This document shows, piece by piece, positions 1-64,000 of a DNA stretch of 64,000 bases. The stretch is from IMG/VR virus record IMGVR_UViG_3300005444_000002. One strand, written 5' to 3'. This DNA is from an uncultured virus (IMG/VR IMGVR_UViG_3300005444_000002). Its lineage: Duplodnaviria; Heunggongvirae; Uroviricota; Caudoviricetes. Made by a program: the position numbers and the translations under genes. The notes under the pieces were generated by a model. That model was given only the letters and a program-made list of their open reading frames with translations, was not told the DNA's origin and made no database searches. Position 1 is the first letter of the stretch. Every line of letters starts with the position of its first letter.

Positions 1-912
1 GTGATCTCCAAACTCTCCCCCTCCATAGGTTGCATCTCCCATTTCGCGATAGTGAATATCCATAACCGCCTGTGGTTCCCCTCCGAGGATGGGGTCTATA
101 CCTACGATGGATCTTTCAAATTCCAAATGGAGGATCTCAAGACCCTCTGGAAGGATGACTTTAAGATCCACAAAGGGGAGTACCTGAAGGCCATTGCTGT
201 AGATGATCGGGAGATGCAGGTTTACAAGCTCCTCATCCCGAGGAACCAGCTTCCCCTCTCCCTCTATTACGTGGGTGCCTATACAGACCTAGAGCCTGAG
301 ACTGGTGGAGGGGCAGGGCAACCCTACTGGACTATAGACCAGAGGAACAGAAGGGATAGCACCATCGGTCTTGCTAGTGATGGGAATTCCAATGAGGTCA
401 TTACCGGGAATTGTGATGGATGGTTGAGGAGGGAGAATGTGGACGGGGATGGAGATGATGATGGGGATACCCTAGGGAAGCACCTGACTATCAGGCATGG
501 TCACAATCTCATGGGGGATCCTATGGGAGATGAGGAGGAGGGGAAGACCTTCCCCAAACTCCACACCTCTGTGGAGAGTGAAGCTACTGCTTGGACCCTC
601 TATGCCCTTGGGGGGGATGAGCAAGCATACCTTCAAGTCAGACCAGACAACACAACCTACTTCTGGAAGGATTCTGTTAGTGAGTCCTACTTCTCCCAAA
701 CCATTGATAACGTACTATATACATATATCCCCAAAACCATCCACTGGCACTATCCCGAACGAGTATCTGGAAGGGGGATTACCGTGGAGATCCAGGCCAA
801 TGCCCCTATCAGGATGAAGTATAGGGGGTATGGAGGGGTGTGGGGTCCTGGTCCTGCCTCCCGACCCCCTGCTACCGCAACGATATTACCGGAAGAAGAG
901 GAAGATCCTTAG
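1..912 (+). CDS. C-terminal part of a tail nozzle/DNA stabilisation-type protein (5' truncated by window edge)
   Basis: Open frame from base 1; beta-rich; lies just upstream of ejection-protein-like genes; likely continues the ORF starting at 63546. Confidence 0.55.
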   Translation: MISKLSPSIGCISHFAIVNIHNRLWFPSEDGVYTYDGSFKFQMEDLKTLWKDDFKIHKGEYLKAIAVDDREMQVYKLLIPRNQLPLSLYYVGAYTDLEPETGGGAGQPYWTIDQRNRRDSTIGLASDGNSNEVITGNCDGWLRRENVDGDGDDDGDTLGKHLTIRHGHNLMGDPMGDEEEGKTFPKLHTSVESEATAWTLYALGGDEQAYLQVRPDNTTYFWKDSVSESYFSQTIDNVLYTYIPKTIHWHYPERVSGRGITVEIQANAPIRMKYRGYGGVWGPGPASRPPATATILPEEEEDP

Positions 913-928
913 GGTGATTGGAGCATAA

Positions 929-1660
929 ATGGCTGCTGGGATCAGAGTTTCGTTTGGGAGTGGGAATGGAGGGGGGTCCTATGTTCCTCCTCAGGGGGTA
1001 GGGACAGGGGGGTTTGGGGGAGGATACCCTTCCACCTCCTCCAACGGTCCTGGTGGGGCTCCCTCCGGAGGGGGATCTTCCTGGATGGGTTCCTCTACCC
1101 CGACCTCTTACCAAGGGGCAGCTTCCACTCCTGCTACTCCAGCTTCCTCCTACACCCCTGGGCCGATGAATATCCAGACCCAACAGAATCCTCAACTTGA
1201 AGCCTTACAGGGGGAATATGCGAAATATAGGAGTGGGTTGGCGGCGGGTTCAGACCAGGATGCGACCAATACCCTGCAGAGGCAGAGGGATCTAACCTCA
1301 GGGATGGCCCAGGAGGCTGGGCAGAATGCTGCTTTCCGCATGGGACCTGATAGTGGGGCTCAGGGGGAGGCGACTAAGAATGTCTGGTCTCAAGGGGCTG
1401 CGAACCTATCCGGGTTGAATGCCAACCTTGCTAGTGATGCTAGGAACAAGCAGCTGAATGCCCTCAATTCTCAGACAGGTGCCGCTCAGGGTGCAGCCCA
1501 GATCGATCAAGCCCAACAGAATTTCGCGTTGAATCAATGGCAAGCCCAGCAGAGTGCCTCCCAAGCTCAAGCCCAGTTGGCTGCCCTCCAACAGCAGAAC
1601 GGTTTCCAAAATCAGATGAGTCTCGCTAACCTTGCCGGTAGTTTTTACTCGGGGTATTAA
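929..1660 (+). CDS. Gly/Gln-rich putative internal virion (ejection/pilot) protein
   Basis: GGAG RBS; G/S-rich N-terminus, Q/A-rich helical C-terminus; position typical of podoviral ejection genes. Confidence 0.55.
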   Translation: MAAGIRVSFGSGNGGGSYVPPQGVGTGGFGGGYPSTSSNGPGGAPSGGGSSWMGSSTPTSYQGAASTPATPASSYTPGPMNIQTQQNPQLEALQGEYAKYRSGLAAGSDQDATNTLQRQRDLTSGMAQEAGQNAAFRMGPDSGAQGEATKNVWSQGAANLSGLNANLASDARNKQLNALNSQTGAAQGAAQIDQAQQNFALNQWQAQQSASQAQAQLAALQQQNGFQNQMSLANLAGSFYSGY

Positions 1661-1662
1661 AG

Positions 1663-2334
1663 TTGAATTATTCCTCCTATGGTCCTAGTGGTATCAATGT
1701 CAACACCCAGGCTCCTGGGAGTAGTTTACCTGGGGGTCCTGGGGTGGATCAGCAGTTTCAGGGGCTCTTGGGGCAGGGGTTGGCCTTTAAGCAGAACATG
1801 GCCAATCGGGGGATGGCTCTCAGAGAAGGGGAAGCAGCTGATGCTTCTAAGATGAGAGCAATGCAGATGCAGGCTCTGGAGAAACAACAGGGATGGGCAC
1901 AACAGGATAGGGATCGGAATACCCCACAGGAGAGACCCATGGAAGACCCCCGAATGGCAGATCTGAATCGCCTGAGACGACAAGATGAGATGGCTGCGAT
2001 TAACGCTAGGCTTCATCCTGCTCCTATGAAGGGTGTGACTGGATTCAACATGATTGGGAATGCTGATGGAGCTGATGTGATGGATACTCAACGTATGGGT
2101 TTCCATCAGCGACAAGCCTACCTTCCCAAAGAATCGGGGATTGTGAGTCCCGGTACAGCTGTTCCGACTGGGTCTATCAGACCTCCATCTTCTGCTCCTA
2201 TCGCAAGTCCTCAGGATCCTTTTCCCAATGGAACAGGAACTCAATTCGCAGCTGGCCAAATGGCCAATGCTCTTGAACGATCCAATTATGAAAGTGCTGC
2301 AAGGTATCAGAAGGAGCAAGGGGGGAAGGGCTAA
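1663..2334 (+). CDS. Putative internal virion protein
   Basis: Tightly packed ORF with M/Q/P-rich low complexity, in the ejection gene cluster. Confidence 0.5.
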   Translation: MNYSSYGPSGINVNTQAPGSSLPGGPGVDQQFQGLLGQGLAFKQNMANRGMALREGEAADASKMRAMQMQALEKQQGWAQQDRDRNTPQERPMEDPRMADLNRLRRQDEMAAINARLHPAPMKGVTGFNMIGNADGADVMDTQRMGFHQRQAYLPKESGIVSPGTAVPTGSIRPPSSAPIASPQDPFPNGTGTQFAAGQMANALERSNYESAARYQKEQGGKG

Positions 2335-3239
2335 TGGGACTTAATGACTTCCTCTATAGTGCAGGGAGACTCCTCAACAACCCTTCTGTAGATGAGGCTG
2401 ATCAGAGATTCAGGTCCAATGCAGCCGATCAGAACCTTCAAGGGTTAAAGCAGGGTATCCAGCAAGCAGCTGGGGCTTTTGGGGCTGGGATTAATCAAGA
2501 GGGCAACCCATCTGGTTTCCATGGTCATGGAGCTAGTGGAGGGTGGGATGCTCCAACTCCTCCCCCTCCTCCGGGGATGGGGATGTATCCTAACGTCCCC
2601 ATTGATTTCACCGCTAATCCATTGGACCAGATTCCGAAGAAGGACCCTACTGCTAATGCTGATGGGGGATCTGGCTATTTGAGCCCTATGCTCCCCCCTG
2701 AGGCTCCGGATAGTGTTCGTCCTCCTCTCCCTCCAGGTGGGTATGTCCACGCAAAGATCAATGGGAAGGATTGGGTAGATTACACCACCACTGCCTCTGA
2801 TCCTAGATTGGCTAACACAGAGCCGTCTAGAGAGATCGTTGCCCCTCCTCCTAGGGATACTGGAGGAGGTCTTTCCATGATGCAGATTTCAGGGAATACT
2901 CCTGGGGCACGAAGGCTAGAGATGGAAAGTAAGTTGCAGGAGCTTGAGCAGAATCAGATGAGTCAGGAGCTAGCCTTCTCCAAACTCACCCCCGACCAGA
3001 TGGCTCAACAGAAGGCAGCCCAGAGACCTATGGATCATCAGATGGCACTTCTCCAGTTGGGGATGCAGACCTTTGGTGATCAGGGGTCTTATGTTCAAAG
3101 AGACCTTGCTCAGAAAGAACATGCCCTTGGTCGTCCATTCAGTCCTCAAGAGAAAGCCACTATGGCAGCCGCCGCCGCCGCTGATTGGGAAGAGAAGATG
3201 GCTCAGTTTGGTGGTGTAGGTCCCAAGAAGCCTATCTAA
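2334..3239 (+). CDS. Putative internal virion protein
   Basis: TAATG coupling at both ends; P/Q-rich. Confidence 0.5.
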   Translation: MGLNDFLYSAGRLLNNPSVDEADQRFRSNAADQNLQGLKQGIQQAAGAFGAGINQEGNPSGFHGHGASGGWDAPTPPPPPGMGMYPNVPIDFTANPLDQIPKKDPTANADGGSGYLSPMLPPEAPDSVRPPLPPGGYVHAKINGKDWVDYTTTASDPRLANTEPSREIVAPPPRDTGGGLSMMQISGNTPGARRLEMESKLQELEQNQMSQELAFSKLTPDQMAQQKAAQRPMDHQMALLQLGMQTFGDQGSYVQRDLAQKEHALGRPFSPQEKATMAAAAAADWEEKMAQFGGVGPKKPI

Positions 3240-6200
3240 TGGGAAAGTCTGACGAATATCTCGCTTCCCTTATGGGGGAGACTCCTCCGGTTGAGGGGGA
3301 GGGTCTCTTCACTCAGGGGAGACATGCTTTAGGAGCCCTGGTAGGATCCGTTGGAGCCCTCGGGGGGCAGGTTGCTGGGCTTGCCTTCCCTGATGCTTAT
3401 CAGAGAGCTTTCCAAGAGCGAGTGGCGAATGCTGGCCCAGAGGATCAGGGACTTATTTCCTCTATCAACAATGCTCCTGGGTTTGGAGCCACCATCGCAG
3501 AGGCTATCTCTCCTGGTACCCCTGAGACTGGTTTAGGGAGAGTTGCGAAGCATGTCGGAGGGATGGCAGGAGACTTCCTCCCCTACATGCTTCTCCCCGG
3601 GGGAGCTGGACTCAAAGGGGGGATGGAACTCCTTAAGGGGGGAGAGATTCTTAAAGGGGCAGGAGCCATCCTCGGCTCAAACCTTCCCGCTGCAGCTGCC
3701 TTTGGACCTGAGTTGGTTCAGGGGATTTATCAGGGTGGAAAGCAGACTGTTGAGGATATAGGCCAGGGGGAGTGGGGGAAGGCTGCGGAGCATGGATCTG
3801 AGGCCCTCCTGATGTCCGGTTTGGGTGCCCTGATGGCCCATGGATCCATCCATGAACTCCAGGCCATGAAGGCCCTGAGAGCCTCCAGGGGGCAGAAGAT
3901 CACCCCCGAGGTGGTAGATCCCCGCCTAGCAGCAACAACCTCCACAGGAGTCCCCACTGATGCTCCCCTAATCCCTGGGGAGGGAGCCAACCTCCAGGGG
4001 AGTGGAGGAACGGATAGCTATTCCCCCAATCCTTTCACTCCTCGTCCACCTGACCCCTCCCTCTCCCCCAGGACGGGATCTGACATAACTCCAGCTCCCT
4101 TTATCCCTCCCCCTGAAGGTGGTTGGGGCCCTGGGCAATCCACCCAGAGCTTCCTCCCTCCTCCTGTGGATATGGTGGTTCCTCCACCTTCCCCTGATCT
4201 CTCTCCAACATCCTCCACGGGGGTAACATCTGCCCCAGTGGATGTGAATCCCAATCCCTGGGGTTATCGTCCCCCTTCAGGGAGTGGAGGGATGTTTACC
4301 CTTCCCGGGAGACCTGAACCCCCTCCCCGACCTGAGGTCATCCTCACTCCTCAACCTCCAGGTACCACTCCCTCCAGGCCAAAGACCCCTGGACAGATCC
4401 AAGGGACTTGGATGGAAGGAGGGGAAAAGATTGATCCTAGCCTCCCCATGGTGGAGCCTGATACTCCTTTACAGATGATAGAGGCGGATCCGGAGACTCT
4501 TCCCTTAATAGAGGCTGATCCCGAAAGTAAGACAAATGGGAAGTACACTCCTGAAATCAGGGATAAGGTCTTGGGAGAAATCACCAATACCGCTTTTAGA
4601 GCCACAGGGGAAGGATCCATTCCTTTCCTAGCTAAGAAGTATGGGATTGCTCAAAACACTCTCCGCAAATGGCACGCTGAGGCAAAGGCGGCTGAGGTAG
4701 GGGAAGCACCCCCAGTTCATGTGGATCAGGCTGATACCCCCGTCTACACTCCCCTTCAGGCACTTCAACAGGAACATATCCAAAGACTCATCCCCGAGGT
4801 AACGGCAGACCTTATCAAGGAGAAGGGGGCAGCATTCGCAAAGAGGCATCCAGATATCATCCAGAAGTTGGCCGAAAAGGAATACTTCATTCGTGCCAAC
4901 CATATGACTGGACTCCCGGGGATTGGTGCTTTCAATGAAGCTGTTGCTCGTCTGAAGTCCGATCCTGCTGACCCCTCTGGCAATCGTAAGCAAGCAGCCT
5001 TCATTTCCGCTGATGGTCGTAAGTTTAAGGACTGGAATGATGAGTTTGGGCATGAGAATGGAGATATGGCTCTTCAAGCCATGGGCCATCTATGGGCAAA
5101 AGCATCAGCAGAGTTTCCCGGAACCCAGATCTTCCAGCCCAGTGGAGATGAATTTAGGGGGATAGCGGAGAATCTAGCTCAAGCTCATCAAATAGGCCAG
5201 AGATTTCAGGAATTGACTAAAGGTGCCACAATTGAAATCAACCACAAAGGAAGTCGTAGACATGTTGGTCTTCCTGAGATAGACTATGGTGCAGCAGAGG
5301 GGGAATTCAAACATGCCGATACAGTCCTCGAAGAAGTTAAAGAGCGCAGACGAACTCCGGGCGGAACGGGTCGGAGGAGAGATGACGGAGGAGGAAAAGG
5401 ATATTATTCGGAACCGAACTCCGGGGACGGAAGTACTCCTGCACATTCCCGGAGAACCTCCGATAGTTCTGATCCCGGGAAAGAAGTTGTCGGAAGTGGA
5501 TCGGACGAAGAACTAGGCGGGAATAAGGGAGGGGGAGATGAAGGAGAAGGAGGATCCTCCCCGGCCAATGGGGGGGTATCGAACGTCAGTAAGCAGCTGG
5601 GGGACAATGTTGGTGAGACCCAAGGCGGTAAAGCCAAGGGAACTGTCTCCGGAGGAAGTGAAGGGGATCAAACTGGCTCTATCTCAACTCCAGGGAATGA
5701 AGGTGACGGACTAACCTCTAGTCCCCCCGGATCTCCTCCGGGGGTCACTCCCCCTACCCTCCCCGGGAATGGAAAGCGAACCTTCTCCCCCACCCGTACC
5801 AGGGATGCCAACTCCAAGATGCCCCCTCATGAGGGGGGGAAGGTTAGGGATCCTGGGAAGATCTCTGCTCAGCAAGCCCTCATAGATAAGCAAACAGCCC
5901 TCCTCTCCCAAGGGGATAACGCCACCAATCCCCTCATCTCAGATGAGGTTGGGAACGCGATTATTGAGCATGGGGAGGCTCCCCCAACCGACCTTCCTGT
6001 TGAAGCCACCCCCATCCTCCCCGAGTCCAAACAACTCCCCCCAGGTTCCCCTACCACTATCGAAGATAGGTTTAAGCAGACAGTGGCCAATACTCCTCCA
6101 GAGGCCCCTCTCTCCTTCCTTCAGAGAGCTGGAAAGGATGCTTTAGACCGTCTCAATACCCAGAAGGGTACTGCCAACGAACTTGGCGCAGCAGCATGGC

Positions 6201-8401
6201 AAGGGGCGAAGACCTTCAAGGATACCGTCATATATCTATCCTCCTTGATCGATAAAGGAGTCAGAGATTTCGCAACTGCCAGTAAGAGGATGATCTCAGA
6301 GTTTGGGGAAGGGATCACCCCTCACCTAAAGAGACTCTGGGCTAGGGCCCAGGAGCATTGGGAGACCTTCAAGGCCAAGAAGGATGAAGCCTTCGGTCCC
6401 TCTGAGGCTGGAGCTGTTGCTCTTGGCCCTCAGGGGTTGAAGGGGATTAAGCCGATACCTCTTCCAAAGAGGGCATCTATCAACGAGACTGCTCCCACCC
6501 ACACCTCTCTCAAAGAAGAAATCCCCAGACTCACCGAACGAGGGACCTCTGCTCTCCTCAAGATCCATAAAGAGGGCTCTCCGGCAGAATACAAAGAAGC
6601 CCTGAAGAAGGCCAAGGATCCTAAGTGGTCGGAGATGTTCTCAGAGGCCTACAAGGCAGGCCTTGTCAGTGGACCCCCTTCCTGGATAGCGAACATCGGA
6701 TCCAATGCCCTTGTCAGGGGGCTCTCAGATTGGGAACATACCTTAGCGGTGGGTTTGGATTCCGCCAGGAGCAAACTAACCGGGTCTAAAAGGGAAAGGT
6801 TCATGGACGAAATCCCCGCCAGGATGGGAGCCTATAAGGCTGCCCTTTCTGGGGAGGATGGGGCTATCTCTAACCTAGTTAGAAATCACTTCGGAGTCAC
6901 CCTCGATCCTCTAGAAAATAAATTCGGCGGAAAGACCCAAGACTACCCCAACGCTATCCCAGGGAAGTTGGGAGAGGGGATCAGGGTTCCTTTCAAGATC
7001 ATGGATGCTTGGGACTCTGTCTTCAAGCATCTGTCTGGGTTTGGGCAGGCCTCTGACCTCGCTATTCGAAAGGCAAAGGGGAAGGGGTTGAAGGGGGATG
7101 CCTTCAAGGCTGAATACAACAGACTCTTTAAAGAAATGAAGGATGTTGCCTCCAACGGGAAGGAGAGCAAGCATTATGGGAGGTATAAGGAGGAGTTTGA
7201 ACAGATCCAGAGTGCCTACCTGGAGGATACCTTCCAATCCGCCCTAGGACCCATTGGTCAGGCGGTGAAGGGATTAGCTGCCTCTCATCCCCTGATTGGA
7301 TCCGCTCTCCTCCCCTTTATCACTGTCCCTGCTAACGTTGCCAAGGCAACCTTGAAGCGAACTCCCCTAGCCTTCCTCCATGGGGAGGTGAGTATCCCCA
7401 ACCTGATCAGGAAGGTGAAGAACGGGACTCTGTCTGGAGCGGATATGGATGCCCTCGCCAAACCCCTAACAGGTTCAATGATTGCCCTAGGGTTTGGTAT
7501 GGCAGCTGCGGAGGGGTTTGTTACTGGTGGGGGGCCAAGCGATCCGAAGTTGAGGGCTGCGTTGGAGGAGAGTGGTTGGCAGCCCTATTCGATCAAGATA
7601 GGGAAGTCTTTCGTAAGCCTGCAACGTTTTGAGCCGATCAGCAGCATCATAGGGATGGCAGCTGACGTAGTTGAGGGGCATCAATCCGGAGCCTTCTCCA
7701 ACCCTCATGACGCAGTTGAGAAGATCGCTGGATCCATTGGGGAGAATCTTACCTCCAAAACCTTCTTGGCTGGTCTAGAAGGTTTCGCCACCGCATGGCA
7801 TGACCCGGTTAGGTATGGGGGGAGATGGATCAGACAGATGGAGGCTTCCTTGGTCCCCAACATCGTGGCCAAGACTGCCCAGGCTATCGATCCAGTGTTT
7901 AGGCAGACCGATACAGCAACCCTGGATCCCATCACCGCTAGGATCCCCTTCGCCTCCAGAACCCTCCCAGCCCAGACCTCCCCCTCTGGGGCTGAAAGGT
8001 TGAGGAAAGGTACCCCCCTGGAAAGGTTAGCTTCCCCCCTCCCGAGGTCTGAAGAGAAGGGGGAAGAGGGAGATCTGGGGAGAGAGTTTGCCTCCATCGG
8101 CTGGGCCCCCTCTCGCCCCAAGAGGAGCATCTACGTGGAGGGGAGGAAGATCACCCTTACCCAAGAGGAGATCTCTCGTCTGGAGAAGGCTCAGGTGGCT
8201 GCCTCCAAGGCTGCGATGGTGGTCCTGAAAGATCCGACGTACCTCAGGCTCCCCAAAAACGAAGAATCGCCTGAGTTTACACCTGGGCGTAAGACTAGAG
8301 CCGACGTACTCGAAAATATTTATCGTCGTCAACGCCGGGTAGTTCTAGCCGATGTAACCCGTTCTGCTGCAAAACGGTCCCGTATTCCCGTAACCCCTTA
8401 A
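3239..8401 (+). CDS. Large multidomain ejection/polyvalent protein with internal HTH and GGDEF-like domains
   Basis: Start reassigned to ATG 3239 (TAATG overlap). C-terminal motif GFVTGGGP...GWQPYSIK...RFEP is typical of large internal virion proteins. HTH at ~4541-4692; GGDEF motifs at ~4890-5350. Confidence 0.75.
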   Translation: MGKSDEYLASLMGETPPVEGEGLFTQGRHALGALVGSVGALGGQVAGLAFPDAYQRAFQERVANAGPEDQGLISSINNAPGFGATIAEAISPGTPETGLGRVAKHVGGMAGDFLPYMLLPGGAGLKGGMELLKGGEILKGAGAILGSNLPAAAAFGPELVQGIYQGGKQTVEDIGQGEWGKAAEHGSEALLMSGLGALMAHGSIHELQAMKALRASRGQKITPEVVDPRLAATTSTGVPTDAPLIPGEGANLQGSGGTDSYSPNPFTPRPPDPSLSPRTGSDITPAPFIPPPEGGWGPGQSTQSFLPPPVDMVVPPPSPDLSPTSSTGVTSAPVDVNPNPWGYRPPSGSGGMFTLPGRPEPPPRPEVILTPQPPGTTPSRPKTPGQIQGTWMEGGEKIDPSLPMVEPDTPLQMIEADPETLPLIEADPESKTNGKYTPEIRDKVLGEITNTAFRATGEGSIPFLAKKYGIAQNTLRKWHAEAKAAEVGEAPPVHVDQADTPVYTPLQALQQEHIQRLIPEVTADLIKEKGAAFAKRHPDIIQKLAEKEYFIRANHMTGLPGIGAFNEAVARLKSDPADPSGNRKQAAFISADGRKFKDWNDEFGHENGDMALQAMGHLWAKASAEFPGTQIFQPSGDEFRGIAENLAQAHQIGQRFQELTKGATIEINHKGSRRHVGLPEIDYGAAEGEFKHADTVLEEVKERRRTPGGTGRRRDDGGGKGYYSEPNSGDGSTPAHSRRTSDSSDPGKEVVGSGSDEELGGNKGGGDEGEGGSSPANGGVSNVSKQLGDNVGETQGGKAKGTVSGGSEGDQTGSISTPGNEGDGLTSSPPGSPPGVTPPTLPGNGKRTFSPTRTRDANSKMPPHEGGKVRDPGKISAQQALIDKQTALLSQGDNATNPLISDEVGNAIIEHGEAPPTDLPVEATPILPESKQLPPGSPTTIEDRFKQTVANTPPEAPLSFLQRAGKDALDRLNTQKGTANELGAAAWQGAKTFKDTVIYLSSLIDKGVRDFATASKRMISEFGEGITPHLKRLWARAQEHWETFKAKKDEAFGPSEAGAVALGPQGLKGIKPIPLPKRASINETAPTHTSLKEEIPRLTERGTSALLKIHKEGSPAEYKEALKKAKDPKWSEMFSEAYKAGLVSGPPSWIANIGSNALVRGLSDWEHTLAVGLDSARSKLTGSKRERFMDEIPARMGAYKAALSGEDGAISNLVRNHFGVTLDPLENKFGGKTQDYPNAIPGKLGEGIRVPFKIMDAWDSVFKHLSGFGQASDLAIRKAKGKGLKGDAFKAEYNRLFKEMKDVASNGKESKHYGRYKEEFEQIQSAYLEDTFQSALGPIGQAVKGLAASHPLIGSALLPFITVPANVAKATLKRTPLAFLHGEVSIPNLIRKVKNGTLSGADMDALAKPLTGSMIALGFGMAAAEGFVTGGGPSDPKLRAALEESGWQPYSIKIGKSFVSLQRFEPISSIIGMAADVVEGHQSGAFSNPHDAVEKIAGSIGENLTSKTFLAGLEGFATAWHDPVRYGGRWIRQMEASLVPNIVAKTAQAIDPVFRQTDTATLDPITARIPFASRTLPAQTSPSGAERLRKGTPLERLASPLPRSEEKGEEGDLGREFASIGWAPSRPKRSIYVEGRKITLTQEEISRLEKAQVAASKAAMVVLKDPTYLRLPKNEESPEFTPGRKTRADVLENIYRRQRRVVLADVTRSAAKRSRIPVTP

Positions 8402-8457
8402 GTACCAATAAGCCCTTTTTCGTCTGTTACCTTGGTAATAAGGGGGTGCAGTGATTC

Positions 8458-8952
8458 ATGAGAGGACAGAGTCTCCAGGCAAGGTTTGAGGCCAAGATTT
8501 ATCGTGAACCTGCCACAGGTTGTTGGCTTTGGACTGGTGCTAATAGAGGCAAGCTCAAATATGGAATAATCCGATCAACACGAACTAAGTCAAATCCCAA
8601 AGGACGTTATTTGGCTGCTCACCGTGTTGCATGGGAACTGTATCGTGGTCCCATACCCGATGGCATCCTCATCTGCCATACCTGTGATGTACATCAATGC
8701 GTCAATCCCTCTCACCTGTTCTTAGGGACACATTTAGACAACGCCAGAGATGCCATAGCTAAGGGCCGAAGACCTTCCATTAAACTTACCAAATCACAAG
8801 TTGAGGACATTAAACAACAACTAGTCAATGGGAGCACTGTACCGTATCTAGCTCGCCTCTATCGTGTAGGATTTAGCAATATCCATTCGATTAAGCACAA
8901 TGTCATATGGAAGGATGTTCCATGGCCGGCAGTCTATCACCCGTGGGGTTAG
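8458..8952 (+). CDS. HNH homing endonuclease with C-terminal HTH
   Basis: CWLWTG...YG...AHRVAW...CHTCD..CVNPSHL.LGT..DN motif. Confidence 0.9.
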   Translation: MRGQSLQARFEAKIYREPATGCWLWTGANRGKLKYGIIRSTRTKSNPKGRYLAAHRVAWELYRGPIPDGILICHTCDVHQCVNPSHLFLGTHLDNARDAIAKGRRPSIKLTKSQVEDIKQQLVNGSTVPYLARLYRVGFSNIHSIKHNVIWKDVPWPAVYHPWG

Positions 8953-8958
8953 GAATAG

Positions 8959-9417
8959 ATGGCCATCGGCTCTGGTAAGAGGTTCTTGGATCCTGTTCCA
9001 ATCCTTGTGGATCGAGAGTGGAGGGATGTCTCCAGGGACCTCCAACAGATGTTGGAGAAGCTTTCTGCTTGCATAGCCAATACCTCCTTCGCCTTCTTCT
9101 CCAATACTCCCCCAGAGCAAATCCAGGCAGGGGTAGATGCCTCCCCAGGAACAGAAACCTTCGGAGTGGCCCCCACAGACCACACCCATGATGTCCTTAC
9201 TGGGGTACCGGTAGATATAGGGACAGAGAATGAGGAGGGTACCTCCAATGCCCTCTCCAGGAGTGACCATGTCCATGGTTCCTCCTTCGGAGATACCACA
9301 GTGGAGGTGGTGAATGGGCTAGATACCACCTTCACCTATGCCCCCTCTACAGATGAATTACTAACAGATATCTATCTAACCCTCCTGGAACTAGTGGAGT
9401 TAGAGAGGGAAAGATGA
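8959..9417 (+). CDS. Putative virion/fibre-associated protein
   Basis: Two DHxH motifs (TDHTHD, SDHVHG); late operon. Confidence 0.45.
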   Translation: MAIGSGKRFLDPVPILVDREWRDVSRDLQQMLEKLSACIANTSFAFFSNTPPEQIQAGVDASPGTETFGVAPTDHTHDVLTGVPVDIGTENEEGTSNALSRSDHVHGSSFGDTTVEVVNGLDTTFTYAPSTDELLTDIYLTLLELVELERER

Positions 9418-9545
9418 GCACCCCCACCTCCGTAGTCCTTAATGGTAGATCCAGCCTAATCATCGCAGACCGTACCCAGGAGGAGATCCTCACTTCCATT
9501 CTCCTACTGTTGAAGGAGCTATTAATCTTGAGGAGATCCGAATGA
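9414..9545 (+). CDS. Small hypothetical protein (43 aa, not in ORF track)
   Basis: ATGA overlaps at both ends; MSTPTSVVLNGRSSLIIADRTQEEILTSILLLLKELLILRRSE. Confidence 0.6.
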   Translation: MSTPTSVVLNGRSSLIIADRTQEEILTSILLLLKELLILRRSE

Positions 9546-10198
9546 GTTTGATCACATCGCAGGGAACGGTTGAGAGGTTTGCGGATGGATTAGGGGTGGG
9601 GACTATGAAGTCTCTCTCCCTAACCACCCTGGGGAGTTTGAGGGTTGCTCAGGTGGAGAACCCCAACATTGAAACCGCTAGGAGCGGGAAAAGATTTGCT
9701 GGAGGTTGCCAGGTTATCGCGAGCGGAGTTGCCCCGGTTACTGCCATCCCCACAACCACTGCAACGATTGGTTTGTATAATACTGATTCTGCTGTCTCCC
9801 TCGCCATAGACCAAGTAGGGTTCTACTTGGGCTCTGGTACTCCTACCGTTGGAGCAACCCTCCTCCTTGCCTTATCGAACGGACCTCTCCTTGCCGCCAA
9901 CATCCCCACTGCCCTTGCTAATTATTCCTCTCAGGCCCTTGGGAAAGCTGTGAATAGTAGTGTGGCAAGGTGGGGAGCGGCTGTGGTCTTCCCCGCTGGG
10001 AGTGCTTGGTTCCAAGCTACCAGTACCCTTCAGTTAGCAGGAGCCAATGTGGGGATGGGAGATCAGGTTGCCCTCTTGGGGAGTCTGGTCATCCCTCCGA
10101 TGTATTGTCTGGGGATGGCCATTCTGTCAGGGGCTGGTACAGTGCCTCTGTATAGTTTGAGTGTGATTTGGTCGGAACTCCGTTTGGATCTTGAATAA
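9542..10198 (+). CDS. Putative structural protein
   Basis: A/G/T-rich, beta-type composition; coupled start. Confidence 0.5.
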   Translation: MSLITSQGTVERFADGLGVGTMKSLSLTTLGSLRVAQVENPNIETARSGKRFAGGCQVIASGVAPVTAIPTTTATIGLYNTDSAVSLAIDQVGFYLGSGTPTVGATLLLALSNGPLLAANIPTALANYSSQALGKAVNSSVARWGAAVVFPAGSAWFQATSTLQLAGANVGMGDQVALLGSLVIPPMYCLGMAILSGAGTVPLYSLSVIWSELRLDLE

Positions 10199-10220
10199 CC
10201 TAGGAGGCTTTGTATAGCCA

Positions 10221-10805
10221 TTGCTGACATCTACCACAGGTAGCGAGGACCTAGTATCTACTTGTGCAACATGTAAGCTTAGTAAGCCATTTAGTGCCTT
10301 CCGTATGCGGAATTCAAAGCCTGTCAGTCAATGTAGACCTTGCTCTACGGCGTATCATAAACGATGGCGTAAGGCTAATCGCAAACGCTTGAATGCCTCA
10401 GTGCGGGGTAACTATAAAAAGACCCGCAGCAAACAACAGGCATATGGGCTGAAGTGGCGTAGTAAACATCCTACTGCTGTGCTTCTCGCCTCCGCTCGCA
10501 TACGGGCACGTAAGACTGGTGTTCCCTTCGCGATTAAGCGTTCCGATATAGTGATTCCAGACCTGTGTCCCTTTTTGGGTATTCCCTTAATCCCACAGCA
10601 TCATGGTACGCCGGGAGGCGGCAAGGAAAGCCCTAGCCTAGATCGTATTATTCCCTCTCTTGGTTATGTTCCCGGCAACATTCAAGTCATTAGCCACCTT
10701 GCTAACAATATGAAAAGCTTTGCCACTCCTGTAGAAATGGTAACGTTCGCTAAGGCAGTGTTGCGTACATATAATGACTTGGGTAATCAGAAGGTTGCTG
10801 CTTGA
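10221..10805 (+). CDS. Zn-ribbon HNH-like endonuclease
   Basis: CxxC...CxxC N-terminus; CP.LG...SPSLDRI.P..GYVPGN..VIS..AN.MK. Confidence 0.8.
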   Translation: MLTSTTGSEDLVSTCATCKLSKPFSAFRMRNSKPVSQCRPCSTAYHKRWRKANRKRLNASVRGNYKKTRSKQQAYGLKWRSKHPTAVLLASARIRARKTGVPFAIKRSDIVIPDLCPFLGIPLIPQHHGTPGGGKESPSLDRIIPSLGYVPGNIQVISHLANNMKSFATPVEMVTFAKAVLRTYNDLGNQKVAA

Positions 10806-11581
10806 GTGGTACCACTCATGTGGTCCTACCGGACATTCAATCCAAGCAAGGAGTAGACCTATCCCACCTTGAATGGATAGGGCAGTACATTTGTGATGAG
10901 AAGCCAGAGATCCTTCTGTGCTTGGGGGATTTCGCTGACCTCGAAAGTTTGAGTAGCTACGATAAGGGAAAACGTTGCTTTGAGGGGAGACGTTACCAGG
11001 ATGACATCATGGCCGTCTATACAGCCATGGATATGCTTCTTGGTCCCCTTCGGGCGCTACAGAGGGCGCAAAAAGCAGCTAAGCACAAACCCTATACTCC
11101 ACGCATGATTATGCTCCTAGGAAACCACGAAGATCGCATTACCCGAGCTATTGAAGATAACCCCTCTCAATTAGAGGGGATCATGTCACTGGATGATCTT
11201 GGGTATAAGGAACAGGGATGGGAAGTATATCCATTCTTGGAAGTTGTGGAAGTGGATGGGATATTATATAGCCATTATTTTACCAGTGGTGTAATGGGCC
11301 GACCTGTCACTAATGCCAAGGCTCTGATTAAAAAAACCCATCAATCCGCTACTCAAGGACACGTCCAGATCACAGACATGTACCTACAGGACTCTCGCAA
11401 TGGTTCGATGATGATTGGGCTTATGGCAGGCATTTGCTATCTTCATGATGAAACTTATCTAACTCCACAAGGCAATACGCATCGTCGGCAGATTATTGTT
11501 AAGAGGCACGTAAAGGATGGGGCCTATGATCCTCAATTCATCAGCCTAAGCTCTTTGAAGGACATGTATGCCGGGTCCTAA
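10802..11581 (+). CDS. Calcineurin-like metallophosphoesterase
   Basis: PDIQ, LGDFAD, LGNHE, SH, QGHVQ motifs. Confidence 0.85.
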   Translation: MSGTTHVVLPDIQSKQGVDLSHLEWIGQYICDEKPEILLCLGDFADLESLSSYDKGKRCFEGRRYQDDIMAVYTAMDMLLGPLRALQRAQKAAKHKPYTPRMIMLLGNHEDRITRAIEDNPSQLEGIMSLDDLGYKEQGWEVYPFLEVVEVDGILYSHYFTSGVMGRPVTNAKALIKKTHQSATQGHVQITDMYLQDSRNGSMMIGLMAGICYLHDETYLTPQGNTHRRQIIVKRHVKDGAYDPQFISLSSLKDMYAGS

Positions 11582-11852
11582 CCCAGCCAGAAGGAGAATC
11601 CCTAGGGTAGTCAATCTCCCCTTCGGAGTCAGGATCAAAGTCAAGCAAGTCGGGAAGAGGCAGATGGAAGCTGAGATGGGGGATGGGGAGGCATCGGGGG
11701 GGTGGATGTGTGCGATACGAACGATCTTCATTAAGAAGACCGATTCCCCAGCTGCCAAGAGGGATACCCTCTACCATGAGCTAATGCACGTGCTGGTGGA
11801 TATTAAGGACGAGCATCTAACTTCAGGCTTCACGTCTCCCACAACCTGGTGA
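11568..11852 (+). CDS. Small zincin-like metallopeptidase domain protein
   Basis: TLYHELMH (HExxH). Confidence 0.65.
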
Positions 11853-12311
11853 GACCAAGCATAACAAGACGGTTCTGGTCTAAAGTAGCCAAAAGAACCA
11901 TTGCTGATTGTTGGTTATGGCAGGCTGGTAAGGTATCCGCAGGATATGGAGCCATTAAGGTTAATGGACGGCAATGTATGGCAACTAGAATAGCGTGGGA
12001 AATAACTATTGGCCCAATTCCGGAAGGATTGTGGGTGTTACACCACTGTGATGTGCCGGCATGTGTCAATCCCACACATCTATTTCTAGGCACTCCAGCG
12101 GACAATGTAGCTGATAAAGTTGCGAAGGGCAGAGCTGGTGAACTACACGGCAGTGATCATGGTATGGCCAAGGTTACAGAGCAGCAGGTACGTTGCTATT
12201 CGATATTTAAGCAATTACAGTTTTGAGGGTAAAACTCTTTCTCAAGCATTTGGTCTCTCAAGAGGTTCCAGTTCCAAAATCATTAATCGTCGTCGCTGGG
12301 CTCATATATGA
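11849..12311 (+). pseudogene. HNH endonuclease with +1 frameshift before the C-terminal HTH
   Basis: HNH motif intact; removing one base near 12191 gives [14 protein letters not shown]...IINRRRWAHI ending at 12311, which overlaps the next ATG. Confidence 0.75.
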
Positions 12312-12592
12312 AAGTCATGTGGTTGTTTGTCCTACTTAATTGTTTGGATGCGGTTACAACAATGTATATAGTGACCTATCTTCCAGGTGCTTGGAATAAT
12401 GAAGGCAACCCCCTCATTAGGGTAGGCGGAGAAATATGTGGCTTGTGGATCTTCCTCCCTAAAATGCTCCTCTCCTCCCTCTGCGCTTATCTCCTGGTAA
12501 GGATCAAGAGGGAGGAGATTCTCTGGGGACTAAATATGGTCCTGGCCTTGGCTGTTCTCCTCGGGTTGACTGTCTGCCTTCTACATCCCTGA
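12308..12592 (+). CDS. Small membrane protein (DUF5658-like)
   Basis: LN.LDA.TT...EGNPL...K motif, hydrophobic segments. Confidence 0.65.
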   Translation: MKVMWLFVLLNCLDAVTTMYIVTYLPGAWNNEGNPLIRVGGEICGLWIFLPKMLLSSLCAYLLVRIKREEILWGLNMVLALAVLLGLTVCLLHP

Positions 12593-12760
12593 AGCAAGCC
12601 TCACAACACCTCAACATCCATTCATCCCTGGGGAAGGTACCTGTCCCGTATTGGGTAGCCACATACACCTCCGCTACCCCTTCCCTCACCCTATGGTAGA
12701 CCGTACCGAGCTTATCCCCTCCTAAGGCTGCCTGAGCCTCACCTATGGTGAGGAAGGTTC

Positions 12761-13315
12761 TCACATGTCTTCCCCATGATGATCAACTGGGGAGAAGGTC
12801 TGGGCTTGGGCCCTCTCCCACAACTCTTCAAATCTCACAGGTACTGGTTCCACATCCACCCCCACATCAAACCTATGAGGGAGCTTGGTCTTCAGGGATC
12901 CATGAGAGTGCCCATGGATCATGAGGTAACCATGGTGGGCTTGTTTCCAGGTCTCCATGGGATAGTGGCACACCATGGCCCTTCTCCCTCCTTCATCCCT
13001 GACGGTTACTAGGTCAACCTTCTTCTCCCAGGGGAGGGCCAAGACCTTAGGGTTCTTCTCATCATGGTTTCCGATGACAAGGTTCTTATGACCGGAAAGG
13101 TTGGAGAAGATTTCATCTAGAGGGGTGGTTCCTTCATGCTTCGCATGGAAGCCGAAGTCTCCGACAAACCAGATGGTATCGTTGGGCTTCACTGTGCGAT
13201 TCCACTGAGCCATCATGGCTAGGTTCATCTCAGCCACATCCGCATAGGGTCTCTTGCAATACTTAATAATCCCTGTGTGGTTGAAGTGGGTGTCAGACCA
13301 GAAGTAGATGCTCAT
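12761..13315 (-). CDS. Calcineurin-like metallophosphoesterase (phage phosphohydrolase type)
   Basis: SDTHFNH, VGDF, GNHD, HYP, HGHSH, DVGVD. Confidence 0.9.
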   Translation of the reverse strand: MSIYFWSDTHFNHTGIIKYCKRPYADVAEMNLAMMAQWNRTVKPNDTIWFVGDFGFHAKHEGTTPLDEIFSNLSGHKNLVIGNHDEKNPKVLALPWEKKVDLVTVRDEGGRRAMVCHYPMETWKQAHHGYLMIHGHSHGSLKTKLPHRFDVGVDVEPVPVRFEELWERAQAQTFSPVDHHGEDM

Positions 13316-13635
13316 TTGACGTAATACTCCTCTTCCTCAAACCTCCCAAAGTAAGCCCTCCAGACAAGAAGACGTTCCTTTTTATCAAGGATCCCTGCTC
13401 CATCCAGGGCTCTCTTGAGGGACATCTTCCGCCCGAACTCCTTCTTATACCTCCCCCGATCCACAGGGTTGAGGGAAGTGGATCCCTCTCCCATAACCCG
13501 ATACTTCATCTTCCCCTTCAACCTCCCTTCATCCCAGAGACCTTCCTCCTTAACGACAATACAGGAAGTCCCCACCATGTGATCATGCCTGAAGAGGATG
13601 GCCCACTTCTCCCCACGGAAGTCGAACCTGATCAT
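13312..13635 (-). CDS. Hypothetical phage protein
   Basis: Coupled ORF; D...KEFGRKMSL.RAL motif seen in phage hypotheticals. Confidence 0.6.
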   Translation of the reverse strand: MIRFDFRGEKWAILFRHDHMVGTSCIVVKEEGLWDEGRLKGKMKYRVMGEGSTSLNPVDRGRYKKEFGRKMSLKRALDGAGILDKKERLLVWRAYFGRFEEEEYYVK

Positions 13636-13770
13636 ACATCCCTCCCTATTTTAGAAATGACCTCCCCAGAGAACCCAATCGGGATCTTGAGGAGGTCTTC
13701 TTGAGCTTTGAGCAACCGCTTAATTTCATCCCTGAGAGCCCTGATCTCAGCGAGGATCTCTGAACTGGTC

Positions 13771-14703
13771 TTAGGTCCCAAATGCCTTCCCTGGAGTCAT
13801 CCACCCTGCCATAACGGGGAGTAATCCTAGCACGTATTCTGCTCTCTTCCAAGCATCTGTTCCCTTTGCAAGTGCATAGATTGCATCCAGTTGCAGGAGG
13901 GGGTGATCCTCCACCGTCGCTGAGTTGAGGAGGGAGGCGGTGTTGGTCATGCAGAACTGCCACCTGTTGGAAGTGGTTCCGGCAAGGGTCCAGAAGGAGA
14001 CGGCTAGGCCATTCTCCCCGGGGGTGTAGGGAATCCCGGAGACCCTCAAGGTAACCTTACCTAAATCGTCCTGGATCTTCCAGCCATACTCCAGAGCCGT
14101 CTGGAGGAGGTAGAGGTCTGCAGGGAGGAGAGGGGTGGGATCGGCAGAGTACCCATGGATCAGGGCTGCTAGGGCATCATAGAGGTATTGCCCCTTGGAT
14201 CTCCAGAGGTTGGTTTTCATATCCCTCTCTAGGAGGGGGTCCATGTTGGGCCAAGCTAGAGGGAACTCGTAGGGAAGGCTCTGATCGAAGAGCCTCAACC
14301 TTGCCAGAGTCCTTACCATGTTAACCCTGGATGCCTTAACCAGGAGGTTGGAGGGGAGGAGGAGGGTTAGGGTGTCCAGGGCTCTGAGCCCCTCTTCCCC
14401 TTCATCAATAGCATCGTTGAGGGCAGCTAGGGCCTCTGCGACAAAGACCTCCCTCGGATCCAATCTCCTCGCCACCTTCGCTCTCTCATCCCTTTCACAA
14501 ATAGCCCCAGTGAGGTTACCTAGGGCATTGGTGGCTCCTTCAACACACTCCAGGAGAGGGTGGAGGGTGTTGGCAATAATGGGTCGGAGATCAGGGGAGA
14601 ACTCTGTCCCCATCACCCCCTCCATAGCCACTAAGGCAGCCCTGGCCCCGATCCCAGCTTCAACCAACCTTCTCATTTCTACCTGTTCTAAGGAATTGAA
14701 CAA
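13771..14703 (-). CDS. Hypothetical helical protein
   Basis: 310-aa ORF with GGAGG RBS; no recognised motif. Confidence 0.6.
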   Translation of the reverse strand: MFNSLEQVEMRRLVEAGIGARAALVAMEGVMGTEFSPDLRPIIANTLHPLLECVEGATNALGNLTGAICERDERAKVARRLDPREVFVAEALAALNDAIDEGEEGLRALDTLTLLLPSNLLVKASRVNMVRTLARLRLFDQSLPYEFPLAWPNMDPLLERDMKTNLWRSKGQYLYDALAALIHGYSADPTPLLPADLYLLQTALEYGWKIQDDLGKVTLRVSGIPYTPGENGLAVSFWTLAGTTSNRWQFCMTNTASLLNSATVEDHPLLQLDAIYALAKGTDAWKRAEYVLGLLPVMAGWMTPGKAFGT

Positions 14704-15133
14704 CTAGTGTCCTCCAAAGGGTTTGTTAGGAAAGAGGTATTCCATCAGGAAGACCAACCCTACACAGGCGAAGTAGATCAGTAGAGCGAGGACGGTCTTC
14801 ATTCTGGGCTTCATTAAAACCTACCTTCCTTAACCGAAGATTTCCTTAATCTCCCTCAGGGACATCTCTGCTCGCCAAGAACAGAAGTCACATACCCCAC
14901 CCCAGGTCAACCCCTGGCATTCTGGGTGGAAGCAATCATATAGCTCCCCACACTCCCCACAAGGGTGGGGATGTGTGCAGGTATTCACAGGAACTGCTTA
15001 CCGCACATTAGGCAGACCCAGTTCCATACCCCGTTCATAAAGAGGCATCTGGTGGTGAGGTTGGAAAGGCACTTTGGGCAATTGTGATTCATATATTGAC
15101 TATACTCCCTCTCCTCTGGGAGAATCAAGGGGT

Positions 15134-15325
15134 TCATGGGATGTCCTTGTAGGTCTGTCTGTTGAGAAGGCGGGAGACGGTCTTGCGAGAGATGGGATAT
15201 CTCTTCAAGATATCCTTGATCCTCCAGCCCTGCTCCCAACACTGGATCCTAATGGCCATGACCTCTCCTGGAGAGAGGGACCTCTGATACTTCGGGAAGG
15301 TTCCTTTCCCCTGGAGGGAGGTCAT
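15134..15325 (-). CDS. Small stand-alone HTH protein
   Basis: LSPGEVMAIR...IKDILKRYPISRKTVSRLLNRQTY resembles the C-terminal HTH of HNH endonucleases. Confidence 0.6.
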   Translation of the reverse strand: MTSLQGKGTFPKYQRSLSPGEVMAIRIQCWEQGWRIKDILKRYPISRKTVSRLLNRQTYKDIP

Positions 15326-15660
15326 TGTCCGATGGACTCTAGGTGGCCCGCAATGTCCTCACGGGTCCATAATTCACCATCATTCAACTCTATGACTCTG
15401 GTTACGAGATCCCCACCATAGAGCTTTTCTAACAACACAATGGCATTGGGATCAGTAAGGGGGTCATAACCTAGACCGATGTAAGCTGCTCCTAGAGCAC
15501 AGCAGCCTGTAATGAATCCCTCGGTACTGGTACCCCCTCTCTCCCACTTAATGGAAAACATCGTTCCAAAGACCTGTTTCCCATCCTTCCTAATCCCCTC
15601 CCTAATCGCCTCACTCAACTTCATCCTAGATTCCATCACTACACCCCACAAAGTAACCAC
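15322..15660 (-). CDS. Hypothetical phage protein
   Basis: MKLSEAIR.G...CALGAA...LND...TRE.IA..LE pattern; true start may be downstream. Confidence 0.6.
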   Translation of the reverse strand: MVTLWGVVMESRMKLSEAIREGIRKDGKQVFGTMFSIKWERGGTSTEGFITGCCALGAAYIGLGYDPLTDPNAIVLLEKLYGGDLVTRVIELNDGELWTREDIAGHLESIGQ

Positions 15661-15989
15661 ATGAACGGCAGATGTACTTACAATGCCCGAGGAAGGTCAT
15701 CTCCCCCCAACAGAGATCACACCTCACTCCAATCCTCCTCTAAATACTTCCGATACAATTCCTCTTCCCCCTGGGTTAGGAAGACATCTATAATCCCCGA
15801 GTAACCTACCAAGAAGGCGATTCGCTTGGAACAGACCTTCATTACCCACCATCTTAGGGGGAGTTCTTTCCCTCTGGGACACTTCTCCTGATATGCACAA
15901 TGGTGTCTCAGACAAACCCTCACCCACCTTTCCTCCTCCACTGCCCTGAGATCCCACTCGGGGACCTCTATGAGATCTGTCATGAGACA

Positions 15990-16886
15990 CTAGGCGACCT
16001 CTTCATCCAAGTCCTCCTCTGCATCGATTACCGTGGTATCGGAAGCTACACCTAGCTCCTTCAGGTCGATTTCCTCCATAGAGCCCCAGGTGGGGCCTAC
16101 CTTGATTGCTACCCCTATAGTCAGGTAGGGCCCCAGACCCCACTCCTTAGGGCAGGGGAGGACTTTGATAGGAGTGGTCATCTCGTTATAGAGAGCCCTG
16201 ATGACCCTATCCTTCTCCCCTAGGGGGACCTCACAGAGGATGGAGTCGTGGATGAGGGCTCTGATGGGGGTCCTTCCATGGAAGGTGTCTCCGATGTAGT
16301 TGGCCCCTCCGGGATCCATCAACCTAAGACAGGCTTCTTTGAGGATCCCAGCAGCTGTGCTCTGGGGGTAGAAGGCAACCACCCTGTTAGCATCTCTCCC
16401 GAGAGAAACCTTCCCCCCACTCCACTTCAACACCTCCCAGAACCAATGCTTGTAGTGGAAGGGGTGATCATTCCCTCCTAGGTAACCCTGTCTATGTGCC
16501 CTTTGCCTGAGGTTGTTATGCCAGGATTTCAGCTTGGGGCAGAGCTTATAGTAAAGGGTCTGTAGAGCCGTTGCTGAGGAAATTGTGAAGAGGTGAGGAT
16601 GTAGTTTGGCCATACCATAGGGGGTTTGACCGAAATTCGTTCCGTGCACGGTGCCCTTCCCCTGATGATACTTGACGGGATAGGCTTTCTTGATCTTCTT
16701 GAAGTAATCCCCCAAGACTTCATCCGACCACCCTAGATCGGCTGGCTTGTTTACAAGGTGTGAAGTTAGATAGGCATGAACCCCTAATCTAGCAAGGCGA
16801 ATGTATGTGGGATCCCCACAAAACCATCCTGTAAGGATTGCTTCTATGGCAGAGAAGTCGGCCTCTATGAAAACACACTCACTCAT
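15990..16886 (-). CDS. polA: DNA polymerase family A, C-terminal catalytic part (motifs A, B, C)
   Basis: EADFSAIEA (motif A), KGTVHGTNFG (motif B), PQSTAA, IHDSI (motif C); ATG at 16886 overlaps the upstream TGA. Confidence 0.9.
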   Translation of the reverse strand: MSECVFIEADFSAIEAILTGWFCGDPTYIRLARLGVHAYLTSHLVNKPADLGWSDEVLGDYFKKIKKAYPVKYHQGKGTVHGTNFGQTPYGMAKLHPHLFTISSATALQTLYYKLCPKLKSWHNNLRQRAHRQGYLGGNDHPFHYKHWFWEVLKWSGGKVSLGRDANRVVAFYPQSTAAGILKEACLRLMDPGGANYIGDTFHGRTPIRALIHDSILCEVPLGEKDRVIRALYNEMTTPIKVLPCPKEWGLGPYLTIGVAIKVGPTWGSMEEIDLKELGVASDTTVIDAEEDLDEEVA

Positions 16887-18514
16887 GCGGCTACTATGCA
16901 ATCCTTGAAGCCAGCTGCCAGGGAGTCAGCTCCCTCCCGATCTGCGATGACGTTCTGAAGGTTGGGACCAACACAGCTCAAGCGAAAGGTGGAAGGGGTG
17001 TGGAGGAAGGAGGGATGGACTCTCTTATCAGCCTTAATGAGTCTCTTAGTACCGTCCACATAGGTCCCCTTCACCTTGGTCACTGCTCTGAAATCCAGGA
17101 TGTCTTTATAGAAGGGGTTCTTCTTCGCCAATCCTTCCAGGACCAACTTATTTGTAGAGGGGGCATCAGTCTTGGCCCCCTTCGCCTTCCCCCCCTTATC
17201 CCCCTTCCACTTCATATAGGCCAACAGCTGGGGGTTAGAAGCAGGGTTGAAGGGGGCCTCAACAAACCACCTCTCCTTGAACTCCATTAAGTCGGCAAGT
17301 TGATATTCAACTACCAGCTTCTCTTTCCCCCTCTTATAGGTGACGGAGAAGGGTTTGGTCTTCGCCTTCTTCCACCCCTTCTTGGGATGGAGAGCTAGAG
17401 CATCAGGGGGTACCTGGGAGCAGATCTTGTCCAGGAACTCTCTCTTCTTCCCCTCCAGCTTTACCCCAAACGCATCCAGGAGGGTCTCATCCACAGGTAG
17501 CCCAACCTCCTCTGCTGGGTGGAGGACATAGGTGTCCAGGTCATGGAAGTGGCGGAGGAAGATCTCCCACTGACCTCCCTTCTCAAGATCCCTGGCAATC
17601 CCCCTAGCACACCTGAGGGTCTGAACAGCGTCTATAGCTGCATAGGTCCCTGGGTCACTCCCTGAGAGATGCTTCCAAGGACCGAAGGAACTGAAAAAAG
17701 GAGCGACGAACCCCAACCCTTTTGGCAGATCAGATTGAAGGAGGTGCCAAGCCACCATAAAGTCATAGGGGTTGGCTCCTACAGGACAATCATTTGCCTT
17801 TAGTCTGGGTACATCATATCGGGAATTCCAATAGCAGGTTGTCTGTGCTGCTTTTAGGAGCATCTTAATTAAGGGGATGTATTGTCCAGCCCAGGGGACG
17901 GTTACTCCCTGATCGGGGTTGTAGGAGAAGTTGATTCTGATGATTTCAAAGGAGGGATCCTCCTCTAACTTACCTTCGTCCTTCCCTGCCTTCATCTTCT
18001 GTGGGGTCTCAATATCTACGGCTAACCATGAGGAGGTGCAATGGAGAAATCCCTTCACCCATTCCCTAAACCATTCCGCAGGAGGATCTACTATCAGTTC
18101 TGCAGGTTCCTCCCTCCACCTCCTCTGAAGGACATCCTGAGCAACCTTGAGATCGAATAACAAGGCCCCAGTCATACCGGGTTTGGTTAGGGCATGGTTG
18201 GGGTGGAAGGTGGGGACGATTTTCCCTGAAGGACAACCATGCCAGTTCTCCAGCTTGAAATCCTTCTTAGGGAGTCTAAGGGCATTCCTGACAGCGAGAC
18301 TTCCCATGGCCAACATGACACTGGGTTGGTCCCAAAAGCCATCATCTCCTTCCTGAGCTACGACCATTCTTATGGAATCCCTATCCCACCCCAGGCGGGA
18401 GTAGAGGCGATTTAGTAGGCCTCCAGACCTCCCCTGGAAGGGCCACACCCCTTTATCCATCTCCGCATAGAGGAGGATAGGGGCATTCTCGGGGCCCACG
18501 GGGGGGATCACCAC
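16883..18514 (-). CDS. polA: DNA polymerase family A, N-terminal part (degenerate UDG-like domain, 3'-5' exonuclease, thumb)
   Basis: PF.GRSG.LL and PTFHP (UDG family 4-like); AVDIET, N..YD, YAAIDA (Exo I-III); TFRLS...PNLQNV. Confidence 0.88.
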   Translation of the reverse strand: MVIPPVGPENAPILLYAEMDKGVWPFQGRSGGLLNRLYSRLGWDRDSIRMVVAQEGDDGFWDQPSVMLAMGSLAVRNALRLPKKDFKLENWHGCPSGKIVPTFHPNHALTKPGMTGALLFDLKVAQDVLQRRWREEPAELIVDPPAEWFREWVKGFLHCTSSWLAVDIETPQKMKAGKDEGKLEEDPSFEIIRINFSYNPDQGVTVPWAGQYIPLIKMLLKAAQTTCYWNSRYDVPRLKANDCPVGANPYDFMVAWHLLQSDLPKGLGFVAPFFSSFGPWKHLSGSDPGTYAAIDAVQTLRCARGIARDLEKGGQWEIFLRHFHDLDTYVLHPAEEVGLPVDETLLDAFGVKLEGKKREFLDKICSQVPPDALALHPKKGWKKAKTKPFSVTYKRGKEKLVVEYQLADLMEFKERWFVEAPFNPASNPQLLAYMKWKGDKGGKAKGAKTDAPSTNKLVLEGLAKKNPFYKDILDFRAVTKVKGTYVDGTKRLIKADKRVHPSFLHTPSTFRLSCVGPNLQNVIADREGADSLAAGFKDCIVAA

Positions 18515-18792
18515 ATTCTCCTATAGGTAACCGTCTTGGTTTCGTAGTTGATATCAGTGATCTGGTGAGAGACGACTGATCGTCTACGTGGACGCACATC
18601 GTAGAAATCAATTTGCATGTCATGCCTGAGTAGGATAATACCCCCAGGTTTGGAGCATACAAACGTTGAGATGCCCTCAACCTCGATTGGCTCTAGCCGT
18701 GATATTGGTGAGTCAGTCCATGTAGCCTTTCCTAAACCAACTGCACCCAGGAAGAGACCACATGCCTTGAGGAAGGATCGTCGGGAGGTCAT
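18508..18792 (-). CDS. Small protein with twin-arginine-like N-terminus
   Basis: Start reassigned to 18792 (TGATG overlap): MTSRRSFLKACGLFLGAVGLGKA. Confidence 0.55.
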   Translation of the reverse strand: MTSRRSFLKACGLFLGAVGLGKATWTDSPISRLEPIEVEGISTFVCSKPGGIILLRHDMQIDFYDVRPRRRSVVSHQITDINYETKTVTYRRMW

Positions 18793-18973
18793 CAGTCCTC
18801 CAGACCCATGTTCCATTTCAGATCTACCAGTTGCCCCAGGGTGAGGTTCATGACCTCCCCGGGGGAACACCCCTCCTTTATGAGCAGGTGCCTGAGAGCT
18901 ACCTTCCTATCCTTATACATCTGCATCAACTGGTACTGTTCTTCCTGGGGGGATAGGTTGGTCATTGACTCCT

Positions 18974-19513
18974 TTAGAAGGGTACGTTGTCTGGGAAGTC
19001 CAAACCACACCACCAACACTTAGGTTCATAGATGGTGCGATCTCTTTGACAGCGGGGGCAATTCATCTTCTTTGCTTGGACCTGGGGGGCTACCTTGTCA
19101 GCTCCCTTACTGGTCACTACGGAGTAACCTCCACCTACAGGGGTGGAAGAAACAATCCCTCCATTGGGACCAACGTGATAGCTCTTTGTTGATGGGGATG
19201 TACCAACTCCGGGGAGGGTCATTTGCTGTCCCATCGCATCCCACTTATCCAGGAAAGCCATGAGCATCAGTCGGGCTTCTTGCCAGTATTGTGGGCCAGG
19301 GGGAACGAACCATTCCTCTAAGATCGCATCACCGTCAGTGATCCAGCGCATTCCTCCAGGGATTAGACAGAGGGCTACCATACTGGCTAATGGCCCTTTG
19401 GCGGTATCATCACAAGCGGCTAGGAAGGCTCCTTGCTTCCCTGAAGGGTATTGCACTTCCCCCTGCTCAACCCTCCATCTCCCATGAGGTGGACACCTTG
19501 TTAGGAGAATCAC
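18974..19513 (-). CDS. Hypothetical protein with C-terminal Zn ribbon
   Basis: CPRC...CWWC; ends DNVPF. Confidence 0.55.
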   Translation of the reverse strand: MILLTRCPPHGRWRVEQGEVQYPSGKQGAFLAACDDTAKGPLASMVALCLIPGGMRWITDGDAILEEWFVPPGPQYWQEARLMLMAFLDKWDAMGQQMTLPGVGTSPSTKSYHVGPNGGIVSSTPVGGGYSVVTSKGADKVAPQVQAKKMNCPRCQRDRTIYEPKCWWCGLDFPDNVPF

Positions 19514-19991
19514 ACAACCTCCCTCAAGATCATCTCCAACTCCTTCCTCACCATATCCGTGATATGCCCAGCGGAGAGGAGATGCAATCTCTTCTCAGCC
19601 TTACTCCCAAAGGTCCCATCAGCACTCTCCAGGGCTAAGAGGGCCATCTTCAACATCCTCCTCATCTCAAAGATAGACATCAGTTCTGTCTTAGGAACCA
19701 TCATAAAAATGCCTCACATCCACATACCCCTCCCCCCCATCCTCCCCATACATCTCCATCAAGTTATCCCCCACTCTCCCACAGATCTGGCAGATATATG
19801 CCCTGGGGTTCCGAGGGTGATGTTTGGGACTGTGACGACCTCGAAGGAAACATAGTATCTTGCTCATCAACTTCCTCCCTTTCCTGATAGGTATAGATGG
19901 CTCTTCTAACAGCCCTGAGACTTTCCAATTCCCTCTCAAGTGATCTCCGGGCATATTCTCTTCTCCTCATTGCAGGATCCACTGCACCTCC

Positions 19992-20189
19992 CTAAACCTT
20001 CTTCACCCCCACTGCTCTCAAACCCTTCTCGGTATTGAGGGGTTTGAAAGTCACGTTATCCCCAGCTTCAATAACCTTAAACTCCTTGGTCGCACTAGCG
20101 TGGAAGAAGTATTCGTCCCCCTTCTCATCCAAAATAAATCCAAAATTCCGTTCCCTTACCAGGGTACTAACCGTGCCTGACATTTCCAC
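19992..20189 (-). CDS. Cold-shock domain protein
   Basis: GTV...RNFGFI (RNP1), YFFHAS (RNP2), G..V.F...KGLRA..V. Confidence 0.9.
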   Translation of the reverse strand: MEMSGTVSTLVRERNFGFILDEKGDEYFFHASATKEFKVIEAGDNVTFKPLNTEKGLRAVGVKKV

Positions 20190-20204
20190 TCACTCCCCCA
20201 CTGA

Positions 20205-20224
20205 GGGGGAGCTTGCGCTCCCCC
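20205..20224 (-). promoter_or_regulatory. GC-rich hairpin with GCAA tetraloop upstream of the cold-shock gene
   Basis: Minus strand GGGGGAGC-GCAA-GCUCCCCC, perfect 8-bp stem. Confidence 0.55.
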
Positions 20225-20237
20225 CCTAAGGAATTTC

Positions 20238-20894
20238 TTAGATGGAACGGAAGTTTTCCAACCCTGCGAAGACACTCACAGAGGCACCACAGGAACAGGT
20301 GAATCGATTGGAGAAGGAGCCATCTTCATGCCTGGGGATTGCTCCATACGAGACCCCTGCTTTCGTGGTGAAGGACTCCTGGCGGTACTTGGCTCCACAA
20401 CCCTTGACCCCCTGCTGAACCCCTCCTCCATCCTCCTGACGACCAGGGATGAAGATGTCCTTCTTAGGGGAACAACTGGCGCTATAGGTCACATCAGCCA
20501 CAAACTGATCCCCAGCATGCTTATCCAGGGCCTTGGTGTAGGTGGAGATGGAGCCAACGGAACCCTTCTCCCTCAGGGCCTTGAGGAGGGAAGCGAAGGC
20601 ATTCTGAGGCTTCCCCCTATACTCCCTGGTTTCATTGTTGATTCTGACCCAGAAGGGGAGACCTGATGCGGAGAGGATGAGGGCCTTGGTATCCTCGAAA
20701 CGGACTTCAAGCTTCTGGCCATTCGGGGTATCCAGAAGTTCATAGGCTTCCTTCACGTTCTCAGGGATGGTGAAGCGATAGGATCCAGGTTGAGGAGGGT
20801 CAGGCCTTTGAGCCTTCCCCTCCTGGAGTTGGTCTAGGTCGGTTACGGTTACGTCCTCCTCGGGGAGGAGGTCCAGATCGTTTAGAGATGGCAT
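20238..20894 (-). CDS. Putative ssDNA-binding (OB-fold-like) protein
   Basis: PPQPGSYRF motif near N-terminus; next to annealing protein and exonuclease; call is by synteny. Confidence 0.4.
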   Translation of the reverse strand: MPSLNDLDLLPEEDVTVTDLDQLQEGKAQRPDPPQPGSYRFTIPENVKEAYELLDTPNGQKLEVRFEDTKALILSASGLPFWVRINNETREYRGKPQNAFASLLKALREKGSVGSISTYTKALDKHAGDQFVADVTYSASCSPKKDIFIPGRQEDGGGVQQGVKGCGAKYRQESFTTKAGVSYGAIPRHEDGSFSNRFTCSCGASVSVFAGLENFRSI

Positions 20895-21077
20895 TTGTCT
20901 TCTTTCTGTTTTCAAGGGTTTCTATAGTTGAGTCCAGAAAATACGTTCCCTTTGCCTCTCCGTACTGGAGTTCCCTCACCTCGGTAGCTCTCCATCTCAG
21001 GTATGCCTTGATTGCTCTGTTGAGAGTAGAGGACTCGATTTGAATATCAGGAACGCCGTTGATGACTACTTGGTATC

Positions 21078-21758
21078 TCACCTCCTTGCTATAGCCACTG
21101 GAGGAGCAACAGGCGGATATGCCCTCTTGGGCTCTGCTACAGCAACCGCCTTGGGGGGATCAACCTCTATAGTGTCCAGGTACTCCTCTTCCAGAACCTT
21201 CACCGCTGGTGGGACAGCAACCCTAGGACCGGACAGTTCCCTCTTCCCTGTTGGGATGGAGGAGACCTCTGTCTCATCTAACATGTTCAACCCGAGGATG
21301 GAGAAGGTGACCCTCCTCTTAGCCTTGGTCTCACACTTCAGGTAAGCGTTGCAGAGAGCCTCCCCCTGGAGGCCCTTGATGGGTACCGCTCCAGTGGCGA
21401 TATCCTTTCTCCCATCGGGCATGGTGGCTTCAACACGGTACATGTACACATCTGCATTCCCCTGCATGGGGCCATCGTAGAGGAGGGCTAAGGAGACACC
21501 CTTCAATCCGCGCAACTGTTCAGCAGCCCCCTTGTTCGCATATGGGAGTAACCTCCCATCTTGGGTCTTCATAATGTCAAAGGGTTTCATGGCGGGGTTG
21601 AGACCCAGGGATTTGGCCAAGTTATACAGGAACTTATTACGATCCTCTAGGGAGAACTTGGACAGGTCCCCCTTAACCAACATAGCCTCCATTGCTTCCT
21701 GATACTTATCCGCAACAACGATCTCCTCCTTCATGACAGGTACCATGTCTTCGCTCAT
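21078..21758 (-). CDS. Single-strand annealing protein (RecT/Red-beta-like)
   Basis: GDLS...SLGLNP..KPF...YA.K...EQLR...NA.LK.ETKAKRR.T.SI.GL. Confidence 0.65.
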   Translation of the reverse strand: MSEDMVPVMKEEIVVADKYQEAMEAMLVKGDLSKFSLEDRNKFLYNLAKSLGLNPAMKPFDIMKTQDGRLLPYANKGAAEQLRGLKGVSLALLYDGPMQGNADVYMYRVEATMPDGRKDIATGAVPIKGLQGEALCNAYLKCETKAKRRVTFSILGLNMLDETEVSSIPTGKRELSGPRVAVPPAVKVLEEEYLDTIEVDPPKAVAVAEPKRAYPPVAPPVAIARR

Positions 21759-21971
21759 TCAGGCTCCTTTCTCGAAATACTTCAAAGAGGCATGACCTAT
21801 ATGCCAGTCTTGACAGATAGGGCATTGGTAAACGTGCAGACCCCTCTTATCGGCCTTCTTCTGCGGTCCCCCCTTACGCCTCTGTACTGCAAGGAGGTGA
21901 CACTGGGCTTGCTTCCTACTCGCATGTCTTACCTTCCCCTTACAAATCACCGTCTGTTCAGTTGGAGTCAT
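21759..21971 (-). CDS. Small Zn-finger protein
   Basis: C.GK.RH...YQCPICQDWHIG. Confidence 0.65.
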   Translation of the reverse strand: MTPTEQTVICKGKVRHASRKQAQCHLLAVQRRKGGPQKKADKRGLHVYQCPICQDWHIGHASLKYFEKGA

Positions 21972-22287
21972 CTCGAATCTCCAGCAGGGGCATGTCTAAA
22001 AGCACCTGGAAGAGTCCCCTGATCTCCTCTTCCCCTGCTTTCATCCTCTTCATCTCATCTATCCCGAGGAGCATCATTGCGGTAGCTGTGGTGTGGTTGG
22101 AGGGAATGGCCCAGGCAACCATGGCCTTCATGATGGTGGTTATGGTGTCCTGGAGAATGTCCAGGTCGGTGACATGCCCTTCCACCTCAGTCATTGAAAC
22201 TGTCCAGGGATTTCCAGCCCAGAACAAACCCCACTATCACACCTCCTAGAAAGACTCCGATTATGGTTAGGGTGAAGAGGTAGGCGG

Positions 22288-23517
22288 TCATACCAAACCC
22301 CTCTCTCGAAACTGCACCACCTCGGGTTCATGATGGGGTTCTCGACGGATGTACTTCCCTGATCCTAAGGGGTCCTTCCAATTGTCATCCTCACGGAAGC
22401 AGATCTTCACGAATGGGCAAGGGGAGCCATATCCCTGACAATCGTAACTGCGGGGGAAGAGAACAGTGAGGAGGTCTTGGTAAACCTCATTATCCCACCC
22501 CTGGAGTTGCTCTACCTGATATGCCTTCCAAAGGTTCTTGATCCACCCCACCTCATGGTTCTTCATAGCGAGGAGATACTGTCTTATCATGTGCGTCTGT
22601 CTATCGTATGGACCTATCTGCACAAAGTGTGACCAGAGGTTACTCTCGGGGAGGGTATCGATCAGCCATTCTGAGGGGGAAGGGTGAGGGAGTTCCCACA
22701 CTGGAGTCTTATCAGCCCAATACCCTGTGGTACGAACGGAGGGTTCGGTGATGGGTGGGTTACCGGGAGAGTAGTTCACATAGCAGAAGTCGGAGAACTG
22801 CTTCTTGAACCCATCTTGTTGCCCCTGCTTCTTGAACTTATTCCTCCCACCCTTCACAAGGGCCCAAACGTAATACTGGGGGACAGGCTCCCCCCTTCTA
22901 GCTTCCACAGCAGCTGTCCCGATGGCCATCTGGACGGAGTTTCGGAAGGAGGCCACATATCCCTCATCCACTGAGGAGGTGGTCTTGAAATCATGGAGGG
23001 TCAGGACCCCATCACTCTTCCTTCTGGCTATGAAGTCCGGTCTGCCCATCTGCCCTATCAGATACCCTTCATGTTCGATATTGAGAAGCTCTTCCCTCTC
23101 AACATCCACAATGTCAAACTCCTTGAGGAGGATGGGGAGGTGAACCTTCACCCACCCCCGAACTAGTCCCTCCACAAGGGTGAGTTGCTCTTGGAGAACC
23201 CACTTACCCTCTTCAGGGTTCTCCATGTCCAACCAACCATCCTTCTCCACCAGGGTTTTGTAGGCTGCCAACATTGTAGAAAGTAACGGGTTGAGAAATC
23301 CTCGCTCCTGGGCTTTATGAGGGTTAGTCTTCGCCGTCTCCAATACCGTCGCCAAGATCTCATGAACCGATATCCCGGAAGTTAAGGGGATAGACTTGGC
23401 CGCCTTTACTATCCCCGTACCAAAAGCGTGGTAACTCAGGTAACGCTTCATAAGACATTCTTCTAGTCCTGTCTTATAGCGGGAACGGTCAGTAAGCCAA
23501 ATCGGTTGTGTCATCAT
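22288..23517 (-). CDS. PD-(D/E)XK (Cas4/RecB-like) exonuclease
   Basis: E...GRPDFI...HDFKTT...Q; N-terminal Cys plus C-terminal C..YG..CPF...C. Confidence 0.8.
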   Translation of the reverse strand: MMTQPIWLTDRSRYKTGLEECLMKRYLSYHAFGTGIVKAAKSIPLTSGISVHEILATVLETAKTNPHKAQERGFLNPLLSTMLAAYKTLVEKDGWLDMENPEEGKWVLQEQLTLVEGLVRGWVKVHLPILLKEFDIVDVEREELLNIEHEGYLIGQMGRPDFIARRKSDGVLTLHDFKTTSSVDEGYVASFRNSVQMAIGTAAVEARRGEPVPQYYVWALVKGGRNKFKKQGQQDGFKKQFSDFCYVNYSPGNPPITEPSVRTTGYWADKTPVWELPHPSPSEWLIDTLPESNLWSHFVQIGPYDRQTHMIRQYLLAMKNHEVGWIKNLWKAYQVEQLQGWDNEVYQDLLTVLFPRSYDCQGYGSPCPFVKICFREDDNWKDPLGSGKYIRREPHHEPEVVQFRERGLV

Positions 23518-24002
23518 GCAGCCTCATCCAAACGGGCAATACGCTCTTTGTATGGCTTCGCGTTAGGATGTTTGCGTTGGTATGTAGCTCGACTGCTCTT
23601 GGCTGCACATGTGCTACAGCGACGGCCATAACGAGACTTGTGCCAGAGTGTATTACGTTGCGAATAGGGATGTCCTTTGGGACAATGTGTACGATTACCA
23701 GCCCAGCGGGGACTTCTAGCAGTATTGGCAATCAAGGTAGTTGGGTTCAAGTGATCTGGGTTCACGCAGGCACGATTCTCACAAAGATGATCTAGTACTA
23801 AATACGCTGGCACAGGTCCACGTAATAGTTCATACGCTATTCTGTGTGCCTGACGAACTATAGCAATGCCTCCTCGGGGTTTGTGATTGATCTGAAAGAC
23901 TCCATATCCATCCTTTTTATAGGCTAACCAGTTCCAACAGTGTCCCTCTTTCCGATCCACCTTAGCCCAAAACCACTCCTGCTTCTTGAGAGACATTTCC
24001 AC
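23514..24002 (-). CDS. HNH homing endonuclease with C-terminal Zn ribbon
   Basis: CWNW...GYG...AHRIAY...DHLC.NR.CVNPDHL; THCPKGHPY...C..C. Confidence 0.9.
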   Translation of the reverse strand: MEMSLKKQEWFWAKVDRKEGHCWNWLAYKKDGYGVFQINHKPRGGIAIVRQAHRIAYELLRGPVPAYLVLDHLCENRACVNPDHLNPTTLIANTARSPRWAGNRTHCPKGHPYSQRNTLWHKSRYGRRCSTCAAKSSRATYQRKHPNAKPYKERIARLDEAA

Positions 24003-24898
24003 TAGTCCTTCACCTTGTCATGCCTATCAGGCTTAGTTAGATCCTCAGTAAGGAGACGATAGAGATATCCAGAGGCGTTGAAGATCAGAGCGTTGAGAGC
24101 ATCTTGAAGGTCATCCTCACAGCTCTCCCCATCCCCAAGGTGCCACTCATGTAATTCCCAAACTCTATGGAGATGCCTCCAAAGGGAGTCCATATAGGAT
24201 TGGTAGGTGAAGCCCTTCTTCCAGTTGTCCCCAGCCCTTATCGATCCATCTTTCTGGAGGCGGTTCTTCTGCATGTACTCGGCGTAGGATTTGACCACCA
24301 ATGGGTCCATGAACCTTGCATACTGCAGCTTGGAATTGTCCAGGTCCCTGGTAGCTCCAGTGTCAAAGGTACGGATGAAGGGATCTGGTGCATTCTTGTG
24401 ATTGGTTGTAAGAGTGATTTCTTTTAATCGGTGATCGGGGAGAGGGGCGGAGAACCAGTCTGGGGTCTTGATGGGCCCCACATTCAACTCCTCATCCAAA
24501 GGTTGGAGAGAATAAGCGTCCAGGATGGGAATCCCAATCCACTCCGCAACAGCCCTCTCAGCCCTGGCCCCCTTACTCCCCTCCCACCCTGGGAGCATTG
24601 CGATGTGGGTACAGTCCTCCAGGAGAGCCCCTAGATCTCTCTGGGCATACTTCCGATCAGCATCCTCCCCATCTGGATCTATGGACTGATCTGCATCATC
24701 CAGGGCAGCTGGATTCACCACATCCCAGCCCTCATCCAAGGCCTTCTTCTCAGCCTCATAGAAGGCAGGGTAGTTGTTTTCTGGGAGGCCCTTCATGGGG
24801 CCTGAGAGGTAGAGGAGCCCCAGAGGACGATCATTGTCCTGCTCCTCCCGGCAGAGGTCACATGGGCAGGGGACTTCATCGTCCAGGTATGTACTCAA
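24002..24898 (-). CDS. Fusion of DUF4406-like (nucleoside deoxyribosyltransferase fold) and DUF5664-like dATP/dGTP diphosphohydrolase domains
   Basis: YLSGPM.G...NYPAF...NPA...LPGWE.S.GA.AE; then RTFDTGATRD...NWKKG...SLWRH. Confidence 0.75.
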   Translation of the reverse strand: MSTYLDDEVPCPCDLCREEQDNDRPLGLLYLSGPMKGLPENNYPAFYEAEKKALDEGWDVVNPAALDDADQSIDPDGEDADRKYAQRDLGALLEDCTHIAMLPGWEGSKGARAERAVAEWIGIPILDAYSLQPLDEELNVGPIKTPDWFSAPLPDHRLKEITLTTNHKNAPDPFIRTFDTGATRDLDNSKLQYARFMDPLVVKSYAEYMQKNRLQKDGSIRAGDNWKKGFTYQSYMDSLWRHLHRVWELHEWHLGDGESCEDDLQDALNALIFNASGYLYRLLTEDLTKPDRHDKVKD

Positions 24899-25185
24899 AG
24901 CTGCCCCTGGAGGTAGAAGCGAAAGGGTTTGCCCTTCGTGGTTGAATCAAATTTGCTGATGAATCGTTGGGCTGACCTGGGGAGGGGGAGGCAGGGCTGA
25001 TCGAAGACACCAAAGATGACCCGGTCACACTTCACCTGGGGATAGGCTTTAATATCAGGAGGCACGGATAATCTATCCCGGATTGCGAGGGCAACAGGGC
25101 AGGAGGTTATTCGTGCTCCAGGGAGACCACAGAGAGACCTCCCCCGACGTATGTGCTTTTCCGTAACCTCCACCAGTAACCTCAC
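24895..25185 (-). CDS. Hypothetical phage protein
   Basis: VT..HI..G...CPVALAI...LP.....FI..FD...PF.F pattern. Confidence 0.6.
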   Translation of the reverse strand: MRLLVEVTEKHIRRGRSLCGLPGARITSCPVALAIRDRLSVPPDIKAYPQVKCDRVIFGVFDQPCLPLPRSAQRFISKFDSTTKGKPFRFYLQGQL

Positions 25186-25380
25186 TGATCCCTCCTCAAG
25201 GTCTCCTCAACCCTCCTCAACTCGATCTGGAGATCCTCCCACTTCATTTTTCGCAATCTGCTGTAGAGAACCCACATCTGGTCCTCTATCGTCACCTTGG
25301 GCTCTGTTATGGGGCTCATTTAGGTCTTTCTCCTCACTTTGCAAAATCTTCCACAGGTGGCCCTGTAGGGATTGCAGAGT

Positions 25381-25411
25381 GGATAGTGAACTATCCATGA
25401 GGAGGTGTCAA
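25381..25411 (-). promoter_or_regulatory. Sigma70-like promoter for the replication operon, overlapped by an inverted repeat
   Basis: Minus TTGACA-17nt-CACTAT; GGATAGT-ga-ACTATCC palindrome at 25381-25396 covers the -10. Confidence 0.5.
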
Positions 25412-25675
25412 GGGGGTTTACATGTCTCTTAAAGAAGTCATTTATTAGTCACAAATGGCGAGAGTGTGACGGGAAAGAAACCTGACTCCTATACAGCTCA
25501 AGGAGTTGTAAAAGAGGGGAGTGAACAAAAACCTCTCCCCTCCAATCTGGGCTATTGGAATGTGTCAGATAGGTGGGTTGTAAGGATTGACTTCCGGGGA
25601 TTGTAAAGGCGATTCTATCCCCTTGGCGACCTTGGGGAGGGCCTATGCTGGAGTGATGAGTCGAGCGATCCTGAG

Positions 25676-26647
25676 GTGGAGGGATGCAAGGAGAGGGCCA
25701 GGAGGGGACATCTGAAGTTCCATCCAAAAAGAGCCAAGGCGTTCCTCGGGGAGGTTTCGTCGGATATTGCTTGGGTCTGGGAGCCGATGATCCCCCTGGG
25801 GTCTCTGTGCCTGTTTGCAGCCTACATGAAACTTGGGAAGTCAACTTTCCTCTATGGATTGTTAAAGTGTATCGCCAGAGGGGAGCCCTTCCTGGGCCTC
25901 CCTACCCGGAAGGTCAACGTATTGATCCTAGCTGTGGAGGAACACCCCAGGGAGGTTAGGAATAGGTTGGAGCACTTCGGGGTGACAGAGGCAGATGATG
26001 ATGGGATCTTCATCCACGCTGGACGCCTATCCCCCTCCCCGAAGAACTACTCCGATATGGCCACCTTCATTAAGCAGGAGGATATTGGATTGGTGGTCTT
26101 AGATACCCTGGCTGGATTCATCGGGGTGGAGGATGAGAATTCCAACTCAGAGGTCTTGAATGCCATCACCCCCCTCCTCACCCTAGCCCGCTCAACCGGG
26201 GCAGCTGTTCTCTTGGTCCATCACTCCGGGAAGGGGGAGGGGAATGGTGGGAGGAATATTAGGGGAGCCTCTTCCCTCTTCGGATGTGTGGATCAGGCAA
26301 TGATGATGTCCTCCTATGGGGATGTAGGGGGGACCCAGAGGCAGATAAACACCCTTGGGAGGTATGAGCAGACCCCGAAGACCCTCCTCCTTGACTATGT
26401 TAATTATGAGTATGTATTCCTAGGAGCCCCTATGCAAATTGATCTGACGGCGGCTAGAGAGACCTTGGTAACCATCCTGCAGAGAAGTAAAGATCCTCTC
26501 AACATTAATGAGCTAGCCTCCCTAACAGGGTTGAAGCTCTACCATATCAATAAAGCCCTGACCATCCTCCCTGAAGGGGTTGTTAGAAAGGGGAAAGGGG
26601 TGAGGGGGGAGCCCTTCCTGTTCTCTTGGGCTGGTAACGGAGTATAG
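25676..26647 (+). CDS. RecA-family AAA helicase (RepA/AAA_25-like) with C-terminal winged helix
   Basis: AYMKLGKST Walker A, VEE, LVVLDTL Walker B, VHHSGK, RGASSL. Confidence 0.85.
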   Translation: MEGCKERARRGHLKFHPKRAKAFLGEVSSDIAWVWEPMIPLGSLCLFAAYMKLGKSTFLYGLLKCIARGEPFLGLPTRKVNVLILAVEEHPREVRNRLEHFGVTEADDDGIFIHAGRLSPSPKNYSDMATFIKQEDIGLVVLDTLAGFIGVEDENSNSEVLNAITPLLTLARSTGAAVLLVHHSGKGEGNGGRNIRGASSLFGCVDQAMMMSSYGDVGGTQRQINTLGRYEQTPKTLLLDYVNYEYVFLGAPMQIDLTAARETLVTILQRSKDPLNINELASLTGLKLYHINKALTILPEGVVRKGKGVRGEPFLFSWAGNGV

Positions 26648-27247
26648 GAGGAAAGTGCCCCTTTTTCTGGGCCAGGGAGGGGCCACCCCTGAGGGGAACT
26701 AGAGGGGGAACTTCCGAGGAACTTTGTGGAAGGGGACCTCTCTAGTCCGGAGGGTTACGACTTAGGTGGAATGGTGGGCCTGATCCCCTTGCCCCTGAGC
26801 CTGGGTGTAGTTGGTCGGGAGGTTGGAGGCGAAGATCTCCAACGCCTCACAACATGTGTGGAGGCTGGATGCGATGTCCCTAATCCTGGAGGGGTTGTTG
26901 GCGGCGGAATCCAACTCCTCGGTTAGGGTTTTGATCTTGTTCACCTGATTGATCACGGAAGCCTTCTCGTTCGTCATCCGATCGGTCATCTTCATATCCT
27001 CCCTTTCAACCTAACGACTAAACTTCTCCCCCGTAGAGGGAGCAGTCCTGGTCCAAGCAATACCCCTCCCAGTAGGTCTCCAGTTCCTCCCACTTAACCT
27101 CCCCCCCACATCTAGGACACTTTGCCCTTGGGGGGGTGGAAGGGGGGGTCTGGATCACCGGGGGTAAGGAGCGAATGTGTGTCTGCCACTCTACGTTTAA
27201 CGTCCTTGGAGACCGGGAAACGTTCATTCATCGCCTCCACCTGTGCA

Positions 27248-27355
27248 GGTTTACACCTCAAATCGGTGGGTGTCAATACCCTAATTGTGGTCGGGAAAGA
27301 TTCCCCCTTGGTTGAAAAGAAAGGACTTGACAAAGAGGCAAGGTGCGTCTAAAAG
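27248..27355. promoter_or_regulatory. Back-to-back divergent sigma70-like promoters
   Basis: Minus TTGACA(27276)-17-TAAACC; plus TTGACA(27327)-17-TAAAAG; both -10 boxes imperfect. Confidence 0.45.
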
Positions 27356-27394
27356 GTAGACATCAGGGGCATTCAGGCCCCTTTGGGAGGATAC

Positions 27395-27656
27395 ATGGCA
27401 TCAGCTCTACGAGTTCACAGAACGCATGGGGATAAGGATGAGAAGCCTAATTGTGCCACCCCGGGGTGTTGGGAAGCGGCTAAGGTGACTGGGTTCTGTG
27501 GGGCTTGCTATGCAGGGTGGAGAAGACTTCGGGAATCTGACCATGCCAGAGCTGAAGACCTACTTCCAACGTACCCAGAGGATTGCTGCCAGGGCCTCAG
27601 GGCAGATGAACCTCACCAGACGAGCATCAAAGCATTCCCACCTGAAGGCTGTCTGA
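27395..27656 (+). pseudogene. Small Cys-rich Zn-binding protein with apparent +1 frameshift
   Basis: GGGAGG RBS; removing one G at 27531-27533 gives ...RRLRNLTMPELK...HSHLKAV ending 1 nt before the next ATG. Confidence 0.5.
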
Positions 27657-27657
27657 T

Positions 27658-28197
27658 ATGCCCCTCTCCCCAGAAGATGAGAAGAAACGTCAGGAGGCTA
27701 TACAACTACGTCTTGATGGGACGATGCCGGCTGAGATTGCGGAGAAGCTCGGAGAGCCAAAGGTACGAATTCAGTCTTGGCTCACTATGGCTGCGAGTCG
27801 GCGTGGGGTAAAGTACAACAAACAGCAAGAGAAGAAGGAAAGAAGAACCCATACCCCTGAGTTCAAAGCCGAGGTTATCTCTCATGTAACCGCTGTGGGG
27901 CTTAAACCAAAAGGAAGGGGAGAGTCTCTTCCTGGAGGCATCCTTGATGTAGCTACGAAGTTCAACCTTCCCCCCAGCGCGGTCAGACGTTGGTACATGG
28001 AAGCTCAAAGGGTTCAAAGGAGGGCTAAGAAGGCAGGGGTTCAATTGGCTCATCCGCAGTTTAGGAAGGGGCCCCCGGGGAAGACCAAGGTCATCCTGGG
28101 GGAAGTGGACGAGGGGACAGAGTTGGAGCAAGTCAGCAGAGAAAGGGACATCTTCATGGCGGCTCTAGAGATCATGATCCGGAGACAGAAGAAGTGA
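27658..28197 (+). CDS. Tandem HTH transcriptional regulator
   Basis: AIQLR.DG....EIAEKLG...IQSW and HTPEFKAEV...VATKFNL....VRRW. Confidence 0.7.
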   Translation: MPLSPEDEKKRQEAIQLRLDGTMPAEIAEKLGEPKVRIQSWLTMAASRRGVKYNKQQEKKERRTHTPEFKAEVISHVTAVGLKPKGRGESLPGGILDVATKFNLPPSAVRRWYMEAQRVQRRAKKAGVQLAHPQFRKGPPGKTKVILGEVDEGTELEQVSRERDIFMAALEIMIRRQKK

Positions 28198-29412
28198 GGG
28201 CAGTATGGTGGATAGGCAGGATCAGAAGGACTGGATTAGCGATTCCAGGCACTCCATCTTCATCGGGTATGTGTTTGGGGTACTAGTCTCCAGTTGGGAG
28301 GGGAAGGATCCTTACCAGATCAGGATCGTAGGGCCAGCTCCAGGGGGGGATAGGGGGGAGGCGAGGAACTTTGTGGTTATGCACACCACCCTGGGGACCT
28401 ACAGATTGACTATCGATCTGGAGCAGGATAAGTGATCTATCGTAACCATCTCATCTGTGACATCTGCTGGGAGCAGTACCTGGAGGGGATAGACCAGTCC
28501 TATAGGTCGCAGAGGAGAGTCGGAAAGGTCCCTCCCAAGGGGATCTGTTGTAGATGTGGGAGGAGGGTGGAGAAGGGGAGCTATGTTAGGGGGATCTTAG
28601 ACGACTTCCGTTGTTGCGAATGTGCGAAGAGGGAGACGGGATGATGAGATTTGTAATGAACGACCTCCCCCAGCAGATCACTGCCCTTCTGGAGGAGAGC
28701 AAGCTCAATTGCGCCTCTCCAGAGGTTGCCCTTGCTGTGGTCTGGGTGGGGTTGGTGCAGATGAGCAGTGTGGGGTTGCAGGAGGGTCTAGCCCATGACC
28801 TTGTCTGCTCGGTCTGGATGATTCAGGGGATTACTGGGGGGGATCCAGGATGCGTTCCGAACTGACCCCCCAACCTCCCCCTGACCTCTGGTATTGGCTA
28901 GACACCGGTTGGGGCTGTGGGGCGATCCTGGTGAGGAATGGGGTGGTTGTGGATGGGGCTCCGATCTTCATCCGCCTTTGGGGCCAGAGGCTGGAGAAGA
29001 TGAAGAGGCTCTATCAGGTGGCTCTCCTCCAATGACCCCCTGGTGGAATTCTCCCTCCTTCAACCCCATTGAAGACGATTTGGACATCCTCATGGCAGAC
29101 GCTACAGCCCTCCTGGGAGTCCTCACTAGGCTCTGCTCGGCTCTACAGGATGAATTGAATCCTCGCCTACAGTCCACTAGGGTCCAGGTGGCCCTCCTCC
29201 ACGCTCAGTCCCTTTTAGGGGTAATCAACAAGAGAGACTTCCCTAAATCTTCCCCAAAGGGGGGACAAAGTGAAGGTGGGTGATTAGCCCACCCTCACTT
29301 GGGCTGAGCTGACTATCTCAAATTGCTCAGATCCCACCTTGCCTTCTTGTCAACTGGTACTGTCTAGCGTATAGCCCAAACCCCCATAGCGCATCTCTAC
29401 GATATGCACTAA

Positions 29413-30630
29413 CTAGTTCGGTAACCCCATGAGGGCCGGGATGTTGGGGAAATTAGGCCCCTCACTGTTCCCTGTTTTCTTCCCATTTAGCAACGCTTTC
29501 GGACGGGTCCGCTGAGAGTGGGTGTTTGTGGCACCGGGGGCTTCAGCTGGGAGCCACCCACCATAGGTTTCTGTTGTCATGGCCAGGGTGGCGTGACCCA
29601 GTTGCTGCTGGACCCACTTGGGAGGCGTCCCCCGAGCAATGTGCTGAGAGCCGAAGGAGTGTCGCAGGCTGTGGAGGTTGAAGTGGTCAGGGAGGCCTGC
29701 CTTCTTCAGGAGCCAATGCAACTTGAAGAGGAGGTGCTTTCGCACTTGCTCCTCATCCGCCTCCTCCATGGTGGAGGGAAGCTCAGGGAAGAAGAACCAA
29801 GCGTTGGGGGAGAGGTCAGAGGATCTCTCTCGATAACCCTCCAAGGCCTCCCAAAGAAGAGGGGAGACTTCTACTTTCCGGGTAGAGCTGGCAGTCTTGA
29901 GATGCCGGGTCTGCCCCTCATGGTTGTGGATAATCAGATGGCTCTCCGTGACATCCTTTACCTTTAAGTGGAGGAGTTCTCCGATACGGAGGCCAGCCCA
30001 TCCCAGAGTGGCGTAGATGGGGAAGAGGGAGGGGTGATGTTCAAGAGAGGTTTCAAAGAAGAGAGTCATCTGGGGTTCATCCATGGCCTTGACAACCTGG
30101 ATCTCACTCTTTCCTCCCCAAAGAGTTTTTCCCAGTTTGGCAGTGGGGCTCTTGACAATGATCCCTGAATCTACAGCCCAGCCGAAAAAGAGGGAGAGCT
30201 TCTGGACGAGAACCTTCTTGGAGGCCTTGGAAAGGGTATCTCTGGAGTAGAGCAACTCTCGGAGAATTCCTAAGTTGATGTCCACCATCTTCTTCTTTCC
30301 CAGCATCGGGAGAATGTGAAGGCGGATGTTGCTCTCCACGTTCCTGATGGTCCCTGCTGAACGATCAGAGCCTTTGGAGGAGTAGAGCTTCAGGAACGTT
30401 TTGGCATATTCCTCAACAGTGATGAAAGGATCATAGTTGGAGGATTGGGGTCCCTCTCTCTCCATTAGGATGAACTTCGCATCCGCCTGTTGAGCCTCCA
30501 GTTCAGTGGAGTAAATCCTCTTGAACCGAAGGGGTTTGCCTGCCACATCCTTCTTGGTAGGATGAAGACCGTCCAATTGCCAGACAGTCTTCCCTAACCT
30601 CTTGATTTCCGTGATCTTAGCTTTTCTCAT
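29413..30630 (-). CDS. int: Tyrosine integrase
   Basis: GLRIGEL, LKT, HSLRHSFG, LGH, TYG catalytic residues; N-terminal arm/core-binding region. Confidence 0.93.
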   Translation of the reverse strand: MRKAKITEIKRLGKTVWQLDGLHPTKKDVAGKPLRFKRIYSTELEAQQADAKFILMEREGPQSSNYDPFITVEEYAKTFLKLYSSKGSDRSAGTIRNVESNIRLHILPMLGKKKMVDINLGILRELLYSRDTLSKASKKVLVQKLSLFFGWAVDSGIIVKSPTAKLGKTLWGGKSEIQVVKAMDEPQMTLFFETSLEHHPSLFPIYATLGWAGLRIGELLHLKVKDVTESHLIIHNHEGQTRHLKTASSTRKVEVSPLLWEALEGYRERSSDLSPNAWFFFPELPSTMEEADEEQVRKHLLFKLHWLLKKAGLPDHFNLHSLRHSFGSQHIARGTPPKWVQQQLGHATLAMTTETYGGWLPAEAPGATNTHSQRTRPKALLNGKKTGNSEGPNFPNIPALMGLPN

Positions 30631-30704
30631 TCAACCTCCTCCACTCACCTTACCTAATAGCGAGGGGAAGAGTCCAGAGAAATCGAATGGAAGGGAAAGA
30701 TACC

Positions 30705-31067
30705 CTAGGTCTGCTTCCTACCGCTCTGCCGCAGGGCCATCTTCGGGAAGGCCTTCATCAATTCTAGGGAGGTTAGTTGGAACCTAACCATCATTTCAGC
30801 ATGTAGGGAATGGCTTAGATGGACACCCTCATTAATGATTCTGGTCAGATAACTGGCGGTGATGTTGAACTCCTTCGCTAACTGACGAATGGAATACTCG
30901 CCTACCCCCACCCTTACCTTTTTGTATTGGTCATGTGCTCGGAAGATGGTTGGAGTAAGGGAGGCCTTCCCATATGACTGAAGGAGACGATTGATGGAGT
31001 CTATGTTTCCCTGAAGGGAAAGGCAATCCATCTCCATCTCATACTGTATCTGGCGAAGATGACCCAA
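30705..31067 (-). CDS. XRE-like HTH regulator upstream of integrase (repressor candidate)
   Basis: YSIRQLAKEFNITASYLTRIING-type HTH; start uncertain. Confidence 0.55.
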   Translation of the reverse strand: MGHLRQIQYEMEMDCLSLQGNIDSINRLLQSYGKASLTPTIFRAHDQYKKVRVGVGEYSIRQLAKEFNITASYLTRIINEGVHLSHSLHAEMMVRFQLTSLELMKAFPKMALRQSGRKQT

Positions 31068-31142
31068 AGAGGACTCTATCAGGGCCTTCTCTTCTTCTAA
31101 CCTTTGGATGAAATCTGGAGAGGGTGGTGCAGGAAAGGTAAA

Positions 31143-31166
31143 TGGGGGGACATCTCTGTCCCCCCA
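31143..31166 (-). terminator. Terminator-like hairpin closing the protease cassette
   Basis: Minus UGGGGGGACA-GAGA-UGUCCCCCCA followed by a short U tract. Confidence 0.55.
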
Positions 31167-31186
31167 ACCCTCGAACCGTCAATAAT

Positions 31187-32551
31187 TCAGGGCTCAAAGC
31201 ATTTATGTGCTGCTTCGCCCCCACAACCTATACGTCTCTCGCAGACCCCACAACACTCTTCCTGACAAGACTTGAAACTGGGGTAGCATACTTCGTTATG
31301 CGCTCCATCGCAGGAGGGGTTTCCATTTCCCCCACCAGACCCACCACAATCGATGATGGGTTCTCCGGCCTCATTGTATCCAGGGAGGCAGGACTTCCCA
31401 CAGGTACCGCAAAGGTGAGTCCCCCCACATCCATCCGGGACCCAACTACATCCCTCACCTGTGGAATAACCACAGGAGGTTTGGGCAATGCATCCCCCTG
31501 GGTCTGGTACAGGGCCAGGGTTTGTCCCGGGGCAAGACCAACAAGACATCCCCACATCGGCTATGGTCGTATGGGCACAGCTCTGAGCACAGGCATTACA
31601 TACTCCCTCATCCGAGTGGAGACCTATCTGCTCACAGGTTGGGGCTTGGAATGTAGGAGGGTTGAATATGTCCTGGCAGGCATAGTCCCCTGGGAGACCT
31701 TCGGAGTTGGGGATGAGTCGCCAGTCCCCACACACAGGACCATTGATGGTGACCTGGGATCTTGTCCCGGAACAGGAGAAGCGTACATAGGGCCCTCCCC
31801 CTCCCCCCTCACAGAGCATGAATGGGGTGCAGAATTCTGGCCCTAAGAAGACCGATGTACAGGCGTTGAACTCCCGGCAGACCAGGGGCCCTCCCCCTCC
31901 TGGGGCACAGCTTGGGTCTGGGTTGCGGATAAGGGGAGGTTTGGGAGCGATTGGGGGTTGTTGTCGTGGGTCATTCTTAATGGTGTTGTTGTCACAAGGG
32001 GTTGGCTGCATCGGGAGCATTCCATCACTGTCATTGTTGCTGATCTGACAGAGTTGATTCATAATGCTCCCCCCAGCACTATCCCCACAAAAGGCGGTGG
32101 GAACATCACCTAACCCCATGGTGTGTCCTACTTCGTGCATGACGATCTTTTGAAAGAACTGTTCCCGGTTGAATTGCCCAAACTTATCCACATCCACAGT
32201 AATGGTGGCGAAGATGATTCGCCTCCCAGGGATCCCTGTGGCTACAGTGATCCCAGCTGCTCTCCCCCTTGCGGTATCTGGGATCCTCCCCATTACTATC
32301 ACCAGATCTGTTAGGCCTGGACCGATGTCAGTGTCAAAGACAATGTTTGAACCATTGTCGAAAGTGTTGGCAGCGTTCCATTCGTTCAGGGCCTTCATAG
32401 CGGCAGTTTTGTAAATGCCTAACCCAGTGAGATCTACATGGACATCTTTCTCCCTATCCCATCCTGCGAAGACCCAATAGGGAGGGCATTTGGTTGCTGG
32501 TGGAGTGGGTCCTGGGACGAAGAGGAGAAGGGAGAGGAGGAGAGCATTCAC
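31187..32551 (-). CDS. Secreted metzincin (matrixin-like) metalloprotease with Cys-rich C-terminal repeats
   Basis: Hydrophobic N-terminus; A..EWN; HEVGHTMGLGD; SIM Met-turn; many Cys in the tail. Confidence 0.8.
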   Translation of the reverse strand: MNALLLSLLLFVPGPTPPATKCPPYWVFAGWDREKDVHVDLTGLGIYKTAAMKALNEWNAANTFDNGSNIVFDTDIGPGLTDLVIVMGRIPDTARGRAAGITVATGIPGRRIIFATITVDVDKFGQFNREQFFQKIVMHEVGHTMGLGDVPTAFCGDSAGGSIMNQLCQISNNDSDGMLPMQPTPCDNNTIKNDPRQQPPIAPKPPLIRNPDPSCAPGGGGPLVCREFNACTSVFLGPEFCTPFMLCEGGGGGPYVRFSCSGTRSQVTINGPVCGDWRLIPNSEGLPGDYACQDIFNPPTFQAPTCEQIGLHSDEGVCNACAQSCAHTTIADVGMSCWSCPGTNPGPVPDPGGCIAQTSCGYSTGEGCSWVPDGCGGTHLCGTCGKSCLPGYNEAGEPIIDCGGSGGGNGNPSCDGAHNEVCYPSFKSCQEECCGVCERRIGCGGEAAHKCFEP

Positions 32552-33249
32552 CGCAGACCTCCAGTTGCACAGGAACTAGCCCTCAATACCGAGGTGATGT
32601 TGTCTGGTTGGGGTTTGTGCCCGTGGATCAACTGGAGAATAGTCCTCCCCCCTGGTTGAATCTCGTAGGTCTCCCCGAGGTTGTAGGAGGTGTAGTCATT
32701 GGTGGGGGAGAGGTAGGTGAGGAAGACAATATATTTGTGTCCAATCACCAGGGGCCATTCCTGGGGGACTAGGAATTGGATGTGGTCATTGGGGATGTTG
32801 TCGATCACCCCTCCAATACGTGCAATGGTGATTCTATCCCCAACCCTCAAGTTACCCTTCAATATCTCATTCGCCTCAACCTTGTACTCCGTGAAGATGA
32901 AGCTCTCATCTTTTGAGAGTACAGGTCTGGCGTTGTAAGGGGTAACGATAGCTACAGTGTCGGCTGTGCAGAAGGTGGATTGGATTCTAACCTCCTCACC
33001 CTCTTTGGGGATTTCAAGGTTGAAGGAGTAGGCTGTGGAAAGGTTAGGTAAGAGCTTCCTCCCGGTTGCGTAGGAGGAGAAGAGATGTTCGTGGTAGCGG
33101 TGTCTCTCGTTCCTGGCTTTGTATCCCTCCCTGGTGGTGGCCAGGGGCTCCACGTCTGGGGGGGCTGCAAGGGAAGGGCATTGGAGGAGCAGAAGGGTGA
33201 TGGGGAGTGCGACTATGCACGCGACAAGCAGCTGCCTCAAGACTCTCAA
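32548..33249 (-). CDS. Secreted protein with TIMP/NTR-like OB-fold signature
   Basis: Signal peptide; CTAD.V...EYKV...EILKG...I...PL..G.KY.VFL. Confidence 0.55.
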   Translation of the reverse strand: MRVLRQLLVACIVALPITLLLLQCPSLAAPPDVEPLATTREGYKARNERHRYHEHLFSSYATGRKLLPNLSTAYSFNLEIPKEGEEVRIQSTFCTADTVAIVTPYNARPVLSKDESFIFTEYKVEANEILKGNLRVGDRITIARIGGVIDNIPNDHIQFLVPQEWPLVIGHKYIVFLTYLSPTNDYTSYNLGETYEIQPGGRTILQLIHGHKPQPDNITSVLRASSCATGGLR

Positions 33250-33279
33250 GTGTGGCCTCCTTTTGAAGTGTGTAAAAGG

Positions 33280-33308
33280 ACTCTACACTCTTCGGCTAGA
33301 GGGGTCAA
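33280..33308 (-). promoter_or_regulatory. Sigma70-like promoter of the protease cassette
   Basis: Minus TTGACC-17nt-TAGAGT, followed by AAGGAGG RBS. Confidence 0.6.
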
Positions 33309-33341
33309 GGGGGGTGATTACCTGAGGAGACCTCCTAGAGA

Positions 33342-33620
33342 GGGAGTGGGGACCGGACTCAACACCGGTTGTTCCTTTCGCTGGCTTGGCTCACGGTTGG
33401 CTGTGCTCAGCGAGGAAAGGAGAAGCAGTGAGGAGAGGCTTGCAATCCTCCAACCCCACGCAAGCTACCGAAGTAGCCATGCTGTCCCGTGCATTCATGC
33501 TTACCCTACGTCCTTCCGTAGTGCCCCACCTTTGAGTACAGGAGAGGGGACTCGATGGAGCCAAGGAGGGCAGAATGTTAGTGCATTCCTCCCAGGCCGG
33601 ATTACTCCAGGCCCACTCCC
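33342..33620 (-). ncRNA. Candidate ~280-nt structured non-coding RNA with tRNA-like ends
   Basis: Terminal 9-bp helix GGGAGUGGG/CCCACUCCC; GUAA and C(UUCG)G tetraloop hairpins on the minus strand; T-arm-like ACCGG-UGUUGAGU-CCGGU; several further stems. Confidence 0.7.
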
Positions 33621-33987
33621 ACGAATCCCCACTTCTATGCTCACTCAAGACCAAGCACTGGTGTGCCGTTGTAGTAATCAATATTGTCAATGCCCTTAAC
33701 CCGGGCATCTGGATACTTCGCAGCGAATAACACCAAGGCTGCTTCAAATGACTCCGCTGCAGCGTAAATATGACCAACCGTTAGCTCACCGTATGCTCCT
33801 TGGATTTTAATCTGCTGAGTCAATCTGATAGTGAACAGTTTAATCATTCCCTAATCTCCACATAACTAGCCACAATCCATCCCCCTGCCAACACCCCAGC
33901 CCACCCCGAGGATTGCCCCTTCCCACCTGGGCAGCCCCTGCACCGAGGAAGAAGAGGCCCAAGAAGACAAACAATATGCGCCGGGAT

Positions 33988-34326
33988 TTACTCATCGATG
34001 AAGTACCTCTCTTTAGGAAGATGTTCCCCACAAACCCACCTCACATTCGCTTCTTCTAACCAGGACCATACCGTTGCCTTTCCACACTTCCAGCAGAACA
34101 TCGGGGGTAGTAATTGAGGATGAGATTTCGGGCCTCTCTTGGGAGGATGAGATAAGCGTTCCTTTCTCAGATTTTCCACTTCCTGGAAATGAAACCACTG
34201 CTTCCTGTTTCCCTCCTCCTCCACATACATAGGTCGGAGGGTTCCTCTCTTCATCAGGTCTCTTACCATACGCAGGGAGAGACCCAACCTTTGGGCGGTT
34301 TGCTTTAGGGAAAGAGGGGGAGTCAA
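33988..34326 (-). CDS. Excisionase/MerR-like HTH protein with Zn ribbon
   Basis: LSLKQTAQRLGLS...V.DLMKRG.L.P...F...V; CWKC. Confidence 0.65.
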   Translation of the reverse strand: MTPPLSLKQTAQRLGLSLRMVRDLMKRGTLRPMYVEEEGNRKQWFHFQEVENLRKERLSHPPKRGPKSHPQLLPPMFCWKCGKATVWSWLEEANVRWVCGEHLPKERYFIDE

Positions 34327-34334
34327 GGGATATT

Positions 34335-35255
34335 CCGGGACGGAACAGCGCCGCCACGTCGAGCGGCCTCAGCAGATCCAGGCCGCGCGCCACCAGCAGG
34401 GTCGCCTCGGCCTCCGTCATGTTGTCCGGGAAGCTCACCAGCGTCTCTCCGTCCTTCGTCCAGACGTGGACGCGCCGCGGGATCCCGTTGGTCATCACTT
34501 CGACCATCACGCGCTGATCGTACGGCGCTCCGTTGCTCGGTGTGCTCACTTACCGCCCACGAATTTCATGATCGTCTCGATCGCCTCGGCCACACCCTCG
34601 ACCGGCACATCCCACACGCGCACACCGTCCTGACCGTTGATCTCGCGATCGTCGGTGGACGCCACGCACTCGCCGTCTTCCCAGTGCAGGCAACCAAAGC
34701 GCACACTTGACCCACCTGGCAACTTAGCCTCGCTGAAGAAATACAGGAATCGATCGCCAGCGCCTTCCGCGCCGATCACCCATCGCGCCTGCGCCTCGAT
34801 CACGCCGTCGCCTTCTCCACCGCGGCGTGGGCCGTCGCGTTAATGCGGTCGAAATGCCGCTCCGTCTCGGCCACGAAAGACTCGTCGCGTATCTGCACGA
34901 GCGCGGCAAGTAACTCCGCCTTCTCCTTGCGCAGCCGGCACACTTCCGCGACAAGCGGCGGAAGCCACTGGCTAGGGCGCGTGCCGCCCGGCCCGACTCT
35001 CCTGGCCAGCAGCGCCAGTTCGGTGTCTGTCAGCGGCGTGCTCAAGGGATCCGTGCCACGAAGCCGCCGTCGCCCAGCTCGGCCCCGTCGACCGCTCTGA
35101 CGTTGAGGCTCGCGCACCGGCCGCAGATCCACCTCACGCTGTTGCCCCGTGCCCTTCCGGCGTCGCCGCCTTCGTCGCCCTCGACCTCGATGCTGGACAG
35201 CTGTTCCGCGATCCCGTCGAAGCTCCGCGCCAGCGACTCGGATTCACGCCAGCCA
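34335..35255 (-). other. GC- and CpG-rich foreign block with 3-4 small ORFs (34800-35045, 34546-34803, and disrupted genes at both edges)
   Basis: Abrupt compositional shift; reading frames broken at both junctions; boundaries approximate. Confidence 0.7.
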
Positions 35256-35334
35256 GGAGAGTATTCCGATTAATCATTACCTACCACCTTTACCCTGGGG
35301 AGCCATCTCCCTCCCCAGGGGACTAGCCGACCTC

Positions 35335-35931
35335 TTAGGCCGTGACTGCCTTCGCACCCTTCTTCCCCTTCGGCTGGGGGTGAGGGGCCACCTTGGGGCT
35401 CTCCACCCTGATCCCCAGGATGTCGTGGGTACATTCGGGACAAGTTATGCTCCTCCCAGCGGGTAAAGTCAAGAGCTTTTCCTGGATCTGGGAGTGGGTG
35501 CAAGGGGCCTCCACTTGGGGGACCTCCTCCGGGGGAGGATGACGGATCTGACTCGCCTCCGGATCCGCCAACTGACGTTCGGGTTGGGTCTTGTAGGGAG
35601 GTCTTCCCAGAGGCTTCCCGTTCTTGCTCAACTTCTCCCCGTACTTCGCTTGAGGGGACTTCTCCACCGTCTCTCCACCGTTCTTCTTCCTGTTCCACCA
35701 AGCCAGCTGTGCGGCGGAAGGTGCCTTCCCCCCATTCACCACAGGAACCCCTGCGGAGACCATGGGAGGGGTTCCCCCACCCCTGGTGAACCTCTGGGCC
35801 AAGAGAATCGCCAGAGCCCTGTCCTGGGGGGAGAGCTGGGTCAGACCCCATGCCACATCCGCCACCACTGCCCCTGTCATCACCGCTGGATTTGTCTGAG
35901 CCTTCCTCGGCATTATCCACCTACCTTCCAA
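35335..35931 (-). CDS. Hypothetical basic protein with Zn ribbon
   Basis: K/P-rich; CTH...CPEC. Confidence 0.55.
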   Translation of the reverse strand: MEGRWIMPRKAQTNPAVMTGAVVADVAWGLTQLSPQDRALAILLAQRFTRGGGTPPMVSAGVPVVNGGKAPSAAQLAWWNRKKNGGETVEKSPQAKYGEKLSKNGKPLGRPPYKTQPERQLADPEASQIRHPPPEEVPQVEAPCTHSQIQEKLLTLPAGRSITCPECTHDILGIRVESPKVAPHPQPKGKKGAKAVTA

Positions 35932-36241
35932 AGGGTTTAACGTTTCAATCTCAACTGCCTTACCCCATCCAAGATGCCCCTACTGATCAACATCCCCTCA
36001 CAGAGGTCACAATCGATGCTGTACTGTAAGAACCCTTGCACCACCTGCTCAACCTCGTAGAGCAAGAACTCCATATGAGCTTCGATAACCAGTCTACTCT
36101 CAACTATCCCTAACGTCAACTCCTTTTCAAGTATCTCTGCAAGTATCATCACCCGTGAGGGTTCCATGATATTTCCTTCACATCCGTATGACTTGTCCTT
36201 TCCAAACCCCTGGAGAGAGGAGGAGGGATTGCTTTCTTTTC

Positions 36242-36448
36242 CTAGTCTTGGATGTCTCGGGAACGTAAAGGGGGGGCCCAAAGGGGATCGTCAGGGGAGA
36301 CGTGACTTTTCTTCAACCTGATGGAACGGATGGTGGAGGTACGGAGGTGTACTAATTTAGCTATTTCCGTATCCGACATACCTATATGGAGGAGGCGCTT
36401 GATTTCATCTACTTGGGAAGGGGGGAGGAGGGTTGTGAATCTACTCAT
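36242..36448 (-). CDS. Small stand-alone HTH protein
   Basis: QVDEIKRLL..GMS.TEIAKL...STIRSIR. Confidence 0.65.
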   Translation of the reverse strand: MSRFTTLLPPSQVDEIKRLLHIGMSDTEIAKLVHLRTSTIRSIRLKKSHVSPDDPLWAPPLRSRDIQD

Positions 36449-36680
36449 GCCAGTTCCTGTTCCTCTAATATCTCCTTAACCTCCTCAAGAAGGTCAGCAA
36501 GGACCCATTTCTCCCTGTGGTCCCCATAGCGGACAAGGCGGACTCTTTCTTCCCCTACAGAGAAGGAGATCTTCCAGATGGTCTGATCTATCCGGGCTAT
36601 TTCTCGGGCTGCTTTAAGGGTGGGATAGTGAGCAATACCGTTCTCTTCACTACGAGTTTGGAAAGACATCTCCCTTTCTC

Positions 36681-37316
36681 CTATAGATCAATCGTTATGG
36701 GAGGGTGGGTAGGGTCATACATCTCATCACAGATGGAGGCGTTGACGAAGATCGGGACAACATCCCCTATCGGGGTCCAGTGGTGCATTCCAGCGGCAGA
36801 ATGGATATGCCCGAAGACATGGAGGGTTGGTGCTATCCGTTCGACAGCAGAGAGGAGGAGGAGATCTCCGACATGTTCCCCCCTTGGGATGAGATCCAGG
36901 ATCCCCTTAGGTGGTCCATGAGTGACCAGGATATCCGTCCCCTCCGGGATCCTATCCCAATGGTCATGGGAGGGGGGGAGTTGGAAGGCCCAGTTGAAGA
37001 ATCGGGGAGTCCATGGAGAGCCCCAGATCTTCAACCCCTCTATCTCCACCCCACTCTCTTGGAGGTAGTTGATCTGAGGATCATAGGCGAGGAGGGTTTG
37101 TCTAGCGAAGACTGGATCCTTTTGGAAGAGCCAATCATGATTCCCAGCGATTACCACCTTATGTTTGAAGGGTAGGGAGGCCAACCACTCTGCAGCTGCC
37201 TTCACCTCCCGAAAGGTCCCCATCCCCGTGAGATCCCCAGCATGGATGAGCATATCCCCTTCAGGGACCTTGAAGTTGTGTGAGAGGTGGGTATCGGAGA
37301 GGCAGACGATTCTCAC
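36681..37316 (-). CDS. Metallophosphoesterase (MPPED/239FB-like)
   Basis: SDTH, HAGDLT, AGNHD, THGPP, FGHIH, VNAS. Confidence 0.9.
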   Translation of the reverse strand: MRIVCLSDTHLSHNFKVPEGDMLIHAGDLTGMGTFREVKAAAEWLASLPFKHKVVIAGNHDWLFQKDPVFARQTLLAYDPQINYLQESGVEIEGLKIWGSPWTPRFFNWAFQLPPSHDHWDRIPEGTDILVTHGPPKGILDLIPRGEHVGDLLLLSAVERIAPTLHVFGHIHSAAGMHHWTPIGDVVPIFVNASICDEMYDPTHPPITIDL

Positions 37317-37585
37317 TCATTCCTCAATATCTGGTGTATCCGTTGCCTTGTCATATGGAATATGTCACCAATGGATCGTAGGGAATGTCCCTCCTGATAA
37401 AGCCTCCTCATCAGATGTTGTCGATACTTCGCTGTTATTGTCCTATGTCTTCCTAATGGTCGTCCCGGAGGACGCCTATTGGGGAGATTCCATCCTGCAG
37501 ACCCACACCAACGACAACGCTTGGGTAGATGGACATTCGCCATCCAGCCCCGTCCACAACGTTTGCAGGTTACGGGGGTTCGCAT
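37313..37585 (-). CDS. Zn ribbon plus sigma region 4-like HTH protein
   Basis: CKRC..W...PKRC..C.S..WN; G.SL.SIG..F.MTRQRIHQIL. Confidence 0.7.
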   Translation of the reverse strand: MRTPVTCKRCGRGWMANVHLPKRCRWCGSAGWNLPNRRPPGRPLGRHRTITAKYRQHLMRRLYQEGHSLRSIGDIFHMTRQRIHQILRNE

Positions 37586-37885
37586 CCCTACCGTACCGAA
37601 CTCCTCTCAATCGCAACCCCTCTCACCCTAACCCACCACTCCTCATACCTCCCCATCCACTCCTTCAGGAGAAGGGGATGGACGGTGTAGATTGATGCGG
37701 GAGGTTCTGGGGCGAGGAGGAGGGCAGCCAACACATCGTTGGTAGCAGGGGAGCCTAGGAGCTTCCCTGCCTCCTTCCTCGCCTCCTGCCCCCTCCTCCC
37801 CCTATCGTAGTCATCGATGACCAACCGGGCTAGCATGGTGAGCTTATCGTCTTCCATTTCAACCACCTTTCCTCAACCTGGATAC

Positions 37886-37914
37886 ATGGTATACAGCCCC
37901 TGGGGGGATGTCAA
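37886..37914 (-). promoter_or_regulatory. Sigma70-like early promoter
   Basis: Minus TTGACA-17nt-TACCAT. Confidence 0.6.
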
Positions 37915-40107
37915 GACTTTCTTTTCCCTATCTCCACCACTTCCCCTTGGTCTGCTCATGCAATCTCCGATTCTGTTCCTCCTGCCTATCTTGATCCTCC
38001 TGCCACTTCCTCCCTGCCTCTGAGTCTTGGGTAGGGGTTGGCTCCAACCCAATCCTCACAATGATCACCACCAGAGCAATCGCTACTATCCCGGCAAAGA
38101 GCATTTCTTCTCCCTTACCTTAATACACAACGTAGATCTGTCTCATAGTGGGTCCTTTACTTTCCCCGATTAGCCGCCTGCCGGCGGCGACTTCACCACA
38201 CAATCCCGATGAATTTTCCACAGTGAAATCAGGGCCTGCTTGTCACTTTGGATCGCAGCACTCTTCCATCCGCATGAACATATCGCTCGATCAGCGCCAT
38301 CATGGTAGTAGAAACCACCATCACCAAATGTACAGGGCTCAAAGCGGATTAGTTCATGTTTATCACTCACAGTCCCTCTTCTTCCTCATCCTCCAACTCC
38401 AGGAAGTTCCTCTTCAACCCCAGGAAGTGGGCATGTTCCTTCAGGGCCTCCTCTGAGGGCTTGCCCTGCTTGAGGGATCCCTTCCCCCCGGTCATCTTCA
38501 ACATGTGCTTCTCGATCTGTTCAAGCCCCTTCCAGACTCTCTTGGTTAACCGCTTGAGCTTCCTCACCCCTTCCAAGTCGAAGGACAGCTCGGTTGGCTT
38601 CCTCCTCTTCCTCATAGATCCTTCCTCCCCCTCACCTGATCAACCCTCCTCGTCACAGTGACACAGGTCTCCCCTGGGTTGGTTTGAAAATACTGATCCA
38701 CCCCCTCCCACTCCAACCTCGCCTGACACGATAGCAGGGCAGCTGACGGGACACAAGCAGCACTCACCCCCGAGAAGTCCCTCCCAACCTGGATCTCCCT
38801 CCACACCCCCTCATAGGATCCTTGGATCCTGGGATTGGTCAGGCCGTTCACACAGCTGTGCAAGGCAACCCCTATCGCCATATCATGTTGATGTTGGGGG
38901 GACATCCGGATAGGGGGAGCGGTGGGAATGACCTTGTCCTCCACACAACCAACAGTGAGCAGGACCACTAGGAGGATAGGGGAGGGATCCAGTCCCTCCT
39001 TGGGAGGGATGAGGACCCTCAGGGCATACCCATACCCAGGGGTATTGTCGTACGCATTGAGGATGTGTTGGGAGGGGTGACTCACAGCCCCTCCTCCTCA
39101 TGCACTTCCCCACACTCCAGGCAATAGCCGGGCAAGAAAGGTCCAACAAACTCCATCGGGATATTAACCCCCCTCATGGGGGGATTGTAGAACCCTTCGG
39201 AGGAACAGACAGAGAGCATGTCTTGACTCATAGTCATTTCCCTTCTGCCTTTGCCAATGCTGCCTCAAGTTCCCGACAAGAATCCGTCAACTGCCCATGC
39301 AATCTCCACTCCATTGCTGCATGTTTGGCTGCTTCCAGGAGGTCAGGGGCGGCTGAGATGAGACGGGCATTAGCGGTCGCCTCTTCTGCATCCTGAGTAG
39401 ACTCGATCGTCGCGAGGTTGTTCCCGTCTGGCCCCCAAACTTGAGCCATGTAGCAGTGTCCTCGCGTGCCCTTTTGCGGGCTGAACGACCATGGCCCCGG
39501 AGTGTGTGTCACAATCCCTCCCCCTTCCCACAGCAAGGGAACACCCTCCCTGTATACCCCACATCCCCCAGGGTGCAGTCATTCCTCTCCACCCCATTCC
39601 GATCTGTCCCGGAGCCAAACTCCTCCCCTAGGGCCATCGTTAGGGCAGCCTCTCCTGACTCAGCCTCCAGGTTGAGGACCCAAGCTCCCCTTTGGACCTT
39701 CTTCGCCACGTCCTTACACCCTATGGAATGAATCTCTGCCATCTCATAGTCAGCGTTCTCGGGATTCATAACCGCCTTGAACTTCCTCATTATCCCCTCC
39801 AAGAAACCCCCAGTCACAGTGAGGGGGGTTTGAGCAAGGGATACAGCTATGGCTTCGTGATCTCACACCACGTCTTGACCTCATCCAGGATCTCTTGCGG
39901 TATTGCCTCCCTTCCCATTTGTGCCTGCCTATCCCACCACTCATCAAACGCTTTCACAGCCGTCTTTAGATACTCTCGCGCCGCTTGACGTGTCCTGAAG
40001 CGTTTACGAATTCGCAGGAGTGGCGCGTATACTTCCCAACCCTTGGCCTGACGCTTTAGGATGAAAATGTCGTTCGTGGCTCTAGTCATAGTCACTTCCT
40101 TCCCTAT

Positions 40108-40136
40108 AATGTAAGTCACAGTTACTTAGATAGCAA
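40108..40136 (-). promoter_or_regulatory. Sigma70-like early promoter
   Basis: Minus TTGCTA-17nt-TACATT. Confidence 0.5.
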
Positions 40137-42808
40137 GGGTTATTTAGGATGTGCGTTATATACCCTTACTCCCTACCCTTCCTCACAATGGCCCGCTGGA
40201 TCCGGGCAAGGCGCAGACAGATCTTTCGGCATTCCTCTCCTCCTTCGGTGCCATCCTTCGCCAAGGAGCGTGCCTGCCTCTCATTCATCCTCGCAGCAAG
40301 GATCAGATTCCCAGCTGCTATGTTCTTCGCGTCCCTGATAGCCTCTGTCTCGCGTGAAGTGTTCATATGTGTCTAGCCTCCCAACCTACCTCCAACCCCT
40401 TCAGGATCCTCTAGGTTGGAAGTAGGGTGCGGGGTTAGGGCTCTACTCTCCCAACATATCCGCAATGATCAACATCTCATCCACCGGTAAAGCCTTATAG
40501 CGTATGGCGACCTTTGACGGCAACTGGTCGAACAAACGAAGGATCCTGGAAGCTTCTGCCGGGAGGATGTAAACGCCTTCTATGAAATTCTCTTCGGTCT
40601 TCTGTACCCCACTACGCTCTATATGGAGGAGGCGTGTCAACTTATCCTCACTCACAGTCGCCTCCATGTTCTTCCTTGACATACTCCTCCACTGCCGCTA
40701 TGGAATTGTCAAGAACAATCCCACCGATGGGCTCGTCCGTCAGGTTCCAATGCTGGCAGGTAGCGCAATGCTGGCCCGCAACCCCGCCGCATGGTTCCAA
40801 GACGTCAACCGTTAAGGCAATCAATTCGCCCGAGTCCAAGCTATCACATTCTTCCCGATAGAATTTGTCACACTCGGCCAAATCCTCATCCGTAGGATGA
40901 TAACGCCGGTCACACTCCTCCGATCCGCCGCTAGTTCCTTCAATTGTCTCTGCTAATCCATGAAGAATACGGGCTAGTTCCATCCCTCTGCTACCGGGTT
41001 CAAATGCGGCATTATCCGTTTTGACTTTCAATATGAACATAATGTCTAGCCTCCTAACCTAACTCACAGTCACTTGACTGGGCGTTAGGGTATGGGGTTA
41101 GCGCGGCAGTCCTGCAGCATCCTTCCAACCATTTGGATGATGTACCGTGTACGTCGTTCCTGGCTTGTCCGTGAGCACAGCGAGGGTATCCCAAAAACCC
41201 TCCGCACCCTTGCACACTCCGCAGCTGCAGTTACCTGCCGACCGCCACAAGGCTTTAGGTAACTCCACGAATACTATGTTGGTACCCTTGCGTGGCCATG
41301 AACGGGTGCCGTTCAGTTGGCGCTTACCTTCCACCATGGCAGCTAATTCAAGCTTGATCTGTGTCTGATCCTTCTTGGTCATATCGTTTCTATCCTCCTG
41401 ATCTACTGCGTCTATGATTCTCATACATTCAATATAGGCCTCCGTACCCTCGCGCGCCATACTTATTCGCATACCGGGAAAGATACCCCGGAAGTAACCC
41501 GATATCCCTTGCAAGGGCACACAGCGCACGGGCCATCATGCACCATAGGTTCATGGCCACAGGTGCAGAAGGGTATGGCCCGGATAGCCCGCTTAAGCTC
41601 CCCGTCGCGATAGCCCTTACAAGGGCAAAGGGCACACCTACCACCGTCCGCAGGTTCATCGTGGTAGGCCTCCAGGTGCCCACAGAGACACTTCTGTTCG
41701 TTCGTTAGGGCTGTGAGTAGGGTATGGGTTGCGAATGGTTTGGAGGGCATCCTAACGCTGATTAGGGCAAGAGGAGAGAAGCTTAGCCTTCCGCTCATCC
41801 GTATAGCAGGTGAGGCAAAGCGCGGGAGGCCAACACTTGCTATCCCGTGGGATCAAGGGTCCGCAACACTGCCGTTTCTTAGCGATAGGCTCATCACAGA
41901 TATCACAGCAGAGAAGCTTGCGCTGGCCGTCTGTACTAACCTCGAATGAGTAACCCATAGGTAACCCTCCCATTCAACCCTCAACCTTTCGGGGAGGGTT
42001 GGAGCGAGGGTTACCTAGACCGTGGTCCGATGATTCCGTACCAGCTGCCGGTAGATCCATCGCTGATCCTCAGACTCAAACCGTCCTTGCTGTAGGCTCA
42101 ACCCCGGGCGGTATCCTGCAGTATCCAACCGGCAAAGGATCCTATAACCCCGCGACCATTGGCCGGAATGGTGGCGATTGCAGAATGCCCAAAGCGCGCC
42201 GTATAGGTCGAATCGATCCATTAGAATCGCTCCCTTCCATTGCAGGACCGGCAAACGAGGTTACCGCGCAAAGCCTCAAGTCTAGCGCGATAGTCTGACT
42301 TGACGTAAGGCCTTTGGCCGTTACAGCTGACGCAACGTGTCCACCGATAACCCTCGCGACAATCCACCGTGGTCCAACCCTGACCGGGCGCATACCATGC
42401 CTGACAGGCATCACAGGTATTCCCGATCAATCCATCATTGTCGTCTGCAAACCAAACGCCGGTCTCATCCGAGTCCCTGTCATCCTTGAAGCAATCGGGA
42501 CAGTAGACCGCTCCCTCCCATACGTAAGCGATAGCATCGCAGGCGTTCATTACTTCCCCCCTTGACACTTGAGACACTTCGGGACGTGGATTGTAGGGCG
42601 ATGGCAGGTGAGGCAGGACGTGGTGTGTGCCCTTCTCGATACCCTTCCCGCGATAGGTTCCTTCGGCCGCGATATAGGTACTGTAACCGCGGATTACGAT
42701 GCTAACCTTGATTCCTTGTGAGAGTTTCATAGTACTAATATAGGTCTTTCCTCCGGGATAGCTATACCTAAATATCCCGATACCTCAATAACCCTGTTAT
42801 CCTGAGAT

Positions 42809-43348
42809 ATGCCCAACCTAGCAGCATCAACCGCCCCCGCTAAGTCATTCGTCGGCCCTACCGCTCCCCAGCTAGGCCTACGTGCGAAGGAACGCCTATT
42901 CATCGCCGCATACCTCGGACAAGCCAGGATGAATGCCTCTGAAGCCGCCCGAATGGCAGGTTACATGCAACCGCGCACCATGGGAATGCGTCTTTACCGC
43001 CGTTTGCGGGAACATATTGATTCTGAACTACTTACCCTTCGGGATAGGTTAATCATGAATCCAGACGAGGTTATGCAGGGAATAACAGAGGTAGCAAGGG
43101 ACTCCCATTCGCGAGACCGGTTGAATGCCCTAATCACCCTAGCCAAGATCCATGGATTACTCTCCGAACGTGTCACACTGAACCTAGATCCCAAACAATT
43201 GAAGGCGGAATTGCTAGGTGCCCTTCAAGACCTAGCCCTACAGTATCGCCAACCCCCAACCCCCTCGATAGTCTCTCTCCCCCTCCCAGGTGAGTCAATG
43301 GAAGAGTTACCCCCGACGGTCCCTGCTGTGCCTGAACTGCCGTCCTAG
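42809..43348 (+). CDS. terS: Terminase small subunit
   Basis: KERLFIAAY...NASEAARMAGY...L..LAKIHGL. Confidence 0.8.
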   Translation: MPNLAASTAPAKSFVGPTAPQLGLRAKERLFIAAYLGQARMNASEAARMAGYMQPRTMGMRLYRRLREHIDSELLTLRDRLIMNPDEVMQGITEVARDSHSRDRLNALITLAKIHGLLSERVTLNLDPKQLKAELLGALQDLALQYRQPPTPSIVSLPLPGESMEELPPTVPAVPELPS

Positions 43349-43462
43349 CCCTCCCTCCGCTCCCCCAGCCTACAGCTGCAGCCCGGTCAGGGTATACACT
43401 CCCGCATCCTTCCCTGCTAGCCTCCATTGGTCCCTCTAGGTCGCATGAGGGCTAACCCAAGT

Positions 43463-43482
43463 TATGTCAAGGGGTTGACATA
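43463..43482. repeat. Perfect 8-bp inverted repeat made of two outward-facing TTGACA boxes
   Basis: TATGTCAA-gggg-TTGACATA. Confidence 0.7.
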
Positions 43483-44244
43483 TACCCTGCGTAGGGCTGT
43501 AAGGGGAAGGGAAGTGGGAAGGAGAGCGGTATGTCTATGGTACGTATAGCGTTAGTGCAATGTAGGCCAATGCGTTACTGTTCATTGTGGCATGAGGCTT
43601 GACGCCTAGCGCCTCTGTTCGTTGACTCTAGCAGGGCGCAGCCCTGCTAAGTCACTGACCCCTATACCCTATGCCGGGAGACCCCCCCTCCCAATTTTTA
43701 GGTAGGCGCGGCCTTCTACCTCCCATACACATTTTTCCCCCAAGTGTGGTCTAACCAGTTATAGAATGAATAACTTATGAGACCCTACCCCCTTTTTTGG
43801 GTACGGATCCCCCCTCAGGGATTCCGTTATCCCCCCTAAAGGATAGTCTTGACTACAGCTTGTGGATAGGTGTAGTTTCCCCCCTGAAAGGGGGGACAAG
43901 GGATGCTCAGTGAGCAGAGGAGAGCCCAGATCCTCCTCGTCCTGATCCGGGGAAAGGTGATCAGGAGGAGTTGGAGAGGGGGGAAGTTGATCTATTGGCT
44001 GGAAGGGGTCCCTCGGTTGAGGGAGGTGGAGGTCTGGGAACTCCGGAGGCTCTTAGAGCCCCAAAGGGGGAGGGCTCTCTTTAAGTGCTTGAGATTGAAG
44101 GAGAACTGGTGGGGAATTACTAGGAAAGAGTGAGTAAAGGGGTCCTGGTTTCTGCCGTTAAAAATACCCCTCCTATACCCCTCCTACCTAAGGAAGCGGG
44201 GTTTCCTGCTTGATTAAATGTAACACAGGGGAGGTCTCCGGAGG

Positions 44245-44301
44245 ACAGAGAGATTCTATTAGTGGTTTTACGGTGTAAGGGGTCAAATAGAATCTCTCTG
44301 T
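44245..44301. repeat. Perfect 16-bp inverted repeat, 25-nt spacer
   Basis: ACAGAGAGATTCTATT (44245-44260) / AATAGAATCTCTCTGT (44286-44301). Confidence 0.85.
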
Positions 44302-44416
44302 GGGTTTGGATGGGTTCCGCCGAATGGGTGTCAGACACCCTAAAATGGGACATAGGATAAATGTCAGACTTACCTCCCTCTTGTGAAAATAAAGTTGGTT
44401 ATGCTACCCTCCTCAT

Positions 44417-44842
44417 ATGAGATCCATGCTTGACCTATACGGAAGACCCATCCGTAACCCCCGTGGGCCTCACTCCCGCAGCATCCTCCATCGGATCTAC
44501 TCCCAACTCATGACCCCCCAGGGCTCCACATGCCAGATCTGGAGAGGTGGGAGGACAGGGGATAGAACCAAGGCGAGGATGTATATAGCTCCCAGGAAGT
44601 ATCGGTTGGTTGAGAGGGAACTCTGGGCACAGACCTACGGGTATATTGAGAAGCAGGACAAGGTCATCCACACCTGTGGGAATCAGCTCTGTATGAATCT
44701 TGAGCACATGGAGCTGGGGAAGTTTGAGAAGCAGGTAGAGCATAGGCGAATGTTTGGTCAGAGGATGCAGGAGAGACGCAAGAAGCCCAAGGAGGTTGAT
44801 GATGGACTACAGTCGGAAGTCAGCAAACAAACCCCCACCTAA
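44417..44842 (+). CDS. Divergent HNH endonuclease-like protein
   Basis: CQIW.G...R.LW....G.I......HTCGN.LCMN.EHM. Confidence 0.65.
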   Translation: MRSMLDLYGRPIRNPRGPHSRSILHRIYSQLMTPQGSTCQIWRGGRTGDRTKARMYIAPRKYRLVERELWAQTYGYIEKQDKVIHTCGNQLCMNLEHMELGKFEKQVEHRRMFGQRMQERRKKPKEVDDGLQSEVSKQTPT

Positions 44843-45212
44843 ACCCCCACCCCTCCCCAGAGGGTTCTCCACCGACTTAACCCCTCGATTGGCCCCACCC
44901 AGATTCTCCCCCACCTACCGACCCCCCGTTTACCGTATCGCCTAACCCCCTAACAATCCACCAATAATCCCAGGGTGTTACCCTGGGATAGGTGTCTTCT
45001 CGCCCCCTATCCGCCGACATTCGTAAAGATCTCGCACAGATCCAAGAACATGTCGAGAGGGGGCTCAAGTTAGAGAAGCTAACCCCAACCCAAATCATAG
45101 ATGCCGTCGCTGATGCTTTCCTCCTTTCCGGGAAGCCCCAGCTCGCCTCTCAACTCCAAGAGCTGAGAGCGAAGTGGTTGCTATTGAACATCCCCCCAGA
45201 AGGAGCGGTACA

Positions 45213-46259
45213 TTGAAAAGACTCATCCCCCTCCTCCTTCTCCTCTCAGGATGTAGGCTCCTGGATCTCCAGATCCCCAGGAGTCCTTGCCCCCCTTCTG
45301 ACCCCTGCCCGATGGTGACCCCTCCTCCATCCCCCCCAATCCCCTCCCCTTCCCCCACACCTTCACCAATCCCTCTCCCCACTCCAACACCCCTCCCTAC
45401 TCCTTCCCCCTCCCCAGAGGTCTGCCAGAGCCCTCCAGGTAGGGTCTGTAACTCCGGGGAAGGGGATCCTGATTGTGGATGTTGGATCTGTGCTCCCAGA
45501 ACTGGGATGAAGTGGGAGAAGAAGAGGGATTGCGCCTTCCCTCCCCCTGATCCATGCCTCACCTGCTGGTCATGTGAAGGGTTGAGGGAGTATCAGGTCC
45601 GTCAGGGGCACTTAACCCCTGTGGTGCATAACGGGAAGCAACTGTATGTCAATGCGGGGAAGTATATCAATGACAGGTGTGAAAGTGTGGACGAGAATGG
45701 TTCATACCTTGGACCACCCAGTTGGTTTTTGGGTGATCAGTGCTGGCCTCCTCCTGTTTGCTCTTCTCCTCTCCCCTCTCCTCTACCTAACCCCAGCCCA
45801 ATACCTGGACCTAGTCCTTCTCCTCCTCTAATGAGTGAGTGCCCCCCCTTGGTGAAGTGGGTTGTCGGGATCCACAACATCATGAATGGGAACTTCCAGC
45901 CTTCTGAGGAAGTGGTCTCTGGGGGGTATGTGGTCCTGGACTCCACCCCCAGGTTCAGATTACCCAACTACCCCCCTGACCGGGGAGGTCCCTGTAACTC
46001 CGACCACCCCTGTGGGAGGGAGTGTGAGGATCCTAGGGGGGGAGTGTTCACTGTGGTCTCTGGGGATCCAGGGAACTCCAGGACCCAATCCCCGGGCCCT
46101 GACAGTGGTTATCAGCTCCGTCTAGGCCCACTCAATAGGGGAAGCCATGTAATCCGCCTCTGCCCCCTCGGGGATCTCCATGATGGAGAGAATCCCTCTA
46201 GGAGGGTGGGGTTGGTTCCTGGGTTTGTATGCTCGGAAGTAACTGTGGAGGTGCATTGA
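45213..46259 (+). CDS. Pro/Cys-rich lipoprotein
   Basis: TTG start after AAGGAG; MKRLIPLLLLLSG-C lipobox; PS/PT linkers between Cys-rich modules. Confidence 0.7.
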   Translation: MKRLIPLLLLLSGCRLLDLQIPRSPCPPSDPCPMVTPPPSPPIPSPSPTPSPIPLPTPTPLPTPSPSPEVCQSPPGRVCNSGEGDPDCGCWICAPRTGMKWEKKRDCAFPPPDPCLTCWSCEGLREYQVRQGHLTPVVHNGKQLYVNAGKYINDRCESVDENGSYLGPPSWFLGDQCWPPPVCSSPLPSPLPNPSPIPGPSPSPPLMSECPPLVKWVVGIHNIMNGNFQPSEEVVSGGYVVLDSTPRFRLPNYPPDRGGPCNSDHPCGRECEDPRGGVFTVVSGDPGNSRTQSPGPDSGYQLRLGPLNRGSHVIRLCPLGDLHDGENPSRRVGLVPGFVCSEVTVEVH

Positions 46260-46709
46260 ATGATTGTTCTGACTGATAAGCATAAGATCCCCTTCCAGAT
46301 AGATCCTGAGGATTATGAAGCAGTGTCTCGTTATCCATGGTGTATCGGTGGACCTGGCTATCCCTTCTCCAAGACAGGCAAATACCCCAACGACACTGCT
46401 ATTACTCTTCATCAATTCCTCTTAGGTAAGGCTCCTCCGGGATTAGAGTGGGATCACATCAATCGGGACAAGTTAGACAATCGAAGAGCAAATTTGAGAG
46501 CCGTTACTCGTTCCATCAATGGTCGAAACATCGGTCTTCGTAGGCATAACACATCAGGCGTAACCGGAGTCTATTGGTTCAAGCCCATCAAACGTTGGTA
46601 CGCCCGGATTAATGTCGGTAAGGGCCGTAAGTATGTTCATCTGGGGTATCACCCCAGCTATGAAGCAGCGGTGGCAGCACGTAAGGCTGCTGAAGCTTTG
46701 TACTGGTGA
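46260..46709 (+). CDS. HNH endonuclease with AP2 DNA-binding domain
   Basis: DHINRDKLDNRRANLR; NTSGVTGV.W...W.ARI...LG...A..AR..AE. Confidence 0.92.
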   Translation: MIVLTDKHKIPFQIDPEDYEAVSRYPWCIGGPGYPFSKTGKYPNDTAITLHQFLLGKAPPGLEWDHINRDKLDNRRANLRAVTRSINGRNIGLRRHNTSGVTGVYWFKPIKRWYARINVGKGRKYVHLGYHPSYEAAVAARKAAEALYW

Positions 46710-46712
46710 TAG

Positions 46713-48353
46713 ATGGCCCCAATTTACGCTGATATACGAGAGACCATCAGGAAACTGGAACGGGGAGAACTCTCGATTCCACAGATGTTATCTCTCAAAG
46801 ATCAGATATTACCCTTATTAAAGGCAGGAAAGAAGCCACTTCCAGATAATCCAGCCGATTTTGCCATGTTCATGACTGAGGATGAGCATCCCGACCATAA
46901 ATGGGAGGTTGCACCACATTTAAGGCTGATTTCCGACTATCTGACCGAACTAATCGCTGGAAAACGGCAGCGATTGATGATTTTCACCCCACCTAGGCAC
47001 GGAAAGTCGGAACTGGTATCCAAATGGCTTCCAGTTTGGTTTTTGGCGAAGAATCCCACTAAAAAAATCATCCTAGCCTCATACGAGCAGGATTTCAGCA
47101 ATATCTATGGTCGTGCTGTTAGGGATATTATCCAAAACAATCAGGATAAGCTCTCCATTACCCTTGATTCAGGCTCTACTGCAGCCCACCGATGGTCTTT
47201 GACCTCCGGTGGAGGAATGATGTGTGCGGGAGCTGGGGGACCTATCACAGGTAAGGGTGCAGACCTCCTGATTGTGGACGATCCGGTGAAAAATGACGAA
47301 GAGGCGTCCTCGGAAGTCTATAGAGAGAAGCTCTTTTCGTGGTGGCAGAGCACGGCTTTTACTCGTCTATCCCCTACTGGTGTTGTCGTCATTATCATGA
47401 CCAGATGGAATGAGGATGACGTGTCGGGAAGGTTGGAGAATCTATCCACCTCAGGTGAAGGACTTCATTGGGACATTCTCAGACTTCCTGCTTTAGCAGA
47501 GGATGATGATCCCCTAGGGAGGAAGTATGGGGAGGCCCTCTGGCCCACCCGCTTCTCCAGAGAATGGCTCCTAGACAAGAAGAGGGGTATTAGTCCTTAC
47601 CTCTTCTCAGCCCTCTACCAACAACATCCCACCCCAGAAGAGGGAAACGCTGTACGCCGTTCCTGGTGGGGAAGGTATCAAGTAGCTCCTGATGTTGAAT
47701 CGATGGACGTGGTTATACAGAGTTGGGATCTGGCCTTCAAAGATATGTCCAAGAATGACTTCACCGTAGGTCAGGTGTGGGGGAGGAAGGGAGCTTCCCT
47801 CTATCTCCTAGACCAAATCAGAGGCCACCTCAATGCGGAGGAATGTGTCTTGGCTATCAGAGCCACCACTGCCAAATGGCCTAGAGCCTTAGCCAAGCTC
47901 ATTGAGGATAAGGCCAATGGACCGGCTGTCATCCAGATGCTATCCAAGAAGGTGGCAGGAGTAATCCCGATCAACCCCAAAGCCTCCAAGGATGCTCGCC
48001 TAGCCGCTGTGATCCCCTTCATCGCAGCCGGGAATGTCCACCTCCCCGAGGGGGAGATAGCTCCTTGGGTGGGGGATTTCATAGAGGAGTGTGCTGCCTT
48101 CCCCAAGGGGGCTAATGATGACTGTGTTGACGCCATGACCCAAGCACTCAACTACCTCAACCCCCAAGCCTCCCTCCATATCGAGAAAATGCACAGAGAA
48201 GCCCTCAACACTCCCGACAAAGCCACCCCTATCGATCTTCACACAGCCTCCGTCCATAAATCCCTTCGGGAGGCAGTGAAGAAAACCACCAAAAAGATCA
48301 ACACCACCAAAGGGCAGGCATTCCGTCAAAGGGCCCATACGGGTCATTGGTAG
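46713..48353 (+). CDS. terL: Terminase large subunit
   Basis: PPRHGKS Walker A, IVDDP Walker B, MTRW, YQQ.P, SWDLA, IEDKANG, NDDCVDA. Confidence 0.95.
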   Translation: MAPIYADIRETIRKLERGELSIPQMLSLKDQILPLLKAGKKPLPDNPADFAMFMTEDEHPDHKWEVAPHLRLISDYLTELIAGKRQRLMIFTPPRHGKSELVSKWLPVWFLAKNPTKKIILASYEQDFSNIYGRAVRDIIQNNQDKLSITLDSGSTAAHRWSLTSGGGMMCAGAGGPITGKGADLLIVDDPVKNDEEASSEVYREKLFSWWQSTAFTRLSPTGVVVIIMTRWNEDDVSGRLENLSTSGEGLHWDILRLPALAEDDDPLGRKYGEALWPTRFSREWLLDKKRGISPYLFSALYQQHPTPEEGNAVRRSWWGRYQVAPDVESMDVVIQSWDLAFKDMSKNDFTVGQVWGRKGASLYLLDQIRGHLNAEECVLAIRATTAKWPRALAKLIEDKANGPAVIQMLSKKVAGVIPINPKASKDARLAAVIPFIAAGNVHLPEGEIAPWVGDFIEECAAFPKGANDDCVDAMTQALNYLNPQASLHIEKMHREALNTPDKATPIDLHTASVHKSLREAVKKTTKKINTTKGQAFRQRAHTGHW

Positions 48354-48378
48354 ACTTACTTAGGGGGGTTAAGGGTAA

Positions 48379-48729
48379 ATGTTCAATAAGAAGCTAATCC
48401 AATCTCTGGAAAAGGAAATCACTCGGCTCTCTGCCCAAAGTAGTGATCTCCTTGACAGGTTGGAGAGGCAATTTACTGTAGCTGCCCAGGAAAGGGAGAA
48501 GCTTTTACAGAAGATCATTGCCCTAGGATCCCCCGCTTCCTTCTCCCTCATGAACCCCAAAGTCTCCTCGGAATCGAAACTCTCCCCTTTCCCCTCCGGA
48601 CAATCAAGGATGGCCCCAGGCCTCCCCTCGCAGGTTCGCCTCTCTCCACCCCTCCCCTTCTCCTCCTCAGCTGCGAACCTGAGGAAGGAGATCCTTCCCA
48701 TACCTCCTCTCCCTACCGAGGGGTTTTAA
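48379..48729 (+). CDS. Hypothetical coiled-coil protein
   Basis: ORF filling the gap between terL and portal. Confidence 0.55.
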   Translation: MFNKKLIQSLEKEITRLSAQSSDLLDRLERQFTVAAQEREKLLQKIIALGSPASFSLMNPKVSSESKLSPFPSGQSRMAPGLPSQVRLSPPLPFSSSAANLRKEILPIPPLPTEGF

Positions 48730-51480
48730 TTGGGAATGGTTGATCCGAAAGGGACTAGAGTCCCTGACTTGGATGCTGACGACTCTACCCTTATTGATTT
48801 TAAGAATAAGTATTTCTCCAAGTACAACATCTGCCGTTTAGCTGAGATGCAGAGGATGTCCTTGGCTCTCCACTACCTCTATGGGAGGCAGTGGATTGAG
48901 CTAGACCAAACCCTTGTGCAAAGCGGATCTGGGTATGCCTTCAAGTCTATTGATGGGGTTGATCCCCAAATGCCCAAACCGGTTATCAACATCTGTCTCC
49001 CAGCGGTGAAGGTCGAGAACAGCAGCCTCTCTAAGAGGCAGATCATCCCCAACATCCTCCCCACCGCTAAGGACCCTAGGGTAGAAACAGCTGCGAAGGA
49101 AGCGAAGGACATCCTCCTCCATACCCTCAAGAAGAATCTGTGGCCCGAGAAGAGGGATGACCACACCACCAATACCGTTGCTACTGGTATTGGAATCATG
49201 CGTTCCTTCTGGGATGAGCCCCACACAGAGACTACTCCCACAGCCTCCCCCTTCGCAGCCAAGTGCCCCAATGAGGGATGTGGAACCATGGTGAGCAACA
49301 CCCAGGTCCCCACAGACCTCCTCATGCAGACGGCTCCTAATGCCCCTGCGACGGAGATTGAAGGGCTGGGGTTGTCGGAGTTGGAAGGCTGTCCTACTTG
49401 TGAGGAACCCACCCCTCTCCAACCCTTTGAGTTGGATGAAGAGGGAGCCAAGGGGGCGGACTTCTTTGGTCGCCCTATGGGGGAGGAGGTTGCTAAGGGG
49501 CATCCTGCTCTGGAGGTGGTGAGTCCCTTTGACTTCTACCCTTTCAACCATGGAGTGGATCAATCCCCTTCAGATTTGAGAGTGGTAGGTCAAGCCACCG
49601 TGAGGGATCTGGATTGGGTCTATGACAGATATCCTGAGGAGGCTGAGGATCTTCGTCCAGAGGATCCCCAAGAACTCCTTTCCAGACATCCCACGATGGG
49701 GTATGGGGGGATCTTCAACTCCTACTCCTCCTCTGTTGATAGCGGGATTTACGACTCCCATGTAACCATCTATGACATCGTTGCAGAGAAGTCCTACAGA
49801 TTCCCCCAGGGTCGTCTGATCCGTATCGCTGGTCAGGGCCCTGAGGGGGGGAAGGTTCTCTTCTCTGGTCCTCTCTATAGGGAGGTTGCTGGGGTGGAGG
49901 TTGCTACTGTGAAGTATGCGGTGGCGGTCCATACCCCCCAACATCGGCTCATCTGGGGGAGATCCGTTGTGGATGATCTGGTGTCCATCCAGAATCAGGT
50001 CAATGGGATCAAGTCCCAAATCATCTCAGCCAGAGAGACCCTAGGTTCCCCTAACATCCTCGCCACTGAGAACATGGACCTCTCAGAACCCTCCTGGTTT
50101 GATGCCTACTCAGGGAAGATCATGAGGTATAGCATTGATCCTCTCAATCCTCTTGCCAAACCAGAAGTCTTCGGCGGTGTCCTCTTCCCTGGTGGGGGTG
50201 AGCTTGAGCTGGACAAGCTTTTGGAACTCGCTAAGTACATTGCTGGCCCCCAGGATATCGAGCAGGGGGAAGCCCCAAGGAACATATCTACAACTTCCGG
50301 CTTGCAACTGTTGGGAGAGGCAGCCGAGAGAAGGAGGGCTGCTACTGAGAGAGCCCTCACTTTCTGCTATGAGAAGATTTGGTCCCACCAGTTGGAACTC
50401 CTCTGGGTCCTCCGTACCGAGTCAGACACCTACGAAGTAGAGGGAGAGGATGGCTCTTGGGAGGAGAAGCAGTTCTCCAGGACGAACATCCTAGGTCAAA
50501 CAAAGGTAACCATAGAGAAGCAGGCTGAGATTGACAGATCCCTCTACCAAAGAGAAGCAGCCCGAGAAGCCCAAGCCGATATGCTTTACATCGTGGATAA
50601 CGCTATTACTCGGAAGAGACTTCTGGAGCTACGTGGCTTACCTACTGATGTGAATCAGGATCTGAACTATCAAGTTGACCTCGCTAAGAGGCAATGGATC
50701 GATTATGTAGATGATGGAAAGATCCCCACTATCGATCCCTCGATTGATGACTTCCGGATCAGGTTTCAAGCCCTCGCCACCATGCTCCTCTCGGATGAAG
50801 GTCAGAGGTTGCAGGAGGAGATGGGTTGGCCTAAGACCCTTAAACAGATCGCAGGTTGGGAGCAAGAGTTAGCCAAAGCAGAGATGATGGACGATCAAGT
50901 CAGGGGGATGTATAGCGCAATCGCTCCCCCTGAGGAGAACAACAAACTCTACGCTCAGGCAATGGTTTCCTACAGTGCCCAGCAAGAAGGGATGGAGGCT
51001 CAGGGGCAACAGATGGCCTCCCAAGGAGTCGTTGGTCCCCCTCCTGCTCCCCTCCCTCCTCCCCCACCCCCGATATTCCTCCCAGCGGACAAAGCAGACC
51101 GGGTGTATGGGGTCTGGAAGCAGATGATTAATGTGGCTTTGATGAAGGTCCAGCAAGGCCCCCCTGGAGCCCCCCCTCAGGGTGTTCCCGAAATGGGTAC
51201 GACCGTTCCCAATGTGGGAATGGACCCAGGTCAGGGCCCAGGTCTCGCTCCCCTCCAAGACCCTGGTGCCCCTCAGGATGCCTTCCTAAAGTTCAGATCG
51301 GTTGTGGAGGCATACAAGCTCCTCGCTGAAAAGAAGGATCTGATGGGTATGATGGGAGCCCCCCAAGCCCCCTCCCCAGGTACTCCAGGGGGGAATCCGG
51401 GGACGGGAGGTGCTCTTCCAGGGATAGCCCCCGCTGCCCCAGTCAACCCCCCTAACCCCCAACCGCCTCAAATCACCTAA
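48730..51480 (+). CDS. Portal protein with Zn-ribbon-like insertion and Pro-rich tail
   Basis: Position after terL; VSPFDFY, WGRS.V..L..IQ..VN patterns. Confidence 0.8.
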   Translation: MGMVDPKGTRVPDLDADDSTLIDFKNKYFSKYNICRLAEMQRMSLALHYLYGRQWIELDQTLVQSGSGYAFKSIDGVDPQMPKPVINICLPAVKVENSSLSKRQIIPNILPTAKDPRVETAAKEAKDILLHTLKKNLWPEKRDDHTTNTVATGIGIMRSFWDEPHTETTPTASPFAAKCPNEGCGTMVSNTQVPTDLLMQTAPNAPATEIEGLGLSELEGCPTCEEPTPLQPFELDEEGAKGADFFGRPMGEEVAKGHPALEVVSPFDFYPFNHGVDQSPSDLRVVGQATVRDLDWVYDRYPEEAEDLRPEDPQELLSRHPTMGYGGIFNSYSSSVDSGIYDSHVTIYDIVAEKSYRFPQGRLIRIAGQGPEGGKVLFSGPLYREVAGVEVATVKYAVAVHTPQHRLIWGRSVVDDLVSIQNQVNGIKSQIISARETLGSPNILATENMDLSEPSWFDAYSGKIMRYSIDPLNPLAKPEVFGGVLFPGGGELELDKLLELAKYIAGPQDIEQGEAPRNISTTSGLQLLGEAAERRRAATERALTFCYEKIWSHQLELLWVLRTESDTYEVEGEDGSWEEKQFSRTNILGQTKVTIEKQAEIDRSLYQREAAREAQADMLYIVDNAITRKRLLELRGLPTDVNQDLNYQVDLAKRQWIDYVDDGKIPTIDPSIDDFRIRFQALATMLLSDEGQRLQEEMGWPKTLKQIAGWEQELAKAEMMDDQVRGMYSAIAPPEENNKLYAQAMVSYSAQQEGMEAQGQQMASQGVVGPPPAPLPPPPPPIFLPADKADRVYGVWKQMINVALMKVQQGPPGAPPQGVPEMGTTVPNVGMDPGQGPGLAPLQDPGAPQDAFLKFRSVVEAYKLLAEKKDLMGMMGAPQAPSPGTPGGNPGTGGALPGIAPAAPVNPPNPQPPQIT

Positions 51481-52045
51481 GAGGTATTGTGACCCGTTTC
51501 CTCAACTTCCTCCGTAGGATCCTCCCGATCCTCAGCCGTCTTCTCCCTCCTGAACGGAAGGCTTAGGGGTGTTCTCCTTCCTCATTCATCTCATCTTCCT
51601 CTTCGCCACATTCCTCATCATTTACTAATCGTTACACGTTGTTATTTAACTGCCCCTTTATGGGGAAGAAGGAGTCCCCCTAATGGGAGAAGAGAGATGG
51701 TGGGATCAGGCTACCCGGAGCTGGAAGACGAGGGGTACTAAGTCTGATAGTGAACTAGCTGATGCTAAGGCGAAGGAACAATTCCAGGACACCTCCACCC
51801 TCATTAAAGCTGCTGAGGATAACAAGGCGAAGTCGGCCACCTCCACCCCTGTAGAGGACAGTCCCCTCGTTGCAGCCTCAAAGAAAGCAGCCAAGGCCCG
51901 GAAGGCTGCCCAGATATCCGCTCTCAGCCAGTAACCCCCTATCCTTATATATAGGTCGTAGAGAAGTGCCCCTTTAGAGGGGGATGTTACTCTTAACTTA
52001 TCCAGCCTCAGGGACTACCCCTGAGCGGAAAGGTCCAACCACAAT

Positions 52046-53152
52046 ATGTCAGACGAAGCAAATGATGAGGGTGATGTTGTCCTTCATCTAGACGATGATC
52101 CCACCCCCGAGTCTACCCCGGAGGAGGGACCTCAGGATGATGTAGCTGATTCTGAGGATGAAGACCCTGCTACTCCAACCGAAGAAGAGCCTGAGGAACC
52201 GGTTAAGGCTACCCAGGGTCGTAGCCCCAAGTTCCAGAAACTTCTTGCGAAGTATGGTGGGGATGAAGATAAGCTAGCTGACGCGATCTTTGAGCAATAC
52301 AACTCCGCATCAACCCTTCATGGGAAGATCCGGGAGTTGGAAGCAAGGATCAACACCCCTAGCAAACCCAAACCCCCCGCTGAAGACCATCCAGATATAA
52401 AGGCTCTCAAGAGCGATATCGCCTCTCAGGAACAGAGGTTCAAGACCGCTGAACTAAGGCAGCAACAGATTCTCCAGGTTATCTCAACCGTTAAGGAAGA
52501 GGTGGCTGCCAAAAAAGGAGAACTGAGGAGAGCGGATCCAGATGAGAAGCATTCCATCCAGAGAGAGATCTCTGACCTGGAATCTCGTATGGCTCTCCTC
52601 TCCACCGATTGGTATTCCCAAGAGGATCGTAAAGGGGATATTCAATATCGTCATAAGTCCCTAGAACGGGAACTGAAAGCAGCGGAAAGAGCCGTCCAAT
52701 CTGAGCTGGCACAGAAGTCCAATCAGGATGCCCAGAATCAAGTCACCCAGGAGGAGATTGCTAACACCTTCAAAGGTATCGCAACCTCCAGAGCCAAAGC
52801 AGCTGGGATAGAGGATCCCGAGGTCTTAGAGTATTTTCACAACACAGCTAGAGCGGAAGCCATTGCGTATCTCCGCACTCCAGGGGCACAGAGCCTAGAC
52901 TTTGACAAGTTCATAAGTCAAAGGCTTGTTCCCTTCCTGAAGTTCGTAGGTATGGGCAAGAAGACTACCTTCACTAAAGCCAGTACCGAAAAACTTCAGG
53001 CAGCTGGGAAACCAACCCAACCCACTAAGATCCCCCCTCGCCCCTCTTCCTCCCCTGTGATCAAGATTGATAGTAAGGGTGTCCCACAATTCCCCAAAGG
53101 ACCCTTAACGGTGGAGCAAGCAAAGGCCTTCACCAAGTCCATGTTGGGGTAA
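52046..53152 (+). CDS. Scaffolding protein
   Basis: Acidic N-terminus, long coiled coil, directly upstream of the capsid gene. Confidence 0.7.
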   Translation: MSDEANDEGDVVLHLDDDPTPESTPEEGPQDDVADSEDEDPATPTEEEPEEPVKATQGRSPKFQKLLAKYGGDEDKLADAIFEQYNSASTLHGKIRELEARINTPSKPKPPAEDHPDIKALKSDIASQEQRFKTAELRQQQILQVISTVKEEVAAKKGELRRADPDEKHSIQREISDLESRMALLSTDWYSQEDRKGDIQYRHKSLERELKAAERAVQSELAQKSNQDAQNQVTQEEIANTFKGIATSRAKAAGIEDPEVLEYFHNTARAEAIAYLRTPGAQSLDFDKFISQRLVPFLKFVGMGKKTTFTKASTEKLQAAGKPTQPTKIPPRPSSSPVIKIDSKGVPQFPKGPLTVEQAKAFTKSMLG

Positions 53153-53167
53153 TCGGAGTAGCACATT

Positions 53168-54469
53168 ATGTCTGCTGGTATCTTTACCTCTATCACGACC
53201 TCGCTCAAGAATACTTACACAAATAAAATCGTTGAGCCGATGGTTAATGAATCGGCCCCTTTCCGTAAGTGGCTTTCCAAGAATACCCCTGCTGGTGGTT
53301 TCGTTAGTGGTGGTGCAGGTATTCTGAAGTTTGCTGGAAACTTGGCCCCTGAACAGAACGTTGGTCAGCTCCTGGATAGCGGAACCCTCCCCCCCACGAA
53401 GGATCGTTCTGATGTCCAGTTCACCCTCACCCCGACCATCTTTGCAGCTGCAGTTGAACTGGGATGGTTGACCCGGAGTGCTGCATCCTCGGATAAGGGT
53501 GCATTCAATGGTGGAGAACTCCGGAGGAGAACCAATGATGGTATCTCCGCTCTGGGGAAGTTTATCGAATCCACTTATGTTGGTACGCATGGTACTGGTC
53601 GTAGGGCCAGGGTCTCCACTGACGGTACCTCTACCTTCGTTGCAGCCCTCCCCGAGGGAACTCGGTTGCTTCGTAGGAATATGTACATCACCGCTCGAAC
53701 GACTGATGGTGGAGCCACTGTTCGTGACACTGTTGACCTCAGGTTGATCACGGCTATCAATCACTCTACCCGTACCGTCACCTATGATGGTGCAGATCAG
53801 ACCTTGGTTGCTGGGGATCATATCCATGTGGTCAATGAGGCAGCTCAGTCCTTCGTTACCAATCCCTTCGCTAACGGTCTTCGTGGTCTTGTCGATGACG
53901 CCACCTATGCTGCCTCCATCCATGGTCTTGCTCGGGTTACCTACCCCGAGTTGAATGCCACTGTTTCCTCCAATGGTGGAACCCTCCGATCCCTCTCCGA
54001 AGGGATGATGATCCAGCTTGTTCATGAAATCCTGGCCCGTACCGGAAAGCCCATCACCGCCATCTGGGCTCCTGAAGGGCAGATCCAGAAGTATGTGGAA
54101 TTCGTTGCTCCTGATCGTAGGAATGTGAGGACTGGTAAGTCGGATACGGGGAATATGGCCACTGGGTATAGGGAAGAGGACTTGCTCTTCTATGCTCCGG
54201 GGATTGCTGTTCCGATCAAGACTTCCTTTGACATGGTCGCAAGGGAGATGTACTTCCTCAATGAGGATTCCTTCTTCCACTATGTTGCGAAAGAACTTGG
54301 TTGGCAGGAGGGGGCAGGTAAGGACCTTCTGCAACTCATCCCTGCGACTGCCGGCTATAAGGCAGGTTATTTAGGCTACATTACGGCTTTGGAAAATATA
54401 GGCAACGATTTTCCGATGTCTAATGGAGTAATGAGAGACTTGAAGGATCCAAGCGTGGGTGACAGCTAA
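53168..54469 (+). CDS. Major capsid protein
   Basis: 433 aa; LK..Y N-terminus, GL.GL.D and HGL.R..YP motifs; synteny. Confidence 0.8.
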   Translation: MSAGIFTSITTSLKNTYTNKIVEPMVNESAPFRKWLSKNTPAGGFVSGGAGILKFAGNLAPEQNVGQLLDSGTLPPTKDRSDVQFTLTPTIFAAAVELGWLTRSAASSDKGAFNGGELRRRTNDGISALGKFIESTYVGTHGTGRRARVSTDGTSTFVAALPEGTRLLRRNMYITARTTDGGATVRDTVDLRLITAINHSTRTVTYDGADQTLVAGDHIHVVNEAAQSFVTNPFANGLRGLVDDATYAASIHGLARVTYPELNATVSSNGGTLRSLSEGMMIQLVHEILARTGKPITAIWAPEGQIQKYVEFVAPDRRNVRTGKSDTGNMATGYREEDLLFYAPGIAVPIKTSFDMVAREMYFLNEDSFFHYVAKELGWQEGAGKDLLQLIPATAGYKAGYLGYITALENIGNDFPMSNGVMRDLKDPSVGDS

Positions 54470-54478
54470 ATAGTCAAT

Positions 54479-54512
54479 AGCAGGGCCTAGTTACAATACA
54501 CTGGGCCCTGCT
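54479..54512. terminator. Hairpin between capsid gene and convergent HNH gene
   Basis: AGCAGGGCCTAGT-8nt-ACTGGGCCCTGCT. Confidence 0.6.
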
Positions 54513-54515
54513 TAG

Positions 54516-54963
54516 TTAGATGTGTTTCCAGTTCACTCGATTGATGATTGGATATACGATCCAGCGGTGGATGTTGAAATGTGCAGCAATGTCTTTTGGT
54601 TTGACTCCTTCGCTATGTAGCCGACGTATTTTCTAAAACGATCTCGGTTGTCAATTTGGCATGAGCGTGTCTCTCGCCAAGACCCCAACGATGCCTTCCC
54701 TTGTTTCGCATATCTTGGAGGTTGTCCTGCTGGGTTCCAAGGAAGAGGTGGTCTGGTCTCACGCAGGGGGGATTGTCGCATTTGTGTAATACCGACATTC
54801 CCTTTGGAATTGGACCGTAGTGCAATTCCCAGGACACCCGGTGAGTGCCCTTGATACCAGCCTTGCGACTGCCCATTGAGAGTTGTCCGTAGCCTCTAAG
54901 TCGTCTGCCTGTCCATATCCAGCATGTCTCAGTCTTCTTGACGTTTTTCCAGAATCGTTCCAT
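54516..54963 (-). pseudogene. Antisense-inserted HNH endonuclease with +1 frameshift before the C-terminal HTH
   Basis: HNH motif intact; removing one base of the run at 54629-54632 gives AKLTTEIVLEIRRLHSEG...IINRVNWKHI ending at 54516. Confidence 0.8.
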
Positions 54964-55153
54964 CCAGACAAGCTAGCAAACAGAGCTTGTCCCAATGCAA
55001 CTGTAATAGTTCCGTAATACCTAGGGACCACCAGCTCCCTCCTCCCTCCCGATCTTCGGGAAGCTCTATACGAGCAGCGTCCTCCTTCTCGGGGGGACAA
55101 GGGGACGAAGGACACTTACTCCCTCTGAGCCCATTGGGCGAAGGAAATCATAA

Positions 55154-56041
55154 ATGCCGCGTAATCAGCGTCCCCTCCGTTACACTTTCCCCTATCAGCT
55201 CCACCCCAACTTCACCGGGCGTAAGTATGCCCGCGAGGTTCTCTCTGGGGTTCACCCTCAGATCACCAGAAGTTCTTCCTCCATCACCGCTCTCCCCACT
55301 GCCTCAGCTGCCCAGGTTAGTCAGATCCGTACCCCTGCTGGGTACATGATCGAAATGTACCAAAGCACGGCCCAAACTTTACAGCCTGTATCTCATGCGA
55401 CTAAGGGATTGGTTCTGGATGGGGATCAGGTTGATGATGAGAGTGCTGAGTATGTCATTGGCGGGAACTACACCACCAACCCCTATGCGATGGTTGTTGG
55501 GACGGATTCAGACTTCTTCTTCAGGGCAACCTTGGAGATCACCGATGCATCTGGATCCGACCAGCTTCTCGTTGGTTGGAGGTTAGTCCAAACCTATCAG
55601 GTCCCCGTCTCCTTCCTCACCACTGGGGATGCTGGGTATACTGACTTTGCTGCTATTGGTTTCTGTGCTACCAAGGCCAATCCGAATCCCGTTGGTACCG
55701 CCACCGACCTCAACAATGCAGGCTCCACCATTGCCTCTCCCATCACTTTCACTTGGGCTGATACCCTCACCCATCAATTGGAGGTCAGGGTTGTTGGGGG
55801 GAAGGCTGTCTATCTTATCAATGGTGTGAGGTTAGGTGGGGTGGTTGCCTTCGATGGTAACGGTGCGGCTATCACCGCACAGACCACCATTGCTTCCCCT
55901 TCCTTTACGTTCGATAGTGGAGACACCCTGGTCCCTTTCATCTTCGTTCGTCAGGATGCTGACCTCCTGGATGCCTGTTACCTCAAGTCCTTCGAGGTTG
56001 GGCATCTTGTTGATATCGGACTCGATCCTAACAACGAGTAA
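55154..56041 (+). CDS. Putative capsid decoration/minor structural protein
   Basis: Beta-rich; follows the capsid gene; AAGGA RBS. Confidence 0.5.
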   Translation: MPRNQRPLRYTFPYQLHPNFTGRKYAREVLSGVHPQITRSSSSITALPTASAAQVSQIRTPAGYMIEMYQSTAQTLQPVSHATKGLVLDGDQVDDESAEYVIGGNYTTNPYAMVVGTDSDFFFRATLEITDASGSDQLLVGWRLVQTYQVPVSFLTTGDAGYTDFAAIGFCATKANPNPVGTATDLNNAGSTIASPITFTWADTLTHQLEVRVVGGKAVYLINGVRLGGVVAFDGNGAAITAQTTIASPSFTFDSGDTLVPFIFVRQDADLLDACYLKSFEVGHLVDIGLDPNNE

Positions 56042-56178
56042 CCTTTCAATGCCCTGATGGCCCTAGATGGGTTGTTGGGGCTCCATCTTTCGCTTGCCCT
56101 GCAAGAGAGCAATTTCTCGCAGACCCTCCAGGGTTGGGCAGGCGGCCACTTTCTCATAAGGGGATACAAGAGAATCAT

Positions 56179-56865
56179 ATGGCCATACAACCGTCTTGGG
56201 TAGAGCAAGCTCGCCTTAAGCGTGCGAGGAGGATCCAACAGGATCAGGAACAAGCCCCCAAGCTGAGTTGGAATGTGGCGAACAGTTTTCATACTGCCCC
56301 AGGTTACCGTCAACTGAGTGTTGAATACTCTTGTATCCCCGATTCCCTCTACCCCCCAGAGAAGGAGGTTCTTCAGGCTGTAAAGAGGATTGCTCCTGAC
56401 CTGGAATATATGTGGGTCAGGTGGGTGATGCTCTCCCCCTCCAATACTGGGAATCCTCAGGTGGAGGTCTTCGGTAGACATGCCTTAGGTAGACGTGTCA
56501 GTGATCCCCACAACACTCTCCCTTATCTCCCCATTACCCTCCCCTCAGGGATGACCTCCAGGAGGAAGCCCAATAGGATCCACAGAATCTTCCAGAACAT
56601 GTACTCCAAGGAACCTTGTGGGATAGGTGGTTACCTCCCCTTTGATTGGAATGTCTACTACTGGATAGCAGAGACCTACAAGGAAGCCACAGCAAAGGAT
56701 CTCTTCAGGATCTATGCCCAGGAACCTGAGGACGAGAAGCAGAAGAGGGATCTCTCCAGGCAGGAGCAGTTTGGTTACATGCAGAGGGATATCGGTGGGT
56801 GGGTGCAAAGGCAGTTAGACAGTGCGTCTGAGTTGGAAGTGAAAGAACATTTCCTAGGTAACTAG
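56179..56865 (+). CDS. Hypothetical late protein
   Basis: ATG at 56179 preferred over TTG at 56134. Confidence 0.55.
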   Translation: MAIQPSWVEQARLKRARRIQQDQEQAPKLSWNVANSFHTAPGYRQLSVEYSCIPDSLYPPEKEVLQAVKRIAPDLEYMWVRWVMLSPSNTGNPQVEVFGRHALGRRVSDPHNTLPYLPITLPSGMTSRRKPNRIHRIFQNMYSKEPCGIGGYLPFDWNVYYWIAETYKEATAKDLFRIYAQEPEDEKQKRDLSRQEQFGYMQRDIGGWVQRQLDSASELEVKEHFLGN

Positions 56866-56893
56866 AGAAGGGTCTACCCCTTTAGGAGTCAAT

Positions 56894-57712
56894 TTGTCCT
56901 CAACCGCTACGATTAATACGGAAATCCTTGGCCTTATCAGACATAAGAGAGAGTATCTCCTCATTTCAGGAGCAGACGAAGCCGTTACCATAGCATTCGA
57001 TGGGATGGAATACACCGTACCGGAGCAGAACACTATTAAGTATCCCCACCCCAAGTTCTCCGATGTCCCCTGCTCGGGGAAGGACTCCTCGGGGGAGTGG
57101 ATCCCTGGATCTCTTGTCCTAGGGGACATTGAGGATAGTAGGGGTATGTGTGATGGCAGGAATGATGGAGGGATCTGGCAAGCAGGTTCAGCCATCGTGG
57201 CTGCTTTAGGGATTGATAGGAACTCTGGAGTGGCCTCTGGCCCGATCTTCCAGAAGGGCATCTCCCTCCTCCCCATGAACCCTTCCCCTGAGCAGATTGA
57301 TGTGGCTAGGGAGGAAGGGAGGGAGAGGTACCTATCCTGGAAGCTGGATTGGGCTAATACCTTCCTCAAGTACATAGAGGACAAGACCGCTAAGAGGCAA
57401 CAGCTGGGGCTTTCCACCCTCGGGGTTGGTCCGGATGAACTCAGGGAGAGGAACCTTGCTAACAAGATCCTGGAGAGGGCTGGAGCCTTGATCGAACCTG
57501 CCAAACCCCTAGAGGAGGAATCCTCCATGGAAGCCTTTGCTGAGCATGCAGCGAAGGAATTGGCAGCGGTTCAGGTGGCCAAGACCCCTGAGTTGGATCT
57601 GGATGCCCTTGTGAAGAACCTGATGAGTAATGGGGCCTTTAGGGAAGCTGCCAGGAAGAACTATCGCATCAGGAAGAATCGGAAGAGGAATGGTCCTGAA
57701 GTGGAGGCTTAA
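56894..57712 (+). CDS. Hypothetical late protein
   Basis: AGGAG RBS; coupled to the next gene. Confidence 0.55.
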   Translation: MSSTATINTEILGLIRHKREYLLISGADEAVTIAFDGMEYTVPEQNTIKYPHPKFSDVPCSGKDSSGEWIPGSLVLGDIEDSRGMCDGRNDGGIWQAGSAIVAALGIDRNSGVASGPIFQKGISLLPMNPSPEQIDVAREEGRERYLSWKLDWANTFLKYIEDKTAKRQQLGLSTLGVGPDELRERNLANKILERAGALIEPAKPLEEESSMEAFAEHAAKELAAVQVAKTPELDLDALVKNLMSNGAFREAARKNYRIRKNRKRNGPEVEA

Positions 57713-58404
57713 TGGCAACAGGGAAGGGCTTGATAGATATCATCCTCAAGTATGAGGATTCTCTCTCTAGCGTAGACGCTGACAATACTGTTAGAAGGGG
57801 GAGGATTCGTCAGGCCATTCAGGAGACCACAGATGACGTGTGGAATAGCTCCGACTTCCCCTTCAAGTATGTCTTCGAACCTGAGGCCCTCACTGTCGAT
57901 ACCTCTGGTAGATGTGCTGTGCCGAGTGATTTTGCTGATATTGGAATACAGGGAGGTCTCTACCTAGTCTCAAACGGAAGGCTCCTGAGTGAGGTTCCTC
58001 CGCAGTTTGTTTCCTCTACCAAAGAGGCTACTAATAGAAGTGGGTCTATGTATGTGTACAGTTCTTTTGGGTTCAACCAAGGGATCAAGATCCTTCAATT
58101 CCCCTCACAGTTGATTGGTGCTGCTCTTCATCTTTACTACATGACCATCCCTCCAACCATTCTCGATGCGGATAATGTGACTGTAGGGGATGTGACTACA
58201 TATAGTGGGAGTGAGCGGATCCCTTCCCAGTATCACAACACGGTAATTATCCCTGGAGCAAGGGCAAAGTTGAAGAAGTCCAAGGGGGATATGCGTGATT
58301 TCCTTAGTGAGTATAAGCGAGGTCTTGCCTACATGATCTCCAGAGAAAGACCCAGACGTTCTACGGTGCAACGTCTCCCTTACGCCCTTGGAGGGGCATG
58401 GTAA
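57712..58404 (+). CDS. Head-to-tail adaptor-like protein
   Basis: W....FPF...PSDF...Y...PP...IP.QYH pattern; size and synteny. Confidence 0.65.
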   Translation: MATGKGLIDIILKYEDSLSSVDADNTVRRGRIRQAIQETTDDVWNSSDFPFKYVFEPEALTVDTSGRCAVPSDFADIGIQGGLYLVSNGRLLSEVPPQFVSSTKEATNRSGSMYVYSSFGFNQGIKILQFPSQLIGAALHLYYMTIPPTILDADNVTVGDVTTYSGSERIPSQYHNTVIIPGARAKLKKSKGDMRDFLSEYKRGLAYMISRERPRRSTVQRLPYALGGAW

Positions 58405-59189
58405 TGAGAAAGTACCTTCTAGCTCTCCTAGCTCTCCTCCTGATCCCCCTTGGGGGAGTACAGGGAGCAGAGCAGAGAACCGCCTCCTTTGCCATCCTCT
58501 ATGACCTGGATGCTACAGCTATCACCTACCCGATCGTTACTGGGGTAGGCGGATCCCCTTGGGGGGCTCCTATGGTAGGACCCTCCAGGATTCAGACCAC
58601 AGGAACCTCTGCCTCTGTTACAGAGAGTGTGGTTGGGGCTAATCCCTTCACAGAACTTTCTGTTGGGGATCTGCTCATGGTCAACCTTCAGGATGGGACT
58701 ACAGATCTCAGGGTGATCATCACCAGGACCGATGCAGCCAATATCATCCTCAACACTACGGTTACTTGGTCCCAAACTGGAGGAGTTGCTTGGAGATGGC
58801 TGAAGCAAACCACAGGGACAGCTGCCACTAATGGATGGATTGATATCTCAGGGTTGGATGATGTGGTGATGACTGTCTATATGGATCAGGTCAACATCAC
58901 AGGTGGGTTGGATATGAGGTGGGAGTGTAGGGCTGCTGGGCCTAATTCCCAGGCTGTGATCGTCTACCCCGGGGAGAGTGATGGTTGTGGGGCAGCGGGG
59001 ACTCTTGGGACGAATGTATGCAACCTGACTGGTACAGCTGGGATCACCTCTGGGTTGGCCTTGGTGGTTAGTGAACCTTGGAGTGCTTGTAGGTTGGGGA
59101 TGTTTATCCATACCGCTGATGATGGGGCTGATACTACAACGGCTAGGGAACAGATCACCGCTACCCTTACTGGGAGAGTCCGTAGGTGA
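58404..59189 (+). CDS. Structural-type beta protein with N-terminal signal peptide
   Basis: MRKYLLALLALLLIPLGGVQGA; T/G/V-rich body. Confidence 0.6.
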   Translation: MRKYLLALLALLLIPLGGVQGAEQRTASFAILYDLDATAITYPIVTGVGGSPWGAPMVGPSRIQTTGTSASVTESVVGANPFTELSVGDLLMVNLQDGTTDLRVIITRTDAANIILNTTVTWSQTGGVAWRWLKQTTGTAATNGWIDISGLDDVVMTVYMDQVNITGGLDMRWECRAAGPNSQAVIVYPGESDGCGAAGTLGTNVCNLTGTAGITSGLALVVSEPWSACRLGMFIHTADDGADTTTAREQITATLTGRVRR

Positions 59190-59410
59190 GGGGGAGGGTA
59201 AAGGAGGCTTTTGAGGAAGGACTTCTATTGGGTCTCAGGTATGGTATTGCTTCCCTCATCATCCTAGTCCTCTCAGGTTGGGTTGTTCATGACTACCTCA
59301 CTTCCAGGGTCAGGGCCTACAACGGTCAACTCGCCTTTGAATTCATCCAACAGGTCCAGGAGCAGGTTAAGAAGCAGGAGGCTAAGAAACCTGTGGAAGG
59401 GACCAAATGA
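59186..59410 (+). CDS. Small single-TM protein
   Basis: YGIASLIILVLSGWVV; coupled at both ends. Confidence 0.55.
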   Translation: MRGRVKEAFEEGLLLGLRYGIASLIILVLSGWVVHDYLTSRVRAYNGQLAFEFIQQVQEQVKKQEAKKPVEGTK

Positions 59411-60348
59411 TTAGGCCTTTGATGAAGTGGACGGTCCTTTCCCTGGGGGTGATACAACTCTCCCTTCTCTTGTGGATCCCTATCCATGCGGATGTGGTGA
59501 AGACCAATAGTCCAGCTGCTGGTGCGTCCGCTGTTGGAAATAATGCTTGGACAGGAACTAACAGCTTTATTGATGGATCCTTCACTCTTATTGGAAGTGC
59601 AGGAGCAACCAAGATTGCTAAGTTTGAGGTGGACACGCTCGTACCAGTGGGAACCAATACGTACACGTTCCCGGCCGCGAGCGGGACGCTGGCCCTCCTT
59701 GGCGCAAATGTGTTCACGGGCGCACAGACGTTCAGTACAACCGCGACCCTTAACACAGATTCTTACTTCGTGGTCGGCTCGGCGGGTGGCGCAGCGAGCA
59801 ACGCGGTCTACTTCAGTTCGCTCCAGACACCGGACACCGCTTTCCTTTCCACGTCCAGTACGGGGAATTCGTGGATCATTGCGGAAACGGCTGACACCGG
59901 CTTCGATTTTGCCCACGCTCAGCAGGCAACACCGACAATCTTCTTCCACTCGGGAGTCCAGAACACCACAAGCTGGGGTTCAGTTACTCACAACAATACC
60001 GACTTCGTGCTTGGCACTGGGGCAGGCGATCTCAAGCTGACTGCTGCTGGCCATGTCAAGATGACGGGCACCGCACCGGCAGTTAGCGCGTGCGGCACGA
60101 CACCCTCGGCCGTCACCGGCTCCGATCACGCTGGCAAAGTCACCACCGGATCAGGCGGAACGGTGCAGAGCTGTACCCTGACTTTCGCAGTGGCTTATGG
60201 TGTGGCTCCTGCCTGCACCGTCAGTGACGAGACGGGCATCCTCCTGGTCAGGGCCACTTCGACCACAACCACTCTGGTACTGGACAGTGCTGTGGCCGGT
60301 ACCCTTGCAAGCAGCACACTCGCTTATATCTGTCTTCAGGGAAGCTAA
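59407..60348 (+). CDS. Tail fibre-like protein with N-terminal signal peptide
   Basis: Signal ending IHA; N.WTG.N.F, YTFP.ASGTLALL, NVFTGAQTF fibre motifs; C-terminal P.VS.CGT...G.D.AG.VT.G...CTLTF...Y..APAC domain. Confidence 0.7.
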   Translation: MIRPLMKWTVLSLGVIQLSLLLWIPIHADVVKTNSPAAGASAVGNNAWTGTNSFIDGSFTLIGSAGATKIAKFEVDTLVPVGTNTYTFPAASGTLALLGANVFTGAQTFSTTATLNTDSYFVVGSAGGAASNAVYFSSLQTPDTAFLSTSSTGNSWIIAETADTGFDFAHAQQATPTIFFHSGVQNTTSWGSVTHNNTDFVLGTGAGDLKLTAAGHVKMTGTAPAVSACGTTPSAVTGSDHAGKVTTGSGGTVQSCTLTFAVAYGVAPACTVSDETGILLVRATSTTTTLVLDSAVAGTLASSTLAYICLQGS

Positions 60349-60376
60349 TCATAACCTCAGTAAGGGGATTTTATTG

Positions 60377-60844
60377 ATGAAGAAGTTACTATTTCTTGCC
60401 TTTCTCCTCTCCTCCACCTCCCTCCTTGCTCAGGAAACATTTTCTATCCCGGTTACAGCTGGGCAGGTTACCAGAATTGATCGAGCAAGGATCAAGACCA
60501 ACAGCAACACTTGTCTAGCCAGGAATGCCGTTGGGGGGGCAAACTGTACCCAAGCCCAAGCATGTACCGCCTATGGAGCAGCTGGAGGGGCCTCCTGCAC
60601 GGTTGCTCAGGCTAGAGCTACCAATCCCTCCTGTGAGATCTTCGCAGCAACCCTGGCAGGGAGGGAAGCCTTCACCCTCGCCACTGTGGTTGCCAAGGTG
60701 GTGGAGTTTCAGACCCAAGCCGTGGCTGAGGATAAGGTGGCTTTCTGTGTGTGGTGGAACACTATCGCCTCAGCAGGGGCAAAGAATACGATCTGTACCA
60801 CTGCCACTCCCTCTCTCGGGAATGGTTGCGAGATCTGCCCGTAG
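60377..60844 (+). CDS. Secreted-type Cys-rich protein
   Basis: Start reassigned to 60377: MKKLLFLAFLLSSTSLLA-QE; multiple Cys. Confidence 0.65.
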   Translation: MKKLLFLAFLLSSTSLLAQETFSIPVTAGQVTRIDRARIKTNSNTCLARNAVGGANCTQAQACTAYGAAGGASCTVAQARATNPSCEIFAATLAGREAFTLATVVAKVVEFQTQAVAEDKVAFCVWWNTIASAGAKNTICTTATPSLGNGCEICP

Positions 60845-61128
60845 TGGACCACGGCCAAATCCTCCTAGCCATCATCACCCTCCTTGTTGGTACCTTCACC
60901 GCCTGGAGTATCAGGAGGGATAACGAGAAGAAGGATATCAGGAATAGGGAATGGCTTCTAGAGGACAGGGCTCACCTTGCCAAGAAGATCGATGAAAACA
61001 CCCAGATCTCCAAAGGGGCCTTTGAAGTTGCGAATCATGTGAATGAGAAAATTGCCGCTATTGGAAGTATTCGTCTGAAGGCATCTGCTAGAAATCTAAG
61101 TGGAAAGAAGAGAAGGTCTGGGGATTGA
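60844..61128 (+). CDS. Holin-like single-TM coiled-coil protein
   Basis: GTG start overlapping TAG; QILLAIITLLVGTFTAW then charged tail; near the endolysin. Confidence 0.45.
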   Translation: MDHGQILLAIITLLVGTFTAWSIRRDNEKKDIRNREWLLEDRAHLAKKIDENTQISKGAFEVANHVNEKIAAIGSIRLKASARNLSGKKRRSGD

Positions 61129-61273
61129 TGATGAGGTATCGTTCCTTCTGCGACCTCTGTGAGTGTCAGTTCTATGCCCCCCAAGGGGATCTAGAACCCA
61201 CCTGTCCCAAGTGCGGGATGATTGCAAATCAAGAGGGTCCTGGGGATGAGAGACCTCCTCCCAGAGCAAGGGA

Positions 61274-61825
61274 GTGAACCTCCTCTTCCTCCTTCTCGTT
61301 GTCATCCCCCCTCCTCAGATCCACTGCATCCTTGAAGTTCACTCCTCAACCTCCCTAGGTCATGCGGTATATCTCCGTGGGAATAGGCTCCTCACCGTGG
61401 CACACCTCCAGGGGGAGGAAGGGCTCTCCTGGAGTACCCCTCTCCTGGATGGGACAGCATCCTTCTTATGGAAGGGGAGGAAGAGGGATCTGGCCCTCTA
61501 CTCCATCAACACCCCCCCTCCCCTCTGTTGGGTAACCATCTCTAAGAAGAAGCCCGTGAATGGTGATGAGGTCTACTACAAAGGTTACCTGGACAACTAT
61601 TCCCCCTATTGGGCAAAGGGAATGGTTCTCGGATATGACTCTGATGGGGAGATTCAGGTGGATGGGTTCCTCCAAGGTGGGGTTAGCGGATCTGGCGTAT
61701 TGAATGAGGAAGGGGAGTTGGTGGGGATAGCAGTGGCTGGAGCTAATTGGGGCCCCGCTGATAGCAAGATCTTCTATCGCTCCACCCTTTCCGTCATCCC
61801 CATTACCGAGGACCCCAAACCTTAA
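61274..61825 (+). CDS. Trypsin-like serine protease
   Basis: LLTVAH, RDLAL, GVSGSGVLN..GELVGI catalytic triad motifs; hydrophobic N-terminus. Confidence 0.85.
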   Translation: MNLLFLLLVVIPPPQIHCILEVHSSTSLGHAVYLRGNRLLTVAHLQGEEGLSWSTPLLDGTASFLWKGRKRDLALYSINTPPPLCWVTISKKKPVNGDEVYYKGYLDNYSPYWAKGMVLGYDSDGEIQVDGFLQGGVSGSGVLNEEGELVGIAVAGANWGPADSKIFYRSTLSVIPITEDPKP

Positions 61826-62211
61826 TGCTCCCTCCCCAGATCAAGGACCCCCTCAAGCTCTGCCCGTGTGTGAGGAAGAGGTATGAGTCCTTGAGGGTGA
61901 AGAGTATTGAGATGGATCTCCCCTTAACCCTCATAGAGACCCTCAGGGATATGCAGAGACAAGTTCATTATGTGAATATCGGGGTGAGTAAGACTCTCCT
62001 CTCCAAGCATCTCCCCCAACCCCCCCACAACCTTTCCCTCGCCTTCGACATTGTCCCCACCTCTCTCCTCACTGAACCTGGATGGGATGGTTCCTCCCCC
62101 CTTTGGGGAAGGATGGGTCTCTTGGGGCAGAGTTCTGGTCTCCTCTGGGGCTTCCGTTTATGGGGATGGGATAAGCCCCACTTCCACCTTCCTAAGTGTG
62201 AGTGTACCTAA
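61825..62211 (+). CDS. Endolysin, M15 family peptidase
   Basis: ETLR...RQ...SKH...AFD...WG..W.WDKPHF. Confidence 0.85.
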   Translation: MLPPQIKDPLKLCPCVRKRYESLRVKSIEMDLPLTLIETLRDMQRQVHYVNIGVSKTLLSKHLPQPPHNLSLAFDIVPTSLLTEPGWDGSSPLWGRMGLLGQSSGLLWGFRLWGWDKPHFHLPKCECT

Positions 62212-63546
62212 ATGAAGTACCCCAAGGATCAGGGCTACCAAGAGTTCGAGTTCCGTCCAGGGGTCAAGTTCCCCAAGTTCAAGGGAATGCACCGTATGGG
62301 AGATCCTGCCTCAATCCCTGTCAACCAATTCCACTACCTGGAGAATGTGAGGATTGTTGGAGGGGAGATCGATTCCCGAGGTGGGCAGGGGAGATACATT
62401 GATCATTCAGAGAGTGGGTGTATGGAAGGGATCTTCCCCCCGGAGTTCCAATTCGCTGATGATGAAGCAGGGTCTATTGTCCTGAATGGCTTCTCCACAG
62501 GGGTTCTGAACATCACCACCCTCACTGCCAACTATCGGTTGGGGAGTGAGTATGATCTCAGCAATAACCTCATTGGTCTTTTTGTCATTGACGTTGGTGG
62601 AGGCTTTCAGTCTCAAGCCTACTTCGGGTGTAGGGAGGGACCTATCAATAGTGATTCTGAGTATGGGGCCACGATCAGACAGTATAAGGGATTGAATGCT
62701 ACCCCTGCCATAGTCAGCACTTTCCCCTCCTCTGTAATCCAGGTCACTGGAATGACCGTCCTGGGATCTGTCCTCTACCTAGGGGTTATCAATGCTGATG
62801 ACCTCGGGGAGGTGTGGGTTTGGGATGGGGTGACTAACTCTGTCCCTACCCTGAGCGATTCCCCCGAGATAGCTGGCCCTGTGAGGATCACCGCTACCAC
62901 AGGCGGGGAGATTATCGCCTGTTACGGAGCAGTGGTTAGGAAGAGGACTGTTGGAGGGGTGTGGAGTACCCAAGCTCTCCCTGGGGGACTAACCACCTTT
63001 AATGGAAGATCCTTCTGCATCTTTGGGGGGAAGTTGTGGATAGGTGGAGGGGAGGGGAGTAGTTTCAGTGGGAGTGGGGATGCTCTTCTTCTCTCCTACA
63101 CCAGCCCCAATCTCACCTTAGAACACACGGTAACAGATGGGGTGAGCATCGGGGCTCTAGGAGCTTTCAACTCCCTCCTCTACTACGGTATCCATGCCTC
63201 AGGGGCTGCTAATGGGGATCTTGGGAAGACTGATGGGGCGATCTACACCGACTTGGAGCATGATTTCAACACCGAATATGCAGTCCATCTCCCTGCCTTT
63301 ACTGGTGGGAGTGTTGGAGCACTGACGGTCTTTCAATCCATCTTCCAAAGGGGAGCTAATCTTTGTGTTGTTACCACCCCCTATAACGTAGATACTGCCG
63401 AGAAAGCCACCTTCATTTGTGAGTCGGTTGGGGTCGATACCACTCTCTTCACCACTACCTTGTTCGATGATGTGCTCCCTGGGCCTCTATATGGCTTAGA
63501 TACCGAGCACAAGTCTTTCTCTATAACTGGTCTAGTCCTCACCTAA
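62212..63546 (+). CDS. Tail-associated beta-propeller-like protein
   Basis: FKGM...LENVR...I.SRGG N-terminus typical of nozzle proteins; repeated G..LY.G blades. Confidence 0.55.
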   Translation: MKYPKDQGYQEFEFRPGVKFPKFKGMHRMGDPASIPVNQFHYLENVRIVGGEIDSRGGQGRYIDHSESGCMEGIFPPEFQFADDEAGSIVLNGFSTGVLNITTLTANYRLGSEYDLSNNLIGLFVIDVGGGFQSQAYFGCREGPINSDSEYGATIRQYKGLNATPAIVSTFPSSVIQVTGMTVLGSVLYLGVINADDLGEVWVWDGVTNSVPTLSDSPEIAGPVRITATTGGEIIACYGAVVRKRTVGGVWSTQALPGGLTTFNGRSFCIFGGKLWIGGGEGSSFSGSGDALLLSYTSPNLTLEHTVTDGVSIGALGAFNSLLYYGIHASGAANGDLGKTDGAIYTDLEHDFNTEYAVHLPAFTGGSVGALTVFQSIFQRGANLCVVTTPYNVDTAEKATFICESVGVDTTLFTTTLFDDVLPGPLYGLDTEHKSFSITGLVLT

Positions 63547-64000
63547 TGACTGTCAACCTCATCACCACCTCCACCCCACAGGTCTTTTACAACCCTGTAG
63601 GGAGTACCACTCTCTTTGAGGTAACCATGCCTTCAGGGGTAACGGTATTCTCCCCCCAGAAGAGAAGGCCCTCGGTGGTGGAGTATAAGAAGAGAAGGCA
63701 TATTGTTGGGCAGTTCTCACACAACCTGATCTTTACCGAGGATAACCTCCTCTATAAGGCAGGGATCACCGCTCCAACTGTTCTCCCTATCATTGCCTTG
63801 AATGGAGGGGGGGCCATTACTGCCTGCAGGACCCCCTACTACTCCTTCCTCCACAAGGTGGGATCCACAGTCATCCATGAGAGTGATCTCTCCTCAGCTG
63901 GGGTGGAGGTTTGTGCTACAGCTCAGAGGTTCACCTGGACCCTTCCTGCTACCTCCCCAGACTCAAGGGTTACTCACATCCGTCTGTATGCCTCTGATAA
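63546..64000 (+). CDS. N-terminal part of tail nozzle/stabilisation-type protein (3' truncated; not in ORF track)
   Basis: TAATG-coupled ATG, open to the window end; GITAP...YYSF...HES..S...VTHIRLY. Confidence 0.65.
   Translation, partial: MTVNLITTSTPQVFYNPVGSTTLFEVTMPSGVTVFSPQKRRPSVVEYKKRRHIVGQFSHNLIFTEDNLLYKAGITAPTVLPIIALNGGGAITACRTPYYSFLHKVGSTVIHESDLSSAGVEVCATAQRFTWTLPATSPDSRVTHIRLYASD

Follow-up and report, generated by a model that had tools for sequence, protein, structure and literature searches.

A GGDEF domain on a gp16-like internal virion protein of an uncultured phage: a variant of a known polyvalent design with a candidate c-di-GMP-binding tail

Introduction

The occurrence of GGDEF domains in large phage proteins was recorded by Iyer, Burroughs, Anand, de Souza and Aravind (2017; PMC5512222), who reported them in polyvalent proteins of phages and prophages, described them in their account of the domain as 'not very widespread', and proposed that they interfere with host nucleotide responses. 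Their example from Acetonema longum, WP_004096050.1, shares with the protein studied here, P0002, a GGDEF domain within a large late-gene product predicted to be packaged and injected. P0002 differs from the polyvalent proteins of that survey in having one recognisable enzyme, plus a helix-turn-helix (HTH)-like domain, on a scaffold resembling gp16. The passages of the survey on the domain contain neither an analysis of residues nor a subfamily signature or arginine motifs. The fusion type was thus already catalogued, which disposes of the novelty that the first-pass annotation of this DNA had held open, and members of the subfamily described below may already be in those lists.

Stand-alone GGDEF proteins of Yuavirus and Vojvodinavirus phages (Churro_042, MP1412, Bordetella CN1 and LK3) belong, as judged by profile score, to the same phage subfamily as P0002 (111 vs 84 bits), and that of Churro carries an SGDEF signature, as does P0002. 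Unlike P0002, these proteins comprise 156 residues, are encoded in a non-structural block, retain both guanine-contacting arginines, and have neither the long β-hairpin nor the arginine peptide. LK3 lysogens form more biofilm, the GGDEF gene not having been isolated as the cause (PMC8471281). The relevant passages of a 2023 review name no phage GGDEF other than the stand-alone domain of YuA (PMC10333796). Phages are also linked to c-di-GMP by other routes: YIP peptides of PB1 activate YfiN, and N4 depends on a high level of c-di-GMP (PMC8085984). In the open-access literature, to which the searches were largely confined, no phage GGDEF domain was found to have been tested experimentally.

With the canonical diguanylate cyclases PleD, DgcR, WspR and PadC, P0002 shares the fold and the metal, guanine and phosphate ligands. 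It differs from them in having no sensor domain or I-site, in carrying NxMT for DxLT at the wide turn, in the loss of both guanine-contacting arginines and in a longer β-hairpin. The idea of an injected GGDEF protein dates from 2017; what is new here is a set of residue-level predictions and a candidate product-binding peptide.

Results

Identification of the GGDEF domain

The window, by which we mean the whole 64,000-nt stretch of DNA analysed, represents most of a phage genome; P0002 is recorded from a contig of 64,517 bases. According to the ORF listing and to Pfam and PHROG searches, the P0002 gene (3239..8401, plus strand) encodes a large internal-virion (polyvalent) protein of 1720 residues. 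Its ATG overlaps the stop codon of the preceding gene (TAATG), and the ORF finder extends the frame upstream to a TTG at 3185.

The four motifs on which the first-pass annotation had based its GGDEF call are present, in order, in this single open frame: NHMTGLPG from 4898, ADGRKFK...GD at ∼5009-5074, SGDEF at 5141-5155 and ADTVLEEVK at 5315-5341. In the profile search that it had proposed, PF00990 matched residues 556-705 above the curated cut-off (43.8 bits against 23.8; E 2.9e-11; profile positions 6-159 of 161). TIGR00254 scored 30.8 bits, under its cut-off of 37.4. Using a profile of 70 cellular GGDEF domains, which leans toward the query because these domains were chosen as matches to it, P0002 scored 93.6 bits, compared to −1.5 for the reversed sequence and 7.6 for the best shuffle (849 of 1000 shuffles reported).

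An AlphaFold model of the domain, based on a 10-sequence alignment, had a pLDDT of 88.9. The PDB matches listed by Foldseek were GGDEF domains throughout. Consistent with this, 32 GGDEF entries ranked first in VIA-align, an independent aligner (top Z 18.7, RMSD 3.2, 155 aligned), followed by adenylyl cyclases at Z ≤10.7. Together, these analyses assign the domain to the class III nucleotidyl-cyclase fold in its GGDEF topology. An adenylyl cyclase or a Cas10-type palm as the closest fold was ruled out by the structure ranking. Contigs from two runs listed as rhizosphere metagenomes, which are not marked as possible sources of the window but may be one sampling campaign, matched 4551-5443 (X3) and 4779-5214 (X4) with zero differing letters. 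These identical contigs and the shuffle and reversal controls ruled out a chance match or a frame artefact, and the GGDEF identification in P0002 is confirmed.

Architecture of P0002

From its hydrophobic N terminus, P0002 comprises a Pro-rich tether, an HTH-like domain, a linker helix and the GGDEF domain, followed by an arginine tail, a low-complexity tether, a middle domain and a gp16-like C terminus, all encoded on the plus strand. The N-terminal segment (residues 30-48; 3326..3382) is Gly/Ala-rich and moderately hydrophobic, with a weak Kyte-Doolittle peak of 1.49; by analogy with T7 gp16, it is a possible membrane-inserting part. The flexible tether (residues 225-428; 3911..4522) contains 24% Pro and is 63% identical to that of P0003, a relative known as protein sequence alone. 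Directly upstream of the GGDEF domain, the small HTH-like domain (residues 429-490; 4523..4708) matched HTH_Tnp_1 below the cut-off (E 3.8e-4; 21.1 bits against 24.1), formed three helices in a single-sequence model, is 79% identical in P0003, and occurs in 2 of 120 scaffold relatives. According to structure models, one of them of low confidence, residues 491-553 (4709..4897) form a helical linker into the GGDEF wide turn and are a candidate dimerisation helix. A single-sequence fold of the HTH-linker-GGDEF portion was uninformative (pLDDT 46).

The GGDEF domain itself spans residues 554-705 (4898..5353); it was identified by Pfam, AlphaFold and Foldseek and assigned to a phage giant-protein subfamily by a tree and profile scores. 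Beyond it and the arginine tail lie a tether identified by its Gly/Ser/Pro-rich composition (residues 746-950; 5474..6088; 48% identity to P0003) and a small conserved middle domain (residues 966-1060; 6134..6418). The latter, which is unnamed and was delimited by comparison of scaffold relatives, is common to 4 others of the 120; it matched phrog_10089 weakly and had no match in Pfam. The C-terminal domain (6587..8398) resembles gp16/internal virion protein D and contains two moderately hydrophobic segments. By hydropathy, the HTH-like domain, the GGDEF domain and the tail are located between weakly hydrophobic segments.

Scaffold and genome context

The C-terminal 600 residues of P0002 matched phrog_6651, 'internal virion protein', with an E of 8.7e-25. 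The domain also matched 44 cultured-phage records; among 40 of these, many are annotated as internal virion protein D or gp16, and the matches so annotated are in cultured podoviruses (best E 3e-23; 22-31% identity). Because the gp16 label of P-SSP7 was assigned via synteny and size, and because the scaffold profile A4 found no gp16 among solved structures (best E 0.063, a terminase small subunit), we infer ejection of P0002 with the DNA from homology and gene order. P0002 is like T7 gp16 in its C terminus and in being encoded by the last gene of an ejection-like block. It differs in that no transglycosylase was detected, in ∼1100 residues of unrelated N-terminal and middle sequence, and in matching no solved gp16.

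Upstream of the P0002 gene lie three closely coupled genes (929..3239, plus strand) whose Gly/Gln-rich products have 243, 223 and 301 residues. These products had no Pfam or PHROG match and, based on their position and composition, are probable smaller ejection proteins. The late module starts with genes for a terminase large subunit, a probable portal (weak match) and a podovirus-type major capsid protein (46713..54469, plus strand), the last of which matched NF033394 (capsid_maj_Podo) with an E of 3.7e-17, yet below the family cut-off. The window also encodes DNA polymerase A and, inside the structural block, a trypsin-like protease. No sheath or tape-measure match was detected among the ORFs scanned. 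A tyrosine integrase gene (29413..30630, minus strand) points to a probably temperate phage.

The 102 ORFs or segments scanned included no PilZ, EAL or HD-GYP gene, and searches of the window returned no Rfam family and no tRNA. Thus neither a gene of these kinds nor an RNA family ties the genome to c-di-GMP.

The location of the P0002 gene in a late module with portal-terminase packaging genes fits the definition of polyvalent proteins (Iyer 2017). Also as in that definition, P0002 joins unrelated domains (HTH-like, GGDEF and gp16-like) that vary among its relatives. Pfam detected no LPD domain in P0002, and the nearest named Atlas cluster was LPD38 (score 0.96).

Cargo was examined in 120 of 158 scaffold relatives, the kind of survey that the first-pass annotation had advised. 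A GGDEF domain was present in three (P0002, P0003 and P0175); six carried ART-PolyVal, and single relatives had InPase, RadC/JAB or other domains, the three named ones being PF18760, PF18823 and PF04002. This distribution points to the GGDEF domain as exchangeable cargo on a gp16-like scaffold. The essential earlier claim, a true GGDEF domain within a gp16-like internal virion protein, with its core catalytic residues retained, was upheld.

Products of late genes arise in the cytoplasm ahead of packaging, and the domain could act there, late in the producer cell, or be clipped off before the protein is packaged, with no delivery to the next host. In addition to the timing of late-gene synthesis, the trypsin-like protease gene in the structural block, the presence of stand-alone members among non-structural genes in Yuavirus phages, and the weakness of the hydrophobic segments, which leaves the topology putative, are consistent with this explanation. 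The internal-virion-like scaffold argues against it, as does the recurrence of members in giant proteins with polyvalent-type domains (10 of 18 scanned), and we regard it as improbable, the least likely of the alternatives considered.

A phage subfamily of GGDEF domains

A phmmer search yielded 346 matches, and nine apparently phage-type proteins were hand-picked from the best 150; several of these nine carry LPD38, LPD22, LPD1 or InPase. Using an alignment of five phage-type domains, 136 relatives were found among 221 IMG/VR pattern matches, and 79 loci were retained. The pattern required [YN][HR]x[SG]GDEF or DxxLKW, so counts of those motifs are inflated. Loci L002-L053 were taken to be giant-protein members from their rank and the length of their ORFs, and polyvalent-type Pfam domains were found in 10 of 18 hand-picked subfamily ORFs. 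Judged by these searches, the phage GGDEF fusion type is common in uncultured phages.

A quick tree of 101 rows placed the lineage comprising P0002 and P0003 within a 43-row phage branch (SH-aLRT 88). The lineage had a long stem (1.01), with P0020 and P0050 as its closest neighbours; P0175 and P0071 fell outside that branch. The phage-subfamily profile preferred the P0002 domain (95.7 vs 87.3 bits). Two subfamily traits, a His before xSGDEF and an upstream [ED]RR, are absent from P0002, which has Gln and no [ED]RR. Recent capture of a cellular diguanylate cyclase was rejected, given a best cellular identity of 37% and the tree placement.

Cultured Yuavirus and Bordetella phages encode subfamily members as stand-alone proteins (66 records). 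GTDB matches to the subfamily were on MAG contigs of many phyla, and 15 of 86 ORFs preferred the phage profile. Searches with P0001 returned 2 stretches from IMG/VR and 592 from JGI metagenomes, with 0 confirmed close relatives in either; among deposited phages there were 3 weak unannotated records and nothing closer. The search with the C-terminal domain returned L001 alone, which is identical to the window.

Active-site residues

Residue roles were taken from studies of PleD (PMC7288161 and PMC7186502), DgcR (PMC8041772), and GacA and PadC (PMC6456294). Residues were counted in 62 phage giant-protein, 6 stand-alone, 10 other viral, 70 cellular and 2 lineage domains; the 70 cellular domains are a random draw from a set chosen by query similarity, and the sets are not independent samples. 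A further 18 domains (3 phage, 15 cellular) did not match the anchor pattern and were dropped.

P0002 retains D592 (metal), K597, and N600 and D609 (guanine), which correspond to PleD D327, K332, N335 and D344 (5012..5065, plus strand). It also retains G636-D637-E638 and the phosphate-binding positions K701 and R705 (PleD K442 and R446; 5339..5353, plus strand). The metal ligands of diguanylate cyclases (PleD D327 and E370) and the xG(D/E)E loop are matched by D592, D637 and E638. Overall, P0002 has every one of the 8 core residues tested, as do 50/62 phage and 60/70 cellular domains.

By contrast with the canonical enzymes, P0002 has lost both conserved guanine-contacting arginines. In the Q633-P-SGDEF signature loop (5135..5155, plus strand), Q633 occupies the position of PleD R366, which is His in 56/62 phage domains and Arg in 70/70 cellular ones. 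I562 (4922..4924, plus strand) occupies the position of the cross-dimer guanine-reading Arg (DgcR R147/PadC R537), numbered from structural ranges with the first 22 residues assumed ungapped; this position is R or K in 47/62 phage and 62/70 cellular domains. A residue other than R, K or H at both positions was found in P0002 and P0003 only (0/62 phage, 0/70 cellular). Residues specific to the lineage are Q633, I562, G561 (for N) and R594 (for D).

Of the substitutions that the first-pass annotation had listed, D to R is real but is R594, in the place of a conserved Asp that is not a metal ligand. Loss of a metal ligand through this change was rejected since the ligand, D592, is kept. That list had omitted the R-to-I change at 562, which matters more. 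The annotation had also pointed out the SGDEF signature and the missing I-site. RxxD is indeed absent at the canonical I-site, five residues before the signature, in both lineage domains (0/2), but both features are usual in the phage subfamily rather than oddities: Ser is first in the signature of 49/62 domains, and 61/62 have no canonical RxxD (1/62 has it, compared to 29/70 cellular domains). The long hairpin is likewise a phage-subfamily trait, and the C-terminal G.R..RG of the subfamily is partly kept in P0002. SGDEF and His or Gln at the R366 position are thus subfamily traits, and loss of the cross-dimer Arg is a lineage trait. The earlier statement that SGDEF domains can be active agrees with natural examples: ECA3270 is an active SGDEF enzyme (cited in PMC3974145), and MbaA is active in vivo (PMC8079147). 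Ser at the first signature position inactivated VCA0965 (PMC3974145).

In the Hypr study (PMC6456294), the cross-dimer Arg favours guanine; Hypr enzymes without it make mostly cGAMP, and restoring it skews the product to c-di-GMP. Specificity for GTP is driven by an Asp at the position of D344, and S348D turns GacA into a pure diguanylate cyclase. Like GacA, P0002 has a non-Arg cross-dimer residue and an Asp at the motif centre. It was rejected as a Hypr enzyme, which would be expected to carry Ser or Thr at the D344 position, where P0002 has D609; one subfamily member, P0036, does have Thr there. If active, the P0002 domain might nevertheless be less strict in its choice of base, or leave cyclisation incomplete, and make 3'3'-cGAMP, c-di-AMP or linear pppGpG, directed at host nucleotide signalling or immunity and not at lifestyle. 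The Ile at the cross-dimer position and the replacement of R366 throughout the subfamily favour this possibility; the retained D609 and the flanking arginine motifs, which are of a c-di-GMP-binding type, weigh against it, and we consider it quite unlikely.

Arginine motifs flanking the domain

In the phage subfamily, [ED]RR occurs within 60 residues upstream of the domain in 48/62 members, at one same distance in 34 of them, compared to 54/2110 windows elsewhere in the same proteins. P0002 is without this upstream motif. Instead, its only two RRxxD motifs, at residues 712 and 738, lie directly after the domain, in an arginine tail identified by motif scan (5369..5464, plus strand). Both are kept in P0003, the first as DRR, in a stretch that is 54% identical. 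In 3978 45-residue windows from 117 GGDEF-free scaffold relatives, [DE]RR followed by RRxxD occurred in 0 and two RRxxD in 1, in a test made after the pattern had been seen.

CleD binds dimeric c-di-GMP via DRR-x11-(R/K)RxxD (PMC7382256). P0002 shares with it a DRR-like motif and RRxxD in a short unstructured stretch, and in P0003 the DRR is exact and a Tyr precedes RRxxD. The spacing differs (24 residues between motifs in P0002, 11 in CleD), P0002 has GRR for DRR, and P0003 has not kept the ERR found at 702. The tail is accordingly a candidate motif of imperfect spacing, and it speaks for c-di-GMP as the ligand that matters here. The description of the enzyme as 'feedback-insensitive' does not follow, since with two RRxxD directly after the domain a missing I-site is insufficient grounds for it.

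More tentatively, this lineage may have put its virion-delivered cyclase to another use. With both guanine-reading arginines gone, the domain would make cGAMP or linear pppGpG, or serve with its RRxxD tail as an injected trap for c-di-GMP. More widely, the arginine peptide flanking most phage GGDEF domains would be an unrecognised Cle-like c-di-GMP-binding switch, able to lie on either side of the domain. We consider this combined reading unlikely.

Conservation in P0003

In P0003, His replaces K597 and Lys replaces D601, and the signature reads SGDEL (F639L). D592, N600, D609, G636, D637, E638 and K701 are shared by both proteins, as is R704; R705 is Gly in P0003. The GGDEF domains are 70% identical, compared to 48-63% for the tethers and 78-81% for the HTH, middle and C-terminal parts. 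This degree of identity and the residue pattern are compatible with a slowed enzyme as well as with a domain drifting into a binding role.

In a catalytically weak or dead derivative, the retained fold and the RRxxD tail would serve to bind GTP or c-di-GMP. Such a protein could act as a sponge or a sensor, interfere with host cyclases as a dominant-negative partner, or simply be decaying. It would explain the loss of both guanine-reading arginines, the K597H, D601K and F639L changes in P0003, the long stem, a GGDEF domain less conserved than the structural parts and a TIGR00254 score under the cut-off; moreover, the CleD-like tail is a sequestering type of motif (PMC7382256). A pure binder, however, need not keep the seven residues shared by both proteins, and the 70% identity of the domain is well above that of the tethers. 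This explanation is somewhat unlikely, although it is the foremost of the alternatives.

Discussion

P0002 has a GGDEF fold with its core ligands, on a scaffold homologous to internal virion proteins whose relatives carry variable cargo; its architecture is known and common, and it is a variant of a known design. The details specific to this lineage are the loss of two guanine-reading arginines and an arginine tail that may bind c-di-GMP. The reading that we favour, with a probability of roughly one half, is that P0002 is delivered by the virion, dimerises through its scaffold and makes c-di-GMP at a modest rate, with a tail that binds this product. It draws support from the fold and profile matches, the retained core residues, the active natural SGDEF enzymes, the Asp at the D344 position, a domain better conserved than the tethers, the gp16-like C terminus, the hexamer of T7 gp16 and the arginine motifs. 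Against it stand the two lost arginines, G561 and R594, the partly kept G.R..RG, the changes in P0003, a domain less conserved than the HTH, middle and C-terminal parts, the long stem, the TIGR00254 score, the inactivation of VCA0965, the imperfect tail match, the absence of other c-di-GMP genes or RNA families from the scans, and the basis of the P-SSP7 label. If it is active, a phage enzyme would rewrite a signal of host lifestyle even before the phage's own genes are expressed. Cultured Yuavirus members provide tractable stand-ins for this uncultured giant-protein lineage.

In the proposed mechanism, a few copies would travel in the phage head and enter the cell along with the DNA. Once ejected, T7 gp16 forms a hexamer whose DNA-binding middle part is cytoplasmic and is flanked by two membrane regions (PMC8954989). 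As in T7 gp16, P0002 would end in or across the inner membrane, its middle facing the cytoplasm. An oligomeric ring, together with the tethers and the linker helix, would pair GGDEF halves; because this arrangement would replace the sensor domain, no host signal would be needed. D609 and N600 would keep the enzyme GTP-selective, so the product would be c-di-GMP, and a reduced rate is probable because the two guanine-reading arginines are lost. The RRxxD tail could bind dimeric c-di-GMP as a stand-in feedback or product-holding site. An early pulse of c-di-GMP might then yield a sessile host or altered surface receptors, an outcome that would suit a temperate phage; this effect on the host is the least supported step of the mechanism.

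With three dimers turning over at 0.1 per second for ten minutes in a one-femtolitre cell, c-di-GMP would reach ∼0.3 μM. By this rough estimate, even a few copies could matter.

Guanine-specificity position and domain arrangement in the phage GGDEF subfamily

In the alignment of the subfamily, the position corresponding to D344 of PleD, a guanine ligand, was occupied by Thr in three of the 62 phage domains and by Asn in four. Thr occurred at this position in both domains of protein P0036, and likewise in one further subfamily member. Together with an xGDEF loop, Thr at this position constitutes the Hypr pattern. Based on these residues, P0036 and the further member are more likely than P0002, the protein encoded in the window, to be cGAMP synthases.

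P0036 and a second protein, P0008, each contain two tandem subfamily GGDEF domains, and an active site could thereby be assembled within a single polypeptide. Other members consist of a solo domain of 156-187 aa that lacks the hairpin (loci L054-L058, L060 and L161; L161 is from Pseudomonas phage Churro, with the domain at 2983-3453). Such solo domains are present in cultured Yuavirus and Bordetella phages, which are the easiest test system.

Relatives and possible origin of the GGDEF segment of P0002

An H-P-D-type linker precedes the GGDEF domain in P0002, its scaffold relative P0175, and P0020 and P0050, whose GGDEF domains are the nearest to the P0002 lineage in a quick tree. The latter three proteins have retained two to three copies of the upstream [ED]RR repeat. 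P0175 resembles P0002 in its middle and C-terminal domains as well; despite this, the GGDEF domains of the two proteins branched apart in the quick tree. In P0002, GC3 was 0.41 in the GGDEF segment (4859-5362) versus 0.61 in the C-terminal domain, which would be in line with the GGDEF domain being a separately acquired module.

Other genes in the window

DNA polymerase A, on the minus strand (15990-18514), is divided between ORF 16883-18514 and an ORF that overlaps it, 15990-16901; PF00476 matched each of them. The arrangement may be a natural split or a frameshift. An AAA_25 helicase-like ORF (25676-26647) lies on the plus strand, surrounded by a replication block that is mainly on the minus strand. 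The window encodes at least six HNH or endonuclease-VII-like proteins (at 8458, 10221, 11849, 23514-24002, 44417 and 46260), several of them in the late module. It also encodes three calcineurin-like metallophosphoesterases (10802-11581, plus strand; 12761-13315 and 36681-37316, minus strand), for which nucleotide signals are possible substrates. Within the structural block, 61274-62211 (plus strand) encodes a trypsin-like protease and, after it, an M15-type endolysin; the protease could process virion proteins. Finally, plus-strand open frames enter the window at its start (1-912) and leave it at its end (63549-64000). These are probably parts of a single tail gene that, on a circular genome, would bridge a gap of ∼500 bases between the two ends of the window.

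Follow-up and report, generated by a model that had tools for sequence, protein, structure and literature searches.

An uncatalogued structured RNA of a temperate soil phage and its possible descent from a group I intron

At the end of the leftward early operon of an uncultured Caudoviricetes virus lies an intergenic stretch that raises the question of whether it encodes a stand-alone RNA and, if so, of which kind. A preliminary description, made from the letters of the DNA, had placed here a multi-stem RNA with a tRNA-like closing domain and had offered a tRNA mimic or decoy, a ribozyme or a protein scaffold as its role. We analysed the locus within the window, that is, the whole stretch of 64,000 nt, which represents most of a temperate phage genome with a terminase, a major head protein, a PolA-type polymerase, an integrase (29413–30630) and an excisionase-like gene (33988–34326). 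The RNA is uncatalogued, ~280 nt long and carried by a temperate soil phage.

Genomic setting of the element

The structured RNA gene is assigned to 33342–33620 on the minus strand, with ends inferred from its closing stem. The stop codon of a 68-aa orphan ORF (33641–33847, minus strand) lies 20 nt before it, and downstream, in the same orientation, follow a cargo pair encoding secreted-looking proteins of 233 and 454 aa (31187–33249), an HTH gene and the integrase. Another virus record (G001) contains the RNA region in identical form, and the DNA runs in which the region occurs are rhizosphere metagenomes, from which it may come. The host, guessed only from the family of the 233-aa cargo protein, which is acidobacterial, would belong to the Acidobacteriota.

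One explanation of this arrangement is that the element acts in cis, as a leader, attenuator or riboswitch that would use alternative pairings to govern read-through of early-operon transcription into the cargo genes and the integrase. Its position upstream of the co-oriented cargo pair, HTH gene and integrase agrees with such a role, as do its many mutually exclusive helices. However, a sigma-70-like promoter is predicted between the RNA and the cargo pair (33308–33280, minus strand), although this site is weak, with a 9/12 match and 0.8 sites expected by chance, and promoter and terminator prediction found neither a minus-strand terminator nor a promoter upstream of the RNA. Furthermore, the same cargo pair occurs in another, high-GC phage (L207:6001–7943) with no such RNA nearby or elsewhere in the record. 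The cargo pair is not tied to the RNA, and an obligate leader of the cargo genes was rejected. The 5′ and 3′ ends pair with each other, as in stand-alone RNAs, and no riboswitch family matches. We regard a cis-acting regulator as distinctly improbable.

In both phages, the cassette (31187–33249 on the minus strand of the window; L207:6001–7943) consists of the 233-aa secreted-looking protein followed by the 454-aa protein, which is Cys-rich and zincin-like. Weak Atlas leads connect the 233-aa protein with TIMP/NTR-like domains (score 0.87 or less); the mobile cassette possibly encodes a protease plus an inhibitor or adaptor. The region 30630–33988 (minus strand), which holds the RNA, the cargo pair, two small ORFs and the HTH gene between the excisionase-like gene and the integrase, occupies a moron-like place, and the surroundings of the integrase showed no attP derived from a tRNA. 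Elsewhere in the window, the PolA-type polymerase (15990–18514, minus strand) is encoded by two ORFs in different frames with a stop/start overlap near 16883. In a related phage (G004, 55% capsid identity), both polymerase parts are in one frame and the second part carries an insertion of ~790 nt, perhaps an intein or an intron; the two-ORF polymerase of the window is either a split gene or an assembly frameshift. The related phage also has 32 tRNA genes between polymerase and phosphoesterase (L135:4914–15030), where the window phage has none, and it contains no match to the window phage’s integrase or RNA.

Fold and closing domain of the element

The helices proposed in the preliminary description exist at their minus-strand positions, and all pairs are canonical in those checked. 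Canonical throughout are the 9-bp closing stem (33620–33612/33350–33342), the helices at 33610/33597, 33593/33564, 33587/33574, 33521/33506, 33478/33463, 33459/33428, 33451/33434, 33420/33374 and 33413/33378, and the last hairpin (33369/33352). Two details needed correction. The GGGAGG and GAAUG strands are both present, but share G33588, so one of them is one base shorter than written. Direct reading also located the GAGU/ACUC stem (33553–33550/33537–33534), but the proposed pseudoknot between it and a CCCC/GGGG pairing was not confirmed, and the G run has better partners. The minimum free energy (MFE) is −116 kcal/mol with a z-score of −2.11, a stability equalled by 6 of 200 shuffles, and the window holds 121 perfect 9-bp stems spanning 200–400 nt. 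By itself, the folding evidence is weak and does not go beyond chance. Separately, the 5′ half of the locus folds more strongly on the plus strand (33500–33649; z −5.5, vs −3.4 for the minus strand, 30 shuffles).

From the 5′ side, the first strand of the closing stem (33612–33620, minus strand as are all that follow) pairs with 33342–33350 with a probability of 0.91. It is followed by two hairpins (33564–33610), one a GNRA-capped stem and the other a stem with an internal loop, both peripheral in the two threadings of the core discussed below. The strand 33547–33565 may change partners: it could form 8 bp with 33385–33392, 8 bp with 33523–33530, or 5 bp with 33484–33488, the last option adjoining a bulged A33552. 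A variable insertion (33532–33546) separates it from a 57-nt core (core A, 33475–33531) made up of a G-rich strand, the hairpin 33521–33506 and a segment resembling the P element of group I introns (33497–33482). Then come a short stem and a hairpin with a variable loop (33460–33482), a covarying hairpin (33428–33459) and a pyrimidine strand (33416–33427) that could form five Watson–Crick pairs with 33498–33502 or six of seven pairs with 33524–33530. A second core (core B, 33383–33415) is followed by the last hairpin (33352–33369), which overlaps a segment resembling the group I R element (7 of 10 conserved letters) and has a pair probability of 0.59, against 0.31 for a competing extension of the closing rod. 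Last comes the other half of the closing stem (33342–33350), its 3′ strand, with no CCA after it. Repeated words were also observed: one hexamer occurs at 33278–33293, 33548–33553, 33355–33360 and 31071–31076 (minus strand), four copies in 2.5 kb of the 19 on the whole strand, its copy at 33289 being the best-scoring R-like site and overlapping the −10 box of the predicted promoter, and an 8-mer from core A recurs at 33588–33581.

The marks of a tRNA include a T-loop consensus, the GG of the D-loop and a 3′ CCA. A tRNA-like closing domain, perhaps a mimic or decoy acting against anticodon nucleases, had been suggested by the hairpin that immediately precedes the 3′ strand of this stem, likened to a T-arm. 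Such a decoy might also act against sensors of uncharged tRNA, and the hairpin that follows the 5′ strand is in keeping with the idea. This proposal did not survive inspection. ARAGORN found no gene in the element. The 8-nt loop of the last hairpin does not follow the T-loop consensus, the first hairpin ends in a GNRA tetraloop where a D-loop would be expected, and there is neither an anticodon-like arm nor a CCA. The closing branch comprises 9+5 bp plus an unpaired base, whereas in the available text of PMC5389517 the branch is given as 12 bp for tRNAs, including the 8/4 and 9/3 allo-tRNAs, and as 13 bp for tRNA-Sec. Moreover, the measured conservation lies in the middle of the element and not in the closing domain, and we consider a tRNA mimic very improbable. 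The allo-tRNAs of Acidobacteria, as described in that part of PMC5389517, share with the element a long closing stem, a probable acidobacterial host and an origin in soil, but differ in branch length, loops and size and in possessing an anticodon arm and CCA. A tmRNA was likewise rejected, since the tRNA-like domain, tag frame and CCA expected of one were lacking by Rfam and ARAGORN. The RNase P RNA model (RF00010), which matches 11 of 14 controls, had no match at E values up to 10 in G001.

A relative in soil RNA libraries

Rfam 15 gave no match at or above gathering in the 64-kb window, and searches at E values up to 10 on 1201, 296 or 106 bases returned nothing credible, the best hit (E 0.46) being on the other strand; this is in line with the undescribed RNA that had been anticipated. 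Resemblances to SRP, T-box, cobalamin T-loop, group II domain 5, hammerhead and Y RNAs were dropped on the Rfam results. Among the matches listed by viral pattern scans (at least 118 stretches in one scan), there was nothing beyond copies of the window phage. A metagenome pattern scan gave eight matches, one an identical copy and seven due to chance; a genome-wide pattern gave none, and blastn against phages and plasmids found no homologue of the RNA beyond copies of the window phage. Three capsid-related records yielded a single 19-nt chance match, and 50 records chosen from 80 (49 terminase-related, one cargo-related) a single 22-nt chance match. DNA searches of Acidobacteriota genome samples found the RNA in none of 401, 401, 10, 181, 119 and 181 genomes (samples partly overlapping, genomes incomplete), and a single-sequence covariance model in none of 151 Acidobacteriota genomes and none of four run beside the positive control G001; with the phylum inferred from a cargo gene, these results mean "not found" rather than absent. 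The RNA family is rare and probably travels on mobile DNA. In the literature available to us, from which most subscription papers fell outside, we found neither this RNA described nor, in bacteria, any natural permuted group I RNA that stands alone. A survey of structured RNAs from phages (PMC10690425) contains no occurrence in six supplementary files, while three others may hold candidate sequences, and the accessible part of 10.64898/2026.09.15.751765 has nothing relevant to the element.

Four sequencing runs were compared with 31000–36000 at 80% likeness. In X9 and X10, soil RNA-seq runs of one study, the only substantial matches over these 5 kb fall within the element; the other match, 34 nt at 35158–35191 in both, is chance-sized and was ignored. 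X9 matches 33386–33531 with 15 differing letters and 5 gaps at a depth of 3.1, and X10 matches 33471–33531 with one differing letter at a depth of 11.9. The 30-nt loose end of the X10 contig is identical to the X9 variants over 33470–33443. We count the two as one relative, probably from one organism, and as contigs they do not prove transcription, strand, ends or level.

Thirteen of the 15 differing letters of X9 are listed, the other two being near the contig ends. All 13 lie within 33416–33474, with zero in 33475–33531 (core A, where X10 also has no listed difference) and in 33386–33415 (30 nt of core B), although the way in which the runs were found would by itself produce one invariant run of at least 31 nt. 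Hence 87 nt are invariant while the remainder differs by about a fifth, with compensatory changes, a combination that implies selection. Seven of the 27 model pairs that X9 covers on both sides are touched by changes: three are changed on both sides, three on one side with pairing retained, and one is broken. The two-sided compensatory changes (33458:33429, 33455:33432 and 33449:33436) are all in one helix, that of the covarying hairpin, whose 8-nt loop (33446–33439) contains a 6-nt palindrome and stays unchanged though the stem varies. The probability of three or more two-sided changes is ~1e-4 over the covered span and 1.7e-3 with changes confined to the variable part; the relative leaves the 5′ 90 nt and the 3′ 45 nt without usable covariation. 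In the variable insertion, X10 has an unrelated GNRA hairpin, and in the pyrimidine strand, X9 has one deletion and one change from G-U to G-C.

The constraint on the element is not coding: in each of the overlapping ORFs, 7 of the 13 listed changes hit codon position 2, and the frame is broken by two single-base deletions, so that the changes follow the codons of neither ORF. The assignment to the minus strand is supported by the three one-sided changes, which keep pairing there only, via G-U, but the UUCG loop invoked as proof of the strand is replaced in X9 and X10. It is these comparisons, rather than the folding, that are decisive and lift the helices above chance, and we conclude that the element is a genuine minus-strand gene for a structured RNA. 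Covariation thus bears out the structured ~280-nt RNA that had been proposed, its exact ends excepted.

A group I-like core and its relation to known systems

The statement that the element lacks group I signatures was partly wrong. A canonical P7 is indeed absent, but core B contains a near-perfect IC3-type Q element (33401–33383; J5/4, P4 3′, P6 5′ and J6/6a). Test introns were taken from acidobacterial genomes, leaving out loci from genomes flagged as unpublished, and the first matrices were built from 25 of them, chosen by a pattern requiring canonical R and S cores. The Q element at 33401 scored 20.2 bits, a value reached in 0 of 3000 shuffles, and neither strand of the 64 kb has another such site; the scores of real introns begin at 20.8, with a median of 31.5. 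With a matrix from a 27-row alignment, it scored 20.4 bits and kept 12 of 13 conserved letters, a level found at three sites in 20 Mb of Markov background and at none of 1.16 million positions of real background. Seven of ten sub-windows of the Q block gave it rank 1 out of 128,000 sites, and 12 sub-windows outside the block gave ranks of 26 to 2193. The resemblance to tRNA introns was noticed after many families had been considered, which calls for a look-elsewhere penalty of perhaps 30–50 fold.

The other elements gave lower scores. The P element at 33497 reached 4.0 bits (P 0.09) with the 25-intron matrix and fell to −1.2 bits with the 27-row alignment, for which the best R-like site lies at 33289, outside the element; R and S had no ungapped match with the 25-intron matrices (P 0.85 and 0.68). 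A profile HMM gave an E value of 0.92 for the first intron half, whereas its second half did not match the candidate. A covariance model of the intron P4–P6–R region aligned full length to 33354–33497, exactly the expected span, though weakly (6.9 bits, E 9.8, rank 7 of 8). As a gauge of the noise of such models, the intron P4–P6 model scored 17.7 bits (E 0.011) antisense in the polymerase gene of G004 (L135:18856–18943, plus strand), probably by chance. The group I and GIR1 models of Rfam did not match the element at E values up to 10, nor did RF00028 find anything in G001. The Q match appears strong even after the look-elsewhere penalty, and the remaining group I evidence in the sequence is only suggestive.

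Group I introns are abundant in the likely host group: in the class of G055 (loci L293–L339), 58 of 151 genomes match RF00028, 36 of them over the cut-off, with many introns in tRNA-Asn and tRNA-Leu genes. Like the IC3-type tRNA introns of Acidobacteriota (RF00028 loci), the element retains the Q letters, can form P4, P5 and P6, and has P-like (7 of 11) and R-like segments in canonical order. Unlike them, it interrupts no tRNA or other gene and its ends are joined by the closing stem; it is intergenic, the adjacent ORFs look whole, ARAGORN reports no tRNA, and no flanking exons were found. A P1 with a U-G splice pair was not found by eye, and the canonical guanosine site of P7 (R, S and J8/7) is missing, with no partner strand nearby.

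The core can be threaded in two ways. Threading A keeps the canonical order: P lies at 33497 and is followed by a 79-nt P5 extension, Q, P6a and the R-like strand at 33366. It pairs 5 of 6 positions in P4 (33492–33487/33396–33391), 2 of 2 in P5, 3 of 3 in P6 and 2 of 2 in P6a. The R-like segment has no partner strand between 33620 and 32700, 29000–34200 contains no canonical S core, and a fold constrained to canonical order costs 7–20 kcal/mol relative to the MFE. An intron split around the cargo genes was rejected for lack of an S core downstream, as was a first permuted reading that used the 3′ R-like copy as P7, requiring a bulge and leaving P3 without a partner. The pairs of threading A, and a covariance model that aligns exactly its span, might reflect a decayed ordinary group I intron of canonical order whose P7 3′, P8 and P9 are gone and which no longer serves a function, or else chance folding of intergenic DNA, for which the weak folding z-score and a covariation drawn from one contig of depth 3.1 also speak. 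Against decay or chance stand the 87 nt kept invariant amid divergence of about one-fifth with compensatory changes, the independent match of X10 (depth 11.9) to X9 over 30 nt of the variable part, and the failure to find exons, a 3′ half or the missing R and S partners. We judge this explanation improbable.

Threading B, built after the fact, is permuted and opened in the P6 extension. In it, P7 is 33551–33547/33488–33484 (five Watson–Crick pairs, with bulged A33552), P3 is 33530–33524/33422–33416 (6 of 7 pairs, X9 turning one G-U into G-C), P8 is 33521–33506, and a P15-like helix of five Watson–Crick pairs joins 33502–33498 to 33427–33423. P9.0 and P9 correspond to the stem and hairpin at 33460–33482, followed by G33459 as candidate omega-G and by the covarying hairpin as P10. 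P4 is 33413–33408/33396–33391 (5 of 6), P5 has two pairs, and P6 is 33562–33560/33390–33388 (3 of 3); the multi-partner strand would supply P6 3′, J6/7 and P7 5′, its alternative partner 33385–33392 belonging to the Q element. Both invariant runs coincide with the proposed core, and variation falls in the P9 loop, in the P10-like helix and in the insertion that precedes P3, so that threading B explains where the invariant runs begin and end. The P7 pairs, however, are flipped relative to real introns (canonical P7 5′ strand in 33 of 34, the variant of threading B in 0 of 34), the 262–312 position is a G-A mismatch, and J3/4 is not A-rich. Of 20,000 shuffles, 28 satisfied the descriptor for B and 47 that for A, both written after the fact; these figures overstate the support because the two threadings are mutually exclusive. 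Their P4 registers exclude each other at 5 of 6 pairs each, and there is no covariation to separate them in a core that is invariant in the sole relative.

Followed round the circle, the helices of threading B run P10, P15, P3, P4, P5, P4, P6, the two ends, P6, P7, P3, P8, P15, P7, P9, omega-G, P10, as in the lariat-capping ribozyme GIR1, whose P3–P7 and P3–P15 double pseudoknot could be drawn with all its helices on the circularised order. Further likenesses of threading B to GIR1 are the P15-like helix between P8 and P7, the P10-like helix after omega-G, a minimal P5 and an almost empty J4/5. The available text on GIR1 (RF01807; Beckert et al. 2008, PMC2219692) likewise places P15 between P8 and P7, describes an asymmetric P4/P5 interface, and names bacterial IC3 introns as the closest relatives. 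It defines GIR1 by a G-U pair at the P10/P15 interface and a CAU lariat triplet after omega-G. In the element, that interface has no G-U pair, as U33497 faces C33428, and the letters after G33459 differ from CAU and vary in X9. The element would also be circularly permuted and phage-borne, with no endonuclease mRNA to cap, whereas GIR1 is found in a protist twin intron, and it has a non-canonical P7 and no Rfam match. Because of the flipped P7 and the missing G-U and lariat triplet, the RNA is a member of neither the group I nor the GIR1 family, although it may work like them.

Our best explanation, held tentatively, is that a stand-alone RNA gene has descended from an IC3-type group I intron, has been rewired and is no longer an intron. 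It would account for a Q element of 20.2–20.4 bits inside a 30-nt run invariant in X9, agrees with the abundance of group I introns, IC3-type ones among them, in the likely hosts, and allows all core helices to be fitted by the permuted threading. It has to contend with the negative Rfam, covariance-model and HMM results, with unmatched R and S and a flipped P7, with a threading A that passes its own descriptor about as well, and with core helices that show no covariation. Based on this reading, we propose a plausible mechanism. The RNA would be transcribed at the tail of the leftward early operon, co-transcribed with it, and trimmed to the closing stem. Its most economical fold would be the circular permutation opened in the P6 extension, with helices in lariat-capping order. 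G33459 might then dock in the P7 pocket (G33551–C33484 beside the bulged A33552), and a single self-cut after G33459, by branching or hydrolysis rather than splicing, would yield a nicked, compact, stable RNA held together by pairing. Alternatively, the RNA could be a catalytically dead scaffold that keeps the P4–P6 module. With the Q element in core B, the ribozyme option of the preliminary description becomes the best lead, still unproven; over all readings, we think a group I derivative with retained catalysis unlikely.

The main rival is an unrelated, new ornate RNA of a mobile element that acts in trans and folds much as first drawn. Its invariant cores would bind a host or phage protein, it might dimerise through the palindromic loop, like ROOL, GOLLD and raiA RNAs, and the Q match would be due to convergence or luck. 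The MFE fold needs no intron logic, covariation is confined to one helix of that fold, the palindromic loop is constant while its stem changes, and the P7 of group I type is non-canonical; large phage-associated RNAs that form homo-oligomers are known (PMC12286853, available text). On the other hand, this view leaves unexplained a 20-bit Q match within an invariant core. No partner gene is evident, as the upstream ORF is an orphan and the cargo pair occurs without the RNA, and Rfam shows no match to the ROOL, GOLLD or raiA classes. We hold this rival to be a genuine if doubtful possibility. The large ornate RNAs ROOL, GOLLD, OLE and raiA (PMC12286853, PMC12968392) resemble the element in a closed multi-stem form with invariant cores, carriage by phages, occurrence in RNA libraries and a candidate self-complementary loop; the element differs in lacking an Rfam match and in being very rare (0 copies in the Acidobacteriota samples searched).

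At minimum, the phage carries an uncatalogued RNA family of ~280 nt that comparison supports and that has a relative in RNA libraries. If group I ancestry is true, it would join the lariat-capping ribozyme as a second example of a group I intron that has taken on another identity, and the proposed path by which an intron becomes a new ribozyme could be tested in a small RNA with one predicted cut site. Should a core with flipped P7 pairs work, it would revise what counts as invariant in group I catalysis. The fullest version of this reading, a natural, circularly permuted, group I-derived phage ribozyme opened in the P6 extension, with a P15-type rewired core and a recoded P7 pocket, which cuts itself or branches after G33459, survives as a free-standing RNA and is shared among soil mobile elements, seems to us unlikely. 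A precedent comes from the circularly permuted group II ribozymes (Roth et al. 2021, PMC8637638), which, in the text available, are also stand-alone, domain-rearranged intron derivatives on mobile DNA with internal reactive sites and no known role; the only such group I case mentioned there is a back-splicing precursor in coral mitochondria. They belong to another ribozyme class, whereas the element, at ~280 nt, has no match to group II domain 5 and no acpG-like partner. The lariat-capping ribozyme, according to the accessible text of PMC2219692, is known only from protists, with its closest relatives among bacterial IC3 introns. If the permuted-ribozyme reading is true, the phage RNA would be a bacterial counterpart of the lariat-capping ribozyme and a group I counterpart of the circularly permuted group II RNAs.
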